This document shows positions 1 through 64,000 of a stretch of DNA of 64,000 nt, piece after piece. Source of the stretch: an uncultured Gammaproteobacteria bacterium. GTDB taxonomy: Bacteria; Patescibacteriota; Microgenomatia; CAZETR01; Amesbacteraceae. The stretch is taken from positions 29,573 through 93,572 of the forward strand of contig CAYHGA010000001.1 in assembly GCA_964356225.1 (NCBI GenBank), given 5' to 3'. The notes beneath the pieces were generated by a model, which did no database searches, was not told where the DNA came from, and was given only the letters and a program-made list of their open reading frames with translations. Position numbers and translations under genes: made by a program. How positions within the stretch are numbered: the stretch's first letter is position 1; each line of letters begins with the position of its first letter.

Positions 1-134
1 ATAGTTTCCGGCTTGGTGACTTCACCGTGGGACCAGGTTTTTATAATATCGGGGGAAGCCAGCTTAATTTGCAGACTGGTAAAGTCGAGGATGTTTTTGA
101 ACGAATCTTGATGGTCTATAGGTTTGGTGGTCAT
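1..134 (-). CDS. rpoC: DNA-directed RNA polymerase subunit beta' (N-terminal fragment, runs off the window)
   Basis: Minus-strand translation from 134 gives [45 protein letters not shown], the conserved beta' N-terminus. The ATG overlaps the rpoB TGA stop (ATGA). Confidence 0.85.
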
Positions 135-3100
135 ATTTGAACTGGAACCGCGGTTTCTTCCGCGATGGGGGCTACTTTAAGCTGAACTCCCTGGGGAATA
201 ACTTGCAGACCTAAACTTTGAAGTTCTTTGACCAGGACGTTGAAAGATTCCGGGACTGAAGAACTGGGAATTTCCGTGCCTTTAACGATGGCCTCAAAGG
301 CTTTGGCCCGGCCGACAACATCGTCAGATTTAATGGTTAACATTTCCTGAAGAGTGGCGGCGGCTTTGTGGGCCTCCAGACCCCAGACTTCCATCTCTCC
401 GAGACGCTGGCCACCCATTTGGGCTTTACCTCCCAGGGGCTGTTGGGTGATTAGAGAATATGGACCGGTGGAGCGGGCATGAGTTTTATCCTCCACCATG
501 TGGGACAGTTTGAGAATGTAGCCAATACCAACTACAGTGGGCTGTTCATACGGAAGCCCTGTCCGGCCATCAATAAGAGTGGCTTTGCCGGAAACCGGTA
601 AACCGGCTTGGGTTAAGCTTTGAGCAATCTGGTCTTCGGAAACTCTTTCAAAAACCGGAACTGCAACTTTTTGGCCCAGCTTGGACATAGCCCAACCCAA
701 GCGAGCTTCCAAAAGCTGACCCAAGTTCATACGAGCTAAAACAGATAAAGGGGAAATCATGATGTCGACAGTGGTGCCGTCAGCCAGATGAGGCATGTCT
801 GCGACGGGGACAATTTTGCTGATGACGCCTTTGTTACCGTGACGGCCGGCGAGCTTATCACCGACGGTGATTTTTCTGATCTGGGCTACTTTAGTAATGA
901 CCCGTTTATGGGTGCCTGGAGGAAGTTCGTCTCCGGTGTCGCGATCGAGAATCTGAATGTCTACCACAATTCCCCGCTCGCCGTGAGGCATGCGGAGTGA
1001 GGTGTCGCGGACGTCGCGGGCTTTTTCCCCAAAAATGGCCCGGAGCAAGCGCTCTTCGGCCGAAAGTTCGGTTTCTCCCTTGGGAGCAATTTTTCCCACT
1101 AAAATGTCGTTGGGGCGGACTTCGGAACCGACGGTAACAATGCCGCCTTCGTCAAGATTGGCCAGATAGATTTCGCCAACATTGGGAATGTCGCGAGTTA
1201 ACTCTTCCGGTCCAAGTTTAGTATCCACTACGTCGGCTTCGTATTCTTCGATATGAATAGAGGTTAACAAGTCTTGAGTGACCAGCTTGTCGGAGATAAC
1301 TATGGCGTCTTCGTAACCTAACCCGTCAAAAGAAGTGTAGGCAATTACCAGATTTTGTCCTAAGGATAATTCTCCGCTGTCGGTAGCTGGTCCGTCGGCC
1401 AATAAAGTACCAGGGATAACTTTTTGTCCGGTAGTAACAACCGGTATTTGGTTGTAACAAGTGCTGTGAGAAGTGCGTTTGAATTTAGTGAGATTATAAG
1501 TCTGCAAATCTCCCTTAAATGAGATGGTTTCGGTGCTGGGAGGAAGAGGAGATTTTTTGGCTAGTTTGACAACAATTTTTTGAGCGTCGACGTAGGTAAC
1601 GACACCAGGAAGAGTGGCGTAGACGGCCCAATTCATAGCGGCGGCAACATCTTTTTCCATGCCAGTACCAACTACCGGGGCGGAGGGGCGGAGAAGAGGT
1701 ACGGCCTGGGATTGCATGTTGCTGCCCATGAGAGCCCGGTTGGCGGCGTCGTTGGCCAGGAAGGGAATTAGGGAAGCAGAGGTGCCGACTACCTGGCGGG
1801 CGACTACGTCTACAAAATCCACTTGGGAGGACGGTCCTTCTGTAAAAATGTTAGCGTGGCGAATGGGCAGCCATTCGTCCAAAATATAGCCCTTGGCGTC
1901 AAGTTGCAGGTCTGAATAGGAAATTTTATATTGTTCCTCGTCGTCCGCAGTCAAATAAACGATTTCATCGGTCACATGGCGCTTAACCACCCGGCGATAC
2001 GGAGCTTCTAAAAATCCATATTCGTTAACCCGGGAATACAAGGATAAGTACGTAATTAAGCCGATGTTTGGCCCTTCCGGAGAACGGACCGGGTCGATAC
2101 GGCTATATTGGGAGGCGTTGATGTCGCGGATGCTGAAAGAGGCCCGTTCGCGAGTAAGACCGCCGGGGCCGAAAACAGATAAACGGCGAAGGTGGTCTAT
2201 TTCGGATAAGGGATTGGTCTGATCTAAAATTTGGGAGAGCTGGGAGCTTCTAAAAAATTGATTGATGGCGGAAATGACCGGCCGGGCGTTAACCAACTGG
2301 GTAGGACTGACCAGCTCCTCGGTGGAAACTAAACTCATTTTTTCGCGGATGGCCCTCTCTAAACGCAGAAGTCCTTCACGCAGGGCAGTTGCGGCTACCA
2401 GCTCACCTACCCGGCGGATGCGGCGGTTGGCCAGGTGGTCGATATCGTCGGTTTTGCCCGTGCCTTGAGAGAGGCCGATCAGGTATTTGATAGTGGAGAC
2501 TAAGTCGTCGCGGGTCAGAACCCGGGAGTCGGAAACCGTGGCCAGACGCTTGTTGATTTTGTAGCGGCCGACTGTTCCCAGATCGTAGCGGCGGGGATTA
2601 AAAAACAAATCATAAAGAAGTTTTTGGGCGTTTTCTAAGACAATGGGTTCTCCGGGGCGCATTTTTTTATAAATCTCGATCAGGGCTTCTTCGACAGTTT
2701 TAGTGGTATCTTTGGCAACGGTGGCTTCTAAACCGAAAGGGAAGAGTTCGTCAGACAAACCCATGGCCCGGAGAATGGTGGTAGCTAAAAATTTGCGGCG
2801 GCGATCGACACGGATAGAAATTACGTCAGTTTTGGAGATTTCAAATTCCAGCCACGTGCCCCGAATCGGCCGTAGTTCTGCCGTGTATAGAAGCTTACCG
2901 GTAGCTGCGTCTAGCTCGGAGCCGAAGTAGACGCCAGGGGAACGAACTATCTGATTAACGACCGCCCGTTCGACGCCGTTAATAATAAATGTGCCCTGGG
3001 GAGTCATCTGAGGAATATCCCCTAAAAAAACCTCCGAGAGGCTAGTTTTGTTGGTTTGCTTGTTGAGAAGCTTGGTATGGATACGGAGAGCGGAAGAATA

Positions 3101-3340
3101 AGTCAGACCTTTGCGCTCGGCCTGGAGTGGAGAGAGAGTAGGTTTCTCGACGGAATATTGACCAAACTCCAGCAGCCAGTTTTTACCCGTAAAATCTTCG
3201 ATGGGGGAAATTTCGGCAATAGCTTCTCCAATGCCGACACTAATAAACCACTGCCATGAATCGAGTTGGATCCGGGTCAAATTGAGGGGAGGTAGGCGGG
3301 CGGATTCCTGTCCCCAGATAAGACGGTGAGATACTGGCAT
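131..3340 (-). CDS. rpoB: DNA-directed RNA polymerase subunit beta
   Basis: 1069-aa ORF. N-terminus and the RpoB signature blocks (GNKGV, PSRMNIGQ-like, C-terminal clamp) are recognisable throughout. Confidence 0.95.
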
Positions 3341-3412
3341 TTGCTTCCCTGTAGCGCAAAAAGCCCCTCCGGTATCTCTACCGCTTGGGGTTTCTAAGCT
3401 GAGTCGACTTTA

Positions 3413-4420
3413 TCAGCGGGTCAGATATTTGTCAATATTCAAATTGTGTTCCTCTATTGTGGCAGCGAAATGAGTGGTGCCGTCGGGGGCGTGCAGGTAA
3501 AACCAATAAGGTGTGTTTTGGGGATGGCGGGCGGCTTCAATTGAAGCTAAGCCGGGGTTGGCGATGGGAGTAGGCGGCAGGCCGGTATGGATGTAAGTAT
3601 TATAAAGAGAGGGATAGCGGGTATCGGTGACGGGGGACCAGTCGCCATAAGCATATTGAACAGTGGCGTCTATTTGAAGAGGCCAACCAGCTTTGAGGCG
3701 TTTGAGAAGAATTCCGGCTACGATGGGACGATCGACGGCTGTTTTGGTCTCCCGTTCGACTAAGGAAGCCAAGATGAGAGTGCTGGTATCAATGGGGCCA
3801 ATTTTACGATTAAAGGTGGTGGTCATGGTGTTTACGATATCCGCAGGAGCGGCATAGGTAGGAATGAGGTAGGTATCAGGAAAAAGACGGCCTTCGAGGG
3901 TGGCGGTGAGAGATAAAAAATTGGCGGTCTCAAAATTTTCTAAGCTGGAAGCCAGGCGGGCGGCAATTTGTTCCCGGCGCCAGCCTTCAGGAAAAGTCAC
4001 CCAGATATCCCGGGGGCCGGATGTTAAAGAGGTGAGAAGATTTTTGAGATCGGTGGTGGGGGAAAGAAGGTAGGTGCCGGGTTTGATTTTTTTGTCCAAA
4101 CCGGAAAACACAAAATATATTTTGGCTACCTGGGGAGAGCGGATAAATTTTTGTTCAAATAGGGCTTGAGAGATGGCCGAAGCTGATTGATTGGAAGCAA
4201 TGATAAACGGGCGGGTTTGGTCAGAAGCGGGATTTAGAGGAGAAAGCTGGCGGGTCCACCAGACAAAGCCCAAAAGCGATGTTAAAGCGAGAAGGACGAA
4301 CAAACTGGCCAGGAGTTTCACCACCCTAGACCTCCTCGAACAAGGCCCGACGGTATTTGCCAGTTTCTGTTTCTTTGATAAAAATGCGGCCGCATTTTTT
4401 ACACACGATTTTGGTGCCAC
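3413..4420 (-). CDS. mltG: Endolytic murein transglycosylase MltG/YceG family
   Basis: YceG-like blocks are present: FPEGWR, LVERE, YNTY..GLPPTPI.NPG. The N-terminal TM is LLASLFVLLALTSLLGFVWW. The true start is probably an internal GTG near 4324, just after the upstream zinc-ribbon gene stop. Confidence 0.8.
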   Translation of the reverse strand: MAPKSCVKNAAAFLSKKQKLANTVGPCSRRSRVVKLLASLFVLLALTSLLGFVWWTRQLSPLNPASDQTRPFIIASNQSASAISQALFEQKFIRSPQVAKIYFVFSGLDKKIKPGTYLLSPTTDLKNLLTSLTSGPRDIWVTFPEGWRREQIAARLASSLENFETANFLSLTATLEGRLFPDTYLIPTYAAPADIVNTMTTTFNRKIGPIDTSTLILASLVERETKTAVDRPIVAGILLKRLKAGWPLQIDATVQYAYGDWSPVTDTRYPSLYNTYIHTGLPPTPIANPGLASIEAARHPQNTPYWFYLHAPDGTTHFAATIEEHNLNIDKYLTR

Positions 4421-4562
4421 TGGTGTGCTTTACGGACTTGCCGAGAACCAGATCTGTGCCGCAGCCTACACAACGGCCCTGGGAGAGAAGCCAAGCTTGG
4501 ACCGGAGCAATGACGTTTTTAAACATCAAGGTGACTTTAACTGTTTTACAGTTTTGAGTCAA
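4326..4562 (-). CDS. Small zinc-ribbon protein (CxxC-17-CxxC)
   Basis: 66–78 aa ORF between ruvX and mltG with CVGCG...CKKCG. The likely start is the ATG of MFKNV near 4526. This is the position occupied by a small conserved protein in the Firmicute-type alaS–ruvX–mltG neighbourhood. Confidence 0.55.
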   Translation of the reverse strand: MTQNCKTVKVTLMFKNVIAPVQAWLLSQGRCVGCGTDLVLGKSVKHTSGTKIVCKKCGRIFIKETETGKYRRALFEEV

Positions 4563-4896
4563 GCCAACCTTGCAAAATGACGGCGGCGGAGACTGCGTGT
4601 TCAGAAAGACGGCGTTTTTTTTGCGAGGTGTGTAATAAAGATTGGCGGGCGTCGTGAGATGAAAGAGTTTCGTCGGCTTGATGTACGACTGCTAAATCAG
4701 ATAATTTATCCAAAAAAATTTCCGGACAGTCCCCGACTACAATGCTGTCGATATTATGTTCATTAATCAATAGTTTAATTGACTGAAGTGCTTTTTCGGT
4801 TTTGATAGTTGTTAAAGGTTCGGCTAACGGCCCGGTGGCCAACGCCACTCCGGTCCTAACCGCTCCATAATCAATCCCCAAGTAATTCATACACAA
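4546..4896 (-). CDS. ruvX: Holliday-junction resolvase-like RNase YqgF/RuvX
   Basis: N-terminal GIDYGAVRTGVALA motif (YqgF family); about 115 aa. Confidence 0.85.
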   Translation of the reverse strand: MCMNYLGIDYGAVRTGVALATGPLAEPLTTIKTEKALQSIKLLINEHNIDSIVVGDCPEIFLDKLSDLAVVHQADETLSSHDARQSLLHTSQKKRRLSEHAVSAAVILQGWLDSKL

Positions 4897-4936
4897 ATTA
4901 TACTCTATAAGTTATTAGTAACTCACCCCCATCCCC

Positions 4937-4961
4937 TCTCTTAATCTAAGAGAGGGGCGTT
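4937..4961. terminator. Perfect 11-bp stem / 3-nt loop hairpin (CCCCTCTCTTA-ATC-TAAGAGAGGGG)
   Basis: Read directly from the sequence. It lies in the 188-nt gap between the sortase stop and the ruvX start, with a T-rich tract on the plus side. Confidence 0.5.
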
Positions 4962-5003
4962 ACTTTTAATTTACTAATCCAGCACGGGCAGTAACTAGTG
5001 AAA

Positions 5004-5025
5004 TCCCACCTGAAAGGTGGAATCG
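5004..5025. repeat. Hairpin motif aatcccacctgaaaggtgg, copy 1
   Basis: Stem CCACC/GGTGG with loop TGAAA. The same 19-nt motif recurs at 51697..51722. Confidence 0.5.
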
Positions 5026-5056
5026 ATACCAGCTTATTAAGCGCTGGAGAAAATAA

Positions 5057-5081
5057 TGTTCCACCTAAGAGGTGGAACATA
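5057..5081. terminator. Perfect 11-bp stem / 3-nt loop hairpin (ATGTTCCACCT-AAG-AGGTGGAACAT)
   Basis: Read directly. It sits immediately 3' of the sortase stop on the minus strand. Confidence 0.5.
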
Positions 5082-5084
5082 CAA

Positions 5085-5735
5085 TTAATTTACCAGTTCG
5101 GCGCGGGCGACGAAGCGGCGGAGGTAGGTGCCCAGGGGGACGCAAGTGATAAGGGTGAGCTCGTTTTTATCATAGCGCTGGGCCAGGACTTCGATTTGGG
5201 AAGGGTCGACTTCGGTAGTGTTGCGCACTACATATTTATAGGTCACGCCGTCGTATTGGATGGTAATGGCATCGCCGACTTTAATTTTGGGGAGAGGATT
5301 AAAAATGGAAATGGGGTCATTAGGTTTGTAGAGAGCGGGTAAAGTAGAATGGCCAAAAATAACGGTGTTGCCATAATCTCCAGGAAGGGCCGTGCCAGAA
5401 AAGTGAATGGCATTTTTTTTCAAATCTGTGCCATTGATTTCTACAGGAACATCGCGAAGACCGAGCTTGGGTATAGATAGTGTGTAGTAGCGGACGCGGC
5501 TGACAGTGGGAGTAGAACTGGAAGCAGGAAACCAGGTGGTGGATTGAGTGTAATCTGGAGTGGTGATTCCTAAAACGCTGGCGACAAAAGGTACCGGAAC
5601 CAGGGCAACAGCAGTGGGATCTAAGAGGCGGGGACGAAGACTGAAACTCAACTGAGAAAGGCCAATGGGAACGATGACGCTGACAAGGAGAACTAAACCC
5701 ACTACTACAAGAGAGAGGGAGAGAAAACGGCGCAT
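5085..5735 (-). CDS. Sortase-family transpeptidase
   Basis: N-terminal signal anchor. Catalytic His (IFGHST), TLITC active-site Cys motif and a downstream Arg. 216 aa. Confidence 0.8.
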   Translation of the reverse strand: MRRFLSLSLVVVGLVLLVSVIVPIGLSQLSFSLRPRLLDPTAVALVPVPFVASVLGITTPDYTQSTTWFPASSSTPTVSRVRYYTLSIPKLGLRDVPVEINGTDLKKNAIHFSGTALPGDYGNTVIFGHSTLPALYKPNDPISIFNPLPKIKVGDAITIQYDGVTYKYVVRNTTEVDPSQIEVLAQRYDKNELTLITCVPLGTYLRRFVARAELVN

Positions 5736-7819
5736 TATTTTAGAGAACGGACGGAGACAGTAATGTGCTTAGACAAGCGGGGCAGTGTGGCTATAAAGGC
5801 GGGAAGCCGGGGAGAAATCAGAATATCAATCTGACCGACAGCGGGTAAGGATTGGAGATATTCTTTAGCCCGAACCGGATATTTGCCAGCTATGTCTTTG
5901 GCGATTTGGGCTGTGTCTACTTGAGGCAGAAGCTGGGCAGTCACCCGGACCTGAAAAGTGACGGTGTTTTTGTCGGCTTTTTTAACAGTCATGCTTTGGG
6001 AGACGTCGGTATCAAAAACATAACCTGTGGGAATTTGCGGATTGACCTGGGCATCAACAATAGACTGGAGGTCTGATTTAGAGACCACCAGTCCGCGGGC
6101 TGTGGCCGAGAGTTTAAGAGAGACGTTGTCTGCCTCTTCCTCTACTTTGTGACTAAAGTTTTCGGACGTTGACTGAAGACTAATTGATTCGGTGATAAGC
6201 TGCTGATCGGCGCTTACTTTTTGGGTGAGCTGATCCCGGCCAAGGTTTTTTAAAGTGTCGGTCAAATCAGAACGGAGCTTGGCGACGTCGTCTTTGGCAA
6301 CTACTTTGGCTTGGCGGCTGGTGCCGCCAGAAATCGCGGCTTCGTTCTTAGCCGCAGTTTCGTTTTCAGCATAAGTGCCGACTTTAAAAACTGTTCCTGC
6401 GGACAGATTAGAGTCCCCTCCAATCTGGACTGCGGTGATCTTGGCGACGGCCTTGGCAGGTTGGAGATTAAAAACATCGCCGCTTCCCGAGGCCACAGTA
6501 ATCGTTTCGTCTAGAACAAACTTCAACCCGGAAGGAGAGGTAAGAATGGTTCCGGCGGGAAGGGAGCGGGCTGTTTTGACATTGTTGGCAACAGAGACGG
6601 CTCCGGTAGCCTTGTCACCCACCAATTTGGATCCGGTGGTGGGGACGGATTTTTCGGCAGATACGGCAGTCTCTAAATTATCTGCAGGTAAATCCTTTCC
6701 ACCTGCTATTAATTCAAACTGGTGCTCCAGATTTTTGGGGGTGACAAACAGGATAACTTCAGCTTTGGGTAAGTACCAGTAAGCTGCGCCCAATCCGCCG
6801 ACGATGGCAAGAAACGCAAACACAGAAACGAGCGCCAGTGCAGAAAAATTGAGGTGAATTTTTGGCAAGTGAATTGCGGGAAATTTAAACTTGGGTTTGG
6901 GTGGGAGAACTACCGGAACAGGTTCCGGTTCTGGGGGAGGCGGAGGTGAAGATTGGACGGCTATATCTAGATCCTGAACAAAGCCTAGATCTGCGGCTGA
7001 ATGGGTAGATTCGGAAGGGACCTCTGTTTCGGCTTCATTAGGATTAATAAGACCGGTGGCCCGGGCGACTTCTGACCCGCCGGAAAGGGCGATGGCCCGG
7101 ATGCTGAAATCAGCGGGTAAAATCTCTACCTTGGGGAAATGAAGGAAAGGTAGATGTTTTTGGGGAGACTGCCAGGGATGAGCTAAAAGCAGTTGCTTGA
7201 TTTCTTCCAGATCTATGCCGGAATCGTACAAAAGCATGCGGGAAGGAAGCATGTCTATATCGGAAAAACGGGAAAGGCCTTCGACTACATCGTCGGCCAA
7301 ATGAGAACTTTTTTGCACCAGATGAGTACCGTCAATTTTGCCTAATCTGACCAGAGTAATTTCCAATGCATGCGGCCAAAACCCAATGAGGATAATGGTG
7401 GGGGGAACGCCTTCGGTGGATTGGAGATATTTGGTAGCAGCTTCGGGAGTAACTACAAATCCTACCGGGACTAAATCCAATTTTTCGGAGAGGGCCTTAA
7501 GGAGATGAAGCTGGGAAGAAGAAATCTTGTCTACCCCAACCCAATCGGCAGGCAGACCAAAGATAACTTTGTGAATTTCTACTTTACCGGAGGGGTCGAG
7601 ATGGGAAGACGCGTCGGAGAGGGCGGCGTCGGCGGCAGTGATAAGAGAGTTTTCGGCTTTATCATCCCATGGCTGGTTGCTACTGACAGCCAAGACCTGG
7701 GGTTTGTCGTTGATGACTGACCAGACAGCGCTTTTGACTAAACCATGATCGATTTCTAAAGCGAAAAAATATTCCCGGGAAGATGAGTTTTCGTTTTTTT
7801 TAAGAAAGGGCAGTTGCAT
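5735..7819 (-). CDS. Membrane protein with an N-terminal actin-like (FtsA/PilM-like) domain, a Pro-rich linker, one TM helix and a large extracytoplasmic C-terminal domain
   Basis: FFALEIDHG and ILIGFWPHALEITLVRLG resemble the phosphate-1 and phosphate-2 motifs of the FtsA/PilM fold. PPPPPEPEPVPVVLPPKPK is followed by the hydrophobic stretch ALALVSVFAFLAIVGGLGAAYWY. Its stop overlaps the sortase start by 1 nt. Confidence 0.4.
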   Translation of the reverse strand: MQLPFLKKNENSSSREYFFALEIDHGLVKSAVWSVINDKPQVLAVSSNQPWDDKAENSLITAADAALSDASSHLDPSGKVEIHKVIFGLPADWVGVDKISSSQLHLLKALSEKLDLVPVGFVVTPEAATKYLQSTEGVPPTIILIGFWPHALEITLVRLGKIDGTHLVQKSSHLADDVVEGLSRFSDIDMLPSRMLLYDSGIDLEEIKQLLLAHPWQSPQKHLPFLHFPKVEILPADFSIRAIALSGGSEVARATGLINPNEAETEVPSESTHSAADLGFVQDLDIAVQSSPPPPPEPEPVPVVLPPKPKFKFPAIHLPKIHLNFSALALVSVFAFLAIVGGLGAAYWYLPKAEVILFVTPKNLEHQFELIAGGKDLPADNLETAVSAEKSVPTTGSKLVGDKATGAVSVANNVKTARSLPAGTILTSPSGLKFVLDETITVASGSGDVFNLQPAKAVAKITAVQIGGDSNLSAGTVFKVGTYAENETAAKNEAAISGGTSRQAKVVAKDDVAKLRSDLTDTLKNLGRDQLTQKVSADQQLITESISLQSTSENFSHKVEEEADNVSLKLSATARGLVVSKSDLQSIVDAQVNPQIPTGYVFDTDVSQSMTVKKADKNTVTFQVRVTAQLLPQVDTAQIAKDIAGKYPVRAKEYLQSLPAVGQIDILISPRLPAFIATLPRLSKHITVSVRSLK

Positions 7820-9551
7820 AGATGCGGCGGACGCCAGCCGATACCGCTTCCTGGCGGGTTATCTTTATCCTACCAATTTCCCCCGTGGATTGCACATGAG
7901 GACCGCCGCACAGCTCTTTGGAAAAGTCGCCGATAGTGTAAACAGAAGTCATTTCCGGGTATTTTTCCGGGAAAAAGGCCATGGCGCCTTCGGCCAAAGC
8001 TTGAGATTTTTGCATTTCTTTTCTTGATACTGGAATATTGGCATCAATTTTTTCGTTTATTAAATCCTGAACTTTTTTAATTTCTTCTTCAGAAAGTTTT
8101 TGGGGATGCAAAAAATCAAACCGCAATCTCTCTGCTGTAATATTGCTGCCCTTTTGGGAAACGTGAGCTCCTAATACTTGACGTAGAGCTGCGTGCAGTA
8201 AATGAGTGGCGGTATGATATTTGGTAGCTATTTCAGAGTGATCTACTAATCCCCCCTTAAACATTCCCGCCGAAGCCGTACGTGAGAGTTCTTGGTGTTT
8301 ATTAAATTCTTTTTGAAATTCTGACCGATTAATTTCATTTCCTTTTTCTTTAGCTAATTCAGCTGTCAATTCCCAGGGGAAACCGAATGTTTGAAATAGA
8401 TCGAAAGCGATTTTGCCATCAACCAATTTTAATTTATTAAACTCTCTTAATCCGCGATCTAAAGTTTTTTCAAATTTACCAATTTCTTCTTGAAGGATAC
8501 GATGTATAAGAGATTTGTGGGTTAATAATTCTGGATAAAGCGGTGACATTAGGGAAACAAATACGTCGACGAGGTCGCTGGCGGCAGAAACATAAGATTT
8601 AATTCCCAATCTGTTTAATTGAAGTGTCGCCCGGCGAATGAGCCGCCGGAGAATATACCCCCGCTCTTTATTTGAGGGAGTTACGCTGTCACAAATTACA
8701 AATGCGGTGGCTCGGATATGATCAGCAATAATACGAAAAGATTTTTCATTTCTTAAATATTGCCGGTTTGAAAGTTGAGAAATTTTTTGAATTGCGGGCT
8801 GCCAAAGTTCGGTCAGATAGTCATCGTCTAGTCCGTTAACCACAGCTAGTGTTCGTTCCAATCCCATACCAGTGTCGACATTGGGTTGGGGAAGTTTTTC
8901 AAATTCACCCTTGGCATTTTTGTTGTATTGCATAAAGACATCGTTCCAAATTTCGGAAAAGCGGCCACAAGAACAGCCAGGTTTGCAACCTGGTCCGTGA
9001 GGTTTTTGGGTTATATCGTAATACATTTCAGTGTCTGGGCCACACGGGCCGGTAGCTCCAACTGGTCCCCACCAATTGTCTTTTTTAGGATAAAAGAAAA
9101 TTCTCTCATCGGGAATTCCCAGAGATTTCCAGATTTCGGCTGACTCGATATCTTTGGGCGCATCTTGATCCCCAGCAAAGCAGGTAATGTAAATTCTGTT
9201 GGGATCCAAATTTAACTCCTTGGTAAGAAACTCGTAGGACCAGGCAATGGCCTCTTTCTTGAAATAGTCTCCCAAAGACCAGTTACCCAACATCTCAAAA
9301 AAGGTGTGGTGAATTGTATCCCCTACCTCATCGATATCATCAGTGCGCAAACATTTTTGGACATCAACAAGTCGTTTTCCGGCTGGGTGGAGTTGGCCTA
9401 AAAGATATGGGACCAGAGGGTGCATGCCAGCGGTGGTAAAAAGAACCGAGGGATCGTTTTCGGGAACCAGGGGGGCGGAGGGAACTTCTACGTGTCCCCG
9501 GTCTTTAAAAAACTTCAGATATTTTTGCCTAATTTCGTTGGCTGTAATCAT
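7800..9551 (-). CDS. alaS: Alanine--tRNA ligase (short form: catalytic, tRNA-binding and editing domains, no C-Ala domain)
   Basis: AlaRS N-terminal blocks (EIRQKYLKFF..GH, LFTTAGM) and the editing-domain HxxxH (HTATHLLHAAL). 583 aa. Confidence 0.88.
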   Translation of the reverse strand: MITANEIRQKYLKFFKDRGHVEVPSAPLVPENDPSVLFTTAGMHPLVPYLLGQLHPAGKRLVDVQKCLRTDDIDEVGDTIHHTFFEMLGNWSLGDYFKKEAIAWSYEFLTKELNLDPNRIYITCFAGDQDAPKDIESAEIWKSLGIPDERIFFYPKKDNWWGPVGATGPCGPDTEMYYDITQKPHGPGCKPGCSCGRFSEIWNDVFMQYNKNAKGEFEKLPQPNVDTGMGLERTLAVVNGLDDDYLTELWQPAIQKISQLSNRQYLRNEKSFRIIADHIRATAFVICDSVTPSNKERGYILRRLIRRATLQLNRLGIKSYVSAASDLVDVFVSLMSPLYPELLTHKSLIHRILQEEIGKFEKTLDRGLREFNKLKLVDGKIAFDLFQTFGFPWELTAELAKEKGNEINRSEFQKEFNKHQELSRTASAGMFKGGLVDHSEIATKYHTATHLLHAALRQVLGAHVSQKGSNITAERLRFDFLHPQKLSEEEIKKVQDLINEKIDANIPVSRKEMQKSQALAEGAMAFFPEKYPEMTSVYTIGDFSKELCGGPHVQSTGEIGRIKITRQEAVSAGVRRIYATALS

Positions 9552-9634
9552 ACCCCTATTTTACATCAACGCTCCCAATAACTCCCTCTTACTCTCCGCA
9601 TAGCTTAATGAATAACTATGATTAGATTTACTAA

Positions 9635-10387
9635 TTAACTCAATACGTAATCCAGTTGACTTGCAATTACTTTATTGAAATCCTGCAAAAATTGGCTTAG
9701 AAAAACTTTGGATTCAACGAGAGGAAAGAGATCATTGTAGACAAATTGGGGATCTACTAAACCGACTTTGGTTTTCACCAAGTCCCGTATTTCCGAAAGA
9801 GTCTTTTTTTCTAAAAGGGACATCAATTGTTTGATATTTGGTTTGAGCGAATAGCCGGTTTTGGCAGAAAGCTGAAGTAACCAATATATGTCGAAAACAT
9901 CCCGTCCTTTAAACGGAATTTTTTGAAACTTACCCTTGAAAAAATTTCTATTTAAAAATGCAACTATCTTATTGGCGTAAAGAGTGGGCAGATCATAAGT
10001 ATTGACAAAAAATTGACGGTTATCAGCTGTAATTAAGCTTTTTTGTACATGATATTCTTTAGTAGTAATTTTTGAAAAATCACATCTCACAAAAATATTG
10101 TCAGGAAATTTTACAAACACGGTCGCATTATTACCGGATATCTTAGTTCCGGCTGATAGATATTTACCAAGATCTTTGGCAAACGTCTGAATATCAAATG
10201 ACGTGCTTGCCGGAATATCAAAATCCAAATCTTCAGACAAACGGTTTAAACCATACACTTTACGCAAACAGGTCCCACCGGTAAAGACTAACCTGTTATA
10301 AATCCCATCGTTATATACAAAATTTAGAATCTCGTCTTGCCAACGTTCCTTTATTAGATTCCTCTGATAAGTATTATCGTCGCTCAT
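9635..10387 (-). CDS. AbiEii/AbiGii-family nucleotidyltransferase (type IV TA toxin-like)
   Basis: LVFTGGTCLRKVYGLNRLSEDLDFD is the GGT..R.S.DLD signature of the DUF1814/AbiEii nucleotidyltransferase fold. It overlaps the upstream AbiEi-like gene by 14 nt. Confidence 0.7.
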   Translation of the reverse strand: MSDDNTYQRNLIKERWQDEILNFVYNDGIYNRLVFTGGTCLRKVYGLNRLSEDLDFDIPASTSFDIQTFAKDLGKYLSAGTKISGNNATVFVKFPDNIFVRCDFSKITTKEYHVQKSLITADNRQFFVNTYDLPTLYANKIVAFLNRNFFKGKFQKIPFKGRDVFDIYWLLQLSAKTGYSLKPNIKQLMSLLEKKTLSEIRDLVKTKVGLVDPQFVYNDLFPLVESKVFLSQFLQDFNKVIASQLDYVLS

Positions 10388-11057
10388 ATAAATATTGCAA
10401 TATTTTACTCATTTTTTTTGACTTGGATTTAGTCACAATCTCTTTAAATTCTTGCATGTCTGCGGCTGTAAAAACAGTCCAATTAAACCTTGAACCGAAT
10501 AAAAACTCCCGTGTTAACTGGTCAGTTATAAGCGGAGTCAGATATATAAAATCAAACATCGCCTTGGCTGGACTGGCAATTTTGTAAGAGAAATCTCCAT
10601 AGAATCTTTGTGTATACCCCCAAAACAAACCGGGTTTGATATTCCGGTATCTAAAACTCATAAGTTTGCTCTGAAACGTCCTGGTCTTCTTGGTGGTCAC
10701 ATTTGTGATGGTATATACACTTTCTGCTAATATTCCGTAAAGTGCCAATGCGTACTCTAAAGATATATAACTATCCCGCACTATTTCGCATCCAATATAT
10801 CTTGCCAATTCTTCTGGCGCGGATGATTTTTGATACAAAGTTTCGTTTAGATAAAATCCGGGTTTAATTGTATCCAACAAGCCTGCCTTTATGAGAGACC
10901 TAATGCGATAATCCAAAGTGCGGCGGTTGTTACCTAAAAGCACCTCTAGATTTTGCCTGGTAAAAAATGGGGCCGTGCTTTCTGAGATCAGTTTCTTGTA
11001 GTCTATTTCCATATGCACATAATTATATGTGCAACCGGAAACGGAGTCAAGTAGCAA
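10374..11057 (-). CDS. AbiEi-like antitoxin / transcriptional regulator
   Basis: N-terminal wHTH-like region (TRQNLEVLLGNNRRTLDYRIRSLIKAGLL) followed by a C-terminal domain. The probable true start is the ATG of MEIDYKK near 11012. Confidence 0.6.
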   Translation of the reverse strand: MLLDSVSGCTYNYVHMEIDYKKLISESTAPFFTRQNLEVLLGNNRRTLDYRIRSLIKAGLLDTIKPGFYLNETLYQKSSAPEELARYIGCEIVRDSYISLEYALALYGILAESVYTITNVTTKKTRTFQSKLMSFRYRNIKPGLFWGYTQRFYGDFSYKIASPAKAMFDFIYLTPLITDQLTREFLFGSRFNWTVFTAADMQEFKEIVTKSKSKKMSKILQYLYERR

Positions 11058-11099
11058 TTATGTTGCAAATAGGGGTGAGAAAGTAGATAATAGCAAGTA

Positions 11100-12374
11100 A
11101 TGGATCAACTTATTCCAACTATTACGGCAGAACCTCCTAAAACTAACTGGTTACTATTTTTGTTGGTGGGAATAGTTATTTTGAGTATGGGAATTGGGAT
11201 TGGATTATTTTTGGCAAAAAATATTTATCCGCCTTTGCAAAGTCTGCCCGCTTCAACTCCTTCTCCAACCCCAATCGCCGACCCCACCGCCAACTGGAAA
11301 ACATATACAATTGAAAAATTTGGAATCCAATTTAAACTTCCAAGCAAACTAAGCACTCTCGGGGATCTGGATATAAAAGAATGTGCTGGCGAAAAAGGCA
11401 TGGAATTTAGCGCCACACTACCCTCCAACAAATCATCCGGATATCTCATTTCCGTAGTCTATGCGGGAGGAGGATGTGCCGCACATAATCTATTCAGTAT
11501 GGGTGCAGTATCTTCTGATTATGAAGCCGGAAGAAGCAGGAGATTTACCGATACAAATGGGTACGTTTCCAAAACCGGAACATATTATTGCGTTGGCCCC
11601 GGTGCGGTCAGAAATGATGAAGTTCCGAGCCATCTCGCAAAAGAAATGGTTTCTAAAAATGGAGTTACCGTGTTGAGGATCATGGGTGAAGATGAATCCT
11701 ATGGAACTTGGCCAAAACTCTGTACTCCCGGCAGTGGCAAGATAGGAGCCTTAGTTAATCTTTCCAATAATAAAACGTTCCCGGGAATTGCAATCCAAAT
11801 GGATGTGACAGATCAACTTTCAGAAAACCTATTTGACCAAATCCTCTCCACGTTTAAATTCACGGGTGTCTCGGTCACTCCAACGCCAACTCCAACTCCA
11901 ACCATCACGCCAACCTCTAATCCAAAGACAACATATATCGTTCCCACTAGCTGGAAAAGACTTACCACCCAAAGTGGCCTGAATCTGTGTTTGCCACCCA
12001 AATGGGAAGTTGAGGCCTACGACCACCTTATTTTTAATCGGGATGAGGGATACAAACCGAGCATTACCTATATTACAAACCTTCCTTATTCAGGTGGCTC
12101 ACGGCGTGAAGCGTATTTTGCCTATTGGGTACAGGAATATCCGGATGTAAAGCAATTAGTTTCCGTAGCGGACACCGATATAAACGGAAATTCCGCCCTG
12201 ACTATCTATCCGGCGAACTCTTCTGACCCCAAGACATCCCCCGAGGGGTTAACGGTAGTCTGGTTTTCCGCCGGAAAACTATGGAAAGCGGGCCTGTCTG
12301 GTTGGAATATGACCAACGCCTCGCAAACGTCTTTTCTGAAGGACTTTTACACGATGATTAGCTGTAGCTTCTAA
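11100..12374 (+). CDS. Membrane-anchored secreted protein, paralog A (signal anchor, DPTANWKTYT motif, TP linker)
   Basis: N-terminal TM helix, TPSPTPIADPTANWKTYT, an internal TPTPTPTPTITPT linker and the QILSTFKF motif shared with the 13324..14019 protein. Confidence 0.6.
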   Translation: MDQLIPTITAEPPKTNWLLFLLVGIVILSMGIGIGLFLAKNIYPPLQSLPASTPSPTPIADPTANWKTYTIEKFGIQFKLPSKLSTLGDLDIKECAGEKGMEFSATLPSNKSSGYLISVVYAGGGCAAHNLFSMGAVSSDYEAGRSRRFTDTNGYVSKTGTYYCVGPGAVRNDEVPSHLAKEMVSKNGVTVLRIMGEDESYGTWPKLCTPGSGKIGALVNLSNNKTFPGIAIQMDVTDQLSENLFDQILSTFKFTGVSVTPTPTPTPTITPTSNPKTTYIVPTSWKRLTTQSGLNLCLPPKWEVEAYDHLIFNRDEGYKPSITYITNLPYSGGSRREAYFAYWVQEYPDVKQLVSVADTDINGNSALTIYPANSSDPKTSPEGLTVVWFSAGKLWKAGLSGWNMTNASQTSFLKDFYTMISCSF

Positions 12375-12421
12375 GTAACCGGCACTCACTAATCTGTCGT
12401 AGTTTGGGGTATAATTGAGAT

Positions 12422-12667
12422 ATGAGCTCTACCAGACCATATTTTTTGTGGGATTATGATTTGACCGAGAATGACGTCAGGAGGATTCTGCGTGGGGAAA
12501 ATCAAACAGACAAGATTTGGATTATGTCGAGGATTCTGGAAAGCGCCAAGTTTGAAGATGTTTGGAAATATACAACCTTGTCTGATGTCAGATCGATGAT
12601 GCCGATATTAAAAATCAAAAAACCTATCCGTCAAGCCTGGGAACGGGCCTTAACAATATGGCAGTAA
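12422..12667 (+). CDS. Small protein resembling the C-terminal domain of the AbiEi-like antitoxin (truncated antitoxin?)
   Basis: YFLWDYDLTENDVRRIL...MSRILE aligns by eye with FLFGSRFNWTVFTAADMQEFKEI...MSKILQYL at the C-terminus of the 10374..11057 protein. A TATAAT sits directly upstream, and the ORF overlaps the following NTase gene by 10 nt. Confidence 0.4.
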   Translation: MSSTRPYFLWDYDLTENDVRRILRGENQTDKIWIMSRILESAKFEDVWKYTTLSDVRSMMPILKIKKPIRQAWERALTIWQ

Positions 12668-13320
12668 ATTACGTACTCCAAGACAAATTTTTGAATTTAT
12701 TTTTTTTCGGCCGTTTTGCAGCGGATTTTTATCTGACGGGCGGTACAGCTCTGGTACGATTTTATTTTCAGCACCGCGAAAGTGTAGATTTGGATTTGTT
12801 TAGCCAAAATCAACAGTTGGATTTTTCGGCTGTAAATTTAGAGGTTGAACGTATTGGCCGTGAGTTAAAACTAATAACTATCAAACAAGTGACCACGAAC
12901 ACTTTTTTGCAATTTATATTTGAAAGTACAGAGGGAGATACATTGAAGGTGGATGTAGTTAAGGATATTCCGGTACATTTTGGAGAGTTTAAACAAGAGG
13001 GTAAAGTGAGATTGGACTCATTGGAAAATATAGGTTCAAATAAAATCACAGCTATTTTTGGCCGGACTGATCACAAAGATTTTATTGATTTATATTACAT
13101 TTTAAATAAGACAGATTTTACATTCGAACATTTGGTTTCGCTGGCTAAGCAGAAAGATTTGGGGTTAACCGAATTTTATCTGGCCAATTCGATTGATCAA
13201 ATTGAGCAGACTTCACAAATGCCGGTCTTACTAAAACCACTTGATATAAAGAAATACAACGAATTTTACAAAAAACTTTCCCGGGATTTATTTTTAAAAA
13301 TCAAACCAGAAGATAAATAA
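12658..13320 (+). CDS. AbiEii-family nucleotidyltransferase, second copy
   Basis: FYLTGGTALVRFYFQHRESVDLDLF carries the same GGT..R.S.DLD signature. Confidence 0.7.
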   Translation: MAVNYVLQDKFLNLFFFGRFAADFYLTGGTALVRFYFQHRESVDLDLFSQNQQLDFSAVNLEVERIGRELKLITIKQVTTNTFLQFIFESTEGDTLKVDVVKDIPVHFGEFKQEGKVRLDSLENIGSNKITAIFGRTDHKDFIDLYYILNKTDFTFEHLVSLAKQKDLGLTEFYLANSIDQIEQTSQMPVLLKPLDIKKYNEFYKKLSRDLFLKIKPEDK

Positions 13321-13323
13321 TCT

Positions 13324-14019
13324 ATGGATCAACCTATTCCAACTATTTCTCCGGTCGCCCCATCTCCCAAAACCAACTGGCTATTATTTTTGTTGACAGG
13401 AGTTGTGATTTTATTGGTTGGTATCACTGCCGGGCTTGTGATCGGAAAGTATATTTATGCTCCCAAACCCACCCCAACGGCCGACCCCACCGCCAACTGG
13501 AAAACATATACCAGTAATAAATATGATTATCAATTCAAATATCCCCAAATTCCACCCGAGGCCTCCAGCGCATTTAAATTTTCACTTAACGACAAACTGT
13601 CTGAACTATGGGGACCAGACAATCTAATTTTTAGAATTGAAGTATTTGAAAATATCAACAATCCGCAACTTTGGTGGGAAAATCAAGCTATTGAACCATT
13701 TACTAAACTGGCGGTGAACAACTTTGACTTCACAGAGACAACGCTAAACAGCTATCCAGGATACTCTGCTCAGGTCAAAACAGAATTTCAAGAACCAAAA
13801 AAGGTGTTTAGAACGTATGTGCTTAGCAATAATGATAATGTGTATCTAATTCACTCAGATTATGGTCAGTGGAGTAACCAAATCCTCTCCACGTTTAAGT
13901 TTGTGGAGCAGGCAACGCCGAAGCCGACGTGCAAGCCCAGACCGGCTTGCTTAGATACTTCACCCCGCTGTCTGCTTCCGGAAACATCTGACATGTGTCC
14001 ACCAAATCAGAAGTTATAA
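13324..14019 (+). CDS. Membrane-anchored secreted protein, paralog B
   Basis: The N-terminus (MDQPIPTISPVAPSPKTNWLLFLL...DPTANWKTYT) and the C-terminal NQILSTFKF are near-identical in pattern to the 11100..12374 protein. It starts 4 nt after the NTase stop. Confidence 0.6.
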   Translation: MDQPIPTISPVAPSPKTNWLLFLLTGVVILLVGITAGLVIGKYIYAPKPTPTADPTANWKTYTSNKYDYQFKYPQIPPEASSAFKFSLNDKLSELWGPDNLIFRIEVFENINNPQLWWENQAIEPFTKLAVNNFDFTETTLNSYPGYSAQVKTEFQEPKKVFRTYVLSNNDNVYLIHSDYGQWSNQILSTFKFVEQATPKPTCKPRPACLDTSPRCLLPETSDMCPPNQKL

Positions 14020-14403
14020 CGAATGGGAGTGTGATTTAAGCCAGGATGAGATTTCTTTGACTCCTGGTTTGGAATTGTCGACATAAACCATAAAATCTGC
14101 GGCTTCTTTGCGGTTTGATTTGAGGTGATAACCATTATCCCAGAGAAATTTATGAGTTACGGTCCAAGCTGTGCGTTTGTTGCCGTCGGTAAACGGGTGA
14201 TTTAAGCAAACGGATTGCAGGAGGGCCGCGGCTTTGGCAAAAAGGGTGGGGTAAAGATCTTGACCAGCGTAGGTAGCTTTGGGCCGCTCGAGGGCAGAAT
14301 GGAGGAGAGCAAAATCGCGAACCGCTGCTTTGGTGCCAGCCCTGACAATGATTATTTCATGAATACGATAGGCCTCTTCTATATTAACGATCTGCCAGTT
14401 CAT
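14014..14403 (-). CDS. doc: Doc (death-on-curing) Fic-family toxin
   Basis: HPFTDGNKRTA matches the Doc variant of the Fic motif, HxFx(D/N)GNKR. Confidence 0.8.
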   Translation of the reverse strand: MNWQIVNIEEAYRIHEIIIVRAGTKAAVRDFALLHSALERPKATYAGQDLYPTLFAKAAALLQSVCLNHPFTDGNKRTAWTVTHKFLWDNGYHLKSNRKEAADFMVYVDNSKPGVKEISSWLKSHSHSL

Positions 14404-14665
14404 CGAGAATTTCGGCGTTCTCTTTCATAAAAACGCTAAGCCATTTTTGAAAACCTGCGTCGGATTTTCTAATTTTGGGAGAAGTTTTTTTTATAACAAT
14501 GGTAGTATCGTCTGCTGTCCCCACTAAGACCTTGCTACCAATTTTGAGATTGAGATCGGCCAGGACATCGCTAGGGATAGCGATAACTTGACTATTGCCG
14601 GCTTTGAAAATAGTTTGGAGTTGCATTGTACTAACAATGTTAGTACATAAAATTTTGCTTGTCAA
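14384..14665 (-). CDS. AbrB/MazE/SpoVT-fold antitoxin (Phd functional equivalent)
   Basis: IFKAGNSQVIAIPSDVLADLNLKIGSKV is a swapped-hairpin AbrB-type DNA-binding domain. The ORF overlaps the doc start. Confidence 0.65.
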   Translation of the reverse strand: MTSKILCTNIVSTMQLQTIFKAGNSQVIAIPSDVLADLNLKIGSKVLVGTADDTTIVIKKTSPKIRKSDAGFQKWLSVFMKENAEILDELADR

Positions 14666-14865
14666 GAGGGCTTGAGAGGCGTACCACCACGGTGGAAAAA
14701 GTGGCGGAGATGGGTGGAGAGTTCTTTGGGAGATTTGCCTTTAAACTGTTTGACGGAGGTGCGGATATCGCGCAAGAGGAGGACGGTTTCAATGGCCACG
14801 AAGACCAGAAGAATGGTCAAGGTGACAATAACTACAACGAGTAAGAATTGAGCGAGATTAGTCAT
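14662..14865 (-). CDS. Small single-pass membrane protein
   Basis: FLLVVVIVTLTILLVFVAI TM helix; coupled by 4-nt overlaps to rodZ upstream and the antitoxin gene downstream. Confidence 0.4.
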   Translation of the reverse strand: MTNLAQFLLVVVIVTLTILLVFVAIETVLLLRDIRTSVKQFKGKSPKELSTHLRHFFHRGGTPLKPS

Positions 14866-15494
14866 TTTTTAATTACGGTACGAATTTGGCTTGCCGTTTT
14901 ACCGGATTTAGAGGTGGCAATTACGGAAATAATATTGTCTCCGGCGGTTAAAGGCAAGCGGAGGAAAAAACGGCCGCCTTTTTCCAGGGCAACTAAATCC
15001 CCATTAACGGAAATGGTGGCTTCCGGGCTAGTGGTGCCTGTGATTTCTATAGTGGATTCAGTGGTCACTTGCTTATTGATGGGAGTGATTAGGCGCAGGG
15101 GGGGCGGACCGGTAAGCACCCGGTATTGAAAAATTAAATATGCCCCAAAGAGAGTGAAAATAAAAGTGATGACGGCGATTAAAGTAGTACGCGGGGTCCA
15201 AAAGCTGATTTCACTTACCGGTTTGACCATGCCCCGGGGGACAATTTGTCCTTGTTCGTTTTCCACAAAATCCCGGCGGAAAATAGCCTGGGTGGCCAAG
15301 CGGTTCAAACTCAAAAATTCGCAATAATTACGGATGAAACCCCGGGCTACGGCCCCAGAAGGCAGACGGCCATAGTCGTCGGCTTCGATGGCCTCTAGAA
15401 AACTAACCCGGATACGGGTGATGCGAGAAACGTCTTTAAGATCGAGCTTTTGGGCGTTACGGGCTGCCTGGAGGACTTGACCGACTGTCTTCAT
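14862..15494 (-). CDS. rodZ: RodZ-like cytoskeleton protein (XRE HTH, TM, C-terminal domain)
   Basis: N-terminal HTH (GQVLQAARNAQKLDLKDVSRITRIRVSFLEAIE), a central TM helix and a C-terminal beta-rich domain. Confidence 0.65.
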   Translation of the reverse strand: MKTVGQVLQAARNAQKLDLKDVSRITRIRVSFLEAIEADDYGRLPSGAVARGFIRNYCEFLSLNRLATQAIFRRDFVENEQGQIVPRGMVKPVSEISFWTPRTTLIAVITFIFTLFGAYLIFQYRVLTGPPPLRLITPINKQVTTESTIEITGTTSPEATISVNGDLVALEKGGRFFLRLPLTAGDNIISVIATSKSGKTASQIRTVIKK

Positions 15495-17604
15495 TTCTGA
15501 TTTGGTCTAGATTTTTAATAAGAATTTCCCGGGGTTTGGCGCCGTCCGCAGGACCGATCATGCCGGCCTGTTGAAGCTCATCCAGGATCCGGGCGGCCCG
15601 GGCATAGCCAATACTCAACTTGCGCTGCAAGAAGGAAGCCGAGGCGTTGTTGGCTTGGAGAATAAGACGGACAGCGTCTTCGAATAAAGGATCGCGGTCT
15701 TCACCGTTGGGAGAAATAAAGGAACTACCAGCCCGGCCTTTAATACCGACCGGCATAGAAGTGACTTCTTCGGTGTAATGAGGGGCAATCCCCTGTTTTT
15801 TCAAAAATTCGATCAGGGAGTGAATTTCTTTATCGGAAACAAAAGCCCCCTGAATACGGGTGGGTTTGGCCTGGTCCGGAGGAATGTACAACATGTCTCC
15901 CCGTCCCAGTAATTTTTCGGCGCCGGGTTGGTCGATAATGACTTTGGAATCAATCATGGAAGAAACTGCAAAAGCGATGCGGGTGGGAATATTGGCTTTG
16001 ATCAGACCGGTGATAATGTCCACAGACGGGCGTTGAGTGGCCAAAACCAAGTGAATACCGGTAGCCCGGGCCATTTGGGCAATGCGGGTGATGGCGTCTT
16101 CTACTTCTACCTGGGCGTAGAGCATAATATCGGCCAGTTCGTCGATAATGATAATGATGTACGGCAAGGCTTGAAATCCGGAAAGTTCATTGTAGGCGTC
16201 AATATTCCTGGCACCAACTTCAGCGAAAAGTTTGTAACGGCGATCCATTTCGGCGGTGGCCCACTTGAGGGCGGAAAGGACTTTGGCCGGATCGACTATG
16301 ACTGGACACAACAAGTGGGGAATACCGTTGTAATTGGTCAGCTCGACCCGTTTGGGGTCGACCATGATGAGATTGACTTCGGCCGGTGAAGTCCGGAAGA
16401 GCAGGGAACCGATAAAAGCATTGATGCAGACGGATTTGCCGGAGCCGGTGGCGCCAGCGATGAGGACGTGGGGCATTTTGGCGATATCCGCGACAAGGGC
16501 ATTTCCGGAAACGTCCAGACCTAGAGCCACGGCGAGTTTGCTCTTGTGATGCTTCATGGCATCGGATTCGAGCATTTTTCGCAAAGACACGAATTCGGGA
16601 GAGCGGTTGGGAAGCTCGATTCCCACTAAAGAACGGCCGGGAATGGGGGCTTCGATACGGACCTGGCCGGTGGGGGCAGCGAGGGCTAAGGCTAAATCGT
16701 TGGACAGGGCAGAAATTTTAGAAAGTTTTGTGCCAATGGCCACTTCCAGAGCATATTGAGTAACAGCGGGACCATAATTAATCTCGGCAACTTTAGCGAT
16801 AATACCAAAAGCATCCAGGTTTTTTTCGATGGTGTCGGCGTTGGTTTTGGTGTCTCCCCGATCGGCTTTGCCGGAAATATTTTCAGAGAGGAGGGACAGG
16901 GGTGGGAAATGCCAGGGAGAGTCGGTGGCGGAAGGTGGAGTGGGGCGGAAACTAGAGGCTGGAAACGCCGGAGTGAGAGGAAGTTTTTGTTGAGGTGGAG
17001 GCGGAGTATTGGAAGAAGCCATGCCAGAAAATTTGATGACTCTTTGGGGAAGAGCTGAGGTTTTTTCGGAGATTTTTTTGAATCGGGAAAGAAAATTTTT
17101 GAAACGGGTGAATAATTTGACAAAGAAAGCCAAAGCGTCTTCGAAAGGAATATTGAGCATAATAATCACTCCGATAAAAAGTCCGGTCAGTAAAAACAAA
17201 GCTGCGCCCGGGGAAGACAAAAAAGTGCTGCTACCCTGCCAAAGCTGAAATCCCAACTTGCCGCCGCGGGATAGACCGGAAAGGGCGGCTAAAATTACAA
17301 AGCTGCCGACGAAAACGTGGGGCTCGGCCAAGGAAGATCTGATTTTGGTAAGCATGAGGCCACCGACTATGAAGGGAAATGGCAAGAAAAAAGTAGTGAG
17401 AATGCCGAATTGAGTAGTAAGAAGAGTGTAGAGGGTGGAGAGGAGTGAGCCTTGTTTGGTGAAAGACAGCCAGATGAGGCCGGCGATGGCAAAGAGAAGG
17501 ACGGCAGTGATGGAATTAATGGTGGTTTTTTTAAGCTTAACCTTGAATGAAGTTTTACGACCAAAGAAAGCGCGTGTTCTGGGCATGAAGTTATTATACC
17601 TCAA
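15457..17604 (-). CDS. ftsK: DNA translocase FtsK/SpoIIIE
   Basis: N-terminal TM helices, Walker A (GATGSGKS), Walker B and a C-terminal gamma wHTH domain (LFEDAVRLIL...FLQRKLSIGYARAARILDELQ). Confidence 0.9.
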   Translation of the reverse strand: MRYNNFMPRTRAFFGRKTSFKVKLKKTTINSITAVLLFAIAGLIWLSFTKQGSLLSTLYTLLTTQFGILTTFFLPFPFIVGGLMLTKIRSSLAEPHVFVGSFVILAALSGLSRGGKLGFQLWQGSSTFLSSPGAALFLLTGLFIGVIIMLNIPFEDALAFFVKLFTRFKNFLSRFKKISEKTSALPQRVIKFSGMASSNTPPPPQQKLPLTPAFPASSFRPTPPSATDSPWHFPPLSLLSENISGKADRGDTKTNADTIEKNLDAFGIIAKVAEINYGPAVTQYALEVAIGTKLSKISALSNDLALALAAPTGQVRIEAPIPGRSLVGIELPNRSPEFVSLRKMLESDAMKHHKSKLAVALGLDVSGNALVADIAKMPHVLIAGATGSGKSVCINAFIGSLLFRTSPAEVNLIMVDPKRVELTNYNGIPHLLCPVIVDPAKVLSALKWATAEMDRRYKLFAEVGARNIDAYNELSGFQALPYIIIIIDELADIMLYAQVEVEDAITRIAQMARATGIHLVLATQRPSVDIITGLIKANIPTRIAFAVSSMIDSKVIIDQPGAEKLLGRGDMLYIPPDQAKPTRIQGAFVSDKEIHSLIEFLKKQGIAPHYTEEVTSMPVGIKGRAGSSFISPNGEDRDPLFEDAVRLILQANNASASFLQRKLSIGYARAARILDELQQAGMIGPADGAKPREILIKNLDQIRNEDSRSSPPGSP

Positions 17605-19249
17605 CTACGACCGGGAGAATCATGGGGCGGCGGCCGGTACGGTCGAAGAAGAAATGTTCCAAGACATCGGCGGCAACTTCACGCACTTGACGATCAGAAT
17701 CAATATGCCCTTGGCGCTTGGCCAGAGCAAGCTTTAAGGTTTGGCTGCCCTGGTTTAAGAGATTGGAATTTTCCTTACCAAAAACAAAACCGCGGCTGAT
17801 AAGATCTATGTTTTCGATTTGGGAGAGCTGGTTTTGTTTGGCTTGGATAACGGCGACCACTACGCCTTCTTCGGCTAAAACCTGACGATCACGTAAGACC
17901 ACGTGGCCAACATCACCGACTCCCAGGCCGTCAACCATGACGTTTTTAACGTCAACTACCGGGCCGGTTTTAACGGTTTCGGGGGTGACTTCAATAGTCT
18001 GGTTATATTCCGGCAAGAGAATTTGCGCTTCTTGGTAGCCCATGGATTGAGCAAGCCGGGAATATTGGACCATGTGGCGGTAAGTGCCGCCAATGGGGAT
18101 TAAATATTTGGGCCGGGTGAGAGCCATCATTAAAAGCAGATCCTGTTGGCTGCCGTGGCCGGAGACGTGCAAATTGTCGGTAATATTTGAGTAAACCACG
18201 GTGCCTCCCAATTTGGAGAGAGAGTCAATAAGGGACTGGGTGGCAGACTCGGTGCCGGGGATATAATCGGAGGAGAAAACTATTTTGTCTCCGGGTTTAA
18301 TAGTAGCGTCCTGATGTTCGCCCATGCCGAGGCGTTCCATAGCCGATCCGGTTTGGCCCTGGGAACCGGCTACTAACAAACACAAATTTTGCGGGGGCAT
18401 GCGGCGGGCTTGTTTGGGGTCGATAAGTACTCCTTTGGGAACTTTGATGTACCCTAAGTTTTGAGCCACGTTTAAATTGCGGCCAATGGAACGGCCAAGA
18501 ATAGCCACTCTGCGTCCGTGGCGGATGGCGGCGTCGATGGCCTGGCGAAAACGGCTGATGTTGCTACCCATAGTGGTAACGATAAATTTTCCGGGGCAAT
18601 TATTGATTTCCCGCTCAAACATCTCTTCCAGAGTTTTTTCGGAAGGCGTGTACCCCTTGCGCTCACTACCTAGACAATCGGAAAGAAGAAGGTGCACCCC
18701 GGAATTGCCGGCGGCGGCGATGCGGCCAACGTCGGGAAGGACGCCATCTACAGGGGAAAAATCGAACTTAAAGTCACTGCCGTGGTAGATGGTACCGACG
18801 GGGGTTTTAATAATTAAATTGGTGGCGTCGGGGATGGAATGAGATATGCGGGTAGACTCGACTGTAAATTTTCCTAAGGTCAGCGGTTGGCCGGGAATTA
18901 AGATGTTGACTTGTTTAGGAACCCCTTGATATTCGGCTAGTTTTTCCATGACCAGGTGAGCGGTGAGTTTACTGGCGTAAACCGAGACGCTTTTGAGTTG
19001 AGGGAGGATATAAGGGAGAGCGCCGGTATGGTCTTCGTGACCATGAGTAAGAACCAGGGCTTTGATGTGATTAATTTTGTTCTTGAGATATGAAATGTCG
19101 GGAATCAATAGATCCACCCCCAGCATGTCTTCGGTAGGAAAACCGATGCCGCAATCGACCAGTAAAATATCGTCTGCGTACTCATAGACGAACATGTTGG
19201 AAGTGACTTTGCCAAATCCCCCGAGGGAAATTATTTTTAAGCTATCCAT
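17594..19249 (-). CDS. rnj: Ribonuclease J (metallo-beta-lactamase / beta-CASP)
   Basis: HGHEDHTG metal-binding motif and a beta-CASP arrangement; 551 aa. Confidence 0.88.
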   Translation of the reverse strand: MDSLKIISLGGFGKVTSNMFVYEYADDILLVDCGIGFPTEDMLGVDLLIPDISYLKNKINHIKALVLTHGHEDHTGALPYILPQLKSVSVYASKLTAHLVMEKLAEYQGVPKQVNILIPGQPLTLGKFTVESTRISHSIPDATNLIIKTPVGTIYHGSDFKFDFSPVDGVLPDVGRIAAAGNSGVHLLLSDCLGSERKGYTPSEKTLEEMFEREINNCPGKFIVTTMGSNISRFRQAIDAAIRHGRRVAILGRSIGRNLNVAQNLGYIKVPKGVLIDPKQARRMPPQNLCLLVAGSQGQTGSAMERLGMGEHQDATIKPGDKIVFSSDYIPGTESATQSLIDSLSKLGGTVVYSNITDNLHVSGHGSQQDLLLMMALTRPKYLIPIGGTYRHMVQYSRLAQSMGYQEAQILLPEYNQTIEVTPETVKTGPVVDVKNVMVDGLGVGDVGHVVLRDRQVLAEEGVVVAVIQAKQNQLSQIENIDLISRGFVFGKENSNLLNQGSQTLKLALAKRQGHIDSDRQVREVAADVLEHFFFDRTGRRPMILPVVVEV

Positions 19250-19250
19250 A

Positions 19251-19937
19251 TCAAAACAAGCTAGGTTGACTGGGGGTATTATCCTCTATTTTTGGTTGAG
19301 GCGCCAGCAGGTTTTTTAACTTGGCAAAGTCTTCTTTAAATGCGTTCATCATGGCGGTGCCGCGTAAAGCCGCCGCCGGATGATACATGGGGAATATAAT
19401 TAGTTTATAGTTCATTGTTGATAGTTCGTAGAAACGCGCTTGGCCGTGGATTTGGGAAATAGTCGCGCCAGGGATAAATTTGGCCATACTGAAGCGACCT
19501 AAAGTGACAATAATTTTGGGAGAAATGATTTTTATCTGGCGGTCCAGCCAGTCGGCACAAGCGGCAATTTCGGAATCATTCGGGTCGCGATTATCCGGAG
19601 GCCTAAATTTGACAATATTAGTAATAAATACTTCTTCCGGTTTGATGCCGGTAGTTTCGAATAAAGTTTTGCGCATAAGTTGTCCGGATTGGCCTACAAA
19701 AGGCCGACCGGTTGCGTCTTCCACCTGGCCCGGAGCTTCGCCGATAAACATGATCTTTGCGTCGGGGTCACCTTCGCCTGGTACGGCATGGGTGGCATTT
19801 TTGGCAATATCCAAACCCTTAAAATTTCTAATTTCATCGGCAATTTTTTGCAGTTCTGTCTTTTTTTCATCTGTGGTCATATTTCTTTCCAAATTTTTTC
19901 TAATCTTTCTTTCACAGAAATATATGAGATAGGCCAA
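19251..19937 (-). CDS. Uracil-DNA glycosylase, family 4
   Basis: GEAPGQVEDATGRPFVGQSGQLM is the family-4 UDG motif. The true start is probably MTTDEKK at about 19880, directly after the upstream stop. Confidence 0.8.
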   Translation of the reverse strand: MAYLIYFCERKIRKNLERNMTTDEKKTELQKIADEIRNFKGLDIAKNATHAVPGEGDPDAKIMFIGEAPGQVEDATGRPFVGQSGQLMRKTLFETTGIKPEEVFITNIVKFRPPDNRDPNDSEIAACADWLDRQIKIISPKIIVTLGRFSMAKFIPGATISQIHGQARFYELSTMNYKLIIFPMYHPAAALRGTAMMNAFKEDFAKLKNLLAPQPKIEDNTPSQPSLF

Positions 19938-20299
19938 AGATAAAGCCAGCCGGAAAGGTGTTTGGCGCTGTTATTTATGTCCCAGGTTAATTTTTTTGAT
20001 TTGATGAATTTCATGCTCGCTTTGATGGCGATTAGCTCCTCGGCAACCCTAAACCCTGGATCAAAAAAATATTTTAAGGCGAATTTAAGAACACCGGCCT
20101 TTTTGATTCTTTTGATGTGGGTTTGTTCGTGAATTAGATGAGCGATATTTAACGAGTCGGGGCTAGTTTTTTGCAAATCTTTGTGTATGTTCTTTGGGAA
20201 ATAAATATTGGGGTACAGGGCCGTGGCAGTTTGATCAGATATCCATGGAATAAGATTCCAATATTTAGATTTTAATTTGACATTTGAATCGAGTTTCAT
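19877..20299 (-). CDS. Putative zinc metallopeptidase (HExxH protein)
   Basis: Single HEQTH motif in a 140-aa protein. No other family features are recognisable. Confidence 0.35.
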   Translation of the reverse strand: MKLDSNVKLKSKYWNLIPWISDQTATALYPNIYFPKNIHKDLQKTSPDSLNIAHLIHEQTHIKRIKKAGVLKFALKYFFDPGFRVAEELIAIKASMKFIKSKKLTWDINNSAKHLSGWLYLWPISYISVKERLEKIWKEI

Positions 20300-20330
20300 A
20301 TTAATTATAAAAAATAAAAAACTTAACCTT

Positions 20331-20750
20331 TCATGTTAATGGGTCAACAATTTTAATATCTCTCATAGGGAAATGCCTGGTATTGCAAGTAATGAGGGCT
20401 ATTTTTTTTATCCTGCAAGTCGCAGCGATCAAATAATCTATCAAATTACTATTAACACTTCGGTATCTATGCCAATATTCTCCCGCTAGTTTGGCTATCG
20501 TAAAATCTATGGGGATCTGATTATGCCACTTGAAAAAATGCCGGTTTGATGGTTCTTCTTCGGGAAAAGAATTTTTGTAAATTTCGCTAACGGTTAAAAC
20601 AGAAATAACTACGGACTGGTCATTCACTATTTTTGAAACGGCTTCAATTATCTTTTTATTTCCTCTGATTATCCAAATTGAAACATCTGAATCAAGCAAA
20701 AATCTACTTTTTGCTTTTGGTTTTGGCATAGGGAATATATGAGTAATCAC
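20331..20750 (-). CDS. vapC: PIN-domain toxin VapC
   Basis: LLDSDVSIWIIRG and the downstream acidic residues fit a PIN fold. The ORF overlaps the vapB stop. Confidence 0.7.
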   Translation of the reverse strand: MITHIFPMPKPKAKSRFLLDSDVSIWIIRGNKKIIEAVSKIVNDQSVVISVLTVSEIYKNSFPEEEPSNRHFFKWHNQIPIDFTIAKLAGEYWHRYRSVNSNLIDYLIAATCRIKKIALITCNTRHFPMRDIKIVDPLT

Positions 20751-21015
20751 GATTAGCCGCAGCCCGACCTTTGTTTACCCAATTTACAATATTTTCTATA
20801 TTTTCCCATCCGGGCCTACTTCTTATACCCAACACGCCGGTAAATTTTCTCAACGCGTCTGCGTAGGAAGTCTTTTTTCTTCCCAATTTCAACTGTTTGC
20901 TAACAGCCATGGCCACAAAACGACTTCTTTGTCTAGTGGATACCCGATCTTTTAAATCCAAATATAAATCCCAAGGTAATGTAAAATTTACTCTGGTCAT
21001 TGTTTGCATATACAC
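20704..21015 (-). CDS. vapB: Ribbon-helix-helix antitoxin VapB
   Basis: TRVNFTLPWDLYLDLKDRV...RSRFVAMAV reads as an RHH/CopG-like N-terminus. Confidence 0.6.
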   Translation of the reverse strand: MYMQTMTRVNFTLPWDLYLDLKDRVSTRQRSRFVAMAVSKQLKLGRKKTSYADALRKFTGVLGIRSRPGWENIENIVNWVNKGRAAANRDYSYIPYAKTKSKK

Positions 21016-21042
21016 ACTTTATATACCATCTCTACACACTTG

Positions 21043-22023
21043 TCAATAAGTGGGCAGGAATTGTTTGAGATTATCGGCTGTAATGTAAAATTCCTTGCCT
21101 TTGCCTTCAACTATGAGTTTGGCGGTTTTTCTAACGATACCCTGAATCGTGCGCTCCAGAGTTCTAATGCCGGCGTCAAAACCTAAGGGGCGGACGATTT
21201 GGGGCCAGACGGCATCGTCAATTTTGAGAGCTGTTTCAGGAAGAGACGCGTTTTTAATTTCGATAGGCAAGACATAATTGCGGGCGATTTTGATTTTTTC
21301 CTCGTCGTTGTAAGACGGCATGGTCAGAGGCTCGAGGCGATCCATAACGGCCGTGGAAATATTAGTGGTGTTGTTGCAGGTAGCAATGAATAAAACCTGG
21401 GAAAGATCGAACGGATAATCGATGTAATGATCGGTAAAACCAGCGTTTTGTTCAGGGTCGAGAAGCTCGACTAAAACTCCCATAATTTCGGATCTGGTGG
21501 ATTCGGCTACCCGGTCGATTTCATCAAGTAGAATGACCGGATTTTTGGCTCCGGCCCGGCGGATATTTTTGATGATCTGACCCGGCTCGGCGTCGGGATA
21601 AGTGCGGGATTGACCACGCAATTCTAGAGCTGAGCCCATGCCGCCAAAAGGAATACGCACAAATTTGCGGCCCATGGCCTCGGCAATTGATTTGGCGAGA
21701 GTTGTTTTGCCGGTACCGACCAAGCCGACTAATAATAAAATCGGGGCATGGTAGATGAGGCTTTTTTGCTGATTTAAAATGAGAACGGAGAGATATTCTA
21801 AAATGCGCTGTTTCAAATCTTCTAATCCGTAATGATGCTGGTCAAGAATTTGCTTAGCGTGACCTAAATCCAGGATATCTTTAGTGGTTTTGTCCCAAGG
21901 AAGAGAGGTGATCCAGTCTATGTAGTGAGTGGTTTGTTCGGGATTGGTACCACGAGTCAAGATTTCTTCGGCTCTGGCACGGAGATCATCGGGTAACGTG
22001 GCAGATTTTAATTTGTCATCCAT
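21043..22023 (-). CDS. Lon-like AAA+ ATPase with no peptidase domain
   Basis: Close match to the Lon AAA+ module (HYGLEDLKQRILEYLSV, Walker A GLVGTGKTTLAKSIA, LLDEID, sensor region). The protein ends at 326 aa with no Ser-Lys protease domain. Confidence 0.75.
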   Translation of the reverse strand: MDDKLKSATLPDDLRARAEEILTRGTNPEQTTHYIDWITSLPWDKTTKDILDLGHAKQILDQHHYGLEDLKQRILEYLSVLILNQQKSLIYHAPILLLVGLVGTGKTTLAKSIAEAMGRKFVRIPFGGMGSALELRGQSRTYPDAEPGQIIKNIRRAGAKNPVILLDEIDRVAESTRSEIMGVLVELLDPEQNAGFTDHYIDYPFDLSQVLFIATCNNTTNISTAVMDRLEPLTMPSYNDEEKIKIARNYVLPIEIKNASLPETALKIDDAVWPQIVRPLGFDAGIRTLERTIQGIVRKTAKLIVEGKGKEFYITADNLKQFLPTY

Positions 22024-22063
22024 TAGTTTAAGTATATCTCATGAGTGCCAATATTGTGGATCA

Positions 22064-22201
22064 ATACTTCGGAATGAGATGAGCTTGCCCGGGATCTTCG
22101 GCGAAGCCGTTTAGCTCTTCTATTATCTCTAAGCGTAGGCTCTTTTCCAGTTTACGAAAATTTTTTTCAAATTGGGGAGAATAGTAAAATTTCTTAATCA
22201 T
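22064..22201 (-). pseudogene. Truncated RelE/ParE-like toxin remnant (about 45 aa)
   Basis: Minus-strand ORF MIKKFYYSPQFEKNFRKLEKSLRLEIIEELNGFAEDPGQAHLIPKY* overlaps the Phd stop by 8 nt, as in a TA operon. It terminates before the conserved RelE C-terminal half. Confidence 0.4.
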
Positions 22202-22472
22202 CTAAAAACTCGGAAAAATCGGTGGTAGATTTGAGCTTGCCTGCTTTAAAATCCACTTCAGTCTGTTTAATACCCTGTAACAGCTTCTCGTCTTCCAGCT
22301 CTTGGATCCTGTCGAGAATTTTTTGCAGTTTTCCGACGTTTAGCATAGCCACTTCCGGCTTGTTATTACGCATTACAACCACTGGCTGGTTTCCAGATTT
22401 GGCCAGGTTTAAAATCCTGGCAGAATCCCGTTGCAAATCGGAAGCAGAAACAAGAGTAGGAAGTATGTTCAT
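22194..22472 (-). CDS. Phd/YefM-family antitoxin
   Basis: A 92-aa protein with the typical Phd/YefM N-terminus (SASDLQRDSARILNLAKSGNQPVVV). Confidence 0.7.
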   Translation of the reverse strand: MNILPTLVSASDLQRDSARILNLAKSGNQPVVVMRNNKPEVAMLNVGKLQKILDRIQELEDEKLLQGIKQTEVDFKAGKLKSTTDFSEFLDD

Positions 22473-22517
22473 ATATATATATTATCTTATGTATTAAACT
22501 ATGTCAAGAAGTATATA

Positions 22518-24656
22518 TCAAAAGCGGCGGCGGTCGTCACGACGTTGGGGAGCACGGAAAGGGCCGCGGTCGTCTCTGCGTGGACCGAAGTCCCGACGTG
22601 GAGCACGCTCTTCGCGGGCTTTGACCAGAGGTTGGCCGGCGGCATCAAAAAGCATAGAGAGATTGATACGATTTTGGGAGTCAATTTCAGTGACCCAGAC
22701 TCTAACTTTATCGCCTTCGTGAACGACAGTGTTGGGATCAGAGACAAAACCCTGGGCCATTTGAGAAACGTGGACCAGGCCGTCTTTGCCGGGGAGGATG
22801 TTTACGAACGCGCCAAAAGGCTGGATGCGGGCCACGGTGCCTTCATAGACTTCTCCGGGTTTGGCTTCTTGGCCTAAAGAGCCAATCCAGCCAATGGCGG
22901 AGCTGACTCCATCTTGATCGGTGCCGGAAACGAAAACTGAACCATTGTCGTTGACGTCGATAGTGACATTGAAGTCAGCCATGAGTTTTTTGATGACCTT
23001 GCCGCCCGGGCCAATGAGCTCGCCGATTTTGTCTACGGGAATGGTGACGACATGAATCTTGGGGGCATATGGGGATAATTCTTTTCTAGGTTCGGGAATG
23101 GCTTTGAGCATAGTAGAGAGGATAGCCATGCGGGCAACCCGGGTCCGTTTGAAAGTTTCTTCACAAATTTCCAGAGAAATCCCTGGGATTTTAACGTCCA
23201 GCTGGATAGCGGTAACGCCTTTTTCCGTGCCGGCCACTTTGAAATCCATATCTCCATAATGATCTTCGCCGCCATTGATATCAGTGAGAAGAACGTATTT
23301 ATCTGCCTCTTGTATCAAACCTGTGGAAATTCCGGAGACGGGGGCCAAAAGCGGAACACCGGCATCCATGAGAGATAAAGTGGATCCACAGGTGCTGGCC
23401 ATAGAGGTGGAGCCATTGGAACTCATAATTTCAGAGACAACCCGAATAGCGTAAGGGAAATCAGTTTCAGTGGGAATAACCGGGGCCAGGGCCCTTTCGG
23501 CTAAAGCTCCATGACCTATTTCCCGGCGGCCGGGTGAGCCCATGCGGCCAGTTTCTCCGGTGGAAAACGGAGGAAAATTGTAGTGGTGCATGTAACGCTT
23601 GGTTTCCTCGCCTTCGGCGGATTCTAGAGATTGAGACAAAGAGGGAGCTCCCAGGGTGGTGACGGTTAGGGCTTGAGTTTCTCCACGCTGAAAAATAGCG
23701 GAGCCATGGACCCGGGGCAAGACTCCGACTTCGGCTGAGAGGGGGCGGATTTCATCCAGTTTACGGCCGTCGGCCCGCTTGCCGGCCAGAATATTTTTGC
23801 GGAAAGTTTGGGAGAATAATTCTTCGACAATTTCTTTGACTTCAGCCTGATCTTTGGAGTCAAAACTGGAAACAAGGGGTTCTATTTCAGTTTCATCTTT
23901 TAAGTCTTTGGCAGCTTTTTGGACAGCGGAAAGCAGTTCCGGATTATGATCTTTAGAGGGGACGGGGATTTTGGCGTGCCCAACTTCTTTAACCAGATCG
24001 TTAATGAGGGCGATAATTTTTTTGTTCTCTGCAAACCCGATTTTTAGAGCTTCTAAAACTGTTTCCTCCGGAACTTGGTTGGCGCCGGCTTCGATCATGG
24101 GGATGACAGATTCTGAACTGGCGATAACCAAGTCCAGGTCCGCACCGAAGCGGTTTCCATTTTCTGGATTAATCACTAATTTGCCGTCGATTAGGCCCAT
24201 ACGAACTGCGGCTACGGGGCCGTTCCAGGGAATGGGAGAGATGGCTAAAACGGCGGAGGTGGCAATGAGACCTAAAACGTCAGCGTCGTTGGCAGTATCC
24301 ACAGAGAGAACGGTAATAACTACCTGGGCTTCATTTTTAAGGTTTTTTGGGAAAAGCGGGCGGATGGAGCGGTCGATAAGCCGAGCCGATAGAACTTCGG
24401 CGTCGGTAGGACGACCTTCACGTTTGACCCAACGGGAACCTTTGATGCGGCCCCCGGCATATAAACGTTCCTGGTATTCGACAGACAAAGGAAAATAATC
24501 TTTTTTAAGGTCTTCTTTACCGAGGACCACTGTGGCCAAAAGTGTAGTGTCGCCGTAACGGGCAAAAACGGCCGATGTAGCCCGGGCGGCAAAACGGCCG
24601 ACTTCCAGGGTAAGCGTGCGTCCGGCTAATTCTAAAGTTTTACTGACTAATTTCAT
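22518..24656 (-). CDS. pnp: Polyribonucleotide nucleotidyltransferase (PNPase)
   Basis: Two RNase PH domains plus KH and S1 domains, followed by an Arg-rich tail. Confidence 0.93.
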   Translation of the reverse strand: MKLVSKTLELAGRTLTLEVGRFAARATSAVFARYGDTTLLATVVLGKEDLKKDYFPLSVEYQERLYAGGRIKGSRWVKREGRPTDAEVLSARLIDRSIRPLFPKNLKNEAQVVITVLSVDTANDADVLGLIATSAVLAISPIPWNGPVAAVRMGLIDGKLVINPENGNRFGADLDLVIASSESVIPMIEAGANQVPEETVLEALKIGFAENKKIIALINDLVKEVGHAKIPVPSKDHNPELLSAVQKAAKDLKDETEIEPLVSSFDSKDQAEVKEIVEELFSQTFRKNILAGKRADGRKLDEIRPLSAEVGVLPRVHGSAIFQRGETQALTVTTLGAPSLSQSLESAEGEETKRYMHHYNFPPFSTGETGRMGSPGRREIGHGALAERALAPVIPTETDFPYAIRVVSEIMSSNGSTSMASTCGSTLSLMDAGVPLLAPVSGISTGLIQEADKYVLLTDINGGEDHYGDMDFKVAGTEKGVTAIQLDVKIPGISLEICEETFKRTRVARMAILSTMLKAIPEPRKELSPYAPKIHVVTIPVDKIGELIGPGGKVIKKLMADFNVTIDVNDNGSVFVSGTDQDGVSSAIGWIGSLGQEAKPGEVYEGTVARIQPFGAFVNILPGKDGLVHVSQMAQGFVSDPNTVVHEGDKVRVWVTEIDSQNRINLSMLFDAAGQPLVKAREERAPRRDFGPRRDDRGPFRAPQRRDDRRRF

Positions 24657-24681
24657 GTACTCTTATTCAATCAAGAAGTCT

Positions 24682-24706
24682 GAAGAAGAGGGTCACTTCT
24701 CTTCGC
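24682..24706 (-). promoter_or_regulatory. rpsO–pnp intergenic stem-loop (rpsO terminator / pnp leader)
   Basis: GAAGAAGAGGGTCACTTCTCTTC hairpin lies between the rpsO stop and the pnp start. By analogy to E. coli this could be the RNase III-processed or terminator hairpin. Confidence 0.4.
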
Positions 24707-24720
24707 ACCTCTCGATTGAT

Positions 24721-24990
24721 TTATTTTGTTAAACCTAACTTTTTAACCAGGTCATTATACCTTTTAATATCTTTCCTCTGCAAGTAGAACAATAACCGGC
24801 GGCGTTTGTTGACCATGGATAAGAGGCCGCGGCGGGAATGCTCGTCCTTTTTGTGGGCCTGCAAATGTTCGGTAAGTTTACTGATTTTTTCAGTCAGCAG
24901 GGCGGCCTGGACTTCGGGAGAACCGGTGTCCCCTTTGCCCTGGGCAAATTTCTTGATGACGTCTACTTTTGATTTGGGATCTAGTGCCAT
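24721..24990 (-). CDS. rpsO: 30S ribosomal protein S15
   Basis: 89-aa full-length S15. Confidence 0.93.
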
Positions 24991-25271
24991 ATTTGCGAAT
25001 TTCTAATTGACCTAATTTCCAAAAACTAAATAATAAGAGATAGGGCGAGTGCGAGTCCGATGAACTTCGGACAAACCTCCGTTAATGTCTCTTAGTGCCT
25101 GCAGTATACCATACTGTCTATTCTATTCGGAAGGGGGATTTTGGGATGGAACGTAACACACCCACGGGTTCTGATTATCGTTGGTTGAATACGAATTTGT
25201 TATAGTATTTGTTACTTGACTCACCAACAATAAAACTGTTTAATTAACTCAACCAAATAAAACCCAAATTT

Positions 25272-26135
25272 ATGCTTCAACCAAGAACATCAAACGTTGT
25301 AAATTCGCAGTGCCGTCATAAAAAATACGGAATTGAACAGTTTCTTAATGAGGTGATAGAAGGTGACTGTCTAGATGTGATGGTCGGTATTCCTGATAAA
25401 TCAGTAGACATGATTCTTTGTGATCTCCCATACGGTACAACCCAGAACCAGTGGGATAGTGTTATTCCGTTGGATGAACTATGGGAGCAATACGAAAGAA
25501 TAATAAAAGATAAGGGAGTAATTGTGTTAACATCGCAGGGAATATTTACTGCAAAGCTAATTTTAAGCAACGAAAAGCTCTTCCGATATAAAATCGTTTG
25601 GGAAAAATCGAAACCAACGAACTTCCTAAACGCAAAAAAGCAACCATTGAGAGCCCATGAAGATATATGTATCTTTTACAAGAATCATAAAAACCAACCA
25701 ACATACAATCCGCAGATGAGTAGTGGGACTCCCTATAACAAAGGGACTAGAAAAAATCAACATAGCGGTAGCTACGGGAACTTTGACCCAGTAGTGGTCA
25801 AGAGTGATGGACAAAGGTATCCTCTCGACGTTGTTTACTTCAAAACCGCCGAAAGTGAAGGTCGTATATATCACCCCACTCAAAAACCTGTGGAGTTGGC
25901 TCGCTATCTAATAAGAACATATACAAACGAAGGAGATACTGTCTTAGATAACACTTGCGGAAGTGGGAGTTTTCTTGTTGCTGCCGTGCTTGAAAAAAGG
26001 TCTTTTATAGGTGTAGAAAAAAATGAAGAGACAATATTGCATAAAGAAAAGAAAATAGATCTTATAGAAGTCTGCAACGCGCGAATAAAAGAAGCTCAAA
26101 ATTCTATGGAAAGTATGTTGCCTATATTCCTTTAA
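25272..26135 (+). CDS. Beta-class N6-adenine/N4-cytosine DNA methyltransferase (Type II modification)
   Basis: Motif IV (CDLPYG) precedes motif I (DNTCGSGS), and HPTQKP is present. Confidence 0.8.
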   Translation: MLQPRTSNVVNSQCRHKKYGIEQFLNEVIEGDCLDVMVGIPDKSVDMILCDLPYGTTQNQWDSVIPLDELWEQYERIIKDKGVIVLTSQGIFTAKLILSNEKLFRYKIVWEKSKPTNFLNAKKQPLRAHEDICIFYKNHKNQPTYNPQMSSGTPYNKGTRKNQHSGSYGNFDPVVVKSDGQRYPLDVVYFKTAESEGRIYHPTQKPVELARYLIRTYTNEGDTVLDNTCGSGSFLVAAVLEKRSFIGVEKNEETILHKEKKIDLIEVCNARIKEAQNSMESMLPIFL

Positions 26136-27042
26136 AATCTTCCCTCGGTAAAATTTTTTGAACCTTTTCTAAAACTGTGTCATCTACTTTATTTTTCTCC
26201 TTTAACCACACAAGAACGTGGCGATATTGATTAGGATGTAGAAATGGCTTAATAACTGTCTCTACTTCGAGCTCTTTCCTAACATATTTCAAATGCTCTT
26301 CTTTAAGTAAACCTCTACCGATTAAATCGTAAATTATTCTAACGGCGTCAACAGAAGTTAGATTAAGACCTCCTAATCGTTTTTCGTCCTGACCTACGTC
26401 TTCCTTCGTTAATTCAAATAACTCTTCCACGGCACTGATCCCGTTGAGGTTTTTATTATAAAACTCTATCTCCTGTCCTCTGTACGGAAACCATCCAGAA
26501 ATACCCCGTTCAGTCAAAGATCCACGAGGGAGGTAAACCCCTTCCCTTTTCGCTCTTCCTTTAGAAACCCAACCACATACATAAAGCTTCCATTTTCTCT
26601 GCCTCGACGTGCCAGGCAACGTTCCAGGCTTGGGCCTTTCTAGATGAGTCATCAAGTAAATATCAGTATCTAGTCGGTTGTCAAATACCTGTCTTGCAAA
26701 GAGGTTGTGTTTTGCTTCTCTAGGGATTCCATCGCTACTTGTGTATTTCTCCAAAAAGGGCTTTTCTCCACCTCTGCACTTAACGTCAATCTTTATACCG
26801 TTTGGTGTAAATATGTCATAAGCAAGAGATTGATTTTTATCTTTTTCAACTTTCAACCCTAACTCTTTTCTTATTACCATTTCCGTTAACAACCCATATC
26901 CTTGCTGGTCTTCAGAACCCCGTTCTGCCCCAGACATATTCTTATTTTTCTGAAGGTGTTTATAGGCCTCATTTCTTAATTCAAAACCGCTACTACCAGA
27001 AAGGTCGATTGCGAAAGGTGTAGGCCAACGGTATTTGTACAT
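26122..27042 (-). CDS. Putative Type II restriction endonuclease (PD-(D/E)xK)
   Basis: Convergent with the methyltransferase with a 14-nt overlap. Candidate catalytic core is YDIFTPNGIKIDVKCRGG (D..(I)D-V-K). Confidence 0.5.
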   Translation of the reverse strand: MYKYRWPTPFAIDLSGSSGFELRNEAYKHLQKNKNMSGAERGSEDQQGYGLLTEMVIRKELGLKVEKDKNQSLAYDIFTPNGIKIDVKCRGGEKPFLEKYTSSDGIPREAKHNLFARQVFDNRLDTDIYLMTHLERPKPGTLPGTSRQRKWKLYVCGWVSKGRAKREGVYLPRGSLTERGISGWFPYRGQEIEFYNKNLNGISAVEELFELTKEDVGQDEKRLGGLNLTSVDAVRIIYDLIGRGLLKEEHLKYVRKELEVETVIKPFLHPNQYRHVLVWLKEKNKVDDTVLEKVQKILPREDFKGI

Positions 27043-27064
27043 TTGGTCTTTTTATTCTAACAGA

Positions 27065-27823
27065 TTACGAAACTGTGGTGCCGGAAAAGACTTTGGGAGT
27101 ATACCAGTCGGGTTGAGGTGGTTGGTCGTTAGTCATTGGCTGTTGGTCGCTGGCTGGAGGAGTGTAGACGTCGTGGCGGCGGGCACCGTGGCGCATGAGA
27201 GCGGCAGCAATTTCAAAAGTATCGGCGGTGACGTTGGTTGTAAAATTGGAGGTGGATTTTTCTATGCCGGCTAAAAGATTTGAGGCTGCGTCGTTGGAAA
27301 TGGGGAGTTTGAGGGTTTCAAGAAGACGAGCTGTTTCCTGTGAAGTGCTCAAAGAAAATTGCTTGGATTGGGCAAAAACTTCCGGAATTTCTGCGCCTCC
27401 AACTGGAATTATGAGATCGGCTTGAGCGCCTCCTGAAATGAAATTCAATTTACGGTGGTCAATGCCCGGAGTGTTGGGTTTGGGAGTGACCACCAGATTC
27501 AATTCTCCCCGATCGTCAATATGATAACTGACTTTATCGACAATTTCGGTTTGGCCGGGGAAAGTGATAACCAGATTGCGGCTGCCAAAATTGGAAATAA
27601 CCGTATCCGCCCCAACCAGACGATGAAATTCTACTGTCATGGAGTCGGGGCAGGTGACCAGGGCGGGTTTGCCAAATTGGTCTAAGGAAAGTTTGAGGGA
27701 GAGGGCGGCGGCCACAGCGTCTAATTCCGGATTTTTGGGGAGAAGAATGGCCACCGAATGAGCAGAATCCAGCAGGCTTTTGAATTGATTGGTATCAACT
27801 GGCGCCATGTATAGTGACGGCAA
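27065..27823 (-). CDS. DHH-family (NrnA-like) protein with degenerate catalytic motifs
   Basis: Pattern SVAILLPKNPELDAVAAALSLKL...GK parallels the NrnA N-terminus (IHRH.RPDPDAxGS), but His/Asp are replaced. The DHH position reads IDDR. Confidence 0.4.
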   Translation of the reverse strand: MPSLYMAPVDTNQFKSLLDSAHSVAILLPKNPELDAVAAALSLKLSLDQFGKPALVTCPDSMTVEFHRLVGADTVISNFGSRNLVITFPGQTEIVDKVSYHIDDRGELNLVVTPKPNTPGIDHRKLNFISGGAQADLIIPVGGAEIPEVFAQSKQFSLSTSQETARLLETLKLPISNDAASNLLAGIEKSTSNFTTNVTADTFEIAAALMRHGARRHDVYTPPASDQQPMTNDQPPQPDWYTPKVFSGTTVS

Positions 27824-29309
27824 TTATAGTATCGCCAATCTTGAAGTCAACAGGAGGAAAGAAAACGGCTCCGAATTCCTGACCGGTTTTGATTTTTTCA
27901 ACTTCGGTTTTGCCGACTTTAAGTGATTTAATTTTAGTAATTTTATCAACCACCCGAATCGAATCGGTCTTGAGTATCTCCCCTTCTATACATTTGCTAC
28001 CAGCTACCTGGAGGTTGCCTATTTTAAACTCGGCCAGAATTTGGGCTCGGCCGGTAATAGTTTCAGTTCCGGGAGAATGGATTAATTTTTCAACAGCGTC
28101 TAACAATTCGTAAATAATTTTAAAATTGCGGATGATAATTTTCTCGGTTTCGGCTAATTTGGCGACGCTCCCAGGAATTTTGACGCTGAAACCCACCAGA
28201 TGAGCGTTGATGGACTGAGCCATTGAGACGTCCGACTCGGTGATGTCTCCCGTGCTGGAGAAAACAACTTCGATTTCAGCAGGCAAAGCAGCCAAAACTG
28301 CTTCGAGGGAACCGAGAGTGTCGGCCTTGAGAATGAGTTTGACTTCTCCGGGTACCTCACCCTTTCGTCCCTCTCCTAATTTCTCGCTAGCTCGTGGCTG
28401 TGCCGCAGGAGAGGGAAATAGTATGGAACCGACGGGGATGACGGAGGTGAGGCCCAGTATTTCAACTGGGGTAGAAGGCAAGGCAGGATCGACGGACAGA
28501 GCTTTGGCCTTGCCGACTAATTTATCTAAAAATAATTCCTGACCGGTTTTCAGAGTGCCGTTTTTGACGATAACGACGGCCAGAGGACCGCGACGGGTAT
28601 CAAGGTGAGACTCTAAAACCACGGCCTCGAGAGGAGCGGAGGGATCGGAAGTTGGAGGTTGGAGGCTAGAAACCAAATTAATCATCTCCAAAAGTTCCGG
28701 GAGGCCGGCGCCGGTTTTGGCAGATACGGGTACTACGGGCACGTCTCCTCCGAAACCCTCAACTAAAACTTCATTTTCGGCTAATTGGGATTTGATGGTA
28801 TCTATGGAGGCGCCGGGAAGGTCCATTTTATTAATGGCGACTATCATAGGAATGCTTGCGGCTTTGATAGTGGCAATGGATTCCTTAGTTTGGGGCATGA
28901 CTCCATCTACGGCAGAAACTACCAAGATAGCAATATCAGCAATATCGGCTCCCCGGCTGCGCATCTGAGAAAAAGCAGCATGCCCAGGCGTATCAATAAA
29001 TGTAATATTGTTTACTTGAAAAGCTCTGGTGCTTTGAGTTATGCCACCGACCTCATGGGCGGCAACATCGGATTTACGTAGAGCGTCAAGAAGGGAAGTT
29101 TTGCCATGGTCTACATGGCCCAAAATGACGACGATCGGTGGTCTGTTTTGCATTTCATTCTTTCTTTTCGGAGGTGCCTTTTTCACCAACGATATCGATA
29201 TGATATCCGGTAAGCTTGCCGGCCAGTTTGGCGTTTTGACCTTCACGGCCAATGGCGAGAGATAGTTGGTCGGCAGGAGCCGTGACAACTGCTTCGGCTT
29301 TTTTGGCAT
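27795..29309 (-). CDS. infB: Translation initiation factor IF-2 (short form)
   Basis: G domain ([12 protein letters not shown]) plus the downstream IF-2 domains. The ORF track start overlaps nusA by 155 nt; the real start is probably the Met of [13 protein letters not shown] near 29153. Confidence 0.9.
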
Positions 29310-30147
29310 TGATTTTGACTGTCAGGCCAGTGGCTGGAGAGAGAGCGGAAGCGATAAATTTATCCGTTTCTTCACTAAATTGGATAATGTCGATTTTTTC
29401 GCCGTTGAGCTCACCGATGACAGCCTGAACCCGGACCCCTTTTTGGCCCACGCAAGAACCAACCGGGTCGACGCCGGACTGATGAGAGTAAACGGCAATT
29501 TTAGTGCGGGATCCGGGGTCACGGGCAATAACTTTGACTTCTACAGCTCCGGAATTAACTTCGGGGACTTCCCTTTTGAAAAGTTCTTTGATGAGGCCGG
29601 TGTTGGCCCGGGAAACAATCACTTCCCGACCGCGCAAAGAGTCACGGATGGAATCCAGGTAGAAAGTTAAACGCTGGTTGATGTGATAGTCTTCGGAATA
29701 GACTTGTTCGGCAGGAGGCATAACCGCTTCGGTTTTGCCAATGTCTACAATAATATCGTTACCGACGAAGCGGAGGATCATACCATTGACCAAAGCGCCC
29801 AGGCGTTTTTCGTATTCGGCAACTGTAGCTGATTTTTCGGCTTCGCGGATTTTTTGGAGAATAACCTGCTTAGCGGTTTGGGCAGCAATGCGGCCAAAGC
29901 CGGGAGGCGTGATATCGGTTTTCTTCTTGTTATCAATTACGTAAACCTTGGCTTCTCCGGATTGGGAATTGAGGTCCACGTCGTAAGTTTTGGTCTCGTC
30001 GTACTGACCAGGGTGATCTTTCCTGAAAGCGGCGATAATGGCTTGTTTAATGGTATCCAAAACCACTTCCGGGTCCAGGTTGCGTTCGTGCGCCACCTGA
30101 TTTAAAGCGGAAGCAAATTCAGTTCTTGCTTGTAAAACTTTGGCCAT
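29155..30147 (-). CDS. nusA: Transcription termination/antitermination factor NusA (short, no C-terminal AR repeats)
   Basis: N-terminal domain, S1 and two KH domains; 330 aa. Confidence 0.88.
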
Positions 30148-30163
30148 ATAGTGGCCAATTTTA

Positions 30164-31015
30164 TCACTCTTCTGCGAATTCTTCTAGGAGCTCTTTTTGA
30201 CGACGAGAAAGGTGGGAGGGAAGGCCGATGACCAGGCGGATGTAGAAGTCGCCACGATTGGCGCGGGACAGGGCGTGGAGCTGGGGGGCACCCTTACCGG
30301 ACAATCTAACCATGGTCCCCGGTTGAGTACCGGGGCGGATTTTGAGCTTGAGATTTTCTTCCAGGGTGGGTACTGAAGTGGTGCCACCGAGAATAGCCAA
30401 AGTGAAAGGAATTTTGTGGTCTATATATATGTCTGCCCCGTCGCGACGAAAAACCGGGTCGGACTCGACTTCGAAAGTAATATCAAATTCGGTAAAGCGC
30501 AAGTGAGTCCCAGTATCGGCACCGGCGGGAATTTTGATGGCGTGAGTTTTGCCGTCGATGGTGACGCTTTCGGTCCCGCCCTTAATGGCTGTCATAAAGG
30601 GAATGCGCAGAGAATAGTGGGGTTTGGCGGGCCGGCTGCGGCCAAAGGGCGAAGCGCCACCAAAAAACTGTTCAAAGATTTCAAATGGATCTCCCATATC
30701 TCCAAAGGGGTTTTCTCCGCCGGGAGTGGAGTATGAATATTGGAACGGACCTTGCTGTTGGAAACCACCAAAACCTCCAAAACCGGGCCCGCCGGGCGGA
30801 GTGTGACCAAATTGATCGTATGTTTGTTTCTTTTGAGAATCAGATAGAATCTGATAGGCTTCGTTAATTTCTTTAAATTTGGCTTCGGCTTCGGGGGATT
30901 TGTTTTTGTCGGGATGCCACTGCATGGCCATCTTGCGGTAAGCCGATTTAATCTCGGCGTCGGAAGCGTTTTTAGAAACACCCAAGACGTCGTAATAATC
31001 TCTCTTTGCAGCCAT
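30164..31015 (-). CDS. J-domain chaperone (DnaJ class B/CbpA-like, no zinc-finger domain)
   Basis: J domain with HPD (YRKMAMQWHPDKN), a G/F-rich region and C-terminal substrate-binding domains. There are no CxxCxGxG repeats. Confidence 0.75.
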   Translation of the reverse strand: MAAKRDYYDVLGVSKNASDAEIKSAYRKMAMQWHPDKNKSPEAEAKFKEINEAYQILSDSQKKQTYDQFGHTPPGGPGFGGFGGFQQQGPFQYSYSTPGGENPFGDMGDPFEIFEQFFGGASPFGRSRPAKPHYSLRIPFMTAIKGGTESVTIDGKTHAIKIPAGADTGTHLRFTEFDITFEVESDPVFRRDGADIYIDHKIPFTLAILGGTTSVPTLEENLKLKIRPGTQPGTMVRLSGKGAPQLHALSRANRGDFYIRLVIGLPSHLSRRQKELLEEFAEE

Positions 31016-31017
31016 AG

Positions 31018-33225
31018 TTGTACTGGCAATTGTACCCCAAGACTGCTAATGATGCCAGTGTGTTAAAATTACGTGCTATGGCTGCGGATATAAAGACTAC
31101 TAATAGGATAGTGCCGTTGGATCGGGTGCGGAATATTGGCATAATTGCCCATATCGACGCCGGAAAAACGACGACTACGGAGCGGATTTTGTTTTATACC
31201 GGTAAATCCTACAAGATCGGAGATATTGATGAAGGCGACACGCAAATGGACTGGATGGAACAGGAGCGGGAACGGGGAATTACCATTGTCTCTGCGGCCA
31301 CGACGACGTTTTGGACTGTAAACGACCCGGTTTCCCCTGTCGAGACCGGCTCGTACCGGATTAATATCATTGACACCCCGGGGCATGTGGACTTTACGGC
31401 GGAAGTAGAAAGATCTTTGCGGGTTTTGGACGGAGCAGTGACTGTACTGGATGCAGAAGAAACTGTGCAATCGCAGACGGAAACGGTGTGGCGGCAGGCG
31501 GATAAATATAAAGTGCCGCGGATAATTTTTGTGAATAAGGTGGATAAGCTGGGAGCGAATTTTGAAGGGACAGTAAAAGCCGTTATCGATAGATTGGGGG
31601 CCAACCCGGCAGTGATGGCTTATCCGATCGGAGCTGAAAATACTTTCCGGGGGGTGGTCTTGCTACTGGAAAGAAAAGCTTTGATTTGGCAGGGTGACGA
31701 GACCGGGGCCAAGTTTGTGGAAGAAGAAGTGCCAGCAGATATGAAAGAGGTGGTAGAGAAATGGCGGACTAAACTTATCGAGCAAATTTCAGAAACAGAT
31801 GATGGTCTGTTAAACAAATTTCTGGCAGGAGAAGAGCCGGGTATCGCTGAACTGAAAGCAGCACTACGCCGGGCAACGATTGCTTATAAATTGGTGCCGA
31901 TGTATTCCGGAGCCAGCCTTCGCAACAAGGGAGTACAGCCGCTTTTGGACGCGGTCGTAGAATTTTTGCCGTCACCGGTGGATATTGATCATGTCAAAGG
32001 TTTAAACCCTAAAACCGGGGGAGAAGAAATAAGAAAAACCATTAATGAGGAAAAATTTTGCGGGTTGGCTTTTAAGATCCAGACCGATCCCCACGTGGGC
32101 CGGCTGACGTATTTAAGAATTTATTCGGGTAAATTAGAAGCAGGACAGGGTTTGTATAATGCCTCCAAGGATAAAGAAGAACGGATTTCGCGGATGCTTC
32201 TAATGCACGCTAATAAACGGGAAGAGATTGACGCGGCATACGCGGGAGAGATTGTAGCTTTGGTAGGATTACGGGAAACGAGTACAGGACATACTCTGTG
32301 TGACAAAAGCGCACCAATTATACTCGAGTCTATTACGTTTCCAGAACCAGTTATCTCGCTGGCTATTGAGCCAAAAACCAAACAAGATCAGGAAAAGATG
32401 GGGTTGGCTTTGAATAAATTATCCGATGAAGACCCAACTTTCAGGATTAAATCGAATTTGGAAACCGGGCAAACGATTATTTCGGGCATGGGAGAGCTGC
32501 ACTTGGAAATTATTGTGGACCGGATGAAACGGGAATTTGGAGTAGAGGCCGCCACCGGCGCCCCGCAGGTTGCGTATAAAGAAACTATTAGAAAAACCGC
32601 GGAGGCAGAAGGTAAGTACATTAAACAGTCCGGCGGACATGGCCAGTATGGTCACTGCTGGATTAAACTGGAACCCCTTCCCCGGGGCAGCGGGTTTGAG
32701 TTTGAAAATGACATCAAAGGGGGTGCCATTCCTTCTGAATTTATTCCGGCAATTGAAAAAGGAATTAAAGAGGCTATGGAAAACGGAGTCCTGGCAGGGT
32801 TCCCGGCGGTGGATATTAAAATTTCCCTGTATGACGGGACTTATCACGACGTGGACTCTTCGGAGATGGCGTTTAAGATCGCCGGGTCGATGGCTTTTCA
32901 ACACGGAGTGAAGCTGGCTGATCCATGCTTGCTGGAGCCAATTATGAAAGTGGAAGTGTCTACCCCGGAGGAATATATGGGGGACGTAATCGGCGACTTA
33001 TCCAGCAAGCGGGCACAAATTTTGGGAACGGACAAGCGGGGACACCTAACGATCATCAATGCTTACGTGCCTTTAGCTGAACTTTCTGGATATTCCACCA
33101 AGCTGCGGTCTATGTCTGCCGGCCGGGCCACCTATTATATGGAGCCGTCACACTACGAAGAGGTACCGAAGAATATTGCCGAGAACATCATTGCTAAATC
33201 TGGTAAAGTAGCGGCAAATGCTTAA
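31018..33225 (+). CDS. fusA: Elongation factor G
   Basis: [15 protein letters not shown] domain plus EF-G domains II–V. The probable start is MAADIK near 31078. Confidence 0.93.
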
Positions 33226-33793
33226 GTGGATTGTCATAATTTTGGTTTTAATAGGCGGAATGATATGGCTGGTAAGTGGACAGGGAAGTTTGCCGGGGGA
33301 AATGGTTGTAGATCAGGGGCGGGAACATTGGGAACACGCCAAACTGGATGAGTTTAAGTACAATTCTAATCCCCCGGTTTCCGGGCCCCATGATGTCGAT
33401 TGGATCCGCCCCGGGATTTACGGCGAGGTGCAGGATAAATATAAATTACTGCACTCACTGGAGCATGGATATATCGTCGCCCACTATAATTGTGGGCTCC
33501 AAATTTCTAATTTTCAATTTTTAATTTTTAATGCTAGTGCACATGAAGATAATGGAGTAGCAACGGATAGCGGGACAGTTAAAACTAATTGCGCGCTGGG
33601 GCAGACTTTGGGAGATTTTGCCAAGAAAATGACACTGTTTAAAATAATCGTGGCGCCAAATCCGACAATTGATAAACCCATAATTATGACGGCGTGGGGC
33701 AGAATGCTAAAAATGGACGCTTGGGACGAAAAGCAGGCGGAAAAGTTTGTAAAAGCCTTCCGCAATAAAGGCCCAGAAGCTACAATGGAGTAG
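33218..33793 (+). CDS. DUF3105-family membrane protein
   Basis: N-terminal TM helix, then NPPVSGPHD ... [19 protein letters not shown]. The HxxEHG motif is the DUF3105 signature. Confidence 0.55.
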
Positions 33794-33794
33794 T

Positions 33795-34355
33795 ATGGCT
33801 GAACCGGGGTACAAGTCACTACTTTCCTATAAGCTTGCTCAAATTGCTTTTGATTTGGGATGGGGGTTTGTGCCCCTTTACTACTGTAAATACGAAGACA
33901 ACCGCCAACGCGATCAGATCAAACAGGCTTTACGCTCGTTAAAACAAAACATCGTAGAGGGTTCTTCCGAAAGAAGTCTTTCTACTAAACTAAAGCTTTA
34001 CGATGTAGCCAAAGCCTCAGGCATGGAAGCTCGAGAAGATTTTGAGGATATTCTGCGACGTATGGGGCTATCGCGCTGGAGCAAAGATGATTCCCGACTG
34101 GCTAAAACCCGGAAGATTTTTGAGTCTTCTCCTTCTATTTCCCCCTCACTTCTCCCTATTTCCCTCTGGGTAACCAAGAAGGAAAAAGAAGGAAGAGAGG
34201 GATTAGAGGAAATAGTAAATTATGAACTGGATCTGCTAATCCGCTGTGGATATTTACTAGATCAGCAAATCCGGGCGGTAGAGAAAAAGCACATGGAAGA
34301 GGGCGGATACTCCGAAAAACTACTTAGAAAGCGCTTAGAGTATCGCAGATCGTGA
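33795..34355 (+). CDS. Four-helix-bundle protein (23S rRNA IVS-protein-like), extended C-terminus
   Basis: QNIVEGSSERSLSTKLKLYDVAKASGMEAREDFE resembles the NIAEG...ARGS..E block of TIGR02436-type four-helix-bundle proteins. Confidence 0.4.
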   Translation: MAEPGYKSLLSYKLAQIAFDLGWGFVPLYYCKYEDNRQRDQIKQALRSLKQNIVEGSSERSLSTKLKLYDVAKASGMEAREDFEDILRRMGLSRWSKDDSRLAKTRKIFESSPSISPSLLPISLWVTKKEKEGREGLEEIVNYELDLLIRCGYLLDQQIRAVEKKHMEEGGYSEKLLRKRLEYRRS

Positions 34356-34417
34356 ATAATGGAGTGAATTTCCCCCTTGCGTAGAAAAAAGTTATCGTTT
34401 AGAATTGAGAGCGTCGT

Positions 34418-35596
34418 ATGGCTACATTTGTGAGAAATAAACCACATGTGAATATCGGAACCATTGGTCACGTGGATCACGGGAAGACGACTTTGACGTC
34501 GGCTATTACCATGGTTCTCGCTAAAAAAGGAATGGCCACCGCTAAGAAATATGAGGAAATTGATTCAGCTCCGGAAGAAAAAGCCCGCGGAGTAACTATT
34601 AATCTTTCCCATCAAGAATACGAAACCGAAAAGAGGCATTACGCTCACATTGACGCTCCGGGTCACGCAGACTACATCAAAAATATGATTACGGGGGCCG
34701 CCCAGATGGACGGAGCTATTTTGGTGGTCTCGGCTCCAGACGGACCCATGCCCCAAACCCGGGAGCATATTCTGTTGGCCAAACAGGTAAATGTGCCCGC
34801 AATCGTGGTGTTTTTGAATAAGTGTGACATGGTGGATGATGCAGAACTTCTGGATCTAGTGGAAATGGAAGTCCGGGAACTGTTAACTAAGTACGGATTC
34901 CCCGGCAACGAGGTACCCATAATCCGCGGGTCGGCTCTGAAAGCTACCGAAGGAGATGCCAAGGCAGAGGAAGCAATTTTAGAGTTGATTAAGAAAGTGG
35001 ATGAATATATTCCAGACCCAGTGCGGGAACTAGACAAGCCGTTCTTGATGCCAGTCGAGGACGTCTTTTCTATTAAGGGCCGGGGAACGGTGGTGACGGG
35101 GAGAATTGAGCGCGGAAAGGTGAAGATTAACGAAACGATCGAGATTGTGGGAATCAAGGCTACGCAGACTACGGTGGTTACGGGTGTAGAAATGTTTAGA
35201 AAACAACTGGACGAAGGGTTGGCCGGAGACAACGTGGGTATATTGCTAAGAGGAATTGAAAAAGATCAGGTAGAGAGAGGCCAAGTATTGGCCAAGCCAG
35301 GAACGATTACTCCACATACAGAATTCGATGCCGAAGTATACGTCCTGACTAAAGAAGAGGGGGGAAGGCATACTTCTTTCTTCTCCGGATACCGACCTCA
35401 ATTCTTCATCCGAACCACGGACGTGACGGGTGAAGTAACATTGGCAACCGGAGTGGAAATGGTGATGCCGGGAGACAATGCTAAAGTGAAAGTAAAGCTA
35501 ATTGCTCCAGTAGCTTTGGAAGAGGGACTGCGGTTTGCTATCCGTGAAGGCGGCAAGACCGTGGGAGCAGGCGCGGTGACCAAGATCATCGCTTAA
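34418..35596 (+). CDS. tuf: Elongation factor Tu
   Basis: [15 protein letters not shown]; full-length 392 aa. Confidence 0.95.
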
Positions 35597-35613
35597 TTTT
35601 CAAGCACCTTAAT

Positions 35614-35922
35614 ATGGCAAAAGGAAGACTACGTGTCCGCTTAAAGTCTTTTGACCATCGAGTCATTGACGAAACGGCGGCCAAAATACTAGAAACAGCT
35701 CTGGCTACCGGAGCTAAAGTTTCGGGACCTATTCCTTTGCCGACTGACCGAAAATTAATAGTAGTAACCTCTTCACCTCATGTAGATAAAAATGCCCGGG
35801 AACACTTCGAGATGCTGGTGCACAAAAGATTGATAGATATTCTGGATCCCACCCCTAAGACAATTGAATCTCTCTCCAATTTGGAACTGCCCGCGGGAGT
35901 GGATATTGAGATTAAGATGTAA
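35614..35922 (+). CDS. rpsJ: 30S ribosomal protein S10
   Basis: 102-aa S10. Confidence 0.93.
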
Positions 35923-35925
35923 GTC

Positions 35926-35934
35926 TGGTATAAT
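35926..35934 (+). promoter_or_regulatory. Extended -10 promoter-like element (TGGTATAAT) directly after the rpsJ stop
   Basis: TGnTATAAT read directly from the sequence, about 70 nt upstream of the hairpin/T-tract. Confidence 0.3.
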
Positions 35935-35936
35935 GG

Positions 35937-36572
35937 TTGCACTGTCGTGATTACAGTACGCATACTGCGGTTAACGTAAGTGCGGAAGGGACTTGTTTAT
36001 TGAAGTGCCGTCCGGCACTTTTTTTATTGCACAGCATAGACATGCTAAACACTATATTTGCCAAAAAAAAGGAGATGAGCATGAGGTACACTCCTGACGG
36101 GAGACAGCTAGGCGTGACTGTACTGTCTATATTACCGGCTACTGAAGCCGGTTCACGCACAAAAGAAAAACATGGATATGAGGCGAAACAACTCAAAATT
36201 CAAATGTCAAAATTTAAAACTATAATAAGAGAAGTCCGCGATTCAAAAGAGGCGGACTTTTTAGTTGGGGACGTGGTGCAGGTGAAGGGGATTTCCAAAG
36301 GCAAGGGATGGGCGGGAGCGGTGAAAAGACATGGATTTGCGGGCGGACCGAGAACTCATGGTCAATCAGATAGAGAAAGGGCGCCAGGATCAAGTGGACA
36401 AACTACAACTCCGGGACGGGTGCTGCGGGGAAAAAGAATGGCAGGACGGATGGGGGGAGAAACCGTGACGGTAAAGGGGTTGAAGATTCTGGATATTAAC
36501 GAAAAAGAGATGGCGGTTATTGGCGCAGTCCCCGGACACCGGGGATCTTTTGTAACTGTTTCAAAAATATGA
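35937..36572 (+). CDS. rplC: 50S ribosomal protein L3
   Basis: L3 sequence. The true start is probably MLNTIFAKK at about 36042, downstream of the hairpin. Confidence 0.9.
36003..36026 (+). terminator. Intrinsic-terminator-like hairpin plus T7 tract between rpsJ and rplC
   Basis: AGTGCC-GTCC-GGCACT followed by TTTTTTT, about 15 nt upstream of the rplC ATG. Confidence 0.5.
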
Positions 36573-37183
36573 TTTCAGCAATAACTTATAACTTGAAGGG
36601 AGAAAAAGTCGAGTCAACTCCCCTGCCCGGCTCCATTTTTGAAATTAAAGTCGAGCCGGCACTGCTAGCACAGGCGGTGCGGGTGTGGCTATCTAACCAG
36701 CGGCGGGCCGGAGCGTCTACAAAAACCAGGAGTGAAGTCGCTAAGACTACGGCTAAGCCGTATAAACAAAAAGGCACGGGTAGAGCGAGACATGGCAGCT
36801 CGGCCGCCCCGATATTTGTGGGCGGGGGAATTGCTCATGGACCAAGCGGGGAACAAAACTACAAAATGACAATGCCGGCTAAAATGAGGAGACTGGCTCT
36901 GCTGGGGGCTTTGTCGGCAAAAGCTGAGGCTAAACAAATTATGGTAGTTACTGGAGCCGAGAAGGCCAGCGGAAAAACAAAGCAAGTGAGTTGGCTGGCA
37001 GATGGAAGGTGTCTAGTGGTAACCGCCAGCGGCCAAGATAAATTCAAACAAGCCACGCGGAATTTAAATGCCGCTCAATTAAGCGGCGTGAGCAGCTTGT
37101 CTGCCTACACGGTGCTAGCTCACAAACGGCTGATATTAACCAAGGAAACGTTAGCTGAAATTAAAAAAACATATGCTGCTTAA
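36569..37183 (+). CDS. rplD: 50S ribosomal protein L4
   Basis: L4 family sequence; overlaps rplC by 4 nt. Confidence 0.92.
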   Translation: MISAITYNLKGEKVESTPLPGSIFEIKVEPALLAQAVRVWLSNQRRAGASTKTRSEVAKTTAKPYKQKGTGRARHGSSAAPIFVGGGIAHGPSGEQNYKMTMPAKMRRLALLGALSAKAEAKQIMVVTGAEKASGKTKQVSWLADGRCLVVTASGQDKFKQATRNLNAAQLSGVSSLSAYTVLAHKRLILTKETLAEIKKTYAA

Positions 37184-37448
37184 AGCCGTGGTCACTGAAA
37201 AATCTATGAGAGAGGCCCAAAATAAAAGGTACACTTTTGCGGTGACTCCGGAGGCAACTAAGCCGAAAATAAGAAAGGCGGTAGAGGAAATGTTTGGGGT
37301 GGAAGTGCTAAGAGTGCAAACTCTGATTATGCCCGGTAAGTCCCGGCGCAGCCGACGGATGGGTGGAGAAACCACGGCTCCGGACTGGAAAAAAGCGATA
37401 GTACATATTAATTCTAAACAGAGCATTGACCTATGGAAAAAAGATTAA
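37173..37448 (+). CDS. rplW: 50S ribosomal protein L23
   Basis: 91-aa L23. Confidence 0.92.
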   Translation: MLLKAVVTEKSMREAQNKRYTFAVTPEATKPKIRKAVEEMFGVEVLRVQTLIMPGKSRRSRRMGGETTAPDWKKAIVHINSKQSIDLWKKD

Positions 37449-38173
37449 CTTGGACTTTACCTAAAAACTCCGGCCGGAATTCTACCGGGGTGGTGACTAC
37501 CCGGCATCAGGGAGCCAGAGAAAAGAGACGCTACCGGGATATTGATTGGAAACGGGATAAGCGGGATGTGCCGGGACGAGTGGTGGCTATCGAGTACGAT
37601 CCAAACCGCACGGCTGATGTGGCTTTGATCCAATACGCGGACGGGGCCAGAAAATATATCCTGGCACCGGATGGAATGAAAGCGGGACAACGGGTAGTGA
37701 GCGGAGAAGCCGCCCCACTGACTGCGGGAAACGCTTTGCCCTTGAAAGCAATTCCGGTGGGCACAATGATACACTGTCTAGAGGTAACGGTTGGCCGAGG
37801 GGCAAAACTAGTGCGCGGGGCTGGAGGAGCAGCGGTAATTCAGGGTTTCGAAGAAGGGTGGGCTCTGGTAAAATTGCCATCGGGCGAAATCCGACGCATA
37901 AGGCCCGAAGCGTATGCCACAATTGGGCAAATCGGTAATTTAGTCTGGAAGAATGTAAATCTGGGCACGGCGGGAAGAAAGAGGCATATGGGAATCCGGC
38001 CAACTGTCCGGGGAACGGCACAAAATCCCAGGTCCCATCCTCACGGCGGCGGAGAGGGTCGGTCTGGAGAGGGAATGCATCCCAAGACGCCGTGGGGTAG
38101 ATCAGCCAGAGGGAATAGGACCAGAAATAAATTTAAATATTCGCACAAGATGGTTGTGCAAAGACGCAAATGA
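37433..38173 (+). CDS. rplB: 50S ribosomal protein L2
   Basis: L2 with the conserved C-terminal GGGEG...HP region. Confidence 0.94.
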
Positions 38174-38424
38174 AGGCACCATATATTGATCAGAAATTAA
38201 TGGCCAAGGTGGGTAAAAAAATGAATCCCATCAAGACCTGGGCTAGAAATAGCCAGATACCTCCGGAGTTTGTGGGGACGACTTTTCAGGTGCACGACGG
38301 CCATAAATTTGTGGACGTATTTATCAATGAGTCGATGGTGGGACACCGTTTGGGGGAGTTCTCTCCAACCCGAACATTTAGGGGCCATGGAGCAATAGTT
38401 AAGAGAACCATGGAGAAAACATGA
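38170..38424 (+). CDS. rpsS: 30S ribosomal protein S19
   Basis: 84-aa S19. Confidence 0.93.
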
Positions 38425-38780
38425 CGACGGTTAAAGCCAAAGCCAGTTTTATCATGTCCAGTCCACGCAAGTTGCGGCTGGTAGCAGACGCAGTCCGGGG
38501 TTTGTCTCCAAAGACCGCTATCGATCAACTAAAAATGCTTCCTAAAAGAGCCGCCGGAGTATTGCTGTCCGTTTTTGAGCAAGCGATGGGCAATGCAAAA
38601 AATAATTTCAAATTGTCCCCAGAAAATTTGAGAATTAAATCGCTATCGATTAACGATGGGCCGCGGGGGCCAAAACGAATGGACCGGTCTCACGGAGCCA
38701 GATTTGATAGAGGTGTGAAAAGACGAAAGTATGCACATGTTAGTTTAGAGCTGGAGGAAAAAACCGCAGATGGGAAATAA
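38421..38780 (+). CDS. rplV: 50S ribosomal protein L22
   Basis: L22 family. Confidence 0.92.
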
Positions 38781-39429
38781 AGTTAACCCGGTAGGATACC
38801 GGCTACCACTGTCCCCGACTGCAACCTGGAAATCCAGGTGGTTTACTACCAACCCCAAAAAATACCGGGGGTATTTGGCTACGGATGTTAAATTAAGAAA
38901 AGCGCTGATGGAAAAACTTAAAGTGGCCGGAGCAACAAGAGTGAATATTGAAAGATCGCTGAAAAACATGAAGGTGGTGATCTATGTAACCCGCCCGGGG
39001 GTGGTGATTGGGCGGGGGGGGGCGGGAATCGACGAGCTGAAAAAATTCATTTCCAAGACTTTAGGCCGCCAAGATCTAAAAGTGGAACAGCCGCAAATTG
39101 AGGAAGTAAAAATGCCGGACTTGAATGCGCACCTGGTAGCGTCTAAAATTGCCGAGCAAATTGAGCGCAGATTGCCAGCCCGGCGGGTAGCTAAAAAATC
39201 TATCGAACGGACCATGCAGGCGGGAGCAAAAGGCATAAAAGTATTGATTGCCGGCAGAATTAACGGGGCGGAAATTTCCCGACGGGAGCTGTATCACGAA
39301 GGATCGGTGCCGCTACAGACCTTGAGAGCGGATATTGATTACGCCCAAGTACCGGCACTGACCCGCTCCGGATACGTGGGAGTTAAAGTGTGGATTAATC
39401 GAGGAGAAACAAACTATGCTACAACCTAA
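38770..39429 (+). CDS. rpsC: 30S ribosomal protein S3
   Basis: KH domain plus the S3 C-terminal domain. Confidence 0.93.
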
Positions 39430-39826
39430 AAAACAAAAATACCGAAAACAGTTCCGGGGCCATATGAATGGGTCGGCCAGCCGGGGCAACGCTTTGAGTT
39501 TCGGAGAATACGGCATGAAAGCTATAAGCCGGGGGTGGTTATCAGCAAAGCAAATTGAAGCTGCCAGAAAAGCCATTACTCATTATTCCCAAAGAGGGGG
39601 TAAAGTATGGATTCGGGTTTTTCCAGATAAACCGATTACTAAGAAAGCTCTGGGGACAAGAATGGGTTCTGGTAAGGGGGACATTGTCGATTATGTAGCG
39701 GTAATCACTCCGGGCAGAATTATTTTTGAAATCGCCGGAGTAAGTGAAGATGTAGCCCGAACGGCGTTTGCTAGAGCGATAGCCAAATTACCGTTTAAAT
39801 TCAGGATAATTTCTAAAAATGATTAA
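39416..39826 (+). CDS. rplP: 50S ribosomal protein L16
   Basis: L16 family. Confidence 0.93.
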
Positions 39827-39986
39827 ATTTAAATCCCAAGTTAAAATATTGAATCCTGAGGAGCTGGCGGTCAAGATCAGGGAGCTGGTGACTCAGATCG
39901 CCAGAGCCAGGGTGGAAAAGAAACCGACCCATAAACTGCTTAAACAGTTAGCTATTGTAAAAACATATGCGCGTAATAACCGGTAA
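39819..39986 (+). CDS. rpmC: 50S ribosomal protein L29 (55 aa, below the ORF-track length cutoff)
   Basis: Hand translation gives [55 protein letters not shown]. The ATG overlaps the L16 stop and the stop overlaps the rpsQ start. Confidence 0.8.
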
Positions 39987-40191
39987 AGTCATCTCGGACA
40001 AAATGAATAAAACTGTAGTGGTAGAGGCGGGGCGGTTGGCTGTTCATCCTAAATATCATAAACGGATAAAAAGAACGCAAAAGTTTCATGCCCACAACGA
40101 GCTGGGGGTAAAAGTGGGAGATGTGGTAAAGATTGTAGAGGTTAAGCCGGTTTCGGCAACTAAATCCTGGAAAGTGACTGAAAAAATATGA
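39967..40191 (+). CDS. rpsQ: 30S ribosomal protein S17
   Basis: 74-aa S17. Confidence 0.93.
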
Positions 40192-40559
40192 TTCAACTAC
40201 GCACTATATTACAACCTGCGGATAACAGCGGTGCTAAAAAGCTGCGGGTAATCCAGATTATGGGATCCTGGAAGCGCAAATGGGGCACTTTGGGAGATGT
40301 AGCTACCGCTATAGTAGACGGAGCGGACTCTACCGGCGTGGTTAAAGATTCAGAAGTGGTAAAAGTGGTTATTGTGCGTATCCGCAAAGAGAAGAGGCGG
40401 AAAGACGGCAGCTACATCCGCTTTGACGATAACGCCGGAGTCGTGATTGATCCTAAGACCGGCGAACCCAGAGGAAGCCGGATTTTCGGGCCGGTGGCCC
40501 GGGAAGTAAAAGATGCCGGATTTAATAAAATTGCGTCGCTGGCGGCTGAAGTCATATGA
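40188..40559 (+). CDS. rplN: 50S ribosomal protein L14
   Basis: L14 family. Confidence 0.94.
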
Positions 40560-40897
40560 AACTACATAAAGGAGACAAAATTCTAGTAACCGCCGGAAAA
40601 GACCGGGGGCGGGAAGGCGTGGTGGAGAGAACCTGGAAAGAGGCGGCCAAGGTGTTAATTCCCGGGATAAACCAGTACAAGAAACACCGCAAACCCCAAG
40701 GGGAAAATCATCCCGGAGAAATTTTGACGCTGAACCGGCCGCTACCAATAGGCAATGTGGCCCTGGTTTGCCCAAAATGTAAACAACCAACCCGGATAGG
40801 ATACCGGATAGTGGGAGACAAGAAAACAAGGATCTGCCGCAAATGTGATATGGAAATAGATGAAAAACCTAAGTTAAAAGCTAAAAGTAAAAAATAA
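40556..40897 (+). CDS. rplX: 50S ribosomal protein L24 with a C-terminal zinc-ribbon extension
   Basis: KOW domain ([17 protein letters not shown]) plus a C-terminal CPKC...CRKC. Confidence 0.9.
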
Positions 40898-40899
40898 AT

Positions 40900-41379
40900 A
40901 TGTGGGAACCAAAAATCACTAAAGTTGTTTTAAATATCGGTCTTAAAGAGGCAGTGCACGATAAAGGGGTACTGGAAAAAGCCTCCGAACAATTGGCAGC
41001 AATTGCCGGACAAAAGCCTAAAGTTACCCGGGCAAAAATATCTATTGCCAATTTTAAGGTGCGGCAAGGTGACCCGGTAGGGCTAACGGTCACCCTGCGA
41101 GGCAAAAGAATGCAAGATTTCGTGACTAAGCTAATCAGCATCGTCTTGCCCAGGGTGCGGGATTTCCACGGAGTATCCGGAACAGCTTTTGATAAAAAGG
41201 GGAATTACACATTGGGATTTACGGAGCAGATCGTTTTCCCGGAAATAGATTATGCAAAAATTGATAAAATCAGAGGCTTGGAAGTTACTTTAGTAACCTC
41301 GGCTACAAATCCAGAGCAATCCAGAAAGTTACTTGAATTATTGGGCATGCCTTTCAAAAAAAATGGCAAAAACATCTAA
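40900..41379 (+). CDS. rplE: 50S ribosomal protein L5
   Basis: L5 family. Confidence 0.93.
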
Positions 41380-41551
41380 AGTTGTAAAACAAGAAAAAGG
41401 TTACTTAAAGTATCCGACGCAATACCGCAACCGGTGCGGACGTTGCGGGCGACCGCGAGGCTATATGCGGATGTTTGGTTTGTGCCGGCTGTGTTTTAGA
41501 GAGCTGGTGCACCGCGGCGAATTGCCAGGAGTGAAAAAAGCATCATGGTAA
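41333..41551 (+). CDS. rpsZ: 30S ribosomal protein S14, type Z (zinc-binding)
   Basis: CGRCGRPRG...CRLCFRE. The likely start is MAKTSKV near 41363, giving 61 aa. Confidence 0.9.
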
Positions 41552-41925
41552 ACGATCCCTTATCAGATTTGGTGGCCAGAATTAAGAACGGTTACCGGGC
41601 CGGAGCTCGTGAAGTACGTCTGCCGTGGAGCCGGATAAAAGAAGACGTGGCCCGGGTGTTAACGGAGCAAAAATTGGTGGAGAGACATGAAAAGAAAGAG
41701 AACGAGTTAGTGATTGGCTTGCGGTACGACGGTAAAACTCCAGCACTGACCGATATCCGCCGGGTAAGCAAACCGGGGGTACGGATTTATTCCGGAGTGA
41801 AAAAACTACCCCGGGTTTTGGGAGGATTGGGAATTAATATTTTGTCTACACCTGCCGGCATTATGGCGGATAAGCAAGCTAAAAAGTTACATGTGGGGGG
41901 CGAAATTATCGCTCAAGCTTGGTAA
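41545..41925 (+). CDS. rpsH: 30S ribosomal protein S8
   Basis: S8 family. Confidence 0.93.
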
Positions 41926-42481
41926 AAATATGTCAAGAATAGGTAGATTACCGATCATCATTCCAGAGACAGTCACTGTGTCTATAAACGGCAGCAAGGT
42001 AGGGGTAACCGGGCCTAAGGGGTCGCTGGAATGGATGATGCCTGGCGGAGTTGAGGCAAAAAATGAAGAAGGGGAAATTGTGGTAAGTGCAAAACTATCA
42101 AATTTGCACGGCTTATCCAGGTCTCTGATTGCCAACATGGTCAAAGGGGTAAGCGACGGATGGAGTAAAACTCTAGAATTGTCCGGAACCGGATACCGGG
42201 CCAGCACTAACGGAACAGAGTTAAATTTATCTTTAGGGTTTTCGCATCCAGTAGTGGTCAGGGCGCCGGAAGGGATGAGCTTTGAGGTGGTGGAAAATAA
42301 AATTAAGGTCTTAGGAATAGATAAGGCGAAAGTAGGAGAAATGGCTGCTAAAATTAGGCTACTGCGGCCGGCTGATCCTTATAAGGCCAAGGGGTTAAAA
42401 TACGAAGGCGAAGTTATCAGGCGGAAAGCCGGAAAAGCGGCTAAAGCCGGAGCTGTAGGAGCCGGTACCGGAGGAAAATAA
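41891..42481 (+). CDS. rplF: 50S ribosomal protein L6
   Basis: Two L6 repeats. The likely start is MSRIGRLPI near 41930. Confidence 0.92.
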
Positions 42482-42482
42482 T

Positions 42483-42722
42483 ATGAGATTAACTGTATTC
42501 CGATCAAATAAATATATTTATGCCCAAGCGATTGACGATGCCAAGAGGGTGACTGTCGCGGAGGCACACGGGAAAAATCCCTCTGAAGTGGGCAAGCTGG
42601 TGGCCCAAAGAGCAGTGAAAGCGGGAGTAAAGAAAATTGCTTTTGACCGGGGACGTTATCGATACCATGGCCAAATTAAAGTTTTGGCGGATGGGGCCCG
42701 GGAAGGAGGGTTAGCATTTTGA
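42483..42722 (+). CDS. rplR: 50S ribosomal protein L18 (short)
   Basis: L18 family, 79 aa. Confidence 0.85.
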
Positions 42723-43192
42723 GACCATTTGTAAGAACCGGACAATTTAGCGCTGAACCCCGGGAGTTTGATGAAAAAACGGTGCAAGTGAACAGGGTAA
42801 GTAAAAAAACTAAAGGCGGGAACCGGGCTAGTTTCTCGGTATTGGTAGTGGTGGGAAACAAAAAAGGCCGGGTAGGGGTGGGCCTGGGAAAAGCGGCGGA
42901 TGTGACTTCGGCTATGCGGAAAGCCAGCCTGTATGCCCAAAAACATTTGATTACTGTCCCCTTGAAGGGCAGAACAATCCCCCACGAAGTCCGGGTTAAG
43001 GTGGGCGCAGCGCAGATAATTATGAAACCGGCCCCAGACGGAACCGGGGTTATCGCTGGCGGTCCGGTGCGGGCAGTGGTAGAAGCGGCAGGTATCCGGG
43101 ATATCGTGAGTAAAATTTTAGGAACAAAGAATAAGGCGTCTAATGTATATGCGGCGTTTGAAGCGCTAAAGCGACTGCGGCCGCTTAGTTAA
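42719..43192 (+). CDS. rpsE: 30S ribosomal protein S5
   Basis: S5 dsRBD plus the C-terminal domain. Confidence 0.93.
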
Positions 43193-43196
43193 TAAT

Positions 43197-43616
43197 ATGG
43201 ATATAAATAAATTACCAAAAATAATTACCAGACCCAAGAAGAGGGTGGGACGGGGTATGGGATCAGGTAAAGGCAGTCATACCGCGGGGAGAGGTACAAA
43301 GGGGCAAAAAGCCCGCGGAAAAGTGCATATTTTATACGAAGGAACTAAAACCAAAAAATCTCTGGTGAAGCGCATCCCAAAGTTGCGCGGCAAAGGCAAA
43401 TTTGAAGCTAAAAAAGGACGGGTTATTTTGCATTTAGGAGATTTGGCTGATCTGCCGGCCGGGTTTGAGGTGACGCTGGAAAGCTTAATTAAAAAAGGGT
43501 TGCTAGAAGAAGGAACGAAACGGGTCAAGATTCTGGGCGGGGGGGAAGCTAAACAGGCTCTAGTCATCAAAGTACCGGCATCGGCCGCAGTGGTAAAATT
43601 GAAGGCGAATGAATAA
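43197..43616 (+). CDS. rplO: 50S ribosomal protein L15
   Basis: L15 family. It follows S5 directly, with no L30 gene. Confidence 0.92.
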
Positions 43617-44895
43617 AGTACTGACTAGTCTGAAACAAATTTGGGGGACGCCAGAGATACGCAGGAAGTTATTGTTTACGGCGGCCATACTGCTGGTGTA
43701 CCGGATGCTGGCCCATATTCCGGTGGCCGGGATTGACCGCCAAGCTCTAGCTAATTTATTTTCCGGGTCACAGCTGCTGGGACTTCTGGATATTTTTTCC
43801 GGAGGAACACTGGCTAACTTCTCCCTAATCGCACTGGGCCTGGGACCGTACATTAACGCCTCGATCATTTTGCAGCTGCTAACGATGGTGTTTCCTAAAT
43901 TGGAAGAGCTGTCTAAAGAGGGGGAATATGGGCGGGAGATGATTAATCAATATACCCGGTGGCTGACGGTGCCGATCGCGGTATTGCAGGGGTTTGGAAT
44001 GTATACTCTGCTGCGGGGTCAAAATGTAATCGGGCAATTAAATATAGGATCGCTGGCGGCGCTGATTGTAACAATGACTGCGGGGACAGTGTTGGCGGTA
44101 TGGTTGGGAGAGTTAATTACTGAATATGGAGTAGGCAATGGAGTATCTCTGCTCATTTTTGCCGGAATTGTGGGCCGGCTGCCGGTAACTCTAGGACAAA
44201 CTGCGGTGACTCTGGAAACTTTGTCTTTGGGAAATTTGGGAGTGTTTGGACTAGTGGGGCTAATATTGGTTGCAGCGGTAGTATTTATGAACGAGGCCTC
44301 GCGAAATATCCCGGTGCAGTATGCCAGGCGGATCCGGGCTGGAAAAGTGTACGGCGGACAATCAACGCATTTGCCACTGCGGGTAAATCAGGCGGGGGTG
44401 ATTCCGATTATTTTTGCCGTGTCGCTGGTGTTGCTCCCCTCTTTAGTGGGACAATTTTTACAAAATGTAAATAATCTCCAGGTGGCTTTAGCAGCCAGAT
44501 CGGTGCTAGCTTTTATGCAACCAAACGGATGGGCATATAACCTAATTTATTTCTCTCTAGTAGTTGGGTTTACTTATTTTTATACAGCCGTGGTGTTTAA
44601 CCCGGTAAAGATCTCTGACGAGATTAAAAAACACGGAGGTTTTGTGCCGGGGATTAGACCGGGAGAGGCCACGGCTCATTATTTAAATGGGATTATGAAC
44701 CGGGTAACTTTGGCGGGGGCGGTGTTTTTGGGAACGATTGCAATTATGCCGGCAATTGTGCAGGTGGCGTTTAGAATTCCTACCTTGTCACTGGGGGGAA
44801 CGGGAATTTTGATTGTAGTCTCGGTGGTATTGGAAACCGTGAAATCTTTGCAGTCCCAATTATCTGTTAGAAATTACGACAGCTTCTTGTTGTGA
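43609..44895 (+). CDS. secY: Preprotein translocase subunit SecY
   Basis: Ten-TM SecY, 428 aa. Confidence 0.94.
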
Positions 44896-45440
44896 ATATA
44901 ATCATCTTGGGACCACAGGGATCGGGAAAGGGAACACAGGCGCAATTGTTGGTTGAGAAACTAGGATTGTCTTATTTTGAGGTAGGGAAAATTTTGCGGA
45001 GTATCGCCGCTTCAGATAACCAACACGCGGAAACAGTAAAAATGGCTCTAAATAGCGGTAATTTGGTACCAGATGAATTAGTAAGATTGCTTGCCTGGGA
45101 TTTTATTAACAAACACAAAAACGGAGGATTTATTTTTGACGGGTATCCCAGATCAGTGGCGCAATACGAACATTTGCAAGATATGCTAATGAAATTCGGT
45201 AAAAAAATTGACAAAGTAATTGACCTGGAAATTTCGGGGGAGGAAACTATTAAGAGGTTAATAAAAAGGGGGAGAGAAGACGACACTCCGGAAGCGATTA
45301 GAAAAAGGTTAGAGCTGTGGCGGCAGCAAACTAGGCCGGTTGTGGAAAGAGCAAAACGTGAGGGAATTTTGTTGGAAATTGACGGAGAAAGGCCGATAGA
45401 GGTTATTCGCCAAGATATTTATGACCAAATTAAGCATTAA
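44892..45440 (+). CDS. adk: Adenylate kinase
   Basis: P-loop [10 protein letters not shown], short form without the zinc lid. Confidence 0.92.
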
Positions 45441-46170
45441 GTCAGAGGCGGAGATAAGGGTGATGGCAGAGGGAGGACAGCGGTTGGCAGAAATTAGAGA
45501 TAAAGTTGCAAGAGCTGTAAAGCCGGGAATAACCGGGTTAGAACTGGACAGACTAGTTGATAAACTGATTGCAAAGGCTGGAGGAGAAGCGTCGTTTAAG
45601 ATGGTGCCGGGGTATAAATGGGCGACGTGCGTAAACATCAACGACGTGGTAGTGCACGGTATACCAGACGGTTACAAAATTAAGATAGAAGACAAAGTGG
45701 GAATAGATGTGGGGATGTATTACAAAGGATTTCACACAGATACGTCAATAACGGTGGGTGGGCCGGAAAAATTTCTGGAAGTTGGCCGGCTGGGGCTGAA
45801 ACGGGCGATTGCGCAAGCCCGGATTGGGAGAAGGGTGGCGGATATTTCGGCTGCTATGCAAAAAACTGTGGAGGAAGCTGGGTACAATGTGGTACGGGCT
45901 CTGACTGGACATGGGGTAGGAAGAGAGCTGCATGAAGAACCGGCTATCCCCTGCTTTGTGATAGATAAATACGAGCGCAGCCCGAAGCTGACTGCCGGGA
46001 TGGTTATCGCCATTGAAATTATGTATAACGCCGGTTCAAGCGAGGTGGTGTATAAGAACGACGATGGTTGGACAATAGTCACGGCTGATGGTAAAATATC
46101 GGGGCTGTTTGAAGAGACCGTGGCTATAGCCAGTCACGGTCCGATCGTTTTAACATGCCAAACTCATTAA
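45421..46170 (+). CDS. map: Methionine aminopeptidase, type I
   Basis: MetAP fold with its metal ligands. Confidence 0.92.
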   Translation: MTKLSIKSEAEIRVMAEGGQRLAEIRDKVARAVKPGITGLELDRLVDKLIAKAGGEASFKMVPGYKWATCVNINDVVVHGIPDGYKIKIEDKVGIDVGMYYKGFHTDTSITVGGPEKFLEVGRLGLKRAIAQARIGRRVADISAAMQKTVEEAGYNVVRALTGHGVGRELHEEPAIPCFVIDKYERSPKLTAGMVIAIEIMYNAGSSEVVYKNDDGWTIVTADGKISGLFEETVAIASHGPIVLTCQTH

Positions 46171-46376
46171 CTTTCGAGGTAGAAGGGGAAGTCGTAGAAA
46201 ATCTACCTAATACCTCTTTCCGGGTCAAGTTAAACGGCTCGGGAAAGATCGTGCTGTGCCACCTGGCCGGCAAGATGCGAATCCACTGGATCCGCCTGCT
46301 GCCCGGAGACCGCGTGAGAGTGGCAATGGCGGGTCCTGATGAAACATTAGGAAGAATTATTTTTAAACTAAAATGA
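46155..46376 (+). CDS. infA: Translation initiation factor IF-1
   Basis: S1-like IF-1, 73 aa. Confidence 0.93.
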
Positions 46377-46486
46377 AAGTACAAGCTAGTGTCAAAACCA
46401 GATGTAGAAACTGCAAAATCGTAAAGCGGAAAGGGGTGTTATTTGTGATTTGCACCAACCCCAAGCATAAACAGCGCCAAGGATAA
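46373..46486 (+). CDS. rpmJ: 50S ribosomal protein L36 (37 aa, below the ORF-track length cutoff)
   Basis: Hand translation gives [37 protein letters not shown]. The ATG overlaps the infA TGA (ATGA). Confidence 0.85.
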
Positions 46487-46488
46487 AT

Positions 46489-46896
46489 ATGCCGAGAATT
46501 GCCGGACGAGATATTCCAGAAAATAAAAAAATAGAGTTTTCGCTGCGGTATGTTTACGGCATCGGATCGACAAACGCCTTAGAAATATTGGCTAAGGCAA
46601 AAGTGGACGAGAATAAAAGGACGAAGGATCTAACAGCCGAGGAACTGGCGAGACTGCAGAAAGCGGTGGACGAGGTAAAAGTAGAGGGAGATTTACGTAA
46701 GGAAATTCAGCAAAATATATCCAGATTAAAAGAGATCGGATCTTACCGGGGACACAGACACTCTAAGGGGTTACCGGTGCGGGGCCAGCGGACCCGGACT
46801 AATGCCCGGACCAAGCGGGGAAAGAGAATGACTATCGGAGCGTTGAAGAAAGAAATATTGGCCACCAAAGAAGCGCCTAAGGAGGAAAAGAAATGA
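46489..46896 (+). CDS. rpsM: 30S ribosomal protein S13
   Basis: S13 family. Confidence 0.93.
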
Positions 46897-47234
46897 CCGG
46901 AAAAGCTTTTATTACAGCCACTTTTAATAATACGCTGGTAACCATAACTGATATGACTGGCAACGCTATCGCCTGGGGATCGGCGGGAGCGGCCGGGTTT
47001 AAGGGGGCCAGGCGGGCAACTCCATACGCGGCCACAACGGCGGTGGAAGCGGCGGCCAGGAAAGCCATCGTGGCCGGAATTAAAGAGGTGGAAGTATATT
47101 TGAAGGGCCCCGGATCCGGGCGGGATGCGGCCTTACGCGCATTAAAAGCCGCCGGATTAAAAATGAATCTGATTGCCGACGTCACTCCCGTTCCCCACAA
47201 CGGAACCAGGCCAAGTAAAAAGAGGAGAGTTTAA
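46893..47234 (+). CDS. rpsK: 30S ribosomal protein S11
   Basis: S11 family. It is the last gene of the run, convergent with dnaK. Confidence 0.93.
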
Positions 47235-49108
47235 TTTACTACTTCGCCTTCTTCGGCTTTTTTGGCGTCGGCCGGTTTTTCTTCTGTGGGTTTTTCTTCT
47301 GTGGGGGGAGGAGTTTGTTTGTACATTTCGGCTCCTAATTTCTGCAGAGAGTCCATGAGGTCTTTGGATTTGGCTTCCAGATCTTCTTTAGTACCGGACT
47401 CGAGAATGGCTTTGAGAGCGGCCACTTTATCTTCCACTTCTTTTTTCAAGTCTGCGGGAGCTTTGTCGCCGGTGTCTTTGAGAGTTTTCTCAGCAGTAAA
47501 GATAAGACTGTCGGCTTGATTTTTAGCCTCTATTTTGGATTTCTTTTCGGCGTCCTCGGCAGCATGGGCTTCGGCTTCTTTGCGCATGCGCTCGACTTCT
47601 TTCTCGTCTAAATTGGTGGAGTTAGTAATGGAAATATGTTGCATTTTGTTGGTGGCTTTGTCGAGGGCTTTGACGTTAAGAATGCCGGAGGCATCAATAT
47701 CGAAAGTAACTTCTATTTGAGGCACTCCGCGGGGGGCGGGAGGAATACCGTCTAGAATAAAACGGCCGAGAGTTTTGTTGTCGGTGGCCATAGGCCGCTC
47801 CCCCTGGAGGACGTGGATTTCGACGGAGGTTTGGGAATCGGCGGCGGTGGAAAAAACTTGAGATTTAGAAGTGGGAATGGTGGTATTCCTCTCGATGAGA
47901 GGAGTCATGACAGATCCTAGAGTTTCCAACCCCAGAGTTAGAGGAGTGACGTCTAAAAGAACGACGTCTTTGACGTCGCCCGTAAGAACGCCTCCCTGGA
48001 TGGCCGCGCCGACAGCGACTACCTCGTCGGGATTGACGGATTTATTGGGCTCTTTACCAAAGAATTTCTTGACTACTTCGATAACGGCCGGCATACGGGT
48101 CATGCCGCCAACCAGGACCACCTCGTCGATTTTGGAAACATCGGTCTTGGCGTCTTTGAGACAGGCTTTAACGGGAGCGATAGTTTTTTGAATTAGAGAG
48201 TCAACTAGAGACTCCAGCTTGGCCCGGGTGAGTTTGAGATTGAGATGCAAGGGTTGGCCGTTATTTTGAGTGATGTACGGCTGGTTAATCTCCGTCTCCA
48301 TGGCAGAAGATAATTCAATTTTGGCTTTTTCGGCGGCATCGCGGACACGCTGTAAAGCCTGGGTGTCTTTTTTGAGATCCAGGCCATTGTCTTTCTTAAA
48401 CTCGGAGACAATCCAATCCATAATAACCTGATCGAAATCGTCTCCGCCTAAGTGGGTGTCGCCGTTGGTGGCTTTAACTTCAAAAACGCCATCGCCCAAC
48501 TCGAGGACAGAAATGTCAAAAGTGCCTCCGCCTAAATCATAGACGGCGACGGTGTGAGCGTTTTTCTTATCCAGGCCGTAGGCTAATGCGGCCGCAGTGG
48601 GTTCGTTGATAATGCGTTCTACTTTGAGACCGGCAATTTCGCCAGCTTGCTTGGTAGCCTGACGCTGGGAGTCATCGAAATAAGCAGGAACAGTAATGAC
48701 GGCCCGATCAACAGGGCCGCCGAGATAGGCTTCGGCGTGGGTTTTCATGGCTTGGAGAACCTTAGCAGAAATTTCCTGGGGAGTATAAACTTTGCCGTCC
48801 ACTTCGACGCAAGCCATATTGTCTTTACCGGATACAATTTTGTAAGGAACCATTTCTATGGTCCTTTTAACCTCGGGGTCGGAGAATTTGCGGCCCATCA
48901 AGCGCTTGATGGAATAAATAGTATTTTTGGAGTTAAGGATCATCTGGCGTTTGGCTATGTCACCCACCAGATTTTTGACCGGTTCTACGATGGAAGGAGT
49001 AGTGTTGCGGCCGGTGTCGGCGGCAGGAATTACTTTAGGAGTTCCTCCCTCCATGACAGTCACGCAGCTGTTGGTAGTCCCCAGATCGATGCCGATAATT
49101 TTACTCAT
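47231..49108 (-). CDS. dnaK: Chaperone DnaK (Hsp70)
   Basis: [10 protein letters not shown] and DLGGGTFD motifs with an acidic C-terminal tail; 625 aa. Confidence 0.95.
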
Positions 49109-49517
49109 GTTTAAAAACTTTTACTTTAGCTGGGCGAATAACATAATTGTTAATTTTATAACCCTTGGTGATGATTTCTGCAAGGGTATTATCGGGCTCT
49201 CCGGGCAAAGTTTCAAGACACTCATACAGTGAATGGTCGTAAACATCGCCTACTGCGGGAGAAATTTCCTGCAGTCCTTCTCCGGCTAAAACGTCTTTGA
49301 ACTGCTTGACAGCCATTTGTACTCCTTGGTCTTGGGAGTGGGCGGCGGCTAATTCTAAAATGTCCAGAGTGGGCAGAAGCTTGGCCATAATGTTGGCGGT
49401 GGCGTAGGTGACAAAATCTTTTTTGTCGGCATCAACGCGTTTAACCAAATTGTGATAATCGGCCAGGGCGCGTTTCCAATTTTCTTCGAGAGTTTTATTG
49501 GTGATTTTTGCAGGCAT
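49101..49517 (-). CDS. grpE: Nucleotide exchange factor GrpE (short)
   Basis: GrpE C-terminal coiled-coil and beta-sheet domain. It lies between hrcA and dnaK. Confidence 0.8.
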
Positions 49518-49519
49518 AG

Positions 49520-50263
49520 TTACCAGCTGGCGGTCATGCCAGAAATTAATTCAGAAAAATAACGCAGGGTGGGAAGGACGACAGGAAAATTGAGACGGCA
49601 AGGACCAATAAGGCCCAGAATGCCCCGGCGGCCGGAGCCGGCAGCAAAAGGAGTAAAGGCGAAACCTACCGGCTCGAAAAAGTCTCCCCAGCCTAAGTCT
49701 TGGCCAAAGACGATATGGACCGCTTCGGCGGGATCGTACTGGCGTTCAAAAAAGAGCTGACGGATGCGGGCCTCCTGATCCAGGAGAGTCAGGACGGTGC
49801 GGGTGACATCGATATCAAAAAATTCCGGGGTGGAGAGAATGTTGGCGGTTCCGGCGTAATAGACGTCGCCGGCATCGGTAATCGCCACGGATAGGTTTTT
49901 AGTGCGGTCTGCCAAAGCCAGGGTGGTGTGACGCATGAGGTGATCGAAATCGAAACGGGAGTCCCAGATTTTTTCCTTGGCGGCCACTTCTTCGGTGACA
50001 GACATTTTTTTTTCCTGCATGAGATGGTCAACGTAGAAACGGAGAGCGGTTGGGGTGGGTACCCGGCCGGCGGAGGTGTGAAGCTGTTTTAATAAGCCTT
50101 TCTTAGTAAGGGCGGCCATTTCGTTACGAATGGTGGCCGGGGAAATGCCTAAGGAATATTTGCGGTCTAAAACTTCACTGCCTACAGCCTCGGCGGTATT
50201 GATGTATTCCTCGACCAGGTGTTTAAGGATTTGGGTTTGGCGAGGGGTGAGATCGATATCCAT
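49520..50263 (-). CDS. hrcA: Heat-inducible transcription repressor HrcA
   Basis: N-terminal wHTH (LTPRQTQILKHLVEEYINTAEAVGS) plus the HrcA C-terminal domain. It directly precedes grpE–dnaK. Confidence 0.85.
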   Translation of the reverse strand: MDIDLTPRQTQILKHLVEEYINTAEAVGSEVLDRKYSLGISPATIRNEMAALTKKGLLKQLHTSAGRVPTPTALRFYVDHLMQEKKMSVTEEVAAKEKIWDSRFDFDHLMRHTTLALADRTKNLSVAITDAGDVYYAGTANILSTPEFFDIDVTRTVLTLLDQEARIRQLFFERQYDPAEAVHIVFGQDLGWGDFFEPVGFAFTPFAAGSGRRGILGLIGPCRLNFPVVLPTLRYFSELISGMTASW

Positions 50264-50264
50264 G

Positions 50265-50291
50265 TTGTCACTCTTATACCAAGAGTGCTAA
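50265..50291. promoter_or_regulatory. CIRCE operator (TTGTCACTC-N9-GAGTGCTAA)
   Basis: A 9-N9-9 inverted repeat matches the TTAGCACTC-N9-GAGTGCTAA consensus at 16 of 18 positions, 2 nt upstream of the hrcA start codon. Confidence 0.8.
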
Positions 50292-50329
50292 CGGTTGTCA
50301 AGGGGGAAGCCTTAGGATAGAATCAGAGG

Positions 50330-51649
50330 ATGAAGAGAGATCAGATTATTTCATTTGGGGGAGTGGCTATATTGGCTTTGGCTTTGCCCTTACTGCTGAA
50401 GGGAGTAAATTACGTTCAGAGGCTGATGATAGGGGCAGAGGGAAGATTGGCGGCGATTACAGTAGAAACAGACCATGTATTGGGGCCGATGCCACAACCA
50501 TGGCGGGCGCTGGCCCAAGGCGGTGAAGATCTATTGGGTTTTATGGATCAGGCCGGGGGGCAAGTGGCAGGGATGAAGACGCAGTATGTACGCATAGATC
50601 ATATTTATGACGGTTTCAATGTGGTGGGGCCGGGTTTGACTTTTAACTGGACAAGTTTGGATCAGGTGGTAGGTAAAATCCGGGCGGCGGGAGCGACGCC
50701 GTTTCTATCATTGTCTTATATGCCAATCGCTATTTCCAAGAGCGATATTTTGGACGAGCCAAAAAACTGGAACGATTGGACTCAAGTAGTCCAGAAGACA
50801 ATTGAACACTTTAGCGGAGAAAAAAATATCCCGGGAATGTATTACGAAGTATGGAATGAGCCGGATTTGTTTGGTAAATGGAGGATGGGCGGAGCTAAAG
50901 ATTACAAAAAACTGTATTTGTATGCTTCGCGGGGGGCGCAAGCGGCCCGGGTATTACAGACATTTAAATTTGGCGGACCGGCGACGACCGGTTTATATCG
51001 AAATTGGCTGGACAGCTTTTTTCCGTTTATATTGGAAAACCGGTTAAGACTGGACTTCTTTTCCTGGCATAGATATGACACAGATTTGAGTAAATACAGC
51101 GGGGACGTGGCCTCTGTAAATTTGTGGATAGAAAGCCATCCGTATTTTGCCAATGTGGAGAAAATAATTTCGGAAATGGGGCCGAACAGCGAGAAAGGCG
51201 GGGAAAACGATACCCGGGCGGGAGCAGCTCATTTACTGGCAGTGACAAGAGAGGTGCTGTCACAAATAAAATACGTGTTTACTTTTTCAGTGACCGGGCA
51301 GTGGGGAGTAGTAGGTAAACCTAGGTACGAAGCCTTGAAGCTACTATCTGACCTGGGGGATCAACGATTGGCGGTAACGGGGGACGGAACGTGGGTAAAA
51401 TCTTTTGGAGCTAAAAATGGGAATACATATCAAATATTAGTAGTAAACTATGATCCCAAAGGAGCGCATAGTGAGGTAGTGCCGGTGACGTTTGTAAATT
51501 TGGTTAATCAGAATTTTTTGCTGCGGCAGATAACTATGGGCGGAGGGACAACCCAATCCGAAGTGGCCACAACGGAAGCTATGCTGCAAAGAGAAATATC
51601 CCTGACTCCTAACTCCGCGGTGTTGTTGGAGCTTACACCTAAACCATAA
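50330..51649 (+). CDS. Secreted glycoside hydrolase (clan GH-A-like, NEP catalytic motif)
   Basis: Signal peptide, then YYEVWNEPD. The NEP acid/base motif is typical of GH5/GH39-type (beta/alpha)8 hydrolases. Confidence 0.45.
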   Translation: MKRDQIISFGGVAILALALPLLLKGVNYVQRLMIGAEGRLAAITVETDHVLGPMPQPWRALAQGGEDLLGFMDQAGGQVAGMKTQYVRIDHIYDGFNVVGPGLTFNWTSLDQVVGKIRAAGATPFLSLSYMPIAISKSDILDEPKNWNDWTQVVQKTIEHFSGEKNIPGMYYEVWNEPDLFGKWRMGGAKDYKKLYLYASRGAQAARVLQTFKFGGPATTGLYRNWLDSFFPFILENRLRLDFFSWHRYDTDLSKYSGDVASVNLWIESHPYFANVEKIISEMGPNSEKGGENDTRAGAAHLLAVTREVLSQIKYVFTFSVTGQWGVVGKPRYEALKLLSDLGDQRLAVTGDGTWVKSFGAKNGNTYQILVVNYDPKGAHSEVVPVTFVNLVNQNFLLRQITMGGGTTQSEVATTEAMLQREISLTPNSAVLLELTPKP

Positions 51650-51689
51650 GTCTCAAATCCCAATATCTTTTCTGCATTCTAGAATCCCA

Positions 51690-51723
51690 GAATCCCACCT
51701 GAATCCCACCTGAAAGGTGGGAT
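51690..51723. repeat. Hairpin motif copy 2 (gaatcccacctgaatcccacctgaaaggtgggattt) between convergent genes
   Basis: Direct triplication of GAATCCCA(CCT) followed by the stem AATCCCACC/GGTGGGATT with loop TGAAA. It shares aatcccacctgaaaggtgg with 5004..5025. Confidence 0.5.
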
Positions 51724-51742
51724 TTGAGGTTTGATGTCATTT

Positions 51743-53530
51743 TTAAACTTTCAAAATTGACAGGAAGGCTTCTTGGGGGATGTCGATGCGGCCGACACGC
51801 TTCATGCGGGCTTTGCCTGCTTTCTGTTTTTTGAGAAGCTTGTCTTTGCGGGTTTGGTCTCCCCCACTAAGTTTGGCGATAACGTCTTTGCGGTAAGCTT
51901 TGACGTCGGCCCGGGCTAAAATTTGGCTGCCGATAGCGGCTTGAATGGAAACTTCAAAATTCTGGCGGGGGATGATGTTTTGCAAAGTGACAACCAGGTT
52001 TTTAGCTAAATACGGAGTCAAGGCTTGGGGAACAATTTGAGACAAGGCGTCTATTTTGTCACCAGCGACGAGAATGTCCAGTTTTACTAAATCTGCGGCT
52101 TGGTAGCCGGCTAATTCGTAATCCAAGGTGGCGAATCCCTGGGAGACGCTTTTGAGGGAATCGTTAAAGCCGCGGATAAGTTCGGCCAGGGGCAAAATGT
52201 AAGATAACTGGACTAAACGGGATAAATATTGAATGTGGGTTTGAGTACCACGATGGTTTTGACAGAGCTGGATAACCGGACCGACGTATTCCTGGGGAAC
52301 AAAAATTGAAAGGTTTAGTATGGGCTCGCGAATTTCTTTTATCACGGACGGGTCGGGTAAGCCTGAAGGCTGGTTAATAGTTATTAGTTCATTGTTCATA
52401 GTAAGAACTTGATAGGAAACGGATGGGGCGGCGGCGATAAGGTCCAGACCGAATTCGCGCTCCAGCCTTTCTTGAACAATATCAGCGTGAAGCAAACCCA
52501 AGAAACCAACACGGAAACCGTTACCCAGAGCCGGAGAAAATTCCGGGGTAAAAATGAGAGCCGAATCGGAAAGCTGAAGTTTGCCTAAAGCGCTGCGCAG
52601 AGTATTTATTTCAGACCCTTGGGTAGAATAAAAACTGACGAAGACTACCGGTTTGATGGGTTTGTAGCCGGGGAGCGGGTTCATAGTTCTTAGTTCATAG
52701 TTCATAGTAGTAAGCGTGTCGCCGACGGTGAGAAGAGATAAATCTTTGAGGTTGGTGACGACATAACCTACAACGCCTGCGGAAAGAAGAGGGACCGGGG
52801 TGCGTTGGGGAGTGAAAAATCCAACTTCGATAGCGGTAGCCGGAGCGTGGGTGCCCAGTAAAAAAAGTTTGTCGTGGGTGGAAATTTGACCGTCGACGAT
52901 GCGCACCCAGGCGATAACACCCAAGTGGGGGTCGAAATTGGAATTAAAAACAAGAGCTCTGGTTAGTTGGTTAGTTGGTTTACGGTTTATAGTAGATGGG
53001 GAAGGAACGCGCTTAATAACTGCTTCCAGTAATTCCGGGACGCTGGCGCCGGTTTTGGCGGAGACCAAAAGTATCGAGTCTAAGTCTAAGTTTAAGATTT
53101 CAGAAAGCTGGCGTCTAGTGCCTTCGATGTCCGCAGTGATTATGTCTATTTTGTTAATGACAGGAATAATGGCTAGGCCTAACTTTTGGGCTTGATGATA
53201 GTGGGCCAAGGTTTGGGCCTGAACGCCCTGGGTGGCATCAACAAGTAAAATTGCTCCTTCACAGGCGGCCAGAGAACGATTAACCTCATAGGAAAAATCC
53301 ACGTGGCCGGGAGTGTCGATGAGATTAAGAATGTAATTTTGATAATGCATGCGGACGGGGGCAAGTTTGATGGTTATCCCCCGCTCGCGCTCGATGGGAT
53401 TGCTGTCCAGAAGCTGGGACTGCATGAGACGTTTAGAAACTGTGCCGGTAATTTCCAGAAAACGGTCGGCCAGCGTGGACTTGCCGTGATCCACGTGGGC
53501 AATAATGGCGAAGTTGCGAATGTTCTGCAT
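51743..53530 (-). CDS. lepA: Elongation factor 4 (LepA)
   Basis: AIIAHVDHGKSTL G domain plus LepA-specific C-terminal domains. Two short low-complexity inserts are encoded by nucleotide tandem repeats. Confidence 0.93.
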   Translation of the reverse strand: MQNIRNFAIIAHVDHGKSTLADRFLEITGTVSKRLMQSQLLDSNPIERERGITIKLAPVRMHYQNYILNLIDTPGHVDFSYEVNRSLAACEGAILLVDATQGVQAQTLAHYHQAQKLGLAIIPVINKIDIITADIEGTRRQLSEILNLDLDSILLVSAKTGASVPELLEAVIKRVPSPSTINRKPTNQLTRALVFNSNFDPHLGVIAWVRIVDGQISTHDKLFLLGTHAPATAIEVGFFTPQRTPVPLLSAGVVGYVVTNLKDLSLLTVGDTLTTMNYELRTMNPLPGYKPIKPVVFVSFYSTQGSEINTLRSALGKLQLSDSALIFTPEFSPALGNGFRVGFLGLLHADIVQERLEREFGLDLIAAAPSVSYQVLTMNNELITINQPSGLPDPSVIKEIREPILNLSIFVPQEYVGPVIQLCQNHRGTQTHIQYLSRLVQLSYILPLAELIRGFNDSLKSVSQGFATLDYELAGYQAADLVKLDILVAGDKIDALSQIVPQALTPYLAKNLVVTLQNIIPRQNFEVSIQAAIGSQILARADVKAYRKDVIAKLSGGDQTRKDKLLKKQKAGKARMKRVGRIDIPQEAFLSILKV

Positions 53531-53542
53531 GTGGGTATTCTC

Positions 53543-53932
53543 TCACAAACTAGTGGCTTCTTGTATTCCATCAGACAAACATTTATACGATTGTAATTGG
53601 TATTTTAGGGGTGATGGATACAATTCCAGGTGAGTAGCAGCAACTGCTATTGGTTCGTGAAGTTGATCTTTGCTTGAAAGCATCGTTAATTCCTTTGGTT
53701 TTAAAGACTTAAGCATGTTCTGTATATTTTGGTCTGCAGCATGGGACAACTCCAAACTTGCTCGGACTTCCTCGTACACCATTTCTATTTCAGGTGGAGG
53801 AATTACGGTATGCAGCAAAAGGGCGGTAGCTATTTTTGGATATTTTTTTGATATTTCTAACGCACGGGCGCCATTTAAATTAATACGTTCAATAAGGGGG
53901 GCGTAACTTTTTAATGGTTCCTGATCTTGCAT
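53543..53932 (-). CDS. Hypothetical 129-aa soluble protein
   Basis: No recognisable motifs. The start codon overlaps the stop of the upstream 33-aa peptide gene. Confidence 0.35.
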   Translation of the reverse strand: MQDQEPLKSYAPLIERINLNGARALEISKKYPKIATALLLHTVIPPPEIEMVYEEVRASLELSHAADQNIQNMLKSLKPKELTMLSSKDQLHEPIAVAATHLELYPSPLKYQLQSYKCLSDGIQEATSL

Positions 53933-54033
53933 TATTTTCTAGTGCCCAAATACACTACTAAGGCGAGGATACCGACCAAGACAATGAGCGTCCAGGGGTT
54001 GTTAACAACTTTTACAAAGAGCTCTGGATTCAT
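53932..54033 (-). CDS. Small hydrophobic peptide (33 aa, single TM helix)
   Basis: Hand translation: MNPELFVKVVNNPWTLIVLVGILALVVYLGTRK*. The stop overlaps the downstream ATG by 1 nt. Confidence 0.35.
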   Translation of the reverse strand: MNPELFVKVVNNPWTLIVLVGILALVVYLGTRK

Positions 54034-54035
54034 GG

Positions 54036-54152
54036 TTACTTACGCTGGGATTTAGATTTGTTGGCCAAATAAAGGATCCATGCAGCAAAAAGGATAGAGG
54101 CAATTAGGCCACTAACAAAAGCAAAATTTATGCGAGTAGTTATGTCATTCAT
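54036..54152 (-). CDS. Small hydrophobic peptide (38 aa, single TM helix)
   Basis: Hand translation: MNDITTRINFAFVSGLIASILFAAWILYLANKSKSQRK*. The ATG overlaps the stop of the 70-aa ORF, and its own stop lies 2 nt from the next ATG. Confidence 0.35.
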   Translation of the reverse strand: MNDITTRINFAFVSGLIASILFAAWILYLANKSKSQRK

Positions 54153-54357
54153 TGTGTATACTCTGACTTAATTTTAACCCAATCTGGACAAATATCCAGC
54201 ACGAAATGGTGCCAACAACAAAGAGAGCTAGTCTGAGAGATGAAACAATATCCGAAACACTGATTGATCCGATGACTCCACTGATGAACCACGCTTTAGC
54301 AAGATCAAAACAAAGGTTAGAAAGAGACTTAAATTGAAATTGATTTAATTTATCCAT
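54145..54357 (-). CDS. Small membrane protein (70 aa)
   Basis: ORF-track ORF with a C-terminal TM helix (LALFVVGTISCWIFVQIGL). An extended -10 (TGGTATATT) sits about 8 nt upstream. Confidence 0.4.
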   Translation of the reverse strand: MDKLNQFQFKSLSNLCFDLAKAWFISGVIGSISVSDIVSSLRLALFVVGTISCWIFVQIGLKLSQSIHNE

Positions 54358-54377
54358 TAGAGTTTAATATACCATAA

Positions 54378-56018
54378 CTAATTTTGATCCGGGGCGGAGA
54401 GGATGACGGGCTCGGCGGGGACGGGAGATAAGATGTTTTTCCACTGGGCAATTCGTTTAATTAAATCGATGAAAGTTGCTAATTCGGGAATTTTGAAAAA
54501 CGCAGACAGGGAAAAATAAACCGATAAGCCAATGAGGGTAGTGATCCCCGTCAAGAGAAGTAAAGGAAGAGTACGGGTGGTATCAAAAACAAATTGATCC
54601 AGTAAACGCATGGGTATCCATAGGAAAAGGCCGGTGACGAGGCTGGTAAAAATCATTTTGGCCAGAGGGATAAAAACTTTATGCGGGGCCACTGAAACAC
54701 GGTGGTATAACAGCCAGGAAAGAACCAGAGTTTCCAAAATGGCGGTGGTAGAGATGGCTACCGCTATTCCCAGAATTCCCCACCCTAACCAGGTGACGGC
54801 TAATATGGATAATGTCGAACTAAAAATGGCGGCGATTATGCCGACTATAAGCGGGGTGCGGGTATCGTGCAGGGCATAAAAACCGCGAATGACTAACTGC
54901 ATGACGGCGTAAAAAGCGGCCGAAGCACAGAGAATGGCCAGTGTTTTCCCGGTCAAAAGAGTGGCGGTCCAAGGAAAAGTTTTGGCACCAAAAATGATAC
55001 GGACGATGGGGATCCTCAAGATAATGAACAAGGTGCTAAGAGGAAGGGCCATAAAAGCGATTTGCAAAAAGGAGGAAACCAGAGTGCGCCTGAATTGGTC
55101 CAGATCGGAATGGGCCGCTTCTTTGGAAAGCTGGGGAAAGGCGGCCTGACCAATGGTAACTCCAAAGAGAGAAGTGGGAATAGTAAAAAGGAGGCGGGAA
55201 GCATTAAGAAGGGACAAAGAGCCGGAAGCCAGAAGCGAGGCTAGAGTGACGGCCACAAATTGCTCTATTTGATCAATGCCCAGAGCCAGGACTCGGGGGG
55301 GCATAAGACGGCCTATTTCACGAACCCCGGGGTGGAAAAAATCCAAAGATAAAGAGGGGCGAAAACCTAGGCGGAAAGCCAAAGGCAATTGGATAAACAT
55401 ATGCAAAATTGCTCCCAGGACAACTCCCAAGGCCGGACCGAGGATGCCCAGGGTGGGAGAAAGGAAGACGATGCCGGCGATAATCCCCAGGTTGTAGGCT
55501 ACGGGGGCCAAGGCAGGGATAAGAAAACGCTGGTGAGATTGGATGATACCGGTCAAAAAACCGGAAATGGAAAAGAATATTTGAGCCACAAGCATGATCC
55601 GCAAAAGTTGAACCATGACACTAATTTGGGAAACGGTGAAGCCGGGAGCAATCAGCCGAGAGAGGGGGTATGCAAATATAAAGATGACGGTCGAGAGAAG
55701 GGTAAAAACAAGAATAATCAGATTCATGGTGGTGGAGGTCATAGCCCAGGCTTCTTTTTCGTTCTTGGCCAGATACTTGTTAAAGGTGGGAATAAAGGCG
55801 GCAGAGAGGGAACCGATGACTAGAAGCTGAAAAATAGTATCCGGGATAACAAAGGCGGCATAGTAGACGTCAAGCAGCGGGGATTGAGTGCTAAAAAAAG
55901 AGGAAATCAGCAGGCGGGTCTTGACCAAACCAATGAGATGAGACAGGCTATAAGTGGCCATGATAATGAAGGCGGCAGAAAGAATGTGGTTTTGGCGCCG
56001 GAAGAAAATATCCCGCAT
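54378..56018 (-). CDS. murJ: Lipid II flippase MurJ/MviN
   Basis: A 546-aa polytopic protein with a MOP-superfamily MurJ pattern. The true start may be the internal Met of MATYSL. Confidence 0.85.
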   Translation of the reverse strand: MRDIFFRRQNHILSAAFIIMATYSLSHLIGLVKTRLLISSFFSTQSPLLDVYYAAFVIPDTIFQLLVIGSLSAAFIPTFNKYLAKNEKEAWAMTSTTMNLIILVFTLLSTVIFIFAYPLSRLIAPGFTVSQISVMVQLLRIMLVAQIFFSISGFLTGIIQSHQRFLIPALAPVAYNLGIIAGIVFLSPTLGILGPALGVVLGAILHMFIQLPLAFRLGFRPSLSLDFFHPGVREIGRLMPPRVLALGIDQIEQFVAVTLASLLASGSLSLLNASRLLFTIPTSLFGVTIGQAAFPQLSKEAAHSDLDQFRRTLVSSFLQIAFMALPLSTLFIILRIPIVRIIFGAKTFPWTATLLTGKTLAILCASAAFYAVMQLVIRGFYALHDTRTPLIVGIIAAIFSSTLSILAVTWLGWGILGIAVAISTTAILETLVLSWLLYHRVSVAPHKVFIPLAKMIFTSLVTGLFLWIPMRLLDQFVFDTTRTLPLLLLTGITTLIGLSVYFSLSAFFKIPELATFIDLIKRIAQWKNILSPVPAEPVILSAPDQN

Positions 56019-56030
56019 GTGTGATATTAT

Positions 56031-56279
56031 ATGGCGGATATGCCTATAACTAAAGGTGCAATCAGGAAGCTACGGGCGGATAAAGGTAAGGCCCGGGTTA
56101 ATAACGTAATAAAACGGGCGTTTAGGGAATCCGTGTCTAAGATGCGCAAGCATCCGACCGTAAAAAATTTGGTGGAGGTCTACCGGAAACTGGACCGGGC
56201 GGCTAAATCTAAAGTGATTCACAAGAATAAAGCGAATCGGTTGAAATCTAGACTGTCCAAGTTGCTGAAAAAGAAGTAG
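56031..56279 (+). CDS. rpsT: 30S ribosomal protein S20
   Basis: 82-aa S20. Confidence 0.9.
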   Translation: MADMPITKGAIRKLRADKGKARVNNVIKRAFRESVSKMRKHPTVKNLVEVYRKLDRAAKSKVIHKNKANRLKSRLSKLLKKK

Positions 56280-56296
56280 TGTTGTACACTGGAAGA

Positions 56297-58114
56297 ATGC
56301 TACGAAAAGGATTTGTTGGTATCGAGTTGGCAGTAATGGTGGTGATGGTAATGGGGCTGATCGCTGGAACAAAGCAAATTTCAGATCTCACCCAAAAGTT
56401 CCTAATCAAGAACAAAGCGGCTGGACAAGTTACTTGTTCTTCAAATTGCGCATCTGGTTCCAGTGGTGAATATAATTTCTGCTACAACGAATGCGTTCCG
56501 GGGAAAACCGGTTACTCCCGGCCCATTGGTTGTAATTCCAGTGGTTGGGTGAGAGGAAATGATCAAGTTGATTCGGCTTGCGGCTCCGCACCCGCGCCTA
56601 CTCCGGTATCCCCAGGTCCCACTCCGACTGGCGCTCCAACTCCAGGTGATGGACCTTACGGTAAAAATTGGGGGAATACGTGTAACGGTATAAATTATGG
56701 GGGCTGCAGTCCTGGTTACCGTTGCGTAGGCAATCTTTGTAGTGGATATAACTGTTTTAAGCTTGATTCGTCATGTGGGGGAGTACCACCGTCAACTATC
56801 TGTCAACCTGGCCATTGTGATTACGGAGGATCAAACCTAGGCTGGAGAAAGTGCAATGGCAACGGCACGGCTTACGACGGAAATAAATACACAGATAATA
56901 CTTGCTCCACTGTCGCCGGTGGAGGACCTACCCCAACTCCAAAATCCGGTGCGACACCTACGCCAAGACCTACTCCGACTCCACCTTCGACATGTGCTCA
57001 ATATTACAGTCTCGCTGATTGTAATAGTGCTTCATGCTCTTGGTATAACTGTGGGGGCAAGTCTCCGGGCTGTTTCCCGGGTGGGACGTTGATGGCGGTT
57101 GCCTGTCCCACCACCCCAACCCCAACGCCGACCCCAAGACCTACTCCAACCCCGACTCCTGTTGTGGATTGTACCAAGATTCCCTACTCTGACTGTAATA
57201 CTTCACTTAACAATGGAAACTCTCGGTGTGCTTGGTACAACTGTTATGATGGAACAGCTGGCTGTTTTTCTAAAGGTACGCCAGATACTGTTGCTTGTCC
57301 AAACCTCGCTCCAACGCCAACCCCAACGCCAACCCCAAGACCTACTCCCACCCCGACCCCAAAACCCACGCCCACTCCGACTCCAACCCCTAAATCCGAA
57401 CCTAGATATAATTATGATCTCTCTACTTATCGCTGTGTTGAGGCTCAAGATGGATATTATCCTTCTTTCTCCGCTTGTGAACAGAACTATGCTGTACTAA
57501 ATGTGCCATACTGTAAGTCGGATGGGTTTCTGTGTTATGCAGCAAATACCGATGGATCTTGTAAGACTACAATACAATGTTATCCAGGAACTGTTTGCAC
57601 AGGCTCACCAAGATTCGCTAAATGTGCTCTCGCTTCTTCTCCCCCCACTCCCACTCCAACTCCGACGCCTGCTGCTGAGAATAACGGCTGGACTGGTCAA
57701 TACTGTGCTGGAGGGCTCCTTGGATCTCCGAAGAGTATCTGCAAACCCGGTCTGCCTCCTACATGCGAGCCCTGCAATAGTTGCTCCGGAAATTACGGAT
57801 ACGCCGTAGGCGCTGGTTGTTCTCCAATTTCAACCCCAACTCCAACCCCAACTCCAACTCCTACGCCCGTCGCTGGCCAAGGCTGGACTAATCAATACTG
57901 CACAGGAGGGTCTTCGAGAAGTATCTGCACTTTTAGTTTCCCTCCTACATGTTCCCCTTGCAACAGTTGTTCCGGAAATATTGGGTATGCCGTGTGCAAC
58001 GGTTCTTCGCTAATTCCTACGACCGATTCTACTCCCGCGGTTGCTCCTAAGACCCCTCGTCCTTTCTACTGCATAAACTTCTTTGGCTGGAACCCATGTG
58101 GAGTTGTCCAGTAG
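56297..58114 (+). CDS. Type IV pilin-like protein with a large C-terminal region of Cys-rich modules separated by (TP)n linkers
   Basis: Class III signal peptide MLRKG|FVGIELAVMVVMVMGLIAG (cleavage-site Gly, Phe at +1, Glu at +5). The following ~580 aa carry more than 60 Cys in repeated modules (DC..C.WYNC...GCF..GT...VACP twice; GW..QYC.GG......C.....PPTC.PCNSCSGN.GYAV twice) joined by TPTPTP runs. The ORF track's 56279 start is a GTG overlapping the rpsT stop. Confidence 0.6.
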   Translation: MLRKGFVGIELAVMVVMVMGLIAGTKQISDLTQKFLIKNKAAGQVTCSSNCASGSSGEYNFCYNECVPGKTGYSRPIGCNSSGWVRGNDQVDSACGSAPAPTPVSPGPTPTGAPTPGDGPYGKNWGNTCNGINYGGCSPGYRCVGNLCSGYNCFKLDSSCGGVPPSTICQPGHCDYGGSNLGWRKCNGNGTAYDGNKYTDNTCSTVAGGGPTPTPKSGATPTPRPTPTPPSTCAQYYSLADCNSASCSWYNCGGKSPGCFPGGTLMAVACPTTPTPTPTPRPTPTPTPVVDCTKIPYSDCNTSLNNGNSRCAWYNCYDGTAGCFSKGTPDTVACPNLAPTPTPTPTPRPTPTPTPKPTPTPTPTPKSEPRYNYDLSTYRCVEAQDGYYPSFSACEQNYAVLNVPYCKSDGFLCYAANTDGSCKTTIQCYPGTVCTGSPRFAKCALASSPPTPTPTPTPAAENNGWTGQYCAGGLLGSPKSICKPGLPPTCEPCNSCSGNYGYAVGAGCSPISTPTPTPTPTPTPVAGQGWTNQYCTGGSSRSICTFSFPPTCSPCNSCSGNIGYAVCNGSSLIPTTDSTPAVAPKTPRPFYCINFFGWNPCGVVQ

Positions 58115-58159
58115 ATTGTAAATACTACTAAAGCCGGAAATAATTGTTATACTAAGAAC

Positions 58160-58687
58160 ATGGCTGCCCTGGGTAGTATTAATTTGTTGCCTAAGTCTGA
58201 TTTTGAGGCTTCTTTCTGGGGGAAATTTTTGAAGTGGGGACTGACCACCGGGAGATACTTAGTGATTTTGACGGAGCTAGTAGTAATCGCCGCGTTTTTA
58301 TCCAGATTTAAATTGGATTGGGATTATGCGGCAGTAAGAGACAGAATTAATGGAAAAAGAGCGGTGTTGACGGCGATGGCCGAAACGGAAAGAAGATTTA
58401 GATTGGCCCAGAGCAGGCTGGGAGCAGCCGGAAAAATTATGGGGGGGCAATTAGAAGCGGCGAAGGAAATCGAAAAAGTGACAGCCAAAGTTCCCGCGGG
58501 AGTGGTGTTAACTGATGTGACCGTGTCTGACAAAATGATAACGGTTTCGGGAAGCGCCAGCAGTGCGGATAAATTTGGAATCTTTTTGTCCCGTTTGACG
58601 GCAAGCGGTGACTGGAAAAGCGTAGGGGTGAAAAGTTTATCAGATGACGGACAAGCGGGATTTAAATATTTAATATGGCTCAATTAG
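58160..58687 (+). CDS. PilN-like pilus assembly protein
   Basis: N-terminal INLLP signature, a single TM helix and a periplasmic domain. Confidence 0.6.
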   Translation: MAALGSINLLPKSDFEASFWGKFLKWGLTTGRYLVILTELVVIAAFLSRFKLDWDYAAVRDRINGKRAVLTAMAETERRFRLAQSRLGAAGKIMGGQLEAAKEIEKVTAKVPAGVVLTDVTVSDKMITVSGSASSADKFGIFLSRLTASGDWKSVGVKSLSDDGQAGFKYLIWLN

Positions 58688-59235
58688 ATTACAAAAGCAG
58701 TTTGGCCCAATACCGCAGATATTTGGCGGCGGTGCGAGAGCAACCCTTATTTGCCGCCAGTTTGGGGTTGGTGCTGTCTCTGACGTTAATAATAATTCTG
58801 GTGTTAGCAGCCCTGCGGCCAACTTTAGTGACTATTGCCTCACTGCTAGGAAATATTCAGCAACAAAGCGATGTGGAGAAAAGACTGGACAAAAAAATTG
58901 CAGAGATAACTGCGGCCCAAGCAGAGTATTTGAAAAACGAATCCAGGTTGGGTGTGCTGGATGAAGCATTGCCGGTGGGCCAGAAATATGCGGCCTGGGG
59001 AATGAGATTGGAGACCGCCGCTTCTGAAAGCGGTGTGAAAGTGATGGAATGGTCGCTTCTGGATGGAAAAGATTTCAGTGTTTCTTTAAGCGGAGACGTG
59101 GCGGGATTGAAACGGTTTTTGGCCACTATGGAAAACTTGCGGCGGTTGGTGGAAGTCAAGAGTATACAGTTTGCTAAAGAAAAAGAACTGACGTTAGTTG
59201 TGAAGGGAGTCTTAAAATCATATGAAGAAAAATAA
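58675..59235 (+). CDS. PilO-like pilus assembly protein
   Basis: TM helix plus a coiled-coil and PilO-like periplasmic domain. It overlaps the PilN-like gene. Confidence 0.45.
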   Translation: MAQLDYKSSLAQYRRYLAAVREQPLFAASLGLVLSLTLIIILVLAALRPTLVTIASLLGNIQQQSDVEKRLDKKIAEITAAQAEYLKNESRLGVLDEALPVGQKYAAWGMRLETAASESGVKVMEWSLLDGKDFSVSLSGDVAGLKRFLATMENLRRLVEVKSIQFAKEKELTLVVKGVLKSYEEK

Positions 59236-59422
59236 AACTGACCGGCAAGTTGTGGTAGTGCTGGTTATGACTTTGATTACGCTGGTAGCCTGGGTGGGGT
59301 TTGAAGTTTACCGGACATATACTCTGGTAAACATCCCCCCAGTTTCCGACAAACTGCTGCTGGAGTTGTCTCCCACGCTGGATATTTCCGTGCTGGAAAA
59401 ATTAGAAAGCAGGACACCATGA
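59222..59422 (+). CDS. Small membrane protein in the pilus locus
   Basis: 66 aa with one TM helix, overlapping both neighbouring genes. Confidence 0.35.
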   Translation: MKKNKTDRQVVVVLVMTLITLVAWVGFEVYRTYTLVNIPPVSDKLLLELSPTLDISVLEKLESRTP

Positions 59423-60690
59423 GAAAAAGAGAGCTGACTATTCCTACAATTTTGGGAGTTCTGGCTATAATCGGAGGGCTGATAGGGGGAGTAGTGTTAT
59501 TGAACAAACCATTAAGAGGTTTGGTGGGGGCTAGCCCGGAAGAAACTCCAAAAGAAGTCAAGATTACTAATATTTCCGACACCAGTTTTGTGGTGAGCTG
59601 GGTGACAGACAAATCCACTTCCGGTTATGTCCAATATAACGGAGGATTGGTGGTGTCCGATGACCGGGATCAAGAACGAGGGGAAATCGGAAACTATTTT
59701 ACCCATTTGGTGACTATTAAGGCGCTCAAAGCGGAGACGGGGTACAGTTTTAAAATAGGATCGGGGAAAAGTTTGTATGATAATTCGGGGAAGTTGTATC
59801 AGATAACAACGGCTACCGCAGTAAGCCAGGTTCCGGTAGCGGACGTGGCTTATGGGCAAGTGGTTACAGCCAGCGGTGATCCGGTAGAGGGAGCAATTGT
59901 ATATTTGTCCCTGCCAGGAGCGGTTTCCCAGGCAGCACTAACTAAGTCTTCGGGGTCATGGGTAATTCCAATGGCGGTTGCCAGAAGCGCAGATCTAACT
60001 GGTTATGCGGCTTATGACCGGGAAAAAGAAAAGATCGAAATAACGGTTCAAGCCGGAGCATTGGGAACTTCTGTGGTCAATACTACGACGGGGACGACTA
60101 AGCCGGTGGCAAATATAACTTTGGGGGAAAACAGAAGCGGAGAAACACCGGCACCTACACCGGTAGCGGGATCAAAGTTTTCCCCGGGAGCGCTGGCCAC
60201 TGATACGGGGGAGACTCTGGTGATTTTGACTCCTAAATCCGGGGAAAAAGTTAATTCCCAGAAACCGGAAATTATGGGTAAGGCCCCGGCGGGAAGCAAA
60301 GTGACTATTAAAGTGGAATCTTCCCAATTATTTACCGAGACTTTAACTGCGAGCGAAAATGGGGACTGGACTTATGGAGTTCCGGAAGACTTGGAACCGG
60401 GTGAGCATACGATAACAGTAACTTCGATTATTGATGGGGTAACAAAAACTATTAAGAAAAGTTTTGTGGTGGAAGCGGCGGGAGTTTCCAATGCCCCCGC
60501 CAGAGTGGCCACTCCGTCAGCAACACTAAAACCCACTCCTAAACCGACGCCCACAATTGCTCCAAGGGTGGCTTACCCGTCTACTGAATCCGGGACGCCC
60601 ACGTCCGGTAACTTGACTCCGACTTTAATTTTACTCATACTGGGAGCGGGGCTGGTGTTAGCTGGTGCCACTTCATATAGAAAAATCTAA
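59419..60690 (+). CDS. Membrane-anchored surface protein with FN3-like and Ig-like domains and a C-terminal TM anchor
   Basis: N-terminal signal anchor; KEVKITNISDTSFVVSWVTDKSTSGYVQY is FN3-like; a later Big-like region; C-terminal LTPTLILLILGAGLVLAGATSYRKI. Confidence 0.45.
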   Translation: MRKRELTIPTILGVLAIIGGLIGGVVLLNKPLRGLVGASPEETPKEVKITNISDTSFVVSWVTDKSTSGYVQYNGGLVVSDDRDQERGEIGNYFTHLVTIKALKAETGYSFKIGSGKSLYDNSGKLYQITTATAVSQVPVADVAYGQVVTASGDPVEGAIVYLSLPGAVSQAALTKSSGSWVIPMAVARSADLTGYAAYDREKEKIEITVQAGALGTSVVNTTTGTTKPVANITLGENRSGETPAPTPVAGSKFSPGALATDTGETLVILTPKSGEKVNSQKPEIMGKAPAGSKVTIKVESSQLFTETLTASENGDWTYGVPEDLEPGEHTITVTSIIDGVTKTIKKSFVVEAAGVSNAPARVATPSATLKPTPKPTPTIAPRVAYPSTESGTPTSGNLTPTLILLILGAGLVLAGATSYRKI

Positions 60691-62012
60691 TGGATCCTGT
60701 CCAAGACCCGAAAACTAATTTACCGCCAACGATTATGCCAACGACTGAAGACGTTGTTCCTACTCCCCCACCTACTCCCATATCCCCTCCCTCACCCGTC
60801 CCGATAATTGAGCCCCCAATAGGTCCGGCGCCGGTTCCGGCGAGCGACAGTGGCGACAACGCCCAGATTATAAAACCAAAGGTTAAATGGGGCAAGGGAG
60901 CGCTGATCGGAAGTGTGGCGGCATTGATGGTGCTGGTGGTGGGGTTGGGTTTTGGGTTGTGGCAGATAAGACAAAATCAAAATATAAAACCTTTAAAAGC
61001 AGGGCTTTGTGATTCCACCTCCCCCAATATCACTTGTGTAATTACTGACAACAAATGCGTCTGGAAACCAGATAATTCAGGGGCCTGTCTGGATAACTGG
61101 TATATTCCGGGTACTGAATATTTTTGCGGTGAAGGAGCTCCTGGGCAAACCATAACTTATGGTTGTACGGATGGATATTATCCGACCAAGGCAACTTGTG
61201 ACGCAAGAGACGGGGGAGTTCAAGGATCTAGCGTATGTCAGGGTTCTAGCGGTGGGCCGACGCCGACGCCGACACCGCCGGGGGCGACGTGTAATTCGAC
61301 AACCACAGCGGAAGTAAATATAAACGGGAGTGGATGGACAAGTAGTAATGGGCTAGTGAGACCGGGAGATAGTGTGCAATTTAGAGCGGCACCGGCTGGC
61401 GGGAGAACTGCGCTGCTACTTAATACCACTGGGCAAACGGGCAGCCAGTGTTCAAGCGACCCGGGAGCAGGGGTTGCATGTCCAGGCGGGCCGGTGTTGA
61501 TGGATAACGGTTGGTGGGGAAACTATGTGGGGCAAACTATAAGTGTGAGTGCGTTTCAATTCGGAAGTAACTGGTACACGTCGCTCGGCGGAAGTTGTGA
61601 AGATAGTTTGAGCTTGACGATTGTGCCTATTGGCCCCACTCCGACGCCCACTCCAACACCAATTTCTACCCCGACCCCCACTCCGACGCCCACTCCAACA
61701 CCAACGCCGCCGCCGGGGCCGAGTTCGCAGTGTCAGAGAATGATAGCTATCCGAGGTACGGAGGAAATTGCTTCGGCCAATTGGGTCACCACTTTACAGC
61801 CCGGAGACGTGGTGGTGTTCAGAGGGTTTGCCAGTGCCAGTAACACTACGGTGACGGCAATTAATTTCTCGATTACTATAAATGGCGGAACTCCACAGCA
61901 AATTCCGGGGACTAATTTTCAGCTGGTGGGGGGCGTGTGGCAAGCGGATACGGGATCGATAACTATTGCAGCCGGAAGTTATTCGGTGGTGGCTACCCCG
62001 ATTTACCCATAA
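60690..62012 (+). CDS. Membrane-anchored Cys-rich surface protein with (TP)n linkers
   Basis: Pro-rich N-terminus, a TM helix, Cys-rich modules, and PTPTPTPP and TPTPTPTPISTPTPTPTPTPTPTPPP linkers. Confidence 0.45.
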   Translation: MDPVQDPKTNLPPTIMPTTEDVVPTPPPTPISPPSPVPIIEPPIGPAPVPASDSGDNAQIIKPKVKWGKGALIGSVAALMVLVVGLGFGLWQIRQNQNIKPLKAGLCDSTSPNITCVITDNKCVWKPDNSGACLDNWYIPGTEYFCGEGAPGQTITYGCTDGYYPTKATCDARDGGVQGSSVCQGSSGGPTPTPTPPGATCNSTTTAEVNINGSGWTSSNGLVRPGDSVQFRAAPAGGRTALLLNTTGQTGSQCSSDPGAGVACPGGPVLMDNGWWGNYVGQTISVSAFQFGSNWYTSLGGSCEDSLSLTIVPIGPTPTPTPTPISTPTPTPTPTPTPTPPPGPSSQCQRMIAIRGTEEIASANWVTTLQPGDVVVFRGFASASNTTVTAINFSITINGGTPQQIPGTNFQLVGGVWQADTGSITIAAGSYSVVATPIYP

Positions 62013-62586
62013 TTTTATGGATGCAAAACCACAAATTAATGTTATCAGACCAAAGGGCGGTTTTAGCCTGCCGAAACTGCCTAAACTCAACCCGGTGATG
62101 ATAGTGGTGGCTACGGTGATTTTAGCTCTGGTGTCGGTAATTTCGGCCATACTGCTGTATCAGAAAAAACAAGAGCCAGTGGCGCCGAATGTGGGCGTGC
62201 CCAGCCGGGCAGCGGAAGGAACAGCGTGTGTGGCCAACTTTATAATATCTGCTTCCCCAACTCCTACACCAACTGAAGGACCAACGCCTACCCCAACACC
62301 GACACCCACGCCAACCCCCACGCCGGGATCCGGGAAGCCAAATAATTGTGGTGGAACTTGTGGATCAAATGCCAATTGTGAAGGCGGGCTGTTCTGCTAT
62401 GACACCGGAGTGCAAAAATATTGCCGGAACCCGCAAAATCCAACCAGCGAGACGTGTGCTGGAGCGGCTCCAACACCTACTCCAGCGGCATTGCAACAAG
62501 CTGGAGACGTGATGGGGACGTGGACTGTTTCAATCGCGGGAGCGATATTACTAATACTTGGATCTGTGGTAATGTTTGCGCTATAA
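61966..62586 (+). CDS. Small Cys-rich membrane protein with a TP linker and a C-terminal TM anchor
   Basis: The probable start is MDAKPQ near 62017. It has a TM helix, PTPTPTEGPTPTPTPTPTPTPTPG, the module CGGTCGSNANCEGGLFCYD...C and a C-terminal hydrophobic anchor. Confidence 0.4.
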   Translation: MQPEVIRWWLPRFTHNFMDAKPQINVIRPKGGFSLPKLPKLNPVMIVVATVILALVSVISAILLYQKKQEPVAPNVGVPSRAAEGTACVANFIISASPTPTPTEGPTPTPTPTPTPTPTPGSGKPNNCGGTCGSNANCEGGLFCYDTGVQKYCRNPQNPTSETCAGAAPTPTPAALQQAGDVMGTWTVSIAGAILLILGSVVMFAL

Positions 62587-62589
62587 AAA

Positions 62590-63786
62590 TCAGCGCCAGG
62601 AGGGAAGCCAAAAGTATTGATCGACCAAGGTTTTAGGAAGGTGAATGCCTACCCACATTGGATAAAAATAGATAAAGGCTCCCAGAATTAAGATACTAGA
62701 TGTTATGGTGGCCCATCTGGGCAATTTAGAAAGAGTATAGGCCAAAGCAATGCAGAGAAAAGGGACCGAGGGAAGATAATGATAGAGAAACATAATGCGA
62801 GGAGCGCGGGCCCAGGGGAGCCAGAAAGTTAAATATCCAATCACGATAATTCCCAATTTCCAATCACGTTTTTTCAAGGCGTGATACGCTGTAAAAACAA
62901 TGGCCGGGATGCCCAGCCACCAGAGAATGGGGTTGCCCATACCGTAAATGTTGGCGATTTTATCGCCGGCGTAATCTACAAAGTACCAAACCGGCCGGAG
63001 CATAACAGGCCAAGTCCACCAGGAGGATTGGTAAGTATGAGTGGCTTTGAGGCTAGTGTTGTACCACCACATTTGATTTTGTAATTCCAGGAAATTTTTC
63101 CAGGAGCCGCCGAGAATAAAATATTGAGAATATGAAAGAACATATAAAACTGCAGGAATAAAAATCAACGAAATAAAAATAGAGGGCCATTTGCGAAAGC
63201 GGGTAATATTCTGTAAACCAATCCATGTTCCAAAAACAGCAATGGCGTAAAGGCCTGTCCATTTGGTAGCAATCAAGAGACCGAGAGAAAACGCGAGAGG
63301 GATTAGGTTATAGGTTCTAGGTTTTAGTTGATAGCGAATAAAGGTCCAGAAAGATAGCAGAATGAAAAAGGTGGCGACAATGTCGTTCATATTAATACGC
63401 GATGAAGTAAGAAGCAGGCCATCGAGGGCCGCCAGGGCGGCTGCGAAAAGAGCCCAACGCTTGGAGCTTAGTAAATCACTGGAAATTAAATAAACAAGAT
63501 AAACAACGCCGGTGCCGATTAAAACGTTGGCGATGCGCCAGCCGAAAGAATTGGGGCCAAAAATGAGAATACCGGTGGCGCCCATTAACTTAGCAAGTGG
63601 TGGGTGTGTCCAACCATAAGCGGTACCCGGAGGGGTGGTATGAAACCATTCGTAGGCGTCTTTGTTACCTTTAGCCATTTCCAGAGTAGTAAATGCGTTA
63701 TAGACCTCGTCGAAATAAAAGTTGGGCGGGTAGGAAATATTGAAAACGCGGGTTATAAAAGTAAAGGCTAGAATTAGGCCGAGCAT
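62590..63786 (-). CDS. PMT-family (GT39/PMT_2-like) polyprenol-phosphate-sugar glycosyltransferase
   Basis: The N-terminal loop-1 motif FDEVY and the HPPLAKL block are characteristic of protein O-mannosyltransferase-type GT-C enzymes. It is polytopic, 398 aa. Confidence 0.6.
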   Translation of the reverse strand: MLGLILAFTFITRVFNISYPPNFYFDEVYNAFTTLEMAKGNKDAYEWFHTTPPGTAYGWTHPPLAKLMGATGILIFGPNSFGWRIANVLIGTGVVYLVYLISSDLLSSKRWALFAAALAALDGLLLTSSRINMNDIVATFFILLSFWTFIRYQLKPRTYNLIPLAFSLGLLIATKWTGLYAIAVFGTWIGLQNITRFRKWPSIFISLIFIPAVLYVLSYSQYFILGGSWKNFLELQNQMWWYNTSLKATHTYQSSWWTWPVMLRPVWYFVDYAGDKIANIYGMGNPILWWLGIPAIVFTAYHALKKRDWKLGIIVIGYLTFWLPWARAPRIMFLYHYLPSVPFLCIALAYTLSKLPRWATITSSILILGAFIYFYPMWVGIHLPKTLVDQYFWLPSWR

Positions 63787-63802
63787 ACGCTAAAATAATA
63801 GC

Positions 63803-64000
63803 ATGATAGAGTTGGTTTTGGGGACATTGTTAGGAACTTGGGCAAGTTTCCTGGCGTCTTTGATGACAAAACAGGTTGAGGTATGGCCGTTTGTGGCAGT
63901 ATTTGCCGCGTGCACAGGGTCTCTCCTTGTACGTCTGCGGCCGAACAAGGAAAGACCCTCTTCTTGGTTGTTTTGGCTGACAATCGTGGGGTGGGGGGCG
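63803..64000 (+). CDS. Partial ORF for a membrane protein (runs off the window)
   Basis: Hand translation from the ATG at about 63803: MIELVLGTLLGTWASFLASLMTKQVEVWPFVAVFAACTGSLLV..., hydrophobic with no stop before the window end. Confidence 0.3.
   Translation, partial: MIELVLGTLLGTWASFLASLMTKQVEVWPFVAVFAACTGSLLVRLRPNKERPSSWLFWLTIVGWGA

Follow-up and report, generated by a model that had tools for sequence, protein, structure and literature searches.

The spacer of 119 nt (about 120 nt) that separates rpsJ from rplC in the 64,000-nt stretch of DNA analysed here (the window) contains both a promoter-like sequence and a hairpin followed by a run of T, placed between two ribosomal-protein genes. 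This raises the question of whether the spacer carries a regulatory element, which of the two genes such an element would serve, and how it would work. The coordinates of the features discussed below are collected in Table 1.

Table 1 Features of the rpsJ-rplC region of the window, and inserts between rpsJ and the leader promoter in related loci
Feature	Position	Strand	Remarks
fusA	31018-33225		
tuf	34418-35596		
rpsJ (S10)	35614-35922	+	stop TAA 35920-22; S10 Pfam PF00338 found on the homologous upstream gene in L162, L169, L170, L173
Predicted sigma-70-type promoter	35906..35934	+	-35 TTGAGA 35906-11; 17-nt spacer; extended -10 TGgTATAAT 35926-34
Leader RNA core (covariance model R1 match)	35939..36025	+	87.1 bits, E 1e-19
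P1 hairpin	35941..35957	+	ACUGU (35941-45) : ACAGU (35953-57)
P2, candidate sensor/operator	35959..35984	+	two-helix irregular hairpin, about 26 nt
Candidate antiterminator strand GGAaGGgACUU	35984..35994	+	predicted to pair with 36003-36013 (terminator 5' arm and loop)
Intrinsic-terminator-like hairpin AAGUGCC-GUCC-GGCACUU	36003-36020	+	followed by U7, 36019-36025
Short A/U-rich spacer from U-tract to rplC ATG	36026..36041	+	16 nt, without Shine-Dalgarno; 0-16 nt in relatives
rplC (L3, 176 aa)	36042..36572	+	ATG 36042; followed by rplD, rplW, rplB, rpsS and so on
Insert in L002	1876-2860		
Insert in L003	2279-2780		
Insert in L082	1971-2290		
Insert in L175	614-817		

Promoter-like and terminator-like sequences between rpsJ and rplC

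Promoters and terminators were scanned for with a sigma-70 consensus and with E. coli-style terminators, whose function in a bacterium of the candidate phyla radiation (CPR) is assumed. The initial annotation had placed an extended -10 straight after the rpsJ stop, and this was found (TGGTATAAT, 35926-35934) together with a -35, TTGAGA, that lies within the final rpsJ codons. With a score of 11/12 plus the TG, it was the top of the 25 promoter-like sites returned by the consensus scan of the 16 kb between 30000 and 46000, and transcription is predicted to start near 35939-35942, about 7 nt past the -10. The hairpin and T7 run that had been noted about 15 nt before rplC was also present (36003-36025, 16 nt from the ATG), with a stem of 7 bp, four of them G-C pairs, a loop of 4 nt and a folding energy of -9.5 kcal/mol; the count of seven takes in the U that closes GGCACU. 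At the sequence level this is the form of an intrinsic terminator, a G+C-rich stem-loop directly before a U-tract, and we infer that the promoter is used and that transcription can terminate at the U7 tract. Neither kind of site is enriched between 30000 and 46000 (25 promoter-like sites compared to 19.2 ± 4.4 expected from shuffles, and 21 terminator-like sites compared to 19.5 ± 4.4), and the fold of the spacer, judged from the window sequence alone, has a z of -1.74. Taken by itself, the window sequence makes a weak case, and it is conservation among the related sequences compared below that sets the unit apart from chance.

The gap between tuf and rpsJ is only 17 nt. S10 appears to be co-transcribed with tuf in the Amesbacteria lineage, and rplC appears to be the head of its own transcription unit, which makes the earlier description of the element as lying inside the S10 operon misleading. 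A separation of S10 from the rplC-led operon is an arrangement described for archaea and some cyanobacteria. Further upstream, two ORFs between fusA and tuf (33218-34355) break the usually tight str operon in the window; one encodes a DUF3105 protein (PF11303, E 3e-25) and the other a protein of the four-helix-bundle kind that is similar to the '23S rRNA intervening sequence protein' (PF05635), with a score of 29.6 bits against a cut-off of 33.8.

The product of rplC was identified as L3 from the PF00297 match of P0001, a 100% identical protein. Public gene calls put the L3 start at 36081 (163 aa), behind AAGGAG, a Shine-Dalgarno-like motif that is formed by codons K-E; the conserved N-terminus MLNTIFAKK and the lack of a Shine-Dalgarno at the 36081 position in the relative L001 support a start at 36042 instead. 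The L3 of Amesbacteria is short, at 176 aa compared to about 205 elsewhere. Most genes of the ribosomal cluster (window 34388-40000), including rpsJ, rplC, rplD, rplW and rplB, have no recognisable Shine-Dalgarno, and GGAG-like motifs were seen at rpsC, rplP and rplV only. Within the 16 nt that follow the U-tract there is no other promoter for rplC and the ~25 essential genes downstream, so that read-through of the terminator must occur, and this read-through is probably controlled.

The unit is conserved and stays with rplC

Scans of genomes and metagenomes, together with look-ups of homologous L3 proteins, yielded relatives from Candidatus Amesbacteria and close metagenome contigs; by L3, the closest genomes are those of Candidatus Amesbacteria (Microgenomates, CPR), at 80-81% identity. 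The promoter-leader-terminator unit was found in 13 distinct versions, all before rplC, so that the conservation in relatives named as a check by the initial annotation is borne out for the hairpin and for the unit around it. Each version has an extended -10, equivalent to that of the window and at the same distance; the leader measures about 85 nt, and its hairpin and U-tract stand 0-16 nt ahead of the rplC ATG. The exception in spacing is L082, where the distance from the U-tract to the ATG is 115 nt due to an insertion. This insert of ~90 nt (2410-2500) is MITE-like, with the terminal inverted repeats GTATCACCCCC ... GGGTGATAC. Between relatives and window, leader identity amounts to 80-90%, as compared with 45-66% at third positions of rplC and 53-75% at third positions of rpsJ, and this excess of identity over the third positions of both neighbouring genes indicates that the leader is under purifying selection.

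In L001, L163 and L165-L168, rpsJ is absent upstream and the conserved block starts exactly at the -35, TTGATT, of a promoter that reads TTGATT-17-TGgTATAAT. The upstream contexts in these loci are of three kinds, DUF5615, DUF433 and an rve transposase. Since the unit stays with rplC where rpsJ is not upstream, it belongs, on this comparison of loci, to rplC and not to rpsJ. The genes that neighbour the detached rplC operon in several Amesbacteria are toxin-antitoxin-like in the case of DUF433 and DUF5615, and the transposase is of the rve family.

Other loci have unrelated ORFs inserted past the true rpsJ stop, and here the final 40, 21 or 17 nt of rpsJ, including the -35, occur once more beside the -10 (L002/L081, L003/L107 and L082). 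Such direct repeats of the last 17-40 nt of rpsJ flank the inserts in three lineages. The ORFs inserted between rpsJ and the leader promoter, of 291, 106, 75 and 67 aa, represent independent insertions, and no Pfam match was found for any of the four (L002, L003, L082 and L175). From these sequences, the rpsJ-leader junction looks like an insertion hot spot that spares the promoter.

Structure of the leader RNA

A covariance model, R1, was built from ten leaders. It has a single match in the 64-kb window and matches 12 other distinct loci, always just upstream of rplC, recovering all 13 distinct members with E of 1e-25 to 2e-5; neither the window nor 68 loci, which had been gathered through L3, yielded a second copy or an unlinked one. 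In the R1 alignment, 92% of cells are paired as compared with 22-52% in slid controls, and double changes are seen at 7 pairs as compared with 2.1 in shuffles (0/500 shuffles reach 7), statistics that are supportive rather than probabilistic, given the relatedness of the sequences and an alignment that was fitted to R1 and leans towards structure. The 13 leaders stem from few closely related lineages, and most pairs never vary. An alignment of the 13 leaders with MAFFT misplaced the insertion-bearing members, and the model-based alignment misaligns L174, with the result that its pair counts slightly understate P2 and overstate P1.

P1 is weak and variable, and its value of 84% of cells paired (helix 1) is partly alignment-dependent. 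In P2 (helix 2), 96.5% are paired, with compensatory changes at two pairs, and P2 is the minimum free energy (MFE) fold in 7/7 sequence variants. It is made up of an outer helix, CGCAU (35959-63) with GUGCG (35980-84), an asymmetric internal loop, A35964 and C35965 opposite A35979, and an inner helix, UGCG (35966-69) with CGUA (35975-78), which opens with a U-A and a G.U pair and carries the loop GUUAA. The internal loop is fixed in all variants, and the 3' strand of P2 with its flank, UAAGUGCGGAnGG, is invariant in 13 sequences. The inner helix has 4 bp in the main form, 5 in L173, 9 in L175, 9 in L177 and at least 12 in L174, and its sequences differ. A small hairpin, CGCA-uac-UGCG, was considered for this region and was replaced by the two-helix P2, the sole explanation of the insertions in L173, L174, L175 and L177. 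A leader peptide was also considered and rejected; the 10-codon GUG ORF of the window leader has another frame and sequence in L001 and is not conserved.

The rplC cassettes of Microgenomates-like loci fall into several sequence types, and the terminator hairpin is kept in leaders of both type C and type D. Its stem has a compensatory change from U-A to C-G in L174 and G.U variants in L002, L163, L175 and L177. We take the element, with high confidence, to be a conserved cis-regulatory leader of rplC.

A candidate antiterminator

An upstream near-repeat of the terminator had been noted initially, and both members are there (AAGTGCGGAAGGGAC at 35978-92 and AAGTGCCGTCCGGCAC at 36003-18). The alternative pairing proposed for them was followed up by RNA structure prediction, the check that had been suggested, and held in part. 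In the MFE fold of the spacer the near-repeat is indeed paired with the terminator region, and AAGUGC of its upstream member is complementary to GCACUU of the terminator 3' arm. This is not a clean antiterminator: the AAGUGC:GCACUU pairing extends the antiterminator described below into a long hairpin that still abuts the U-tract, and it cannot alone prevent termination because the long hairpin ends at that same tract. Its basal helix is not conserved in type D, and the pairing was rejected in this role.

A better candidate, from structure prediction, is the strand with the consensus GGAnGG(C/U/G)(A/G) that lies directly 3' of P2 and has G35984 in common with it. The hairpin that it would form has a predicted energy of -10.4 kcal/mol in the window, which is reached by 6/500 linker shuffles. 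Among type C and D sequences, 15/15 are predicted to have this architecture, and energies of about -6 to -10 kcal/mol for the antiterminator compare with -7.5 to -12 kcal/mol for the terminator. In every case the antiterminator is more stable than in shuffled linkers, by a modest z of -0.9 to -3.3, and in most relatives it forms in folds of a transcript that ends before the terminator 3' arm. The terminator fold is the plain MFE, with no factor, in several to most relatives.

Sequence changes in the antiterminator strand are pairing-compatible (C/U opposite G, A/G opposite U) and come from few independent events. In L174, where the terminator 5' arm has C for U, a matching G is found on both the 3' arm and the antiterminator strand (GGCA to GGUGC), and L003, of type D, has GGU:ACC in place of the GGA:UCC of type C. 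Type D leaders offer this strand a further pairing partner, an upstream GCCAAC, which is plausibly an anti-antiterminator. From these predictions and changes we infer, with moderate support, a terminator/antiterminator switch. Three more distant Microgenomates-like loci (L104 771-838, L098 783-844 and L121 2053-2132) have a GGACGGC strand upstream of a different terminator, AAGCCCC...GGGGCUU; this strand can also pair with an upstream GCCG, in an anti-antiterminator-like manner.

Analogous cassettes in other lineages

Most of the Microgenomates-like loci sampled have an analogous cassette before rplC, in which cTTGCG-N17-TGnTATAAT is followed by a 65-110 nt leader and then by a GC hairpin plus U-run. 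An automatic count found a terminator-like hairpin in 17/19 loci with L3 at least 55% identical to that of the window, and a TGn extended -10 upstream in 15/17, numbers that are lower bounds since automated terminator surveys miss several hairpins visible by eye. The two-helix plan of P2, with a bulged A in UA-A-GU, seems to be common to several types, and in type A an upstream strand covaries with the terminator region. The type A leaders (L004, L008, L015, L084, L087 and L097) have a conserved GUUUAAUG straight after the terminator, followed by about 50 extra nt to the rplC AUG; in L015 this extra stretch reads as a 15-codon uORF with a stop that overlaps the rplC start (AUGA).

The window leader might be the first example of a class of rplC leaders that extends throughout the Microgenomates, with a sensor that binds L3 or a non-ribosomal ligand, and not L4. 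This extension is tentative and, in our judgement, unlikely to hold; we know of no case in which L3 has been shown to be an autogenous repressor in bacteria. If it were true, a single RNA switch, with its promoter in the end of rpsJ, would stand over about 25 ribosomal-protein genes in these reduced genomes.

Conserved hairpins with a U-run were also seen in rpsJ-rplC spacers of Flavobacteriia (L010, L012, L022, L023, L033, L043, L048, L059, L062, L067 and L075), with CAGGGTTGAAG...GACCCTG-T7 and TTTCAAGCATTGG...CGATGCTTGAAA as examples. They have no Rfam match and may be another undescribed leader or terminator at the rpsJ-rplC junction.

Proposed mechanism and alternative explanations

The reading that we prefer, at a probability of roughly 55%, is that the element is an attenuator leader of the rplC-led operon under feedback by a ribosomal protein, most likely L4 or L3. 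Of the two roles suggested in the initial annotation, an attenuator or ribosomal-protein-responsive leader fits better than a small RNA, as the architecture is conserved, is under purifying selection and travels with rplC. A strong promoter with its -35 in the last rpsJ codons would start a leader of ~85 nt that folds into P1 and P2. During transcription, the G-rich strand would capture the terminator loop and 5' half, and RNA polymerase would read into rplC; if the antiterminator were prevented, the compact hairpin and U7 would form and transcription would stop 16 nt before the ATG. On read-through transcripts the same hairpin would probably also hinder ribosome loading, and an effect of the terminator fold on translation initiation is probable because the hairpin and U-tract lie 0-16 nt from an ATG that has no Shine-Dalgarno.

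The agent would be a surplus ribosomal protein encoded downstream, either L4, by precedent, or L3, the product of the nearest gene. Bound to P2 and its 3' flank, such a protein would favour termination in an autogenous feedback, and the P2 internal loop (A35964, C35965 and A35979) and GCGGAAGG are candidate points of contact. How a protein on P2 would block the antiterminator is not obvious, because the two overlap by only one nucleotide. The classic signature of rRNA mimicry is missing when the leader is compared with E. coli 23S rRNA. Resemblance to the rRNA binding site is common among ribosomal-protein leaders but is not a requirement. Smith-Waterman scores of nine leaders against the E. 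coli 23S were within those of shuffles, and R1 gave no match in an E. coli rrn operon (best 8.5 bits); mimicry is retained as a possible lead. Two sites of the E. coli 23S were considered as its object and lent it no support: several leaders align near 1204-1265, a region that does not have the leader's structure in common, and at 2738-2744 (UAAGUGC) the hairpin is differently connected and the 7-mer is not significant.

The element could also be constitutive and unregulated. Its hairpin would then terminate leakily, lowering the transcription that comes from tuf-rpsJ and from the strong local promoter and thereby fixing the ratio of S10/EF-Tu to the downstream products, and the leader structure would serve only RNA stability or processing. 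We hold this to be improbable. It is in keeping with the terminator-like hairpin between rpsJ and rplC in the unrelated Flavobacteriia, with the terminator as MFE in most relatives without any factor, and with the lack of rRNA mimicry against E. coli 23S, but it leaves unexplained why the P2 internal loop and UAAGUGCGGAnGG are invariant while the inner helix and linker vary, why a near-isoenergetic alternative pairing is found in 15/15 sequences, or why the terminator is kept where rpsJ is not upstream.

A riboswitch-like attenuator with another kind of ligand, such as an alarmone or other small molecule, an ion, or an RNA-binding protein that is not ribosomal, is a poor prospect. Against it, the sensor is small, a single irregular hairpin of about 26 nt, rplC is the only genomic context, and no known riboswitch class matches, even though the order of sensor helix, antiterminator and terminator is that of transcriptional riboswitches and no rRNA mimicry was detected (E. 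coli 23S). Small irregular hairpins are typical of protein sites and not of metabolite pockets.

It is very unlikely that the spacer holds an independent small RNA gene of ~85 nt that acts in trans from its own promoter and terminator. The cassette is complete from promoter to terminator and its structure is conserved, as such a gene would have it, but it is always found close ahead of rplC, 0-16 nt from the ATG, the single 115-nt exception being caused by an insertion; it lacks a second or unlinked copy in the window or in the 68 loci, themselves collected through L3; and it would leave the essential downstream genes without another promoter. That consensus-like motifs came together by chance in an AT-rich spacer, as the unenriched scans and the modest z of the spacer fold might suggest, is barely credible in view of conservation far above neutral, model E-values of 1e-19 and better, and compensatory changes.

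Comparison with known systems

Bacteria of the candidate phyla radiation are not amenable to pure culture, their genomes encode few regulators, and to our knowledge almost nothing is known of their gene regulation. The rplC leader offers a concrete and cheaply testable candidate regulatory RNA for this group, placed before the largest ribosomal-protein operon. It would put the control point of the S10 operon after rpsJ in the Amesbacteria lineage, the same position as in archaea, and Rfam-based annotation gains a family that it currently misses. With Rfam 15, no match was obtained in the window at gathering score, a permissive scan of 35850-36120 gave only noise (E 7.8), and a scan of 20 related loci gave no match; ARAGORN detected neither tRNA nor tmRNA genes. 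No account of a leader between rpsJ and rplC turned up in full-text searches of the literature. The 'rpsJ motif' of 2024 lies upstream of rpsJ, in Peptostreptococcaceae, and the 2020 survey of ribosomal leaders has a leader upstream of rplC only for Archaeoglobi and none for CPR (PMC7247131).

The E. coli S10 leader acts through L4, by termination that is stimulated by NusA and by translational repression (PMC3616713). The rplC leader is like it in preceding the same gene set (rplC, rplD, rplW, rplB and others), in carrying a terminator hairpin with its U-run just before the first gene under control, and in the conservation of the terminator hairpin sequence itself, and dual transcriptional and translational control is plausible in both. 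The E. coli leader, however, lies upstream of rpsJ, has ~170 nt and five hairpins (HA-HE/HG), and is confined to Gammaproteobacteria (PMC3616713), whereas the rplC leader lies after rpsJ and has ~85 nt and three hairpins. A search with R1, filters off, of the E. coli S10 leader strand of L180 gave no match, and Rfam 15 has no model for that leader. The L4 r-leader candidate of Archaeoglobi is closer in position, standing directly upstream of rplC-rplD-rplW-rplB with S10 outside that operon (Eckert & Weinberg 2020, PMC7247131); it is archaeal and a different motif, while the rplC leader has a bacterial-type promoter and a putative intrinsic terminator.

In its proposed logic the rplC leader is the same as the infC-rpmI-rplT leader of B. 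subtilis, where transcription attenuation depends on L20 and L20 binding prevents the antiterminator (PMC1865079). Like the infC leader (PMC1865079), the rplC leader combines an irregular helix that is conserved with a neighbouring strand that would compete for the terminator 5' half, and the two folds are close in energy; in both leaders the protein would favour the terminator. The operon and the protein are others, and there is no homology of sequence or structure. The infC leader has ~200 nt, a demonstrated binding of L20 and a mimicry of 23S H40/41 (PMC1865079), as against no mimicry of the E. coli 23S found and an operator-antiterminator overlap of 1 nt for the rplC leader. What the rplC leader shares with ribosomal-protein leaders in general is a conserved, structured 5' UTR that immediately precedes ribosomal-protein genes, and what it shares with attenuators, by prediction, is a mutually exclusive pairing that sequesters the terminator 5' arm. 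On this comparison, the rplC leader stands outside any described family and appears to work in the manner of a ribosomal-protein attenuator leader.

Follow-up and report, generated by a model that had tools for sequence, protein, structure and literature searches.

A predicted small-membrane-protein module and an orphan gene at the murJ–lepA junction of a Candidatus Amesbacteria chromosome

Tandem genes for cationic, hydrophobic peptides of 30–40 residues beside the gene for a small membrane protein are found in multi-peptide leaderless and class IIb bacteriocin loci, e.g. those of aureocin A70 and enterocin L50. Type II toxin–antitoxin (TA) operons place the antidote gene first and join it to the toxin gene by an ATGA overlap. 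Type I TA systems have small hydrophobic membrane toxins, namely Hok, Fst, TisB, Ibs and similar proteins (Fozo et al., 2010; PMC2887945). The small inner-membrane subunits of Gram-positive type IV secretion systems (T4SSs) include the VirB3-like TcpD/TcpE/ConC/PrgI proteins, and TraI of pIP501 is the anchor of a coupling protein, with the TraI–TraJ pair providing the precedent for such an arrangement (review PMC12857230). The locus described here shares features with each of these and departs from each in others.

We analysed a stretch of 64,000 nucleotides (the window) that represents core chromosome, with genes for rpoB, alaS, ftsK, RNase J, PNPase, EF-G, IF-2, dnaK and hrcA. Its MurJ relatives place the source in Candidatus Amesbacteria, within the Microgenomates group of CPR/Patescibacteria. 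Between murJ and lepA it contains a block of four small open reading frames (ORFs), which we consider likely to comprise a real, co-expressed and mobile micro-protein membrane module together with an orphan gene. The region is probably a horizontally acquired accessory operon in a variable murJ–lepA spot of a Candidatus Amesbacteria (CPR/Patescibacteria) chromosome. The four minus-strand ORFs of 70, 38, 33 and 129 aa reported in an initial annotation of this DNA are all present, and the features of the locus are as follows.

murJ (lipid II flippase), upstream flank: 54378..56018, minus strand; Pfam MurJ, E = 5e-77, and synteny
extended −10 box TGGTATATT: 54366..54374, minus strand; hexamer TATATT at 54371–54366, read directly
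orf70: 54145..54357, minus strand; 70 aa, predicted membrane helical hairpin, from the ORF list and translation
orf38: 54036..54152, minus strand; 38 aa, predicted single-pass membrane peptide with a basic C-terminal tail
orf33: 53932..54033, minus strand; 33 aa, predicted single-pass membrane peptide with the motif NNPWTL...VVY
orf129: 53543..53932, minus strand; 129 aa, orphan, predicted all-helical soluble protein
spacer from the orf129 stop to the lepA ATG (53530): 53531..53542, minus strand; 12 nt
lepA (elongation factor 4), downstream flank: 51743..53530, minus strand; Pfam GTP_EFTU, EFG_C and LepA_C

The ORF coordinates agree with the junction sizes given earlier: orf70 and orf38 share 8 nt (ATGAATGA), orf38 and orf33 are separated by a 2-nt gap, and orf33 and orf129 share 1 nt (TAATG). 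The run also ends 12 nt before lepA, as had been noted, with the orf129 stop on the 53543 side and the lepA ATG at 53530. The murJ stop codon (54378–54380) is the left boundary of the insertion, and 20 nt lead from there to the orf70 ATG. At the other end, the lepA-side spacer reads GAGAATACCCACATG in the window, compared with TAAAATAGCCTCATG in L003 and TAAAATACGCACATG in L022, and it resembles the short native pre-lepA spacer of relatives without the insertion.

ORFs of 33–70 aa are common by chance, orf38 is not called by public gene finders and there are no named database homologues, all of which would fit small ORFs that are chance frames or antisense artefacts, with only orf129, or nothing, being a gene. 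The conservation data contradict this explanation, to which we give almost no credence, and on sequence comparison all four ORFs are real, selected genes. In a sister lineage (L027, L028 and L029; LepA 87% identical) all four genes recur between murJ and lepA, with their order and spacing unchanged. The amino-acid identities are 86% for orf70, 89% for orf38 and 88% for orf33, while that of orf129 is 68% counting a 35-residue gap and 84–86% over the shared residues. Measured against L027, dN/dS is 0.07 for orf70, 0.22 for orf38, 0.05 for orf33 and 0.14 for orf129 (0.14–0.27 across comparisons), similar to the values for the flanks (0.09 for the 3′ part of murJ and 0.07 for lepA). The excess of synonymous changes is significant in each case (binomial P of 1.5e-9 for orf70, 0.035 for orf38, 2.4e-6 for orf33 and 1.4e-9 for orf129) and substitutions in the four ORFs pile up at third codon positions. 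Frames are also preserved at greater distance, at 39–49% identity in L030 and at 46% for orf70 in L049, and these homologues share the order, sizes, overlaps and topology of the window ORFs. The check on conservation and dN/dS in related genomes that the initial annotation had proposed thus supports the frames, which are intact in L027–L029 with dN/dS of 0.05–0.22. Its suggested refutation, that the region is an antisense artefact of a plus-strand gene, fails on the synonymous excess and the codon-position pattern, on the absence of any plus-strand ORF longer than 78 aa across 53543–54357, and on an Rfam search of the region that gave no match.

The four-gene block is, from comparison of the junctions, an insertion that is absent from the closest relatives. 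In L001 and L002, which are the nearest in the genome collection (MurJ 89–90% identical), murJ and lepA overlap by 1 nt (TAATG), and in 11 related loci the distance between the two genes is at most ∼70 nt. The GC content of the block is 0.36–0.42 compared with 0.47–0.50 in the flanks, low GC being partly expected where genes are rich in hydrophobic residues. The composition of the cassette is foreign, with GC at third codon positions of 0.32 in orf70, 0.36 in orf38 and 0.32 in orf129 compared with 0.49 ± 0.05 in 13 long window genes. A further relative, L026 (MurJ 91% identical), has only an orf129 homologue at the junction, without the orf70–orf38–orf33 trio, and this homologue is fused to the same leader as in the window, TAGTTATGGTATATT..ACTCT. 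On either side of the insert in L026 lies a copy of a 26-bp direct repeat derived from the 3′ end of murJ, and a terminator-like hairpin precedes the second copy; a repeat search in the 64-kb window found no convincing flanking repeats, and a target duplication is visible only in L026. Between the window and L026, 31% of the synonymous sites of orf129 differ, compared with 55% in murJ and 71% in the first 600 nt of lepA, which indicates that the transfer of orf129 between lineages is more recent than the divergence of the flanks. About ten lineages hold other, unrelated cargo at the same junction. This includes an opposite-strand wHTH (DUF7347) plus NUDIX gene in L022, L012 and L018, genes for NUDIX, CYTH, His_Phos_1 (histidine phosphatase) and DUF559 in L007, MazG in L015, and in L018 a CopG-type antitoxin gene overlapped by a small neighbouring ORF. 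Accessory genes have entered the murJ–lepA junction of Amesbacteria on repeated occasions.

Gene content across lineages divides the block in two. L030 and L049 carry the trio but not orf129, and orf129 homologues occur without the trio in L026, where the gene stands alone, and in L043, where the context is unrelated. The single four-gene operon first proposed stands as a co-oriented run, but the block is an insertion made of two separable modules. On this comparative evidence orf70–orf38–orf33 is a previously undescribed small-membrane-protein module, and orf129 is predicted to be an orphan helical soluble protein that forms a separate module.

The module was compared in nine lineages (the window, L027, L030, L049, L041, L045, L050, L053 and L054), comprising all members with enough contig. 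A peptide ORF of 38–42 aa overlaps the stop codon of the hairpin gene by 4 or 8 nt in all nine, and its product has one hydrophobic span and a basic tail throughout. Counterparts of orf38 with the same position, size and topology are present in L030 and L049. The third peptide (33–38 aa, motif NNPWTL..VVY) is found in four of the nine (the window, L027, L030 and L049), and the homologues of orf33 in third position measure 38 and 36 aa in L030 and L049, respectively. The single peptide of the two-gene subfamily may correspond to either orf33 or orf38 (shuffle z-scores of ∼2–3 and ∼1.5, respectively). Each of orf38 and orf33 has one hydrophobic span (maximum 15-residue hydropathy 2.4–3.0), with a core uninterrupted over ∼22 residues, and a K/R-rich basic C-terminus; both are probably single-pass proteins with the N-terminus out and the C-terminus in. 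Among the 15 billion predicted proteins of a public collection the exact orf38 sequence does not occur, and the public predictions for the hairpin and peptide family are all unnamed. Neighbours of the hairpin and peptide genes are murJ/lepA, yfhO, a TrwB/VirD4-type coupling protein with a sortase, truB/RNase_H_2, def–fmt and a PIN/HTH pair; on L053 and L049, which are short contigs, the neighbours are unnamed or absent. No neighbour gene is conserved across the nine contexts.

The orf70 family is small: an orf70-seeded search followed by a search with a four-sequence profile recovered 11 clusters among 5.8 billion proteins. The members have 67–78 aa and share the motif LNxxQLxGLxxLCFDLAK near the N-terminus, and residues Q8, L12, C16, F17, D18 and L19 are invariant in the family alignment. 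An AlphaFold2 model built on an 11-sequence alignment shows a two-helix hairpin (helices 6–33 and 39–68; pLDDT 87.9), of which helix 2 is strongly and helix 1 only moderately hydrophobic. On the basis of this model orf70, which founds a new family, is a membrane helical hairpin whose two ends probably both lie in the cytoplasm. The single transmembrane helix attributed earlier to each of the first three ORFs therefore holds for orf38 and orf33 but not for orf70. A Foldseek search of the model against the PDB returned only non-significant generic hairpins (E of at least 2.3), and against a viral structure library it gave no significant match, only generic helical hairpins. A second hairpin copy was not found when an HMM was run against the six-frame translation of the 64-kb window. 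The closest relatives, L001 and L002, lack the module at this locus and contributed no member in the profile search. In the alignment the most conserved part of the protein is the N-terminal motif and not the membrane helices, which fits a conserved cellular partner better than the neutralization of a peptide within the membrane.

Upstream of the hairpin gene, the extended −10 element that had been placed about 8 nt before the first ORF is read at 54374–54366, with 8 nt between the box and the orf70 ATG at 54357, and is identical in L026 and L027. A simple promoter scan did not call this box, which has no −35 element. Shine–Dalgarno sites are rare in the genome (six of 43 genes, even with a lax motif) and many of its genes have a TATAAT-like box 6–8 nt before the ATG, as in murJ (TATAAT 7 nt before the ATG). 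From these two features we infer a transcript that starts at orf70 without a leader, and the box is probably the promoter of such a leaderless or near-leaderless transcript. Similar −10-like boxes lie 7–9 nt before the start codon in several members of the hairpin family (TGgTATATT-8-ATG in the window, TGaTATTAT-7-GTG in L049, TAGAAT-7-ATG in L030 and TTGACA-16-TACAAT-7-ATG in L041). The start codon of orf70 in L027 is GTG, a poor one for a leaderless mRNA, which counts against the leaderless model. No terminator-like site was found between orf129 and lepA, and lepA probably depends on read-through transcription from the cassette. Promoter-like sites (5, compared with 3.4 ± 2.2 expected) and terminator-like sites (2, compared with 1.9 expected) are at chance level.

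Translational coupling, also part of the initial annotation, fits the overlap geometry, and tight spacing recurs in divergent homologues, with overlaps of 4–8 nt and gaps of 2–4 nt. Coupling and leaderless initiation are both read from geometry. In the mechanism that we propose, transcription from the extended −10 box abutting the orf70 ATG would yield a leaderless mRNA in addition to read-through from murJ, and ribosomes would move from ORF to ORF by termination–reinitiation at the three junctions (an 8-nt overlap, a 2-nt gap and a 1-nt overlap). Such reinitiation would supply the membrane proteins in fixed proportion, from which one hetero-oligomeric complex could form in the cytoplasmic membrane, and transcription would continue past orf129 into lepA.

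Searches of Pfam, NCBIfam, PHROGs, PADLOC and PDB sequences with all four proteins and the family alignments gave no significant match, and the 12 hairpin-family members searched against Pfam at E ≤ 1 gave only chance-level hits to DUF6722 and SdpI. Three scans of viral contigs and tblastn searches against phage and plasmid records were also without a match. A phage or plasmid origin was considered and dropped after these empty viral-contig, phage-record and plasmid-record searches. The hairpin-plus-peptide family is absent from the curated libraries searched and is a new family within the familiar class of small-membrane-protein accessory operons.

The earlier description as a small-membrane-protein or bacteriocin/holin-like cassette is borne out in its first half, a compact set of co-oriented small membrane genes, and not in its second, for which companion genes and matches are lacking. 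In a bacteriocin-plus-immunity or holin-like lysis cassette the peptides would be exported or hole-forming and orf70 would be an immunity protein or antiholin. The peptides are indeed short, hydrophobic and cationic and lie beside a small two-helix membrane protein, much as in the aureocin A70 and enterocin L50 loci, the distribution is patchy and the region variable, and there are weak, non-significant PHROGs matches to phrog_25941 (a membrane protein; E = 0.044) and phrog_8959 (unannotated; E = 0.0074). However, the peptides have no double-glycine or other leader, and their uninterrupted ∼22-residue span with a basic C-terminal anchor is typical of a resident membrane protein and anchor-like rather than amphipathic and secreted. 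None of the nine contexts contains an ABC exporter, processing enzyme, immunity-type neighbour, endolysin or phage gene, and no significant match came from viral contigs, from phage or plasmid records or from the viral structure library. The larger protein is encoded first, an atypical order for bacteriocin operons and the reverse of that in the aureocin A70 and enterocin L50 loci, to which there is likewise no homology and whose exporter is missing here. Unlike a phage holin/lysis cassette, the genes are flanked by murJ and lepA, without an endolysin or prophage context. We regard a bacteriocin or lysis function as very unlikely.

The main rival to an autonomous toxin/antidote unit, and one that we hold to be rather unlikely, is that the micro-proteins serve a larger envelope machine as accessory subunits, as anchors or as regulators. 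They could, for example, tether a soluble type IV coupling protein to the membrane or act as a small inner-membrane subunit of the VirB3/TcpE kind. In L041 and L042 a gene for a TrwB/VirD4-type coupling protein of 720 aa lies 258 nt downstream of the hairpin and peptide genes, in the same orientation, and its product lacks any hydrophobic segment (maximum 19-residue hydropathy 1.23). A two-helix membrane protein just upstream of a coupling protein without an anchor of its own recalls the small T4SS subunits, the strong conservation of the N-terminal motif hints at a partner protein that is itself conserved, and in the window the cassette follows murJ, itself an envelope gene. Against this, a T4SS gene is present in only one of the nine contexts, the adjacency being confined to L041/L042; the ten largest window ORFs that were scanned include no T4SS gene; no neighbour is conserved across contexts; and the module is missing at this locus in the closest relatives. 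VirB3-like proteins have ∼100–120 aa, unlike the 67–78 aa of the hairpin family, which is also not found beside virB4. Matches to VirB2, VirB3 or TcpE were absent from both the Pfam and the fold searches, and orf70 has no VirB2-like pilin leader, the conserved motif starting at residue 4.

Our preferred guess, offered tentatively as one possibility, is a self-contained toxin/antidote or immunity-type membrane module, in which one or both short peptides would perturb the membrane unless restrained by the hairpin protein. A putative promoter of its own, tight coupling, the lack of a conserved neighbour, presence or absence between relatives and foreign composition point to an autonomous accessory unit, and we count towards this the fact that the junction also collects TA and nucleotide-hydrolase genes. 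Like type I TA toxins, orf38 and orf33 are shorter than 60 aa, have a single predicted transmembrane span and carry charge at the C-terminus, and the module has a patchy distribution and sits in a short accessory insert between core genes. Unlike those systems, no antisense RNA antitoxin is evident (promoter- and terminator-like sites are not enriched and Rfam gives no match), the peptides are coupled by their geometry to an upstream membrane protein, and they match no toxin family in Pfam, NCBIfam, PHROGs or PADLOC. The 4–8-nt overlap between the hairpin and peptide genes, with the larger gene first in all nine lineages, resembles the layout of a type II TA operon, as does an autonomous unit with a putative promoter of its own in variable regions near other TA pairs (L054, L027 and L018). 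The putative antidote orf70 is, however, a membrane hairpin without a DNA-binding fold and the putative toxin a membrane peptide rather than an enzyme; Pfam detects no HTH, RHH or toxin domain in the module proteins and PADLOC gives no match. Further points against the toxin/antidote guess are the absence of homology to any TA or defence family in PADLOC, the rarity of the family and its single copy in the window, and the location of the conservation peak in the N-terminal motif rather than in the membrane helices.

A more specific proposal, which we put forward as speculative and unlikely, is a new protein-only, membrane-embedded and CPR-specific toxin/antidote or phage-exclusion module that would spread as a leaderless mini-cassette into short intergenic junctions, or else a portable anchor that would recruit soluble partners, among them a type IV coupling protein with no anchor of its own. 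If the module proved to be a membrane toxin/antidote or to serve secretion machinery as an adaptor, it would represent a new type of small-protein system in an experimentally hard lineage; if it is neither, it is an ordinary accessory gene cassette. CPR/Patescibacteria have small genomes in which a great many genes lack annotation, and micro-proteins such as orf38 are regularly overlooked. The conserved two- or three-gene micro-protein membrane module now provides a searchable signature motif, LCFDLAK.

The companion gene orf129 belongs to a family of four members (P0001, P0002, P0003 and P0006), and a HMMER search of 1.84 billion representative proteins with a full-length homologue found only three family members. 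The protein has no family or PDB sequence match and the AlphaFold2 model of the family is poor (pLDDT 49). Homologues have ∼169–200 aa, and relative to them the window protein carries an in-frame deletion of 35 residues in the least conserved middle part.

In Amesbacteria, insertions recur between murJ and lepA, as seen at the following positions (L-numbers denote contigs of related lineages, each with its own coordinates).

The murJ–lepA junctions
53531–54377, window
7644–10268, L007
7677–8381, L012
7700–8017, L015
8018–9328, L018
759–1505, L022

The cargo at this junction among Amesbacteria lineages includes a wHTH gene with a NUDIX gene as one type, a second type consisting of NUDIX, CYTH, histidine phosphatase and DUF559 genes, MazG as a third and a CopG-type antitoxin gene with a neighbouring small ORF as a fourth. 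In eleven related loci murJ and lepA abut (at most about 70 nt apart). In L027, the sister lineage with all four cassette genes, a PhdYeFM-antitoxin/PIN-toxin pair lies directly 3′ of lepA (3331–3995); the window has no counterpart of this pair after lepA.

The insert carrying the orf129 homologue in L026, a lineage without the peptide trio, lies between two direct-repeat copies of the last 26 bp or so of sequence at the 3′ end of murJ (repeat length 26 bp), with a terminator-like hairpin (AATCCCACC-TTTC-AGGTGGGATT) immediately ahead of the second copy.

Direct repeat copies in L026
4616–4641, copy 1
5226–5251, copy 2

This arrangement looks like the scar of capture by recombination, the donor having already carried the cassette downstream of murJ.

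Alignment shows that orf129 of the window (53543–53932) lacks 35 internal residues found in all three other family members (169–200 aa) and retains both conserved motifs, SKKYPKxAxALLLHxxIPPPEI and EPIAxAAxHxExYPSPLKYQLxSYxCL. Among the roughly 15 billion predicted proteins of a public collection, the orf70, orf33 and orf129 products are present and the exact orf38 product (54036–54152) was not found; the conserved 38-residue orf38 gene is systematically passed over by gene callers.

A divergent hairpin-plus-peptide pair (an orf70-like gene with an overlapping small peptide gene) occurs with a coupling-protein gene in two further contigs.

Pair and coupling-protein locus
5995–8740, L041; also in L042

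The L041 pair has a canonical promoter (TTGACA-16-TACAAT) 7 nt ahead of its ATG and a divergently oriented sortase gene upstream. The gene 258 nt downstream encodes a 720-residue TrwB/VirD4-type coupling protein with no predicted membrane segment.

Elsewhere in the window, two long ORFs of 611 (56279–58114, plus strand) and 694 residues (5735–7819, minus strand) matched nothing in Pfam under the thresholds applied. Across the whole window, a lax Shine–Dalgarno motif precedes only six of 43 long genes, and many genes have a TATAAT-like box 6–8 nt 5′ of the start codon.

Example positions in the window
54019–56040, murJ upstream
49520–50263, minus strand, gene start
58160, plus strand, gene start
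21043–22023, minus strand, gene start

This pattern suggests that leaderless mRNAs are widespread in the genome.

Follow-up and report, generated by a model that had tools for sequence, protein, structure and literature searches.

A modular cysteine-rich surface protein, probably not a pilin, in a variable slot between rpsT and pilN of a groundwater CPR bacterium

Results

A gene for eight cysteine modules on Thr-Pro linkers

The window, the whole 64-kb stretch of DNA analysed here, comes from a Woesebacteria/Microgenomates-like CPR bacterium, in agreement with the original prediction, which had been made from the sequence and placed it in a CPR organism. Between rpsT and the pilN and pilO-like genes lies an open reading frame at 56297..58114 that is a real gene (Table 1). 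The identical 605-aa gene call was obtained in independent Hainich groundwater assemblies (L001, L002 and L004), with differences of 0-1 nt, and a chance ORF is set aside because counterparts of modules A, B, D and E are found in other proteins from metagenomes. An alternative in-frame GTG at 56279 would add six residues. In a composition scan the G+C content of the gene (0.45-0.53) was similar to that of its flanks, and a foreign origin by composition was rejected on these grounds; its negative GC skew is due to ACC and CCA codons. Scanning for promoters and terminators of the gene gave none above expectation.

The protein contains 50 cysteines, fewer than the more than 60 originally estimated, and these are distributed over eight modules in the order 6, 10, 6, 6, 8, 6, 6 and 2, every count being even. 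Modules E1 and E2 (65% identity, E = 3e-17) and modules C1 and C2 (43% identity, E = 8e-7) are internal repeats. Two pairs of repeated mini-domains had been predicted and are confirmed, within a larger set of eight modules that extends beyond those pairs. The modules are joined by six TP-rich linkers, encoded, as was also foreseen, by imperfect ACN-CCN repeats with a period of 6/12, and the predicted overall design, with a hydrophobic segment at the N-terminus and disulfide-rich modules strung on TP linkers behind it, holds. Read by eye, the C-termini of homologues carry a loop, [FY]C.P...EC, comparable to that at the C-terminus of the protein.

Table 1. Features of the gene and its surroundings (positions in the window)
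Feature	Position	Strand	Remarks
Spacer between rpsT and the gene, 17 nt	56280..56296	+	TGTTGTACACTGGAAGA after rpsT stop; resembles relatives' rpsT-pilN spacer TATACTGGAAGT-ATG
Complete gene, modular cysteine-rich surface protein	56297..58114	+	605 aa from ATG; stop codon 58112-58114
N-region and hydrophobic segment, aa 1-25	56297..56371	+	MLRKG FVGIE LAVMVVMVMGLIAG T; basic n-region; class-III-like K4-G5-F6...E10
Polar juxtamembrane stretch, aa 26-43	56372..56425	+	Ends N39-K40-A41↓A42-G43; A41 is the putative signal-peptidase I -1 residue
Module A, aa 44-97	56426..56587	+	6-Cys domain C-x3-C-x10-C-x3-C-x12-C-x15-C
Linker 1, aa 98-118	56588..56650	+	Pro/Thr/Ala/Gly-rich
Module B, aa 119-210	56651..56926	+	10 Cys; P0097, P0122 and P0109 homologous, 48-52% identity
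Linker 2, aa 211-231	56927..56989	+	TP-rich
Module C1, aa 232-270	56990..57106	+	6 Cys
Linker 3, aa 271-289	57107..57163	+	(TP)n
Module C2, aa 290-334	57164..57298	+	6 Cys
Linker 4, aa 335-366	57299..57394	+	Longest (TP)n run; most low-complexity database matches arise here
Module D, aa 367-447	57395..57637	+	8 Cys; 58% identity to L025 gene upstream of pilN
Linker 5, aa 448-459	57638..57673	+	
Module E1, aa 460-510	57674..57826	+	6 Cys
Linker 6, aa 511-525	57827..57871	+	(TP)n
Module E2, aa 526-570	57872..58006	+	6 Cys; E-like module in P0109, 41% identity
C-terminal tail, aa 571-605	58007..58111	+	Terminal Cys loop FYCINFFGWNPC
Spacer before pilN, 45 nt	58115..58159	+	Ends GAAATAATTGTTATACTAAGAAC, the native pre-pilN sequence of relatives
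pilN	58160-58687	+	INLLP motif; context only (pilN and pilO-like span 58160..59235)
pilO-like	58675-59235	+	Context only
PMT-family protein O-mannosyltransferase homologue	62590..63786	-	Kept at this position in relatives whose contigs reach it

Each module alone matched only noise in Pfam (Myticin, EB and Agouti, all at E >= 0.03 and below the cut-offs), and an EGF-, toxin- or defensin-type identity of the cysteine modules was therefore rejected. The NCBIfam matches of the protein to TonB and to an internalin Pro-rich linker were dismissed as low complexity, and its PDB sequence matches were confined to the linkers. In a word-index protein search the exact protein was absent from the searched collection, the full-length query retrieved only TP-linker matches, and the query stripped of its linkers had no match at E <= 0.1. 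AlphaFold2 prediction of the full protein without an alignment gave a mean pLDDT of 37, with only the N-terminal helix usable.

The interval between rpsT and pilN differs among relatives

In L012 and L014, whose PilN is 83-85% identical, rpsT is followed directly by pilN and the window gene is absent; the same direct order is found in L007, L009, L010 and L013 (PilN 50-63%). A different allele occupies the slot in L025-L027 (PilN 89%), among which only L025 extends far enough upstream to show shared parts. The L025 allele shares only the TP linker and module D with the window gene and then continues into CarboxypepD_reg-like beta domains. Because the gene is absent or replaced by another allele in relatives, we regard the rpsT-pilN interval as a variable cassette slot. 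Its adjacency to pilN is taken to be recent, since close relatives have rpsT and then pilN directly, and its absence from the slot in these relatives places it outside the conserved pilN cluster. The ATG of the gene corresponds to the ancestral pilN initiation region. A direct repeat flanking the gene was considered as a target-site duplication and set aside as suggestive only, its similarity lying only about 2 SD above that of shuffles.

Module A defines a family of metagenomic proteins

A metagenome search for the modules, proposed with the original prediction, was productive. BLAST in a 14-protein set identified homologues of modules A, B, D and E at 36-63% identity and E = 1e-9 to 1e-24, with a weaker match for the E-like module of P0109 (E = 2.5e-4), and an exhaustive phmmer search of 1.84e9 proteins recovered homologues of modules A, B and E, with E values for module A down to 1.6e-16. 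Scans of species-representative genomes with the linker-less protein and a module-A alignment found no relatives; alignment A1 itself proved too divergent to serve as a seed. Strings of the juxtamembrane motif, DIRSRA among them, returned nothing relevant in a full-text literature search. The family is undescribed and known so far only from metagenomes, and its origin is apparently CPR (Microgenomates-type).

Alignment A1, which comprises 13 copies of module A, shows invariant C47, C51, C62, C66, G72, C79, D92 and C95, and the 605-aa protein has the six invariant cysteines and the F-C-Y-N-E-C core of the family. The module is internal in P0094, P0095, P0098, P0108 and P0128. AlphaFold2 predicted a small beta domain with pLDDT >90 over roughly aa 45-95, and a fold search of module A against PDB structures gave no match. 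The structure prediction of the cysteine modules that had been suggested at the outset thus yielded a confident domain for module A, but neither a pilin fold nor any other PDB fold.

The unnamed module A proteins (P0093, P0101, P0102, P0095, P0094, P0098, P0108 and P0128, and those of L020-L024), some of which have Peptidase_M64-like domains, share with the window protein a homologous signal and module A (36-63% identity) with an invariant cysteine pattern and Ala, as well as TP linkers and, in several, the C-terminal Cys loop. The signal aligns together with module A, over a single stretch, in P0101 (query aa 4-95), P0093 (aa 9-95) and P0102 (aa 7-95). They differ from the window protein in their downstream modules (M64 peptidase, other Cys modules and beta domains), in their first residues (RG-E-[IVM]-x-T versus KG-F-V-G-I-E), and in their surroundings, since no examined module A locus adjoins pilN/pilO. 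Three homologue loci, comprising nusG-rplK, a DUF4185 gene with cohesin-like genes, and unrelated genes, contain no type IV pilus genes.

Homologue N-termini generally read [R/H]G-E-[IVM]-x-T, for example ...RG-E-I-T-T-A-L.... In an N-terminal alignment of 11 sequences (A3), K4-G5 of the window protein is in register with the family [R/H/V]-G, and position +1 is Glu in 7/11. The G-F-x-x-x-E motif is not conserved among homologues: the Gly is kept and the Glu at +5 is confined to the window protein. The Ala corresponding to A41 is invariant (11/11), stands 2-6 residues before the first module-A Cys in nine of the 11, and is kept also by a shorter homologue that lacks module A. Most sequences have S, T or N at -3 of this Ala, N39-K40-A41↓A42 aligning with (S/T/N)-(K/R/L)-A. 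Because this invariant Ala, in its (S/T/N)-(K/R/L)-A context, precedes the first Cys, it marks a putative signal-peptidase I site. The protein has recognisable n- and h-regions and an unusually long c-region of 17 aa.

The N-terminus matches a prepilin in pattern and not in profile

The original prediction described the protein as a giant pilin with a class III signal. Its N-terminus, MLRKGFVGIELAVMVVMVMGLIAG, with G5, F6 and E10 does contain G↓F-x-x-x-E and conforms to the class III pattern of a short positive leader, Gly at -1, a hydrophobic residue at +1 and Glu at +5 (MLRKG↓FVGIE), so that the reported cleavage motif is present as a pattern; it is the sole such site in the window and all loci retrieved. 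With an ungapped matrix derived from 20 prepilin N-termini, this site ranked first among 83,491 positions, with a score of 9.4 bits that lies at the very bottom of the 8-75 bits obtained for true pilins by leave-one-out scoring. The matrix replaced a HMMER profile of 20 prepilin N-termini, which left the protein unranked because of bias correction on hydrophobic segments.

The Pfam N_methyl test suggested with the original prediction was negative: PF07963 and TIGR02532 did not match the full protein at E <= 1, nor residues 1-46 or 1-97 at E <= 10, where HMMER filters may hide very weak matches, and the homologues did not match these profiles either. A phmmer search with residues 1-46 against all PDB sequences gave 0 matches at E <= 10, whereas a consensus pilin N-terminus used as positive control retrieved 23 pilin/pseudopilin chains, down to E = 6e-12. 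AlphaFold2 predicted a continuous helix over residues 7-38 at low confidence, and no globular pilin module (alpha1C on an antiparallel beta sheet) was found after it, module A being a repeated 6-Cys unit. Within the 64-kb window, neither PilD, PilB, PilC, PilM, PilT nor a canonical pilin was found, nor any PilD-like polytopic membrane ORF.

Were the protein a genuine modular type IV (minor) pilin, PilD would cut after G5, the helix (F1...E5) would enter the pilus, and the 560-aa cysteine string would be displayed as an adhesin at the tip or along the fibre. Its gene and pilN-pilO share a strand, with 45 nt between the gene and pilN downstream of it, and the window PilN has the PilM-binding INLLP motif, so that the organism probably has a pilus machinery. 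Large modules grafted onto pilins are a known and widespread arrangement (Raynaud et al. 2021, PMC8179133); the modular type IV pilins compared here are Streptococcus sanguinis PilB/PilC and an 860-aa protein of Candidatus Falkowbacteria, a CPR case cited in that paper. Like them, the window protein has a short basic leader with Gly as its last residue, Phe and Glu at +1 and +5, a hydrophobic helix and large C-terminal extra modules, and its gene stands beside pilN/pilO. Unlike them, it has the extra modules without the IPR012902 module onto which such modules are grafted, no IPR012902-equivalent profile (PF07963 included) being matched and no pilin alpha-beta module being present; its homologues lack the motif, and the pilN adjacency is recent and strain-specific, close relatives having no such gene in the slot. 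The evidence for a giant pilin thus consists of the K-G-F-x-x-I-E-L motif and the pilN/pilO adjacency, and, given that profile match, pilin fold and motif-bearing homologues are all missing, we consider the modular pilin unlikely. The protein is probably not a pilin, and the resemblance of its first residues to a pilin looks like chance variation within an ordinary signal for export. Modules of a non-pilin family behind a conventional Sec signal had been named beforehand as the finding that would speak against a pilin, and the result comes close to this: the family is a non-pilin one and the signal is conventional-looking.

Neighbouring genes encode proteins of similar design

Other proteins of the surrounding cluster follow the same plan, in which a TM segment leads through K-A into Cys modules and TP linkers; in some of them a 65-85-aa N-terminal extension comes first. 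The one encoded at 60690-62012 of the window (orthologues in L007, L009, L010, L012 and L013; also P0106) resembles the N-terminus of the 605-aa protein in its TM and ...K-A motif (31-35% identity over 31-39 aa) and likewise has Cys-rich modules and TP linkers, with a variable middle part. Unlike the 605-aa protein, this type carries a Pro-rich cytoplasmic extension of 65-85 aa ahead of the TM and, at its C-terminus, a conserved domain of ~90 aa. It is found in all relatives whose contigs reach there. The PMT homologue of the cluster is a candidate for glycosylating the TP linkers. The surroundings of the 605-aa gene yielded no cohesin-like gene. Pam pili of CPR, considered on account of Ig-like neighbours, were rejected as unrelated to the Cys-module protein; they are built from Sec-dependent donor-strand-exchange pilins with Ig folds (bioRxiv 10.64898/2026.03.03.709456).

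Discussion

We judge it reasonably probable that the gene encodes a non-pilin, Sec-exported, probably O-glycosylated, disulfide-knotted modular cell-surface protein in a variable slot. The basic-hydrophobic N-terminal segment would direct export and would then either be retained as a membrane anchor or be cut by signal peptidase I after N39-K40-A41. The eight small modules would fold extracellularly, each around its even number of cysteines (1-5 disulfides). Such disulfides are plausible given that MdbA/VKOR-type disulfide machinery is enriched in CPR (bioRxiv 10.1101/335083). The six Thr-Pro linkers are probably O-glycosylated by the PMT-type glycosyltransferase of the conserved cluster, and modules and linkers together may form a "beads on a string" fibril, long, stiff and resistant to proteases, which would carry binding modules beyond the wall, consistent with a putative adhesive role. 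Modules are shuffled from one strain to another, presumably because the repeats in the linker DNA recombine; slot variation and module shuffling fit a role in strain-specific attachment or surface variation.

In mycobacteria, Pmt attaches O-linked mannose to Thr within Pro/Thr-rich stretches of proteins exported by Sec. PMT-modified Pro/Thr-linker ("mucin-like") proteins, such as those of the mycobacterial Apa type and the PT linkers of cellulosomal and actinobacterial secreted enzymes, share with the window protein a hydrophobic N-terminal export signal, small modules on (TP)n linkers and, in its cluster, a PMT homologue. The window protein differs in having tiny disulfide knots without a detectable enzyme or known binding domain, in its CPR host, and in that its glycosylation is putative. 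Several features sit less easily with a Sec-exported surface protein. A Glu in the first turn of the hydrophobic segment is unusual for ordinary signal anchors, and K-G-F-x-x-I-E-L with its five-residue basic leader is a good pattern-level prepilin match, in a gene that immediately precedes pilN-pilO and is read in the same direction. Between the hydrophobic core and the proposed signal-peptidase site there are 17 residues, long for a c-region, which counts against cleavage; moreover, the K-A motif may be no cleavage site, because it also follows TM segments with long N-terminal extensions.

A bolder form of the pilin idea, which we regard as quite unlikely, would make the protein, and possibly the whole module-A family, a novel type IV filament subunit, an "alpha1-helix-only" pilin lacking the globular domain: a divergent class-III-like signal, [K/R]-G-[F/E], would be cut by the CPR prepilin peptidase, and a 560-residue glycosylated string of disulfide knots would be carried on a pilus for strain-specific host recognition. 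Alternatively, the protein might be cleaved by signal peptidase, released and held non-covalently, its C-terminal Cys loop docking to an anchor such as a cohesin-like protein. The invariant Ala ahead of module A, the terminal loop in family members and the cohesin-domain proteins with an N-terminal TM encoded beside P0101 and two genes from P0093 are compatible with such docking, which is nevertheless decidedly improbable: it is entirely inferential, the window protein has a longer loop that bears only a loose resemblance to the others, and no cohesin-like neighbour of its gene was detected. It is very improbable that the module-A family uses a new class-III-like sorting signal (short basic leader-Gly, Glu/Phe, hydrophobic helix), processed by a prepilin-peptidase-like enzyme or another dedicated system, with the window protein as one variant; the [R/H/V]-G register, the frequent following Glu and two different proteins of the L018 locus with a common N-terminus, MKKLFSxRGEIT, as in pilins of one system, speak for it, but the invariant Ala suggests signal peptidase I, family members at the loci examined have neither pilus nor peptidase genes beside them, ordinary Sec signals often have basic residues and Gly where the n-region meets the h-region, and we know of no class III signal with Glu at +1.

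The non-pilin surface protein is interesting but fairly ordinary: a strain-specific, bead-on-a-string protein of a groundwater CPR bacterium. The locus also carries a caution, in that G-F-x-x-x-E beside pil genes is insufficient for pilin assignment; if the pilin reading were true, the definition of type IV pilins would be extended. Attachment to other cells is thought to be the way of life of CPR bacteria, whose surface proteins for the most part lack annotation. The present locus offers a concrete case of a strain-specific surface protein: between rpsT and the conserved pilN-pilO envelope cluster, some strains have its gene, others a different allele and others neither. Its disulfide-knot modules are shuffled, and at least module A is without a match among solved structures. 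The protein is therefore a candidate for determining partner or phage specificity at the strain level, and module A defines a new small domain family suited to structural work.

Architecture of the giant protein

The giant-protein gene encodes 605 aa counted from its ATG, and an in-frame GTG at 56279 is an alternative start that would add six residues. Logan and ENA assemblies made independently from Hainich groundwater (well H52) yielded the identical 605-aa call with 0-1 nucleotide differences, which establishes the ORF as a genuine gene carried by an actual population. The protein has an extreme residue composition (P 84, T 72, G 71, S 55, C 50). Its 50 cysteines, where more than 60 had been predicted, are distributed 6/10/6/6/8/6/6/2 across modules A, B, C1, C2, D, E1, E2 and the tail, every count being even. 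Translation and internal alignment bore out the rest of the architecture in the original prediction: the ORF, two repeat pairs (E1/E2, 65% identity, E = 3e-17; C1/C2, 43% identity, E = 8e-7) and TP linkers, six in number, encoded by imperfect ACN-CCN repeats with a period of 6/12. The exact sequence is absent from a 15-billion-protein collection, which explains why the first searches returned no self-match; the same holds for the exact sequences of the 440-aa protein and MurJ, but not for their neighbours PilN, PilO and the 423-aa protein, which the collection includes.

Coordinates of the giant protein, its neighbours and related loci (window coordinates unless stated)
Feature	Location	Strand	Remarks
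MurJ		-	upstream
Ribosomal protein S20		+	upstream
Giant-protein gene	56297..58114	+
TP-rich linker 1	aa 98-118
TP-rich linker 2	aa 211-231
TP-rich linker 3	aa 271-289
TP-rich linker 4	aa 335-366
TP-rich linker 5	aa 448-459
TP-rich linker 6	aa 511-525
PilN homologue		+	downstream 1st; PF05137, INLLP motif
PilO-like protein		+	downstream 2nd
66-aa TM protein		+	downstream 3rd
423-aa fn3/Big_13 protein		+	downstream 4th; N- and C-terminal TM segments
440-aa TM/Cys/TP protein	60690-62012	+	downstream 5th
189-aa TM/TP/Cys protein		+	downstream 6th
PMT-family glycosyltransferase		opposite	after 189-aa protein gene
Post-rpsT cluster	58160-63786
-10-like hexamer	56283-56299		TACACT, giant gene
-10-like hexamer	58145-58162
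-10-like hexamer	L012 289-303
-10-like hexamer	L007 7989-8003
Sortase, adjoining 694-aa protein	5085-7819	-	PF04203, E = 4e-25
Paralogue 1	11100-12374	+
Paralogue 2	13324-14019	+
Module-A members	L016 8001-11763
Module-A members	L018 1007-5232
Module-A members	L019 546-3011
nusG-rplK insertion	L016 7046-14210

Pilin tests and homologues

The N-terminus reads MLRKG-FVGIE-LAVMVVMVMGLIAG, and the predicted prepilin-type pattern G|F-x-x-x-E is present. The N_methyl profile check proposed with the original prediction returned no match: N_methyl/TIGR02532 (Pfam and NCBIfam) matched neither the full protein nor, even at E <= 10, the isolated N-terminus. Residues 1-46 gave zero phmmer matches at E <= 10 against all PDB sequences, and a consensus pilin N-terminus used as positive control recovered 23 pilin/pseudopilin chains (best E = 6e-12). 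An ungapped matrix trained on an informally compiled set of 20 prepilin N-termini, a limitation of this score, ranked the giant protein first among 83,491 positions of the window and relatives. Its score of just 9.4 bits sits at the very low end of the 8-75 bits that true pilins reached in leave-one-out scoring. No canonical pilin motif lies in the window; its only polytopic membrane ORFs are FtsK, SecY, MurJ and PMT, none of them like PilD or PilC, and no PilB, PilM or PilT was recognised on reading its translations. Judged from sequence, the pilin evidence is a bare pattern and nothing beyond.

Word-index searches with the giant protein recovered no homologues; exhaustive phmmer against 1.84e9 representatives gave 518 matches, most of them on the TP linker and about a dozen genuine. 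By sequence and pairwise BLAST, module A is matched by the metagenomic proteins P0093, P0094, P0095, P0098, P0101, P0102, P0106, P0108 and P0128 (36-63% identity), module B by P0097, P0122 and P0109 (48-52%), and an E-like module occurs in P0109 (41%). Thirteen aligned copies of module A have eight invariant positions, six of them Cys, and the module lies directly after the N-terminal hydrophobic segment or internally. Three homologues have Peptidase_M64-like domains; N_methyl is absent from all homologues checked. Sequence comparison places these so far unnamed module A proteins as the closest relatives of the giant protein. In three homologue loci (L016, L018, L019), members have the common N-terminus [KN]x[RH]GE[IVM][AST]T; in L018, MKKLFSxRGEIT opens two different proteins. 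Several members end in a Cys loop, [FY]C.P...EC. Small TM proteins matching Cohesin (PF00963) adjoin the genes, a hint that attachment may work in a dockerin/cohesin-like way.

The signal and module A align jointly in BLAST, with query starts at residue 4 (P0101), 7 (P0102) and 9 (P0093). In an alignment of 11 N-termini, K4-G5 falls in the same columns as a conserved [R/H/V]-G, followed at +1 by Glu in 7 (RGEMATAL, RGEITTAL, VGEISTLL, HGEISLII and similar) and by Phe only in the giant protein and P0109. P0109 reads ERGFVQFL and so has Leu at +5, which leaves the giant protein as the only one with Glu there. Modular pilins are an established, widespread class with very large CPR members (PMC8179133). 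Profile, pilin module and motif conservation all fail here, and the bare N-terminal pattern is the only common ground. The predicted giant pilin stands in its architecture and fails in its pilin identity; a true modular pilin is unlikely, and would be a new variant of that class, not a new category.

One Ala is invariant in the same alignment. Nine of the 11 sequences have it in the context (S/T/N)-(K/R/L)-A, 2-6 residues ahead of where module A has its first Cys (N39-K40-A41|A42-G43 in the giant protein); internal module A copies are not preceded by this Ala. It resembles a signal-peptidase I site, and cleavage there, if used, would remove the hydrophobic segment and leave it unusable as a pilin helix. 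However, such cleavage implies a c-region of 17 aa, which is long, and in a neighbouring gene family the K-A motif also comes after TM segments that carry long N-terminal extensions, so the segment may be kept as an anchor. A released-and-docked variant is distinctly improbable, and a new class-III-like signal of the family, at the conserved Gly, is very unlikely. We favour, with some confidence, a non-pilin surface protein.

Genomic history of the rpsT-pilN slot

Six related contigs have no gene between rpsT and pilN, only a gap of 12-25 nt (PilN 83-85% identical in L012 and L014; 50-63% in L007, L009, L010 and L013). In L025-L027 (PilN 89%) a gene occupies the slot; the comparison rests on L025, the sole one extending far enough upstream. 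Its slot gene has in common with the window gene just a TP linker plus module D (58% identity); where the window gene goes on to encode E1/E2 and the tail, it has CarboxypepD_reg-like beta domains. Because the slot is empty or filled by another allele in relatives, the adjacency to pilN/pilO is recent and variable, and is not a conserved operon relationship. The window-gene ATG lies within a second copy of the spacer that precedes pilN (TACACT-N6-ATG vs TATACT-N6-ATG), and pilN itself keeps the native one; this short repeat scores just some 2 SD higher than shuffled sequence. A -10-like hexamer is placed exactly 6 nt 5' of the ATG, as TATACT for pilN in all relatives and as TACACT for the inserted gene. 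Such spacing is typical of leaderless transcripts and suggests that the inserted gene is started from a copied pilN initiation region.

No pilus genes were found near P0093 (between nusG and rplK), P0101 (adjoined by DUF4185 and cohesin-like genes) or P0109 (among unrelated genes). In L016, from another CPR genome, the normally contiguous pair nusG and rplK is split by P0093 and three further surface-protein genes, paralleling the rpsT|pilN insertion.

Neighbourhood and proposed role

Judged by its PilN homologues, the organism falls within the Woesebacteria/Microgenomates-type CPR bacteria. The post-rpsT cluster is kept across Woesebacteria-like relatives (L007, L009, L010, L012, L013): pilN, pilO-like, 66-aa TM, fn3/Big_13, TM/Cys/TP, TM/TP with C-terminal TM, and PMT on the opposite strand. 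In the window and these relatives no pilM, pilB, pilC or pilD adjoins it, and the cluster may thus represent an unusually composed envelope or pilus-platform module. The 440-aa protein is conserved in its N-terminal extension (~65 aa, Pro-rich), its TM segment and its C-terminal domain (~90 aa, CQR...ATPIYP). The Cys-rich part in the middle differs wholly from one relative to another, which makes the protein a second hypervariable surface protein of the cluster. TM-like tails close both the 423-aa and the 189-aa protein (…GNLTPTLILLILGAG…, …QAGDVMGTWTV…) and could be unconventional sorting signals. Elsewhere in the window, the 694-aa protein beside the sortase has one TM segment at its centre and matches Baseplate_J weakly. 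Two paralogues with near-identical N-termini (MDQ(L)IPTI…PKTNWLLFLL…ADPTANWKTYT), one TM segment, TP stretches, 4-6 Cys each and no Pfam match are more lineage-specific surface proteins.

As a non-pilin surface protein, the giant protein would be directed through Sec by its N-terminal segment, and then be tethered by it or cleaved after A41. Each module would fold round 1-5 disulfides, which is plausible given the even Cys counts and the enrichment of MdbA/VKOR-type machinery in CPR (bioRxiv 10.1101/335083). The TP linkers would serve as extended spacers between modules. They are probably O-glycosylated by the neighbouring conserved PMT homologue, by analogy with mycobacterial Pmt, which acts on Pro/Thr-rich Sec substrates. 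Sec-exported PT-linker, mucin-like modular surface proteins would be the closest functional analogy. Strains differ in which modules they carry, as recombination within the repetitive linker DNA could produce, and the protein may serve surface interactions particular to each strain, for example attachment or surface variation. What is new is a small Cys-domain family, and the rpsT-pilN slot illustrates clearly how a CPR genome can hold a variable site for surface proteins.

Follow-up and report, generated by a model that had tools for sequence, protein, structure and literature searches.

A PilN-PilO gene cassette 3' of rpsT in Microgenomates, probably a type IV pilus alignment module separated from its motor genes

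Microgenomates bacteria keep a block of four genes 3' of rpsT, and the first two members of this block encode real PilN and PilO proteins. It was analysed here in a 64,000-nt stretch of DNA (the window) from an ultra-small groundwater bacterium of this lineage, part of the candidate phyla radiation (CPR). With moderate confidence, we read the block as a genetically uncoupled type IV pilus (T4P) alignment module, with wall-anchored partners, that would serve machinery encoded elsewhere. The initial annotation had already offered an alignment-complex cassette or machinery elsewhere, and this is still the best reading: there is homology to PilN and PilO, the INLLP motif has been kept and there are no motor genes nearby.

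Gene order downstream of rpsT

Seven open reading frames (g1-g7) lie on the forward strand directly 3' of rpsT (ribosomal protein S20; 56031..56279, +; Pfam Ribosomal_S20p), which opens the co-directional run. The conserved left border is the lipid II flippase gene murJ (54378..56018, -; Pfam MurJ, E=5e-77), which is divergent from rpsT. The initial annotation described seven co-directional and mostly overlapping genes, and this holds. All seven are real, with overlaps of 13 nt (g2/g3), 14 nt (g3/g4), 4 nt (g4/g5) and 1 nt (g5/g6), and a gap of 45 nt between g1 and g2. Because the whole 6.7 kb region is 100% identical across independent assemblies, and the order g2-g5 is kept in about 70 of 72 related loci, the seven genes are far beyond chance.

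The conserved core is g2-g5, and g1, g6 and g7 are variable. The standard Microgenomates order is murJ (opposite strand)/rpsT, PilN, PilO, a small transmembrane (TM) protein and an FN3/Ig protein. murJ lies on the opposite strand about 1.9-2.2 kb 5' of PilN in 74 of 80 GTDB loci, and rpsT is immediately 5' of PilN in 70 of 80 related loci, typically with 260-450 nt from the PilN start to the rpsT start. The cassette family occurs in at least 219 GTDB species, and all of the named ones are Microgenomates. The cassette had been called unusual, but for its lineage it is not: the layout is invariant. Complete genomes that carry it include CP011214.1, CP066686.1 and OY970314.1. Its neighbours are consistently cell-envelope genes, namely murJ, PMT, LCP and glycosyltransferases.

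PilN and PilO

Profile searches on 58160..59422 bear out the PilN-like and PilO-like calls. g2 (58160..58687, +) is a real PilN. Its Pfam PilN match scores 29.4 bits (cut-off 22.8) and its family profile matches Myxococcus xanthus PilN in the PDB (E=4.8e-7), with the INLLP of g2 aligned to the RINLLP of that protein. After this cytoplasmic motif come one TM segment, whose mid-membrane Glu is invariant, and then a long helix and the alpha/beta ectodomain. The AF2 model (pLDDT 84.9) finds its best Foldseek matches in the periplasmic domains of GspL proteins (XcpY, EpsL and PulL; target-normalised TM-score, TMt, 0.70-0.77), followed by PilO/PulM. In PDB 5eou, PilM is seen with PilN residues 1-12 bound. 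An INLLP-type motif is kept in 71 of 80 g2 orthologs. Conservation across the family is greatest in the TM segment, which to our knowledge is not typical of a classical PilN.

g3 (58675..59235, +) is a real PilO. As a single sequence it scores just under the Pfam PilO cut-off (21.5 bits against 22) and has a weak NCBIfam match to GspM. However, its family profile matches three solved PilO structures (3jc8, E=4.4e-13; 2rjz, E=7.8e-9; 5uvr, E=3e-5), and PF04350 is present in most g3 homologs. The protein has a conserved cytoplasmic tail (LDYKSSLxRYRRYL), one TM segment ending in AL(R/K)PT, a coiled coil and a ferredoxin-like ectodomain.

g2 and g3 are thus homologous to their counterparts in the PilM-PilN-PilO subcomplex of type IVa pili (M. 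xanthus 3jc8, Pseudomonas aeruginosa 2rjz/5eou, Thermus thermophilus 2ych). They share its topology (N-in, one TM segment, coiled coil, ferredoxin-like ectodomain), and g2 keeps the N-terminal PilM-binding peptide. However, the cassette lies outside any pilus operon, with no adjacent pilM, pilP or pilQ; in place of PilP/PilQ, the next two genes encode the 66-aa TM protein g4 and g5, an FN3/Ig protein with a predicted sortase anchor. In the cassette proteins it is also the TM segments and cytoplasmic tails that are conserved most.

Surface proteins of the cassette and its variable flanks

The third core gene, g4 (59222..59422, +), encodes a 66-aa bitopic protein without a known family. Its single TM segment, as first annotated, is confirmed, and WVGFEVYRAY is conserved at the outer TM end. 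A small TM reading frame (63-135 aa) occupies this position in about 70 of 72 loci, and phmmer finds 59 homologs in related loci. Conserved charged residues lie in or beside the TM segments of g2, g3 and g4.

The fourth core gene, g5 (59419..60690, +), encodes a secreted protein with a TP linker and, by Pfam and ortholog alignment, fn3/Pur_ac_phosph_N, CarboxypepD_reg and Big_13 (Ig-like) domains. It is found in 76 of 80 loci by tblastn, with 92 matches by phmmer. Its FN3/Ig character had been recognised and stands, whereas the proposed anchoring at both ends does not: the protein is better read as secreted by an N-terminal signal and carrying an LPXTG-like sorting signal at its C-terminus. 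The motif of this second signal is TPTSG in g5 itself and [LIV]Px[ST]G in its orthologs (53 of 72 by regular expression); hydrophobic residues and then a basic tail come after it.

The variable gene g7 (62017..62586, +, or from a TTG at 61966) encodes a 189-aa protein with an N-terminal TM segment or signal, a TP linker and 7 Cys in total, including a 6-Cys module (CGGTCGSNANCxxGLFC...CRNP). phmmer gives 66 matches, and by tblastn g7 is in 33 of 80 loci, nearly always just 5' of a convergent PMT gene. Its C-terminal end resembles a sorting signal: LQQAG here, and LPxSG or LPxAG, TxWPT and a hydrophobic stretch in orthologs. The g5 and g7 families are therefore better read, from their sequences, as carrying an N-terminal signal and a C-terminal sortase signal than as doubly membrane-anchored. 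In this they resemble the LPXTG wall-anchored proteins of Gram-positive bacteria, down to the basic tail of g5 orthologs and a sortase encoded in the genome. They differ in that gene arrangement points to co-transcription with pilN and pilO, the motif is non-canonical and in this species degenerate (both TPTSG and LQQAG), and g7-type signals have no basic tail. The only sortase within the window (5085..5735, -; Pfam Sortase, E=3.8e-25; NCBIfam sortase_fam, 63 bits, above cut-off), 50 kb away, would be the processing enzyme for both.

g6 (60690..62012, +; 440 aa) has a Pro-rich cytoplasmic N-terminus, one TM segment and Cys-rich ectodomains (13 Cys) joined by TP linkers. It is conserved chiefly in Amesbacteria-like relatives, and one assembly (L003) carries a nonsense variant (GGA>TGA) at codon 179. 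The description of g6 and g7 as Cys-rich TP-linker membrane proteins survives in its composition, with the C-terminus of g7 revised as above. (TP)n linkers and Cys-richness are common to g1, g6 and g7. The gene convergent with g7 (62590..63786, -; Pfam PMT, PMT_2 and PMT_4TMC) encodes a PMT-family (GT39) protein O-mannosyltransferase, a candidate glycosylator of the Thr/Pro linkers. It is the right border in 36 of 80 loci and is also found in loci L001, L002, L008, L010, L012 and L014.

What of the pilin-like gene? g1 (56297..58114, +; 605 aa from its ATG, with an alternative GTG at 56279) encodes a modular surface protein with 50 Cys and five (TP)n linkers. By eye its N-terminus does fit a class III (prepilin) signal, MLRKG|FVGIE followed by a hydrophobic helix. 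However, Pfam and NCBIfam give no pilin match (N_methyl and TIGR02532 miss it). Residues 1-218 have only 16 homologs among 1.84 billion representatives, and none of the 16 has a GFxxxE motif. g1 is also absent from all related loci examined, even the closest Amesbacteria, though its sequence is 100% identical in independent assemblies. It is thus a species-specific insertion between rpsT and pilN, outside the conserved cassette in which it was first placed. The modular type IV pilins PilB and PilC of Streptococcus sanguinis (PMC8179133) offer a parallel, since in g1 too the leader is short and basic, positions -1, +1 and +5 are Gly, Phe and Glu, and a hydrophobic helix precedes large grafted modules. 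In contrast to them, g1 is missed by pilin profile models, lacks a canonical pilin globular domain and is confined to one species, and homologs of its Cys modules bear other N-terminal anchors.

Pilus alignment module or another machine

The absence of a motor or platform from the window is confirmed. PilM, PilB, PilT, PilC and PilD were not found by Pfam on essentially every open reading frame of at least 120 aa, or by phmmer with P. aeruginosa PilT and PilM queries, both verified against the PDB. A protein with an FtsA/PilM-fold N-terminal domain is encoded at 5735-7819 of the window in a conserved non-pilus context, and its link to PilN is only putative. Across about 89 related genomes (97 sequences, 1.65 Mb), PilM, PilB/T, PilC and PilD are likewise never encoded within 10 kb of the homologous locus. 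Hence what ties the cassette to pili is homology and the INLLP motif only, and a pilus function is suggested on these grounds.

PilM/N/O/B/C/T families are enriched across the CPR (PMC6744442), and pilB/T/M/C are well conserved among 868 Patescibacteria genomes (PMC12206443). In a closed Microgenomates genome the one T4P locus comprises PilA, PilD, PilB, PilT, PilC and PilM, with PilN/PilO not listed (PMC7143001). Since motor genes are kept and this locus has PilM without PilN/O, the rpsT-linked cassette is the obvious supplier of the missing pair.

The envelope-gene neighbours fit a non-pilus envelope role equally well. PilN, PilO and g4 might form a membrane scaffold for the display or wall attachment of the sortase substrates g5 and g7, or for envelope biogenesis near MurJ, PMT and LCP, with PilM, if bound, as a cytoplasmic organiser. 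This is a minority possibility, but one with several attractions: motor genes are never close in the roughly 89 loci, flanking genes are always envelope genes, sortase substrates are conserved partners, and TM segments and cytoplasmic tails are unusually strongly conserved. PilN/O homologs have also been co-opted by other machines, as PilMNO have by flagellar motors (PMC10823254). What does not fit is the persistence of a PilM-docking motif in most orthologs, together with the motor genes generally kept in CPR and the PilM-only T4P locus. Moreover, we know of no sortase pathway that depends on PilN/O.

Alternatively, a T4P machine with its motor elsewhere might work like a piston or conduit, carrying g5, g6 and g7 (and g1 in this species) through peptidoglycan, in the manner of a type II secretion system (T2SS) rather than an adhesive pilus. 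Cargo-like genes are translationally coupled to pilN/pilO, and Clostridium perfringens pilN, pilO, pilM, pilB2, pilC1 and pilD mutants secrete less Bsa matrix protein (PMC11580942). The resemblance of g2 to GspL (C-terminal domain) and of g3 to GspM points the same way; however, GspL is a homolog of PilN and GspM of PilO, and the structural match therefore does not discriminate T2SS from T4P. GspL also carries a fused cytoplasmic actin-like domain that is missing from g2, GspC/D/E/F are not part of the cassette's context, and the cell lacks an outer membrane. Ordinary Sec-type N-terminal and sortase signals on g5-g7, which in Gram-positive bacteria need no extra secretion machine, make this use improbable. 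Finally, that g2 and g3 are unrelated division proteins (FtsL/DivIC/FtsB-type) mimicking PilN and PilO, an identity that the initial annotation had raised, is effectively refuted: both are short, single-TM, coiled-coil proteins and g3 narrowly misses its Pfam cut-off, but no division-protein family matched at E<=1 (Pfam, NCBIfam), whereas solved PilN and PilO are specifically matched by the family profiles, the fold is GspL/PilO/PulM-like in Foldseek and INLLP is present.

For the favoured alignment module, close parallels are T4P loci of Saccharibacteria (TM7x pilM1N1O1 and pilM2N2O2; PMC12206443) and of Gram-positive bacteria (Clostridium pilMNO), which share a monoderm-type envelope, no secretin and the presence of PilN and PilO. 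There, pilM-pilN-pilO sit alongside pilB/pilC/pilD; every Microgenomates locus examined instead has pilN-pilO linked to rpsT and away from those genes, a contrast that extends to Firmicutes and Proteobacteria. g2-g5 would then be the Microgenomates form of the T4P alignment subcomplex, split from pilM/pilB/pilC/pilD and fixed 3' of rpsT. The coiled-coil and ferredoxin-like ectodomains of PilN and PilO, both bitopic and N-in, would hold the two together, and g4 may join their membrane bundle. The INLLP peptide would dock PilM encoded elsewhere, and PilM would in turn connect PilN and PilO with the motor and platform (PilB/PilC). Once g5 is exported, sortase would use the [LIV]Px[ST]G signal to attach it to peptidoglycan, as a wall-embedded FN3/Ig partner of the machine or pilus in a cell with neither an outer membrane nor PilP/PilQ. 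g1, g6 and g7 would be variable cargo. g6 and g7 are surface proteins that differ between lineages, and the convergent PMT probably O-glycosylates their Thr/Pro linkers; g1 is a recent, species-specific insertion, adhesin-like and with an N-terminus that fits a prepilin signal by chance or by evolution.

The rpsT-linked locus and its PilN and PilO proteins

The initial annotation described seven co-directional, mostly overlapping genes behind rpsT (56031-56279, + strand), and the open reading frames are indeed there. On the + strand, the run begun by rpsT goes on with g1 (56297-58114), g2 (58160-58687), g3 (58675-59235), g4 (59222-59422), g5 (59419-60690), g6 (60690-62012) and g7 (62017-62586, with a TTG start at 61966 also open). 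The overlaps are 13 nt between g2 and g3, 14 nt between g3 and g4, 4 nt between g4 and g5 and 1 nt between g5 and g6. A divergent murJ gene (54378-56018, - strand) forms the left border and a convergent gene for a PMT-family protein O-mannosyltransferase (GT39; 62590-63786, - strand) the right. The whole 6.7 kb locus is found at 100% identity in two independent Logan assemblies and at ~99.9% identity in two ENA Hainich groundwater assemblies. Therefore, the gene order is not an assembly artefact, and nor is g1, which is identical in independent assemblies. Scans for promoters and terminators gave counts at or below shuffle expectation.

The products of g2 and g3 had been called PilN-like and PilO-like, and profile checks match them to PilN and PilO. 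g2 scores 29.4 bits against Pfam PilN (PF05137; gathering threshold 22.8), and a profile of its family (31 sequences) matches the M. xanthus PilN chain in PDB 3jc8 (E=4.8e-7). The AlphaFold2 model of g2 (pLDDT 84.9) has a helix at residues 19-108 and then a beta-beta-alpha-beta-beta unit. This is the PilN architecture of one transmembrane (TM) segment, a long helix and an alpha/beta (ferredoxin-like) ectodomain. Its best PDB matches in Foldseek are the GspL periplasmic domains XcpY, EpsL and PulL (target-normalised TM-score 0.70-0.77), with PilO and PulM next. GspL is the counterpart of PilN in the type II secretion system (T2SS). On its own, g3 reaches 21.5 bits against Pfam PilO (PF04350), slightly below the cut-off of 22. 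Most of its homologs carry PF04350, and its family profile (34 sequences) matches solved PilO structures (3jc8, E=4.4e-13; 2rjz, 7.8e-9; 5uvr, 3e-5). g3 has one TM segment at approximately residues 27-47 and a bitopic N-in topology, and it lies directly after pilN. Because profiles and fold agree on PilN and PilO, and the Pfam and NCBIfam search returned no cell-division family for either protein, the case that would have refuted the initial annotation, an identity as division proteins or as anything other than PilN and PilO, is ruled out. Neither g4 nor g5 gave a Pfam or NCBIfam match to PilP or a secretin (PilQ) at E<=1, and their likeness to PilP/PilQ would be positional only.

Conservation of the module and the place of g1

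The cassette had been thought unusual. Instead it is the norm for the lineage, with relatives in at least 219 species in a GTDB scan. The loci of 80 of these species were kept, and the counts that follow are over those 80. Their titles cover Ames-, Woese-, Shapiro-, Chisholm- and Blackburnbacteria, Microgenomates, Patescibacteria and some evidently mislabelled bulk MAGs. By tblastn and phmmer, PilN is present in 80/80, the FN3 protein in 76/80, murJ in 74/80 and rpsT in 70/80, and PilO and the small TM protein are also found. Judged by ORF position, ~70 of 72 loci keep the order PilN, a PilO-size TM ORF, a 63-135-aa TM ORF and the FN3 protein. The right border frequently holds g7-like genes (33/80) and PMT (36/80). 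g6 is mainly limited to Amesbacteria-like relatives.

The N-terminus of g2 reads MAALGSINLLPK, with INLLP at residues 7-11. Of 80 g2 orthologs, 71 have INLLP, VNLLP or a near variant, and the motif aligns with RINLLP of M. xanthus PilN (3jc8). PDB 5eou holds PilM with bound PilN residues 1-12. Given this motif and that structure, a PilM partner would be the natural inference for g2. The strongest conservation in the PilN family is the TM/juxtamembrane segment GRYIVILTELVVIAAFLSRFKLD with its invariant mid-membrane Glu, and the PilO family keeps a cytoplasmic tail, LDYKSSLxRYRRYL, and AL(R/K)PT at the outer TM end. In these features both families go beyond classical PilN and PilO. Conservation peaks in or near the membrane in g2 (alignment A1, around residues 31-53, invariant Glu39 and FLSRF), at the tail and AL(R/K)PT motifs in g3 (alignment A2, around residues 1-20 and 46-50), and in or next to the membrane at WVGFEVYRAY in g4 (residues 25-34). 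These patterns hint that g2, g3 and g4 may form a specific three-way TM bundle and that PilO may have a second cytoplasmic partner.

The earlier statement that the window lacks a motor, a platform and PilM has been borne out. None of the components of a complete type IVa pilus machine (PilB/PilT, PilC, PilM, PilD) was found in the 64-kb window by Pfam on nearly all ORFs. The search was extended to nine contexts from metagenome and genome records and the 80 GTDB loci, with ±10 kb flanks. A Walker-A regex over the window and related loci matched only FtsK. P. aeruginosa PilT and PilM, used as phmmer queries, gave zero matches at E<=10 in 1.65 Mb; the positive control worked, and the queries were verified against PDB 3jvu (750 bits) and 5eox (741 bits). 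No PilM lies within 10 kb of the cassette, and there is no pilMNO(PQ) operon, in the window and ~89 related loci. Since Pfam, the regex and phmmer all came back empty of such genes, the idea that a motor, a platform or PilM is concealed in the window or beside the cassettes of relatives was rejected. One candidate, a 407-aa gene divergent from pilN in a relative's locus, was rejected as PilM since its translation is a multi-TM GT-C-like membrane protein.

g1 does not belong to the conserved cassette. It is found in one species only, that of the window, and is missing from every other locus. In the closest Amesbacteria (PilO 81% identical) the rpsT-pilN spacer is 12 nt, against a 1.9-kb g1 insertion in the window. 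In two further GTDB loci, L030 and L072, rpsT precedes pilN by 1.26 kb and by 3.4 kb rather than by the usual ~0.3 kb, so this junction has accepted insertions more than once; no prepilin-like ORF was found in either insertion.

Is g1 a pilin, as it had been described? By eye, its N-terminus, MLRKG/FVGIELAVMVVMVMGLIAG (MLRKG/FVGIE and 19 hydrophobic residues), fits a class III signal, with a short basic leader, Gly(-1), Phe(+1), Glu(+5) and a hydrophobic stretch. When the window and 89 loci were scanned with a strict prepilin regex, g1 was also the sole genuine match. On the other side, neither Pfam N_methyl (PF07963) nor TIGR02532 matches the isolated N-terminal 61 aa at E<=10, or the full protein. 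Residues 1-218 have 16 homologs among 1.84 billion representatives, and GFxxxE occurs in 0/16 of them. What the 16 have in common is a Cys module, CSxNCxS..GxYxFCYNECxPG..GYSRxxGC. Their N-termini differ: RGE[IM]xT..., ERGFVQF..., plain signal anchors, or a Pro-rich stretch with a TM segment. The pilin-like description thus stands for the motif and fails for the profiles and the homologs. g1 therefore belongs with a few other modular surface proteins of CPR bacteria in a small, Cys-rich family. The prediction that it is a true PilD substrate is about evenly balanced. Several homologs (P0263, P0265, P0269 and P0270) start with a basic stretch, which leads into Gly-Glu-[IM]-x-T and then a helix of hydrophobic residues, as in NRGEMATALTIL..., SNRGEITTALAV..., VGEISTLLIF... 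and HGEISLIITL.... This recurrent signal resembles archaeal-type class III signals, not GFxxxE.

Surface proteins and the surroundings of the locus

g5, with Pfam matches to FN3/Pur_ac_phosph_N, CarboxypepD_reg-like and Big_13 domains, had been taken to be anchored at both ends. Its orthologs suggest otherwise. They have a common N-terminal signal with a conserved Ala ahead of the mature part, and 53/72 carry [LIV]Px[ST]G at the C-terminal end (for example VPVTG, LPESG, LPQSG), followed by hydrophobic residues and a basic tail. On sequence grounds this end reads as an LPXTG-type sortase signal. Orthologs of g7 end in LPxSG/LPxAG, TxWPT and a hydrophobic stretch. With sorting signals in both sets of orthologs, the better reading of g5 is export followed by anchoring to the wall. 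The window copies are degenerate, g5 having TPTSG with the tail YRKI and g7 having LQQAG without a basic tail. The window has one sortase gene (5085-5735, - strand; Pfam Sortase E=3.8e-25; NCBIfam sortase_fam 63.4 bits, cut-off 39.35), and sortase is reported to be near-ubiquitous in Microgenomates (PMC6744442).

g1, g6 and g7 have Cys-rich modules to which no known domain could be given, as their Pfam matches were at noise level only. Thr/Pro linkers are present in g1, g5, g6 and g7, and a PMT gene faces the cassette convergently in the window as well as in 36/80 related loci. The adjacent PMT gene suggests that these linkers may be O-mannosylated, a reading that leans on actinobacterial Pmt systems. 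In other relatives GT4, PMT_2, DUF2298 and LytR_cpsA_psr genes are close by, and these neighbours suggest linker O-glycosylation and wall attachment. In one Hainich assembly (L003), G>T at position 3590 (window 61224) turns g6 codon 179 from GGA to TGA, a nonsense variant that leaves ORFs of 178 and 218 aa and so truncates a variable surface protein at the strain level.

Elsewhere the window holds housekeeping genes (rpoB, alaS, ftsK, RNase J, PNPase, infB, nusA, fusA, tuf, a ribosomal protein/secY cluster, dnaK-grpE-hrcA and lepA) and two AbiE toxin-antitoxin pairs. The nearest named relatives are Candidatus Amesbacteria (Microgenomates). At 8000-14500 there is a low-GC island (GC 0.40 versus ~0.48) with AbiEii/AbiEi pairs at 9635-11057 (- strand) and 12658-13320 (+ strand), a Fic/DOC gene (14014-14403) and two N-terminally anchored paralogs of no known family (11100-12374 and 13324-14019), which both start MDQxIPTI...PKTNWLLFLL. 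A mobile or defence islet is the probable reading. The fusA-tuf interval (33218-34355) encodes a DUF3105 protein, along with one that weakly matches 23S_rRNA_IVP (four-helix bundle); such inserts are unusual in a str operon.

Possible roles of the module

Type IV pili (T4P) are thought to be central to host attachment and DNA uptake in CPR/Patescibacteria, whose cells have a wall to cross but no secretin. In a closed Microgenomates genome, one T4P locus holds PilA, minor pilins, PilD, PilB, PilT, PilC and PilM; it is the single such locus there, and PilN/PilO are not listed in it (PMC7143001). These T4P families are enriched in CPR (PMC6744442), and Hainich Patescibacteria MAGs encode PilB, PilC, PilM and PilO (PMC8672522). 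From this literature, PilM, PilB, PilC and PilD are presumably encoded elsewhere in the genome. The best-supported model, and one we consider reasonably likely, is that the cassette is a detached T4P alignment module that uses them. Saccharibacteria differ, since their pilMNO genes lie together with the motor (PMC12206443) whereas the Microgenomates cassette lies apart from it. Two things are new: PilN/PilO keep fixed partners, namely a TM protein of 66 aa and an FN3/Ig protein of sortase type, and their linkage to rpsT/murJ is invariant.

Could the module have left the pilus altogether? PilN/O might have been co-opted to build a scaffold for the envelope or for sortase substrates. Such co-option has a precedent in the flagellar cages built of PilMNO homologs (PMC10823254), and we regard it as unlikely here. 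A bolder proposal is that PilN, PilO, the small TM protein and the LPXTG-like FN3 protein form an undescribed wall-spanning T4P extension, or peptidoglycan collar, in a monoderm-like envelope, or else a T2SS-like export gate. This too is doubtful. The sortase-attached FN3/Ig protein, held by the three-protein TM bundle, would be the peptidoglycan-embedded collar or guide; alternatively, the complex would gate a T2SS-like route out of the cell for the surface proteins that the operon encodes. In diderms such a collar is supplied by PilP/PilQ. If this were true, the separation from the motor and the rpsT/murJ linkage would reflect co-regulation with growth and wall synthesis, not with pilus expression. 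A T2SS-like export role as such is improbable, although Bsa secretion in C. perfringens does depend on pilN/pilO (PMC11580942).

Throughout Microgenomates, a superphylum-level branch, the PilN/PilO genes lie away from those of the motor, in a constant set of four that also encodes the tiny membrane protein and the sortase-type FN3/Ig protein. The conserved, uncharacterised g4 and g5 become candidates for envelope parts of the pilus machine in CPR, and the cassette connects the T4P and sortase pathways. Cluster-based T4P inventories will overlook PilN/PilO in Microgenomates genomes. If the cassette is instead independent of pili, it would be a second example of PilN/O co-option, after the flagellar cages.
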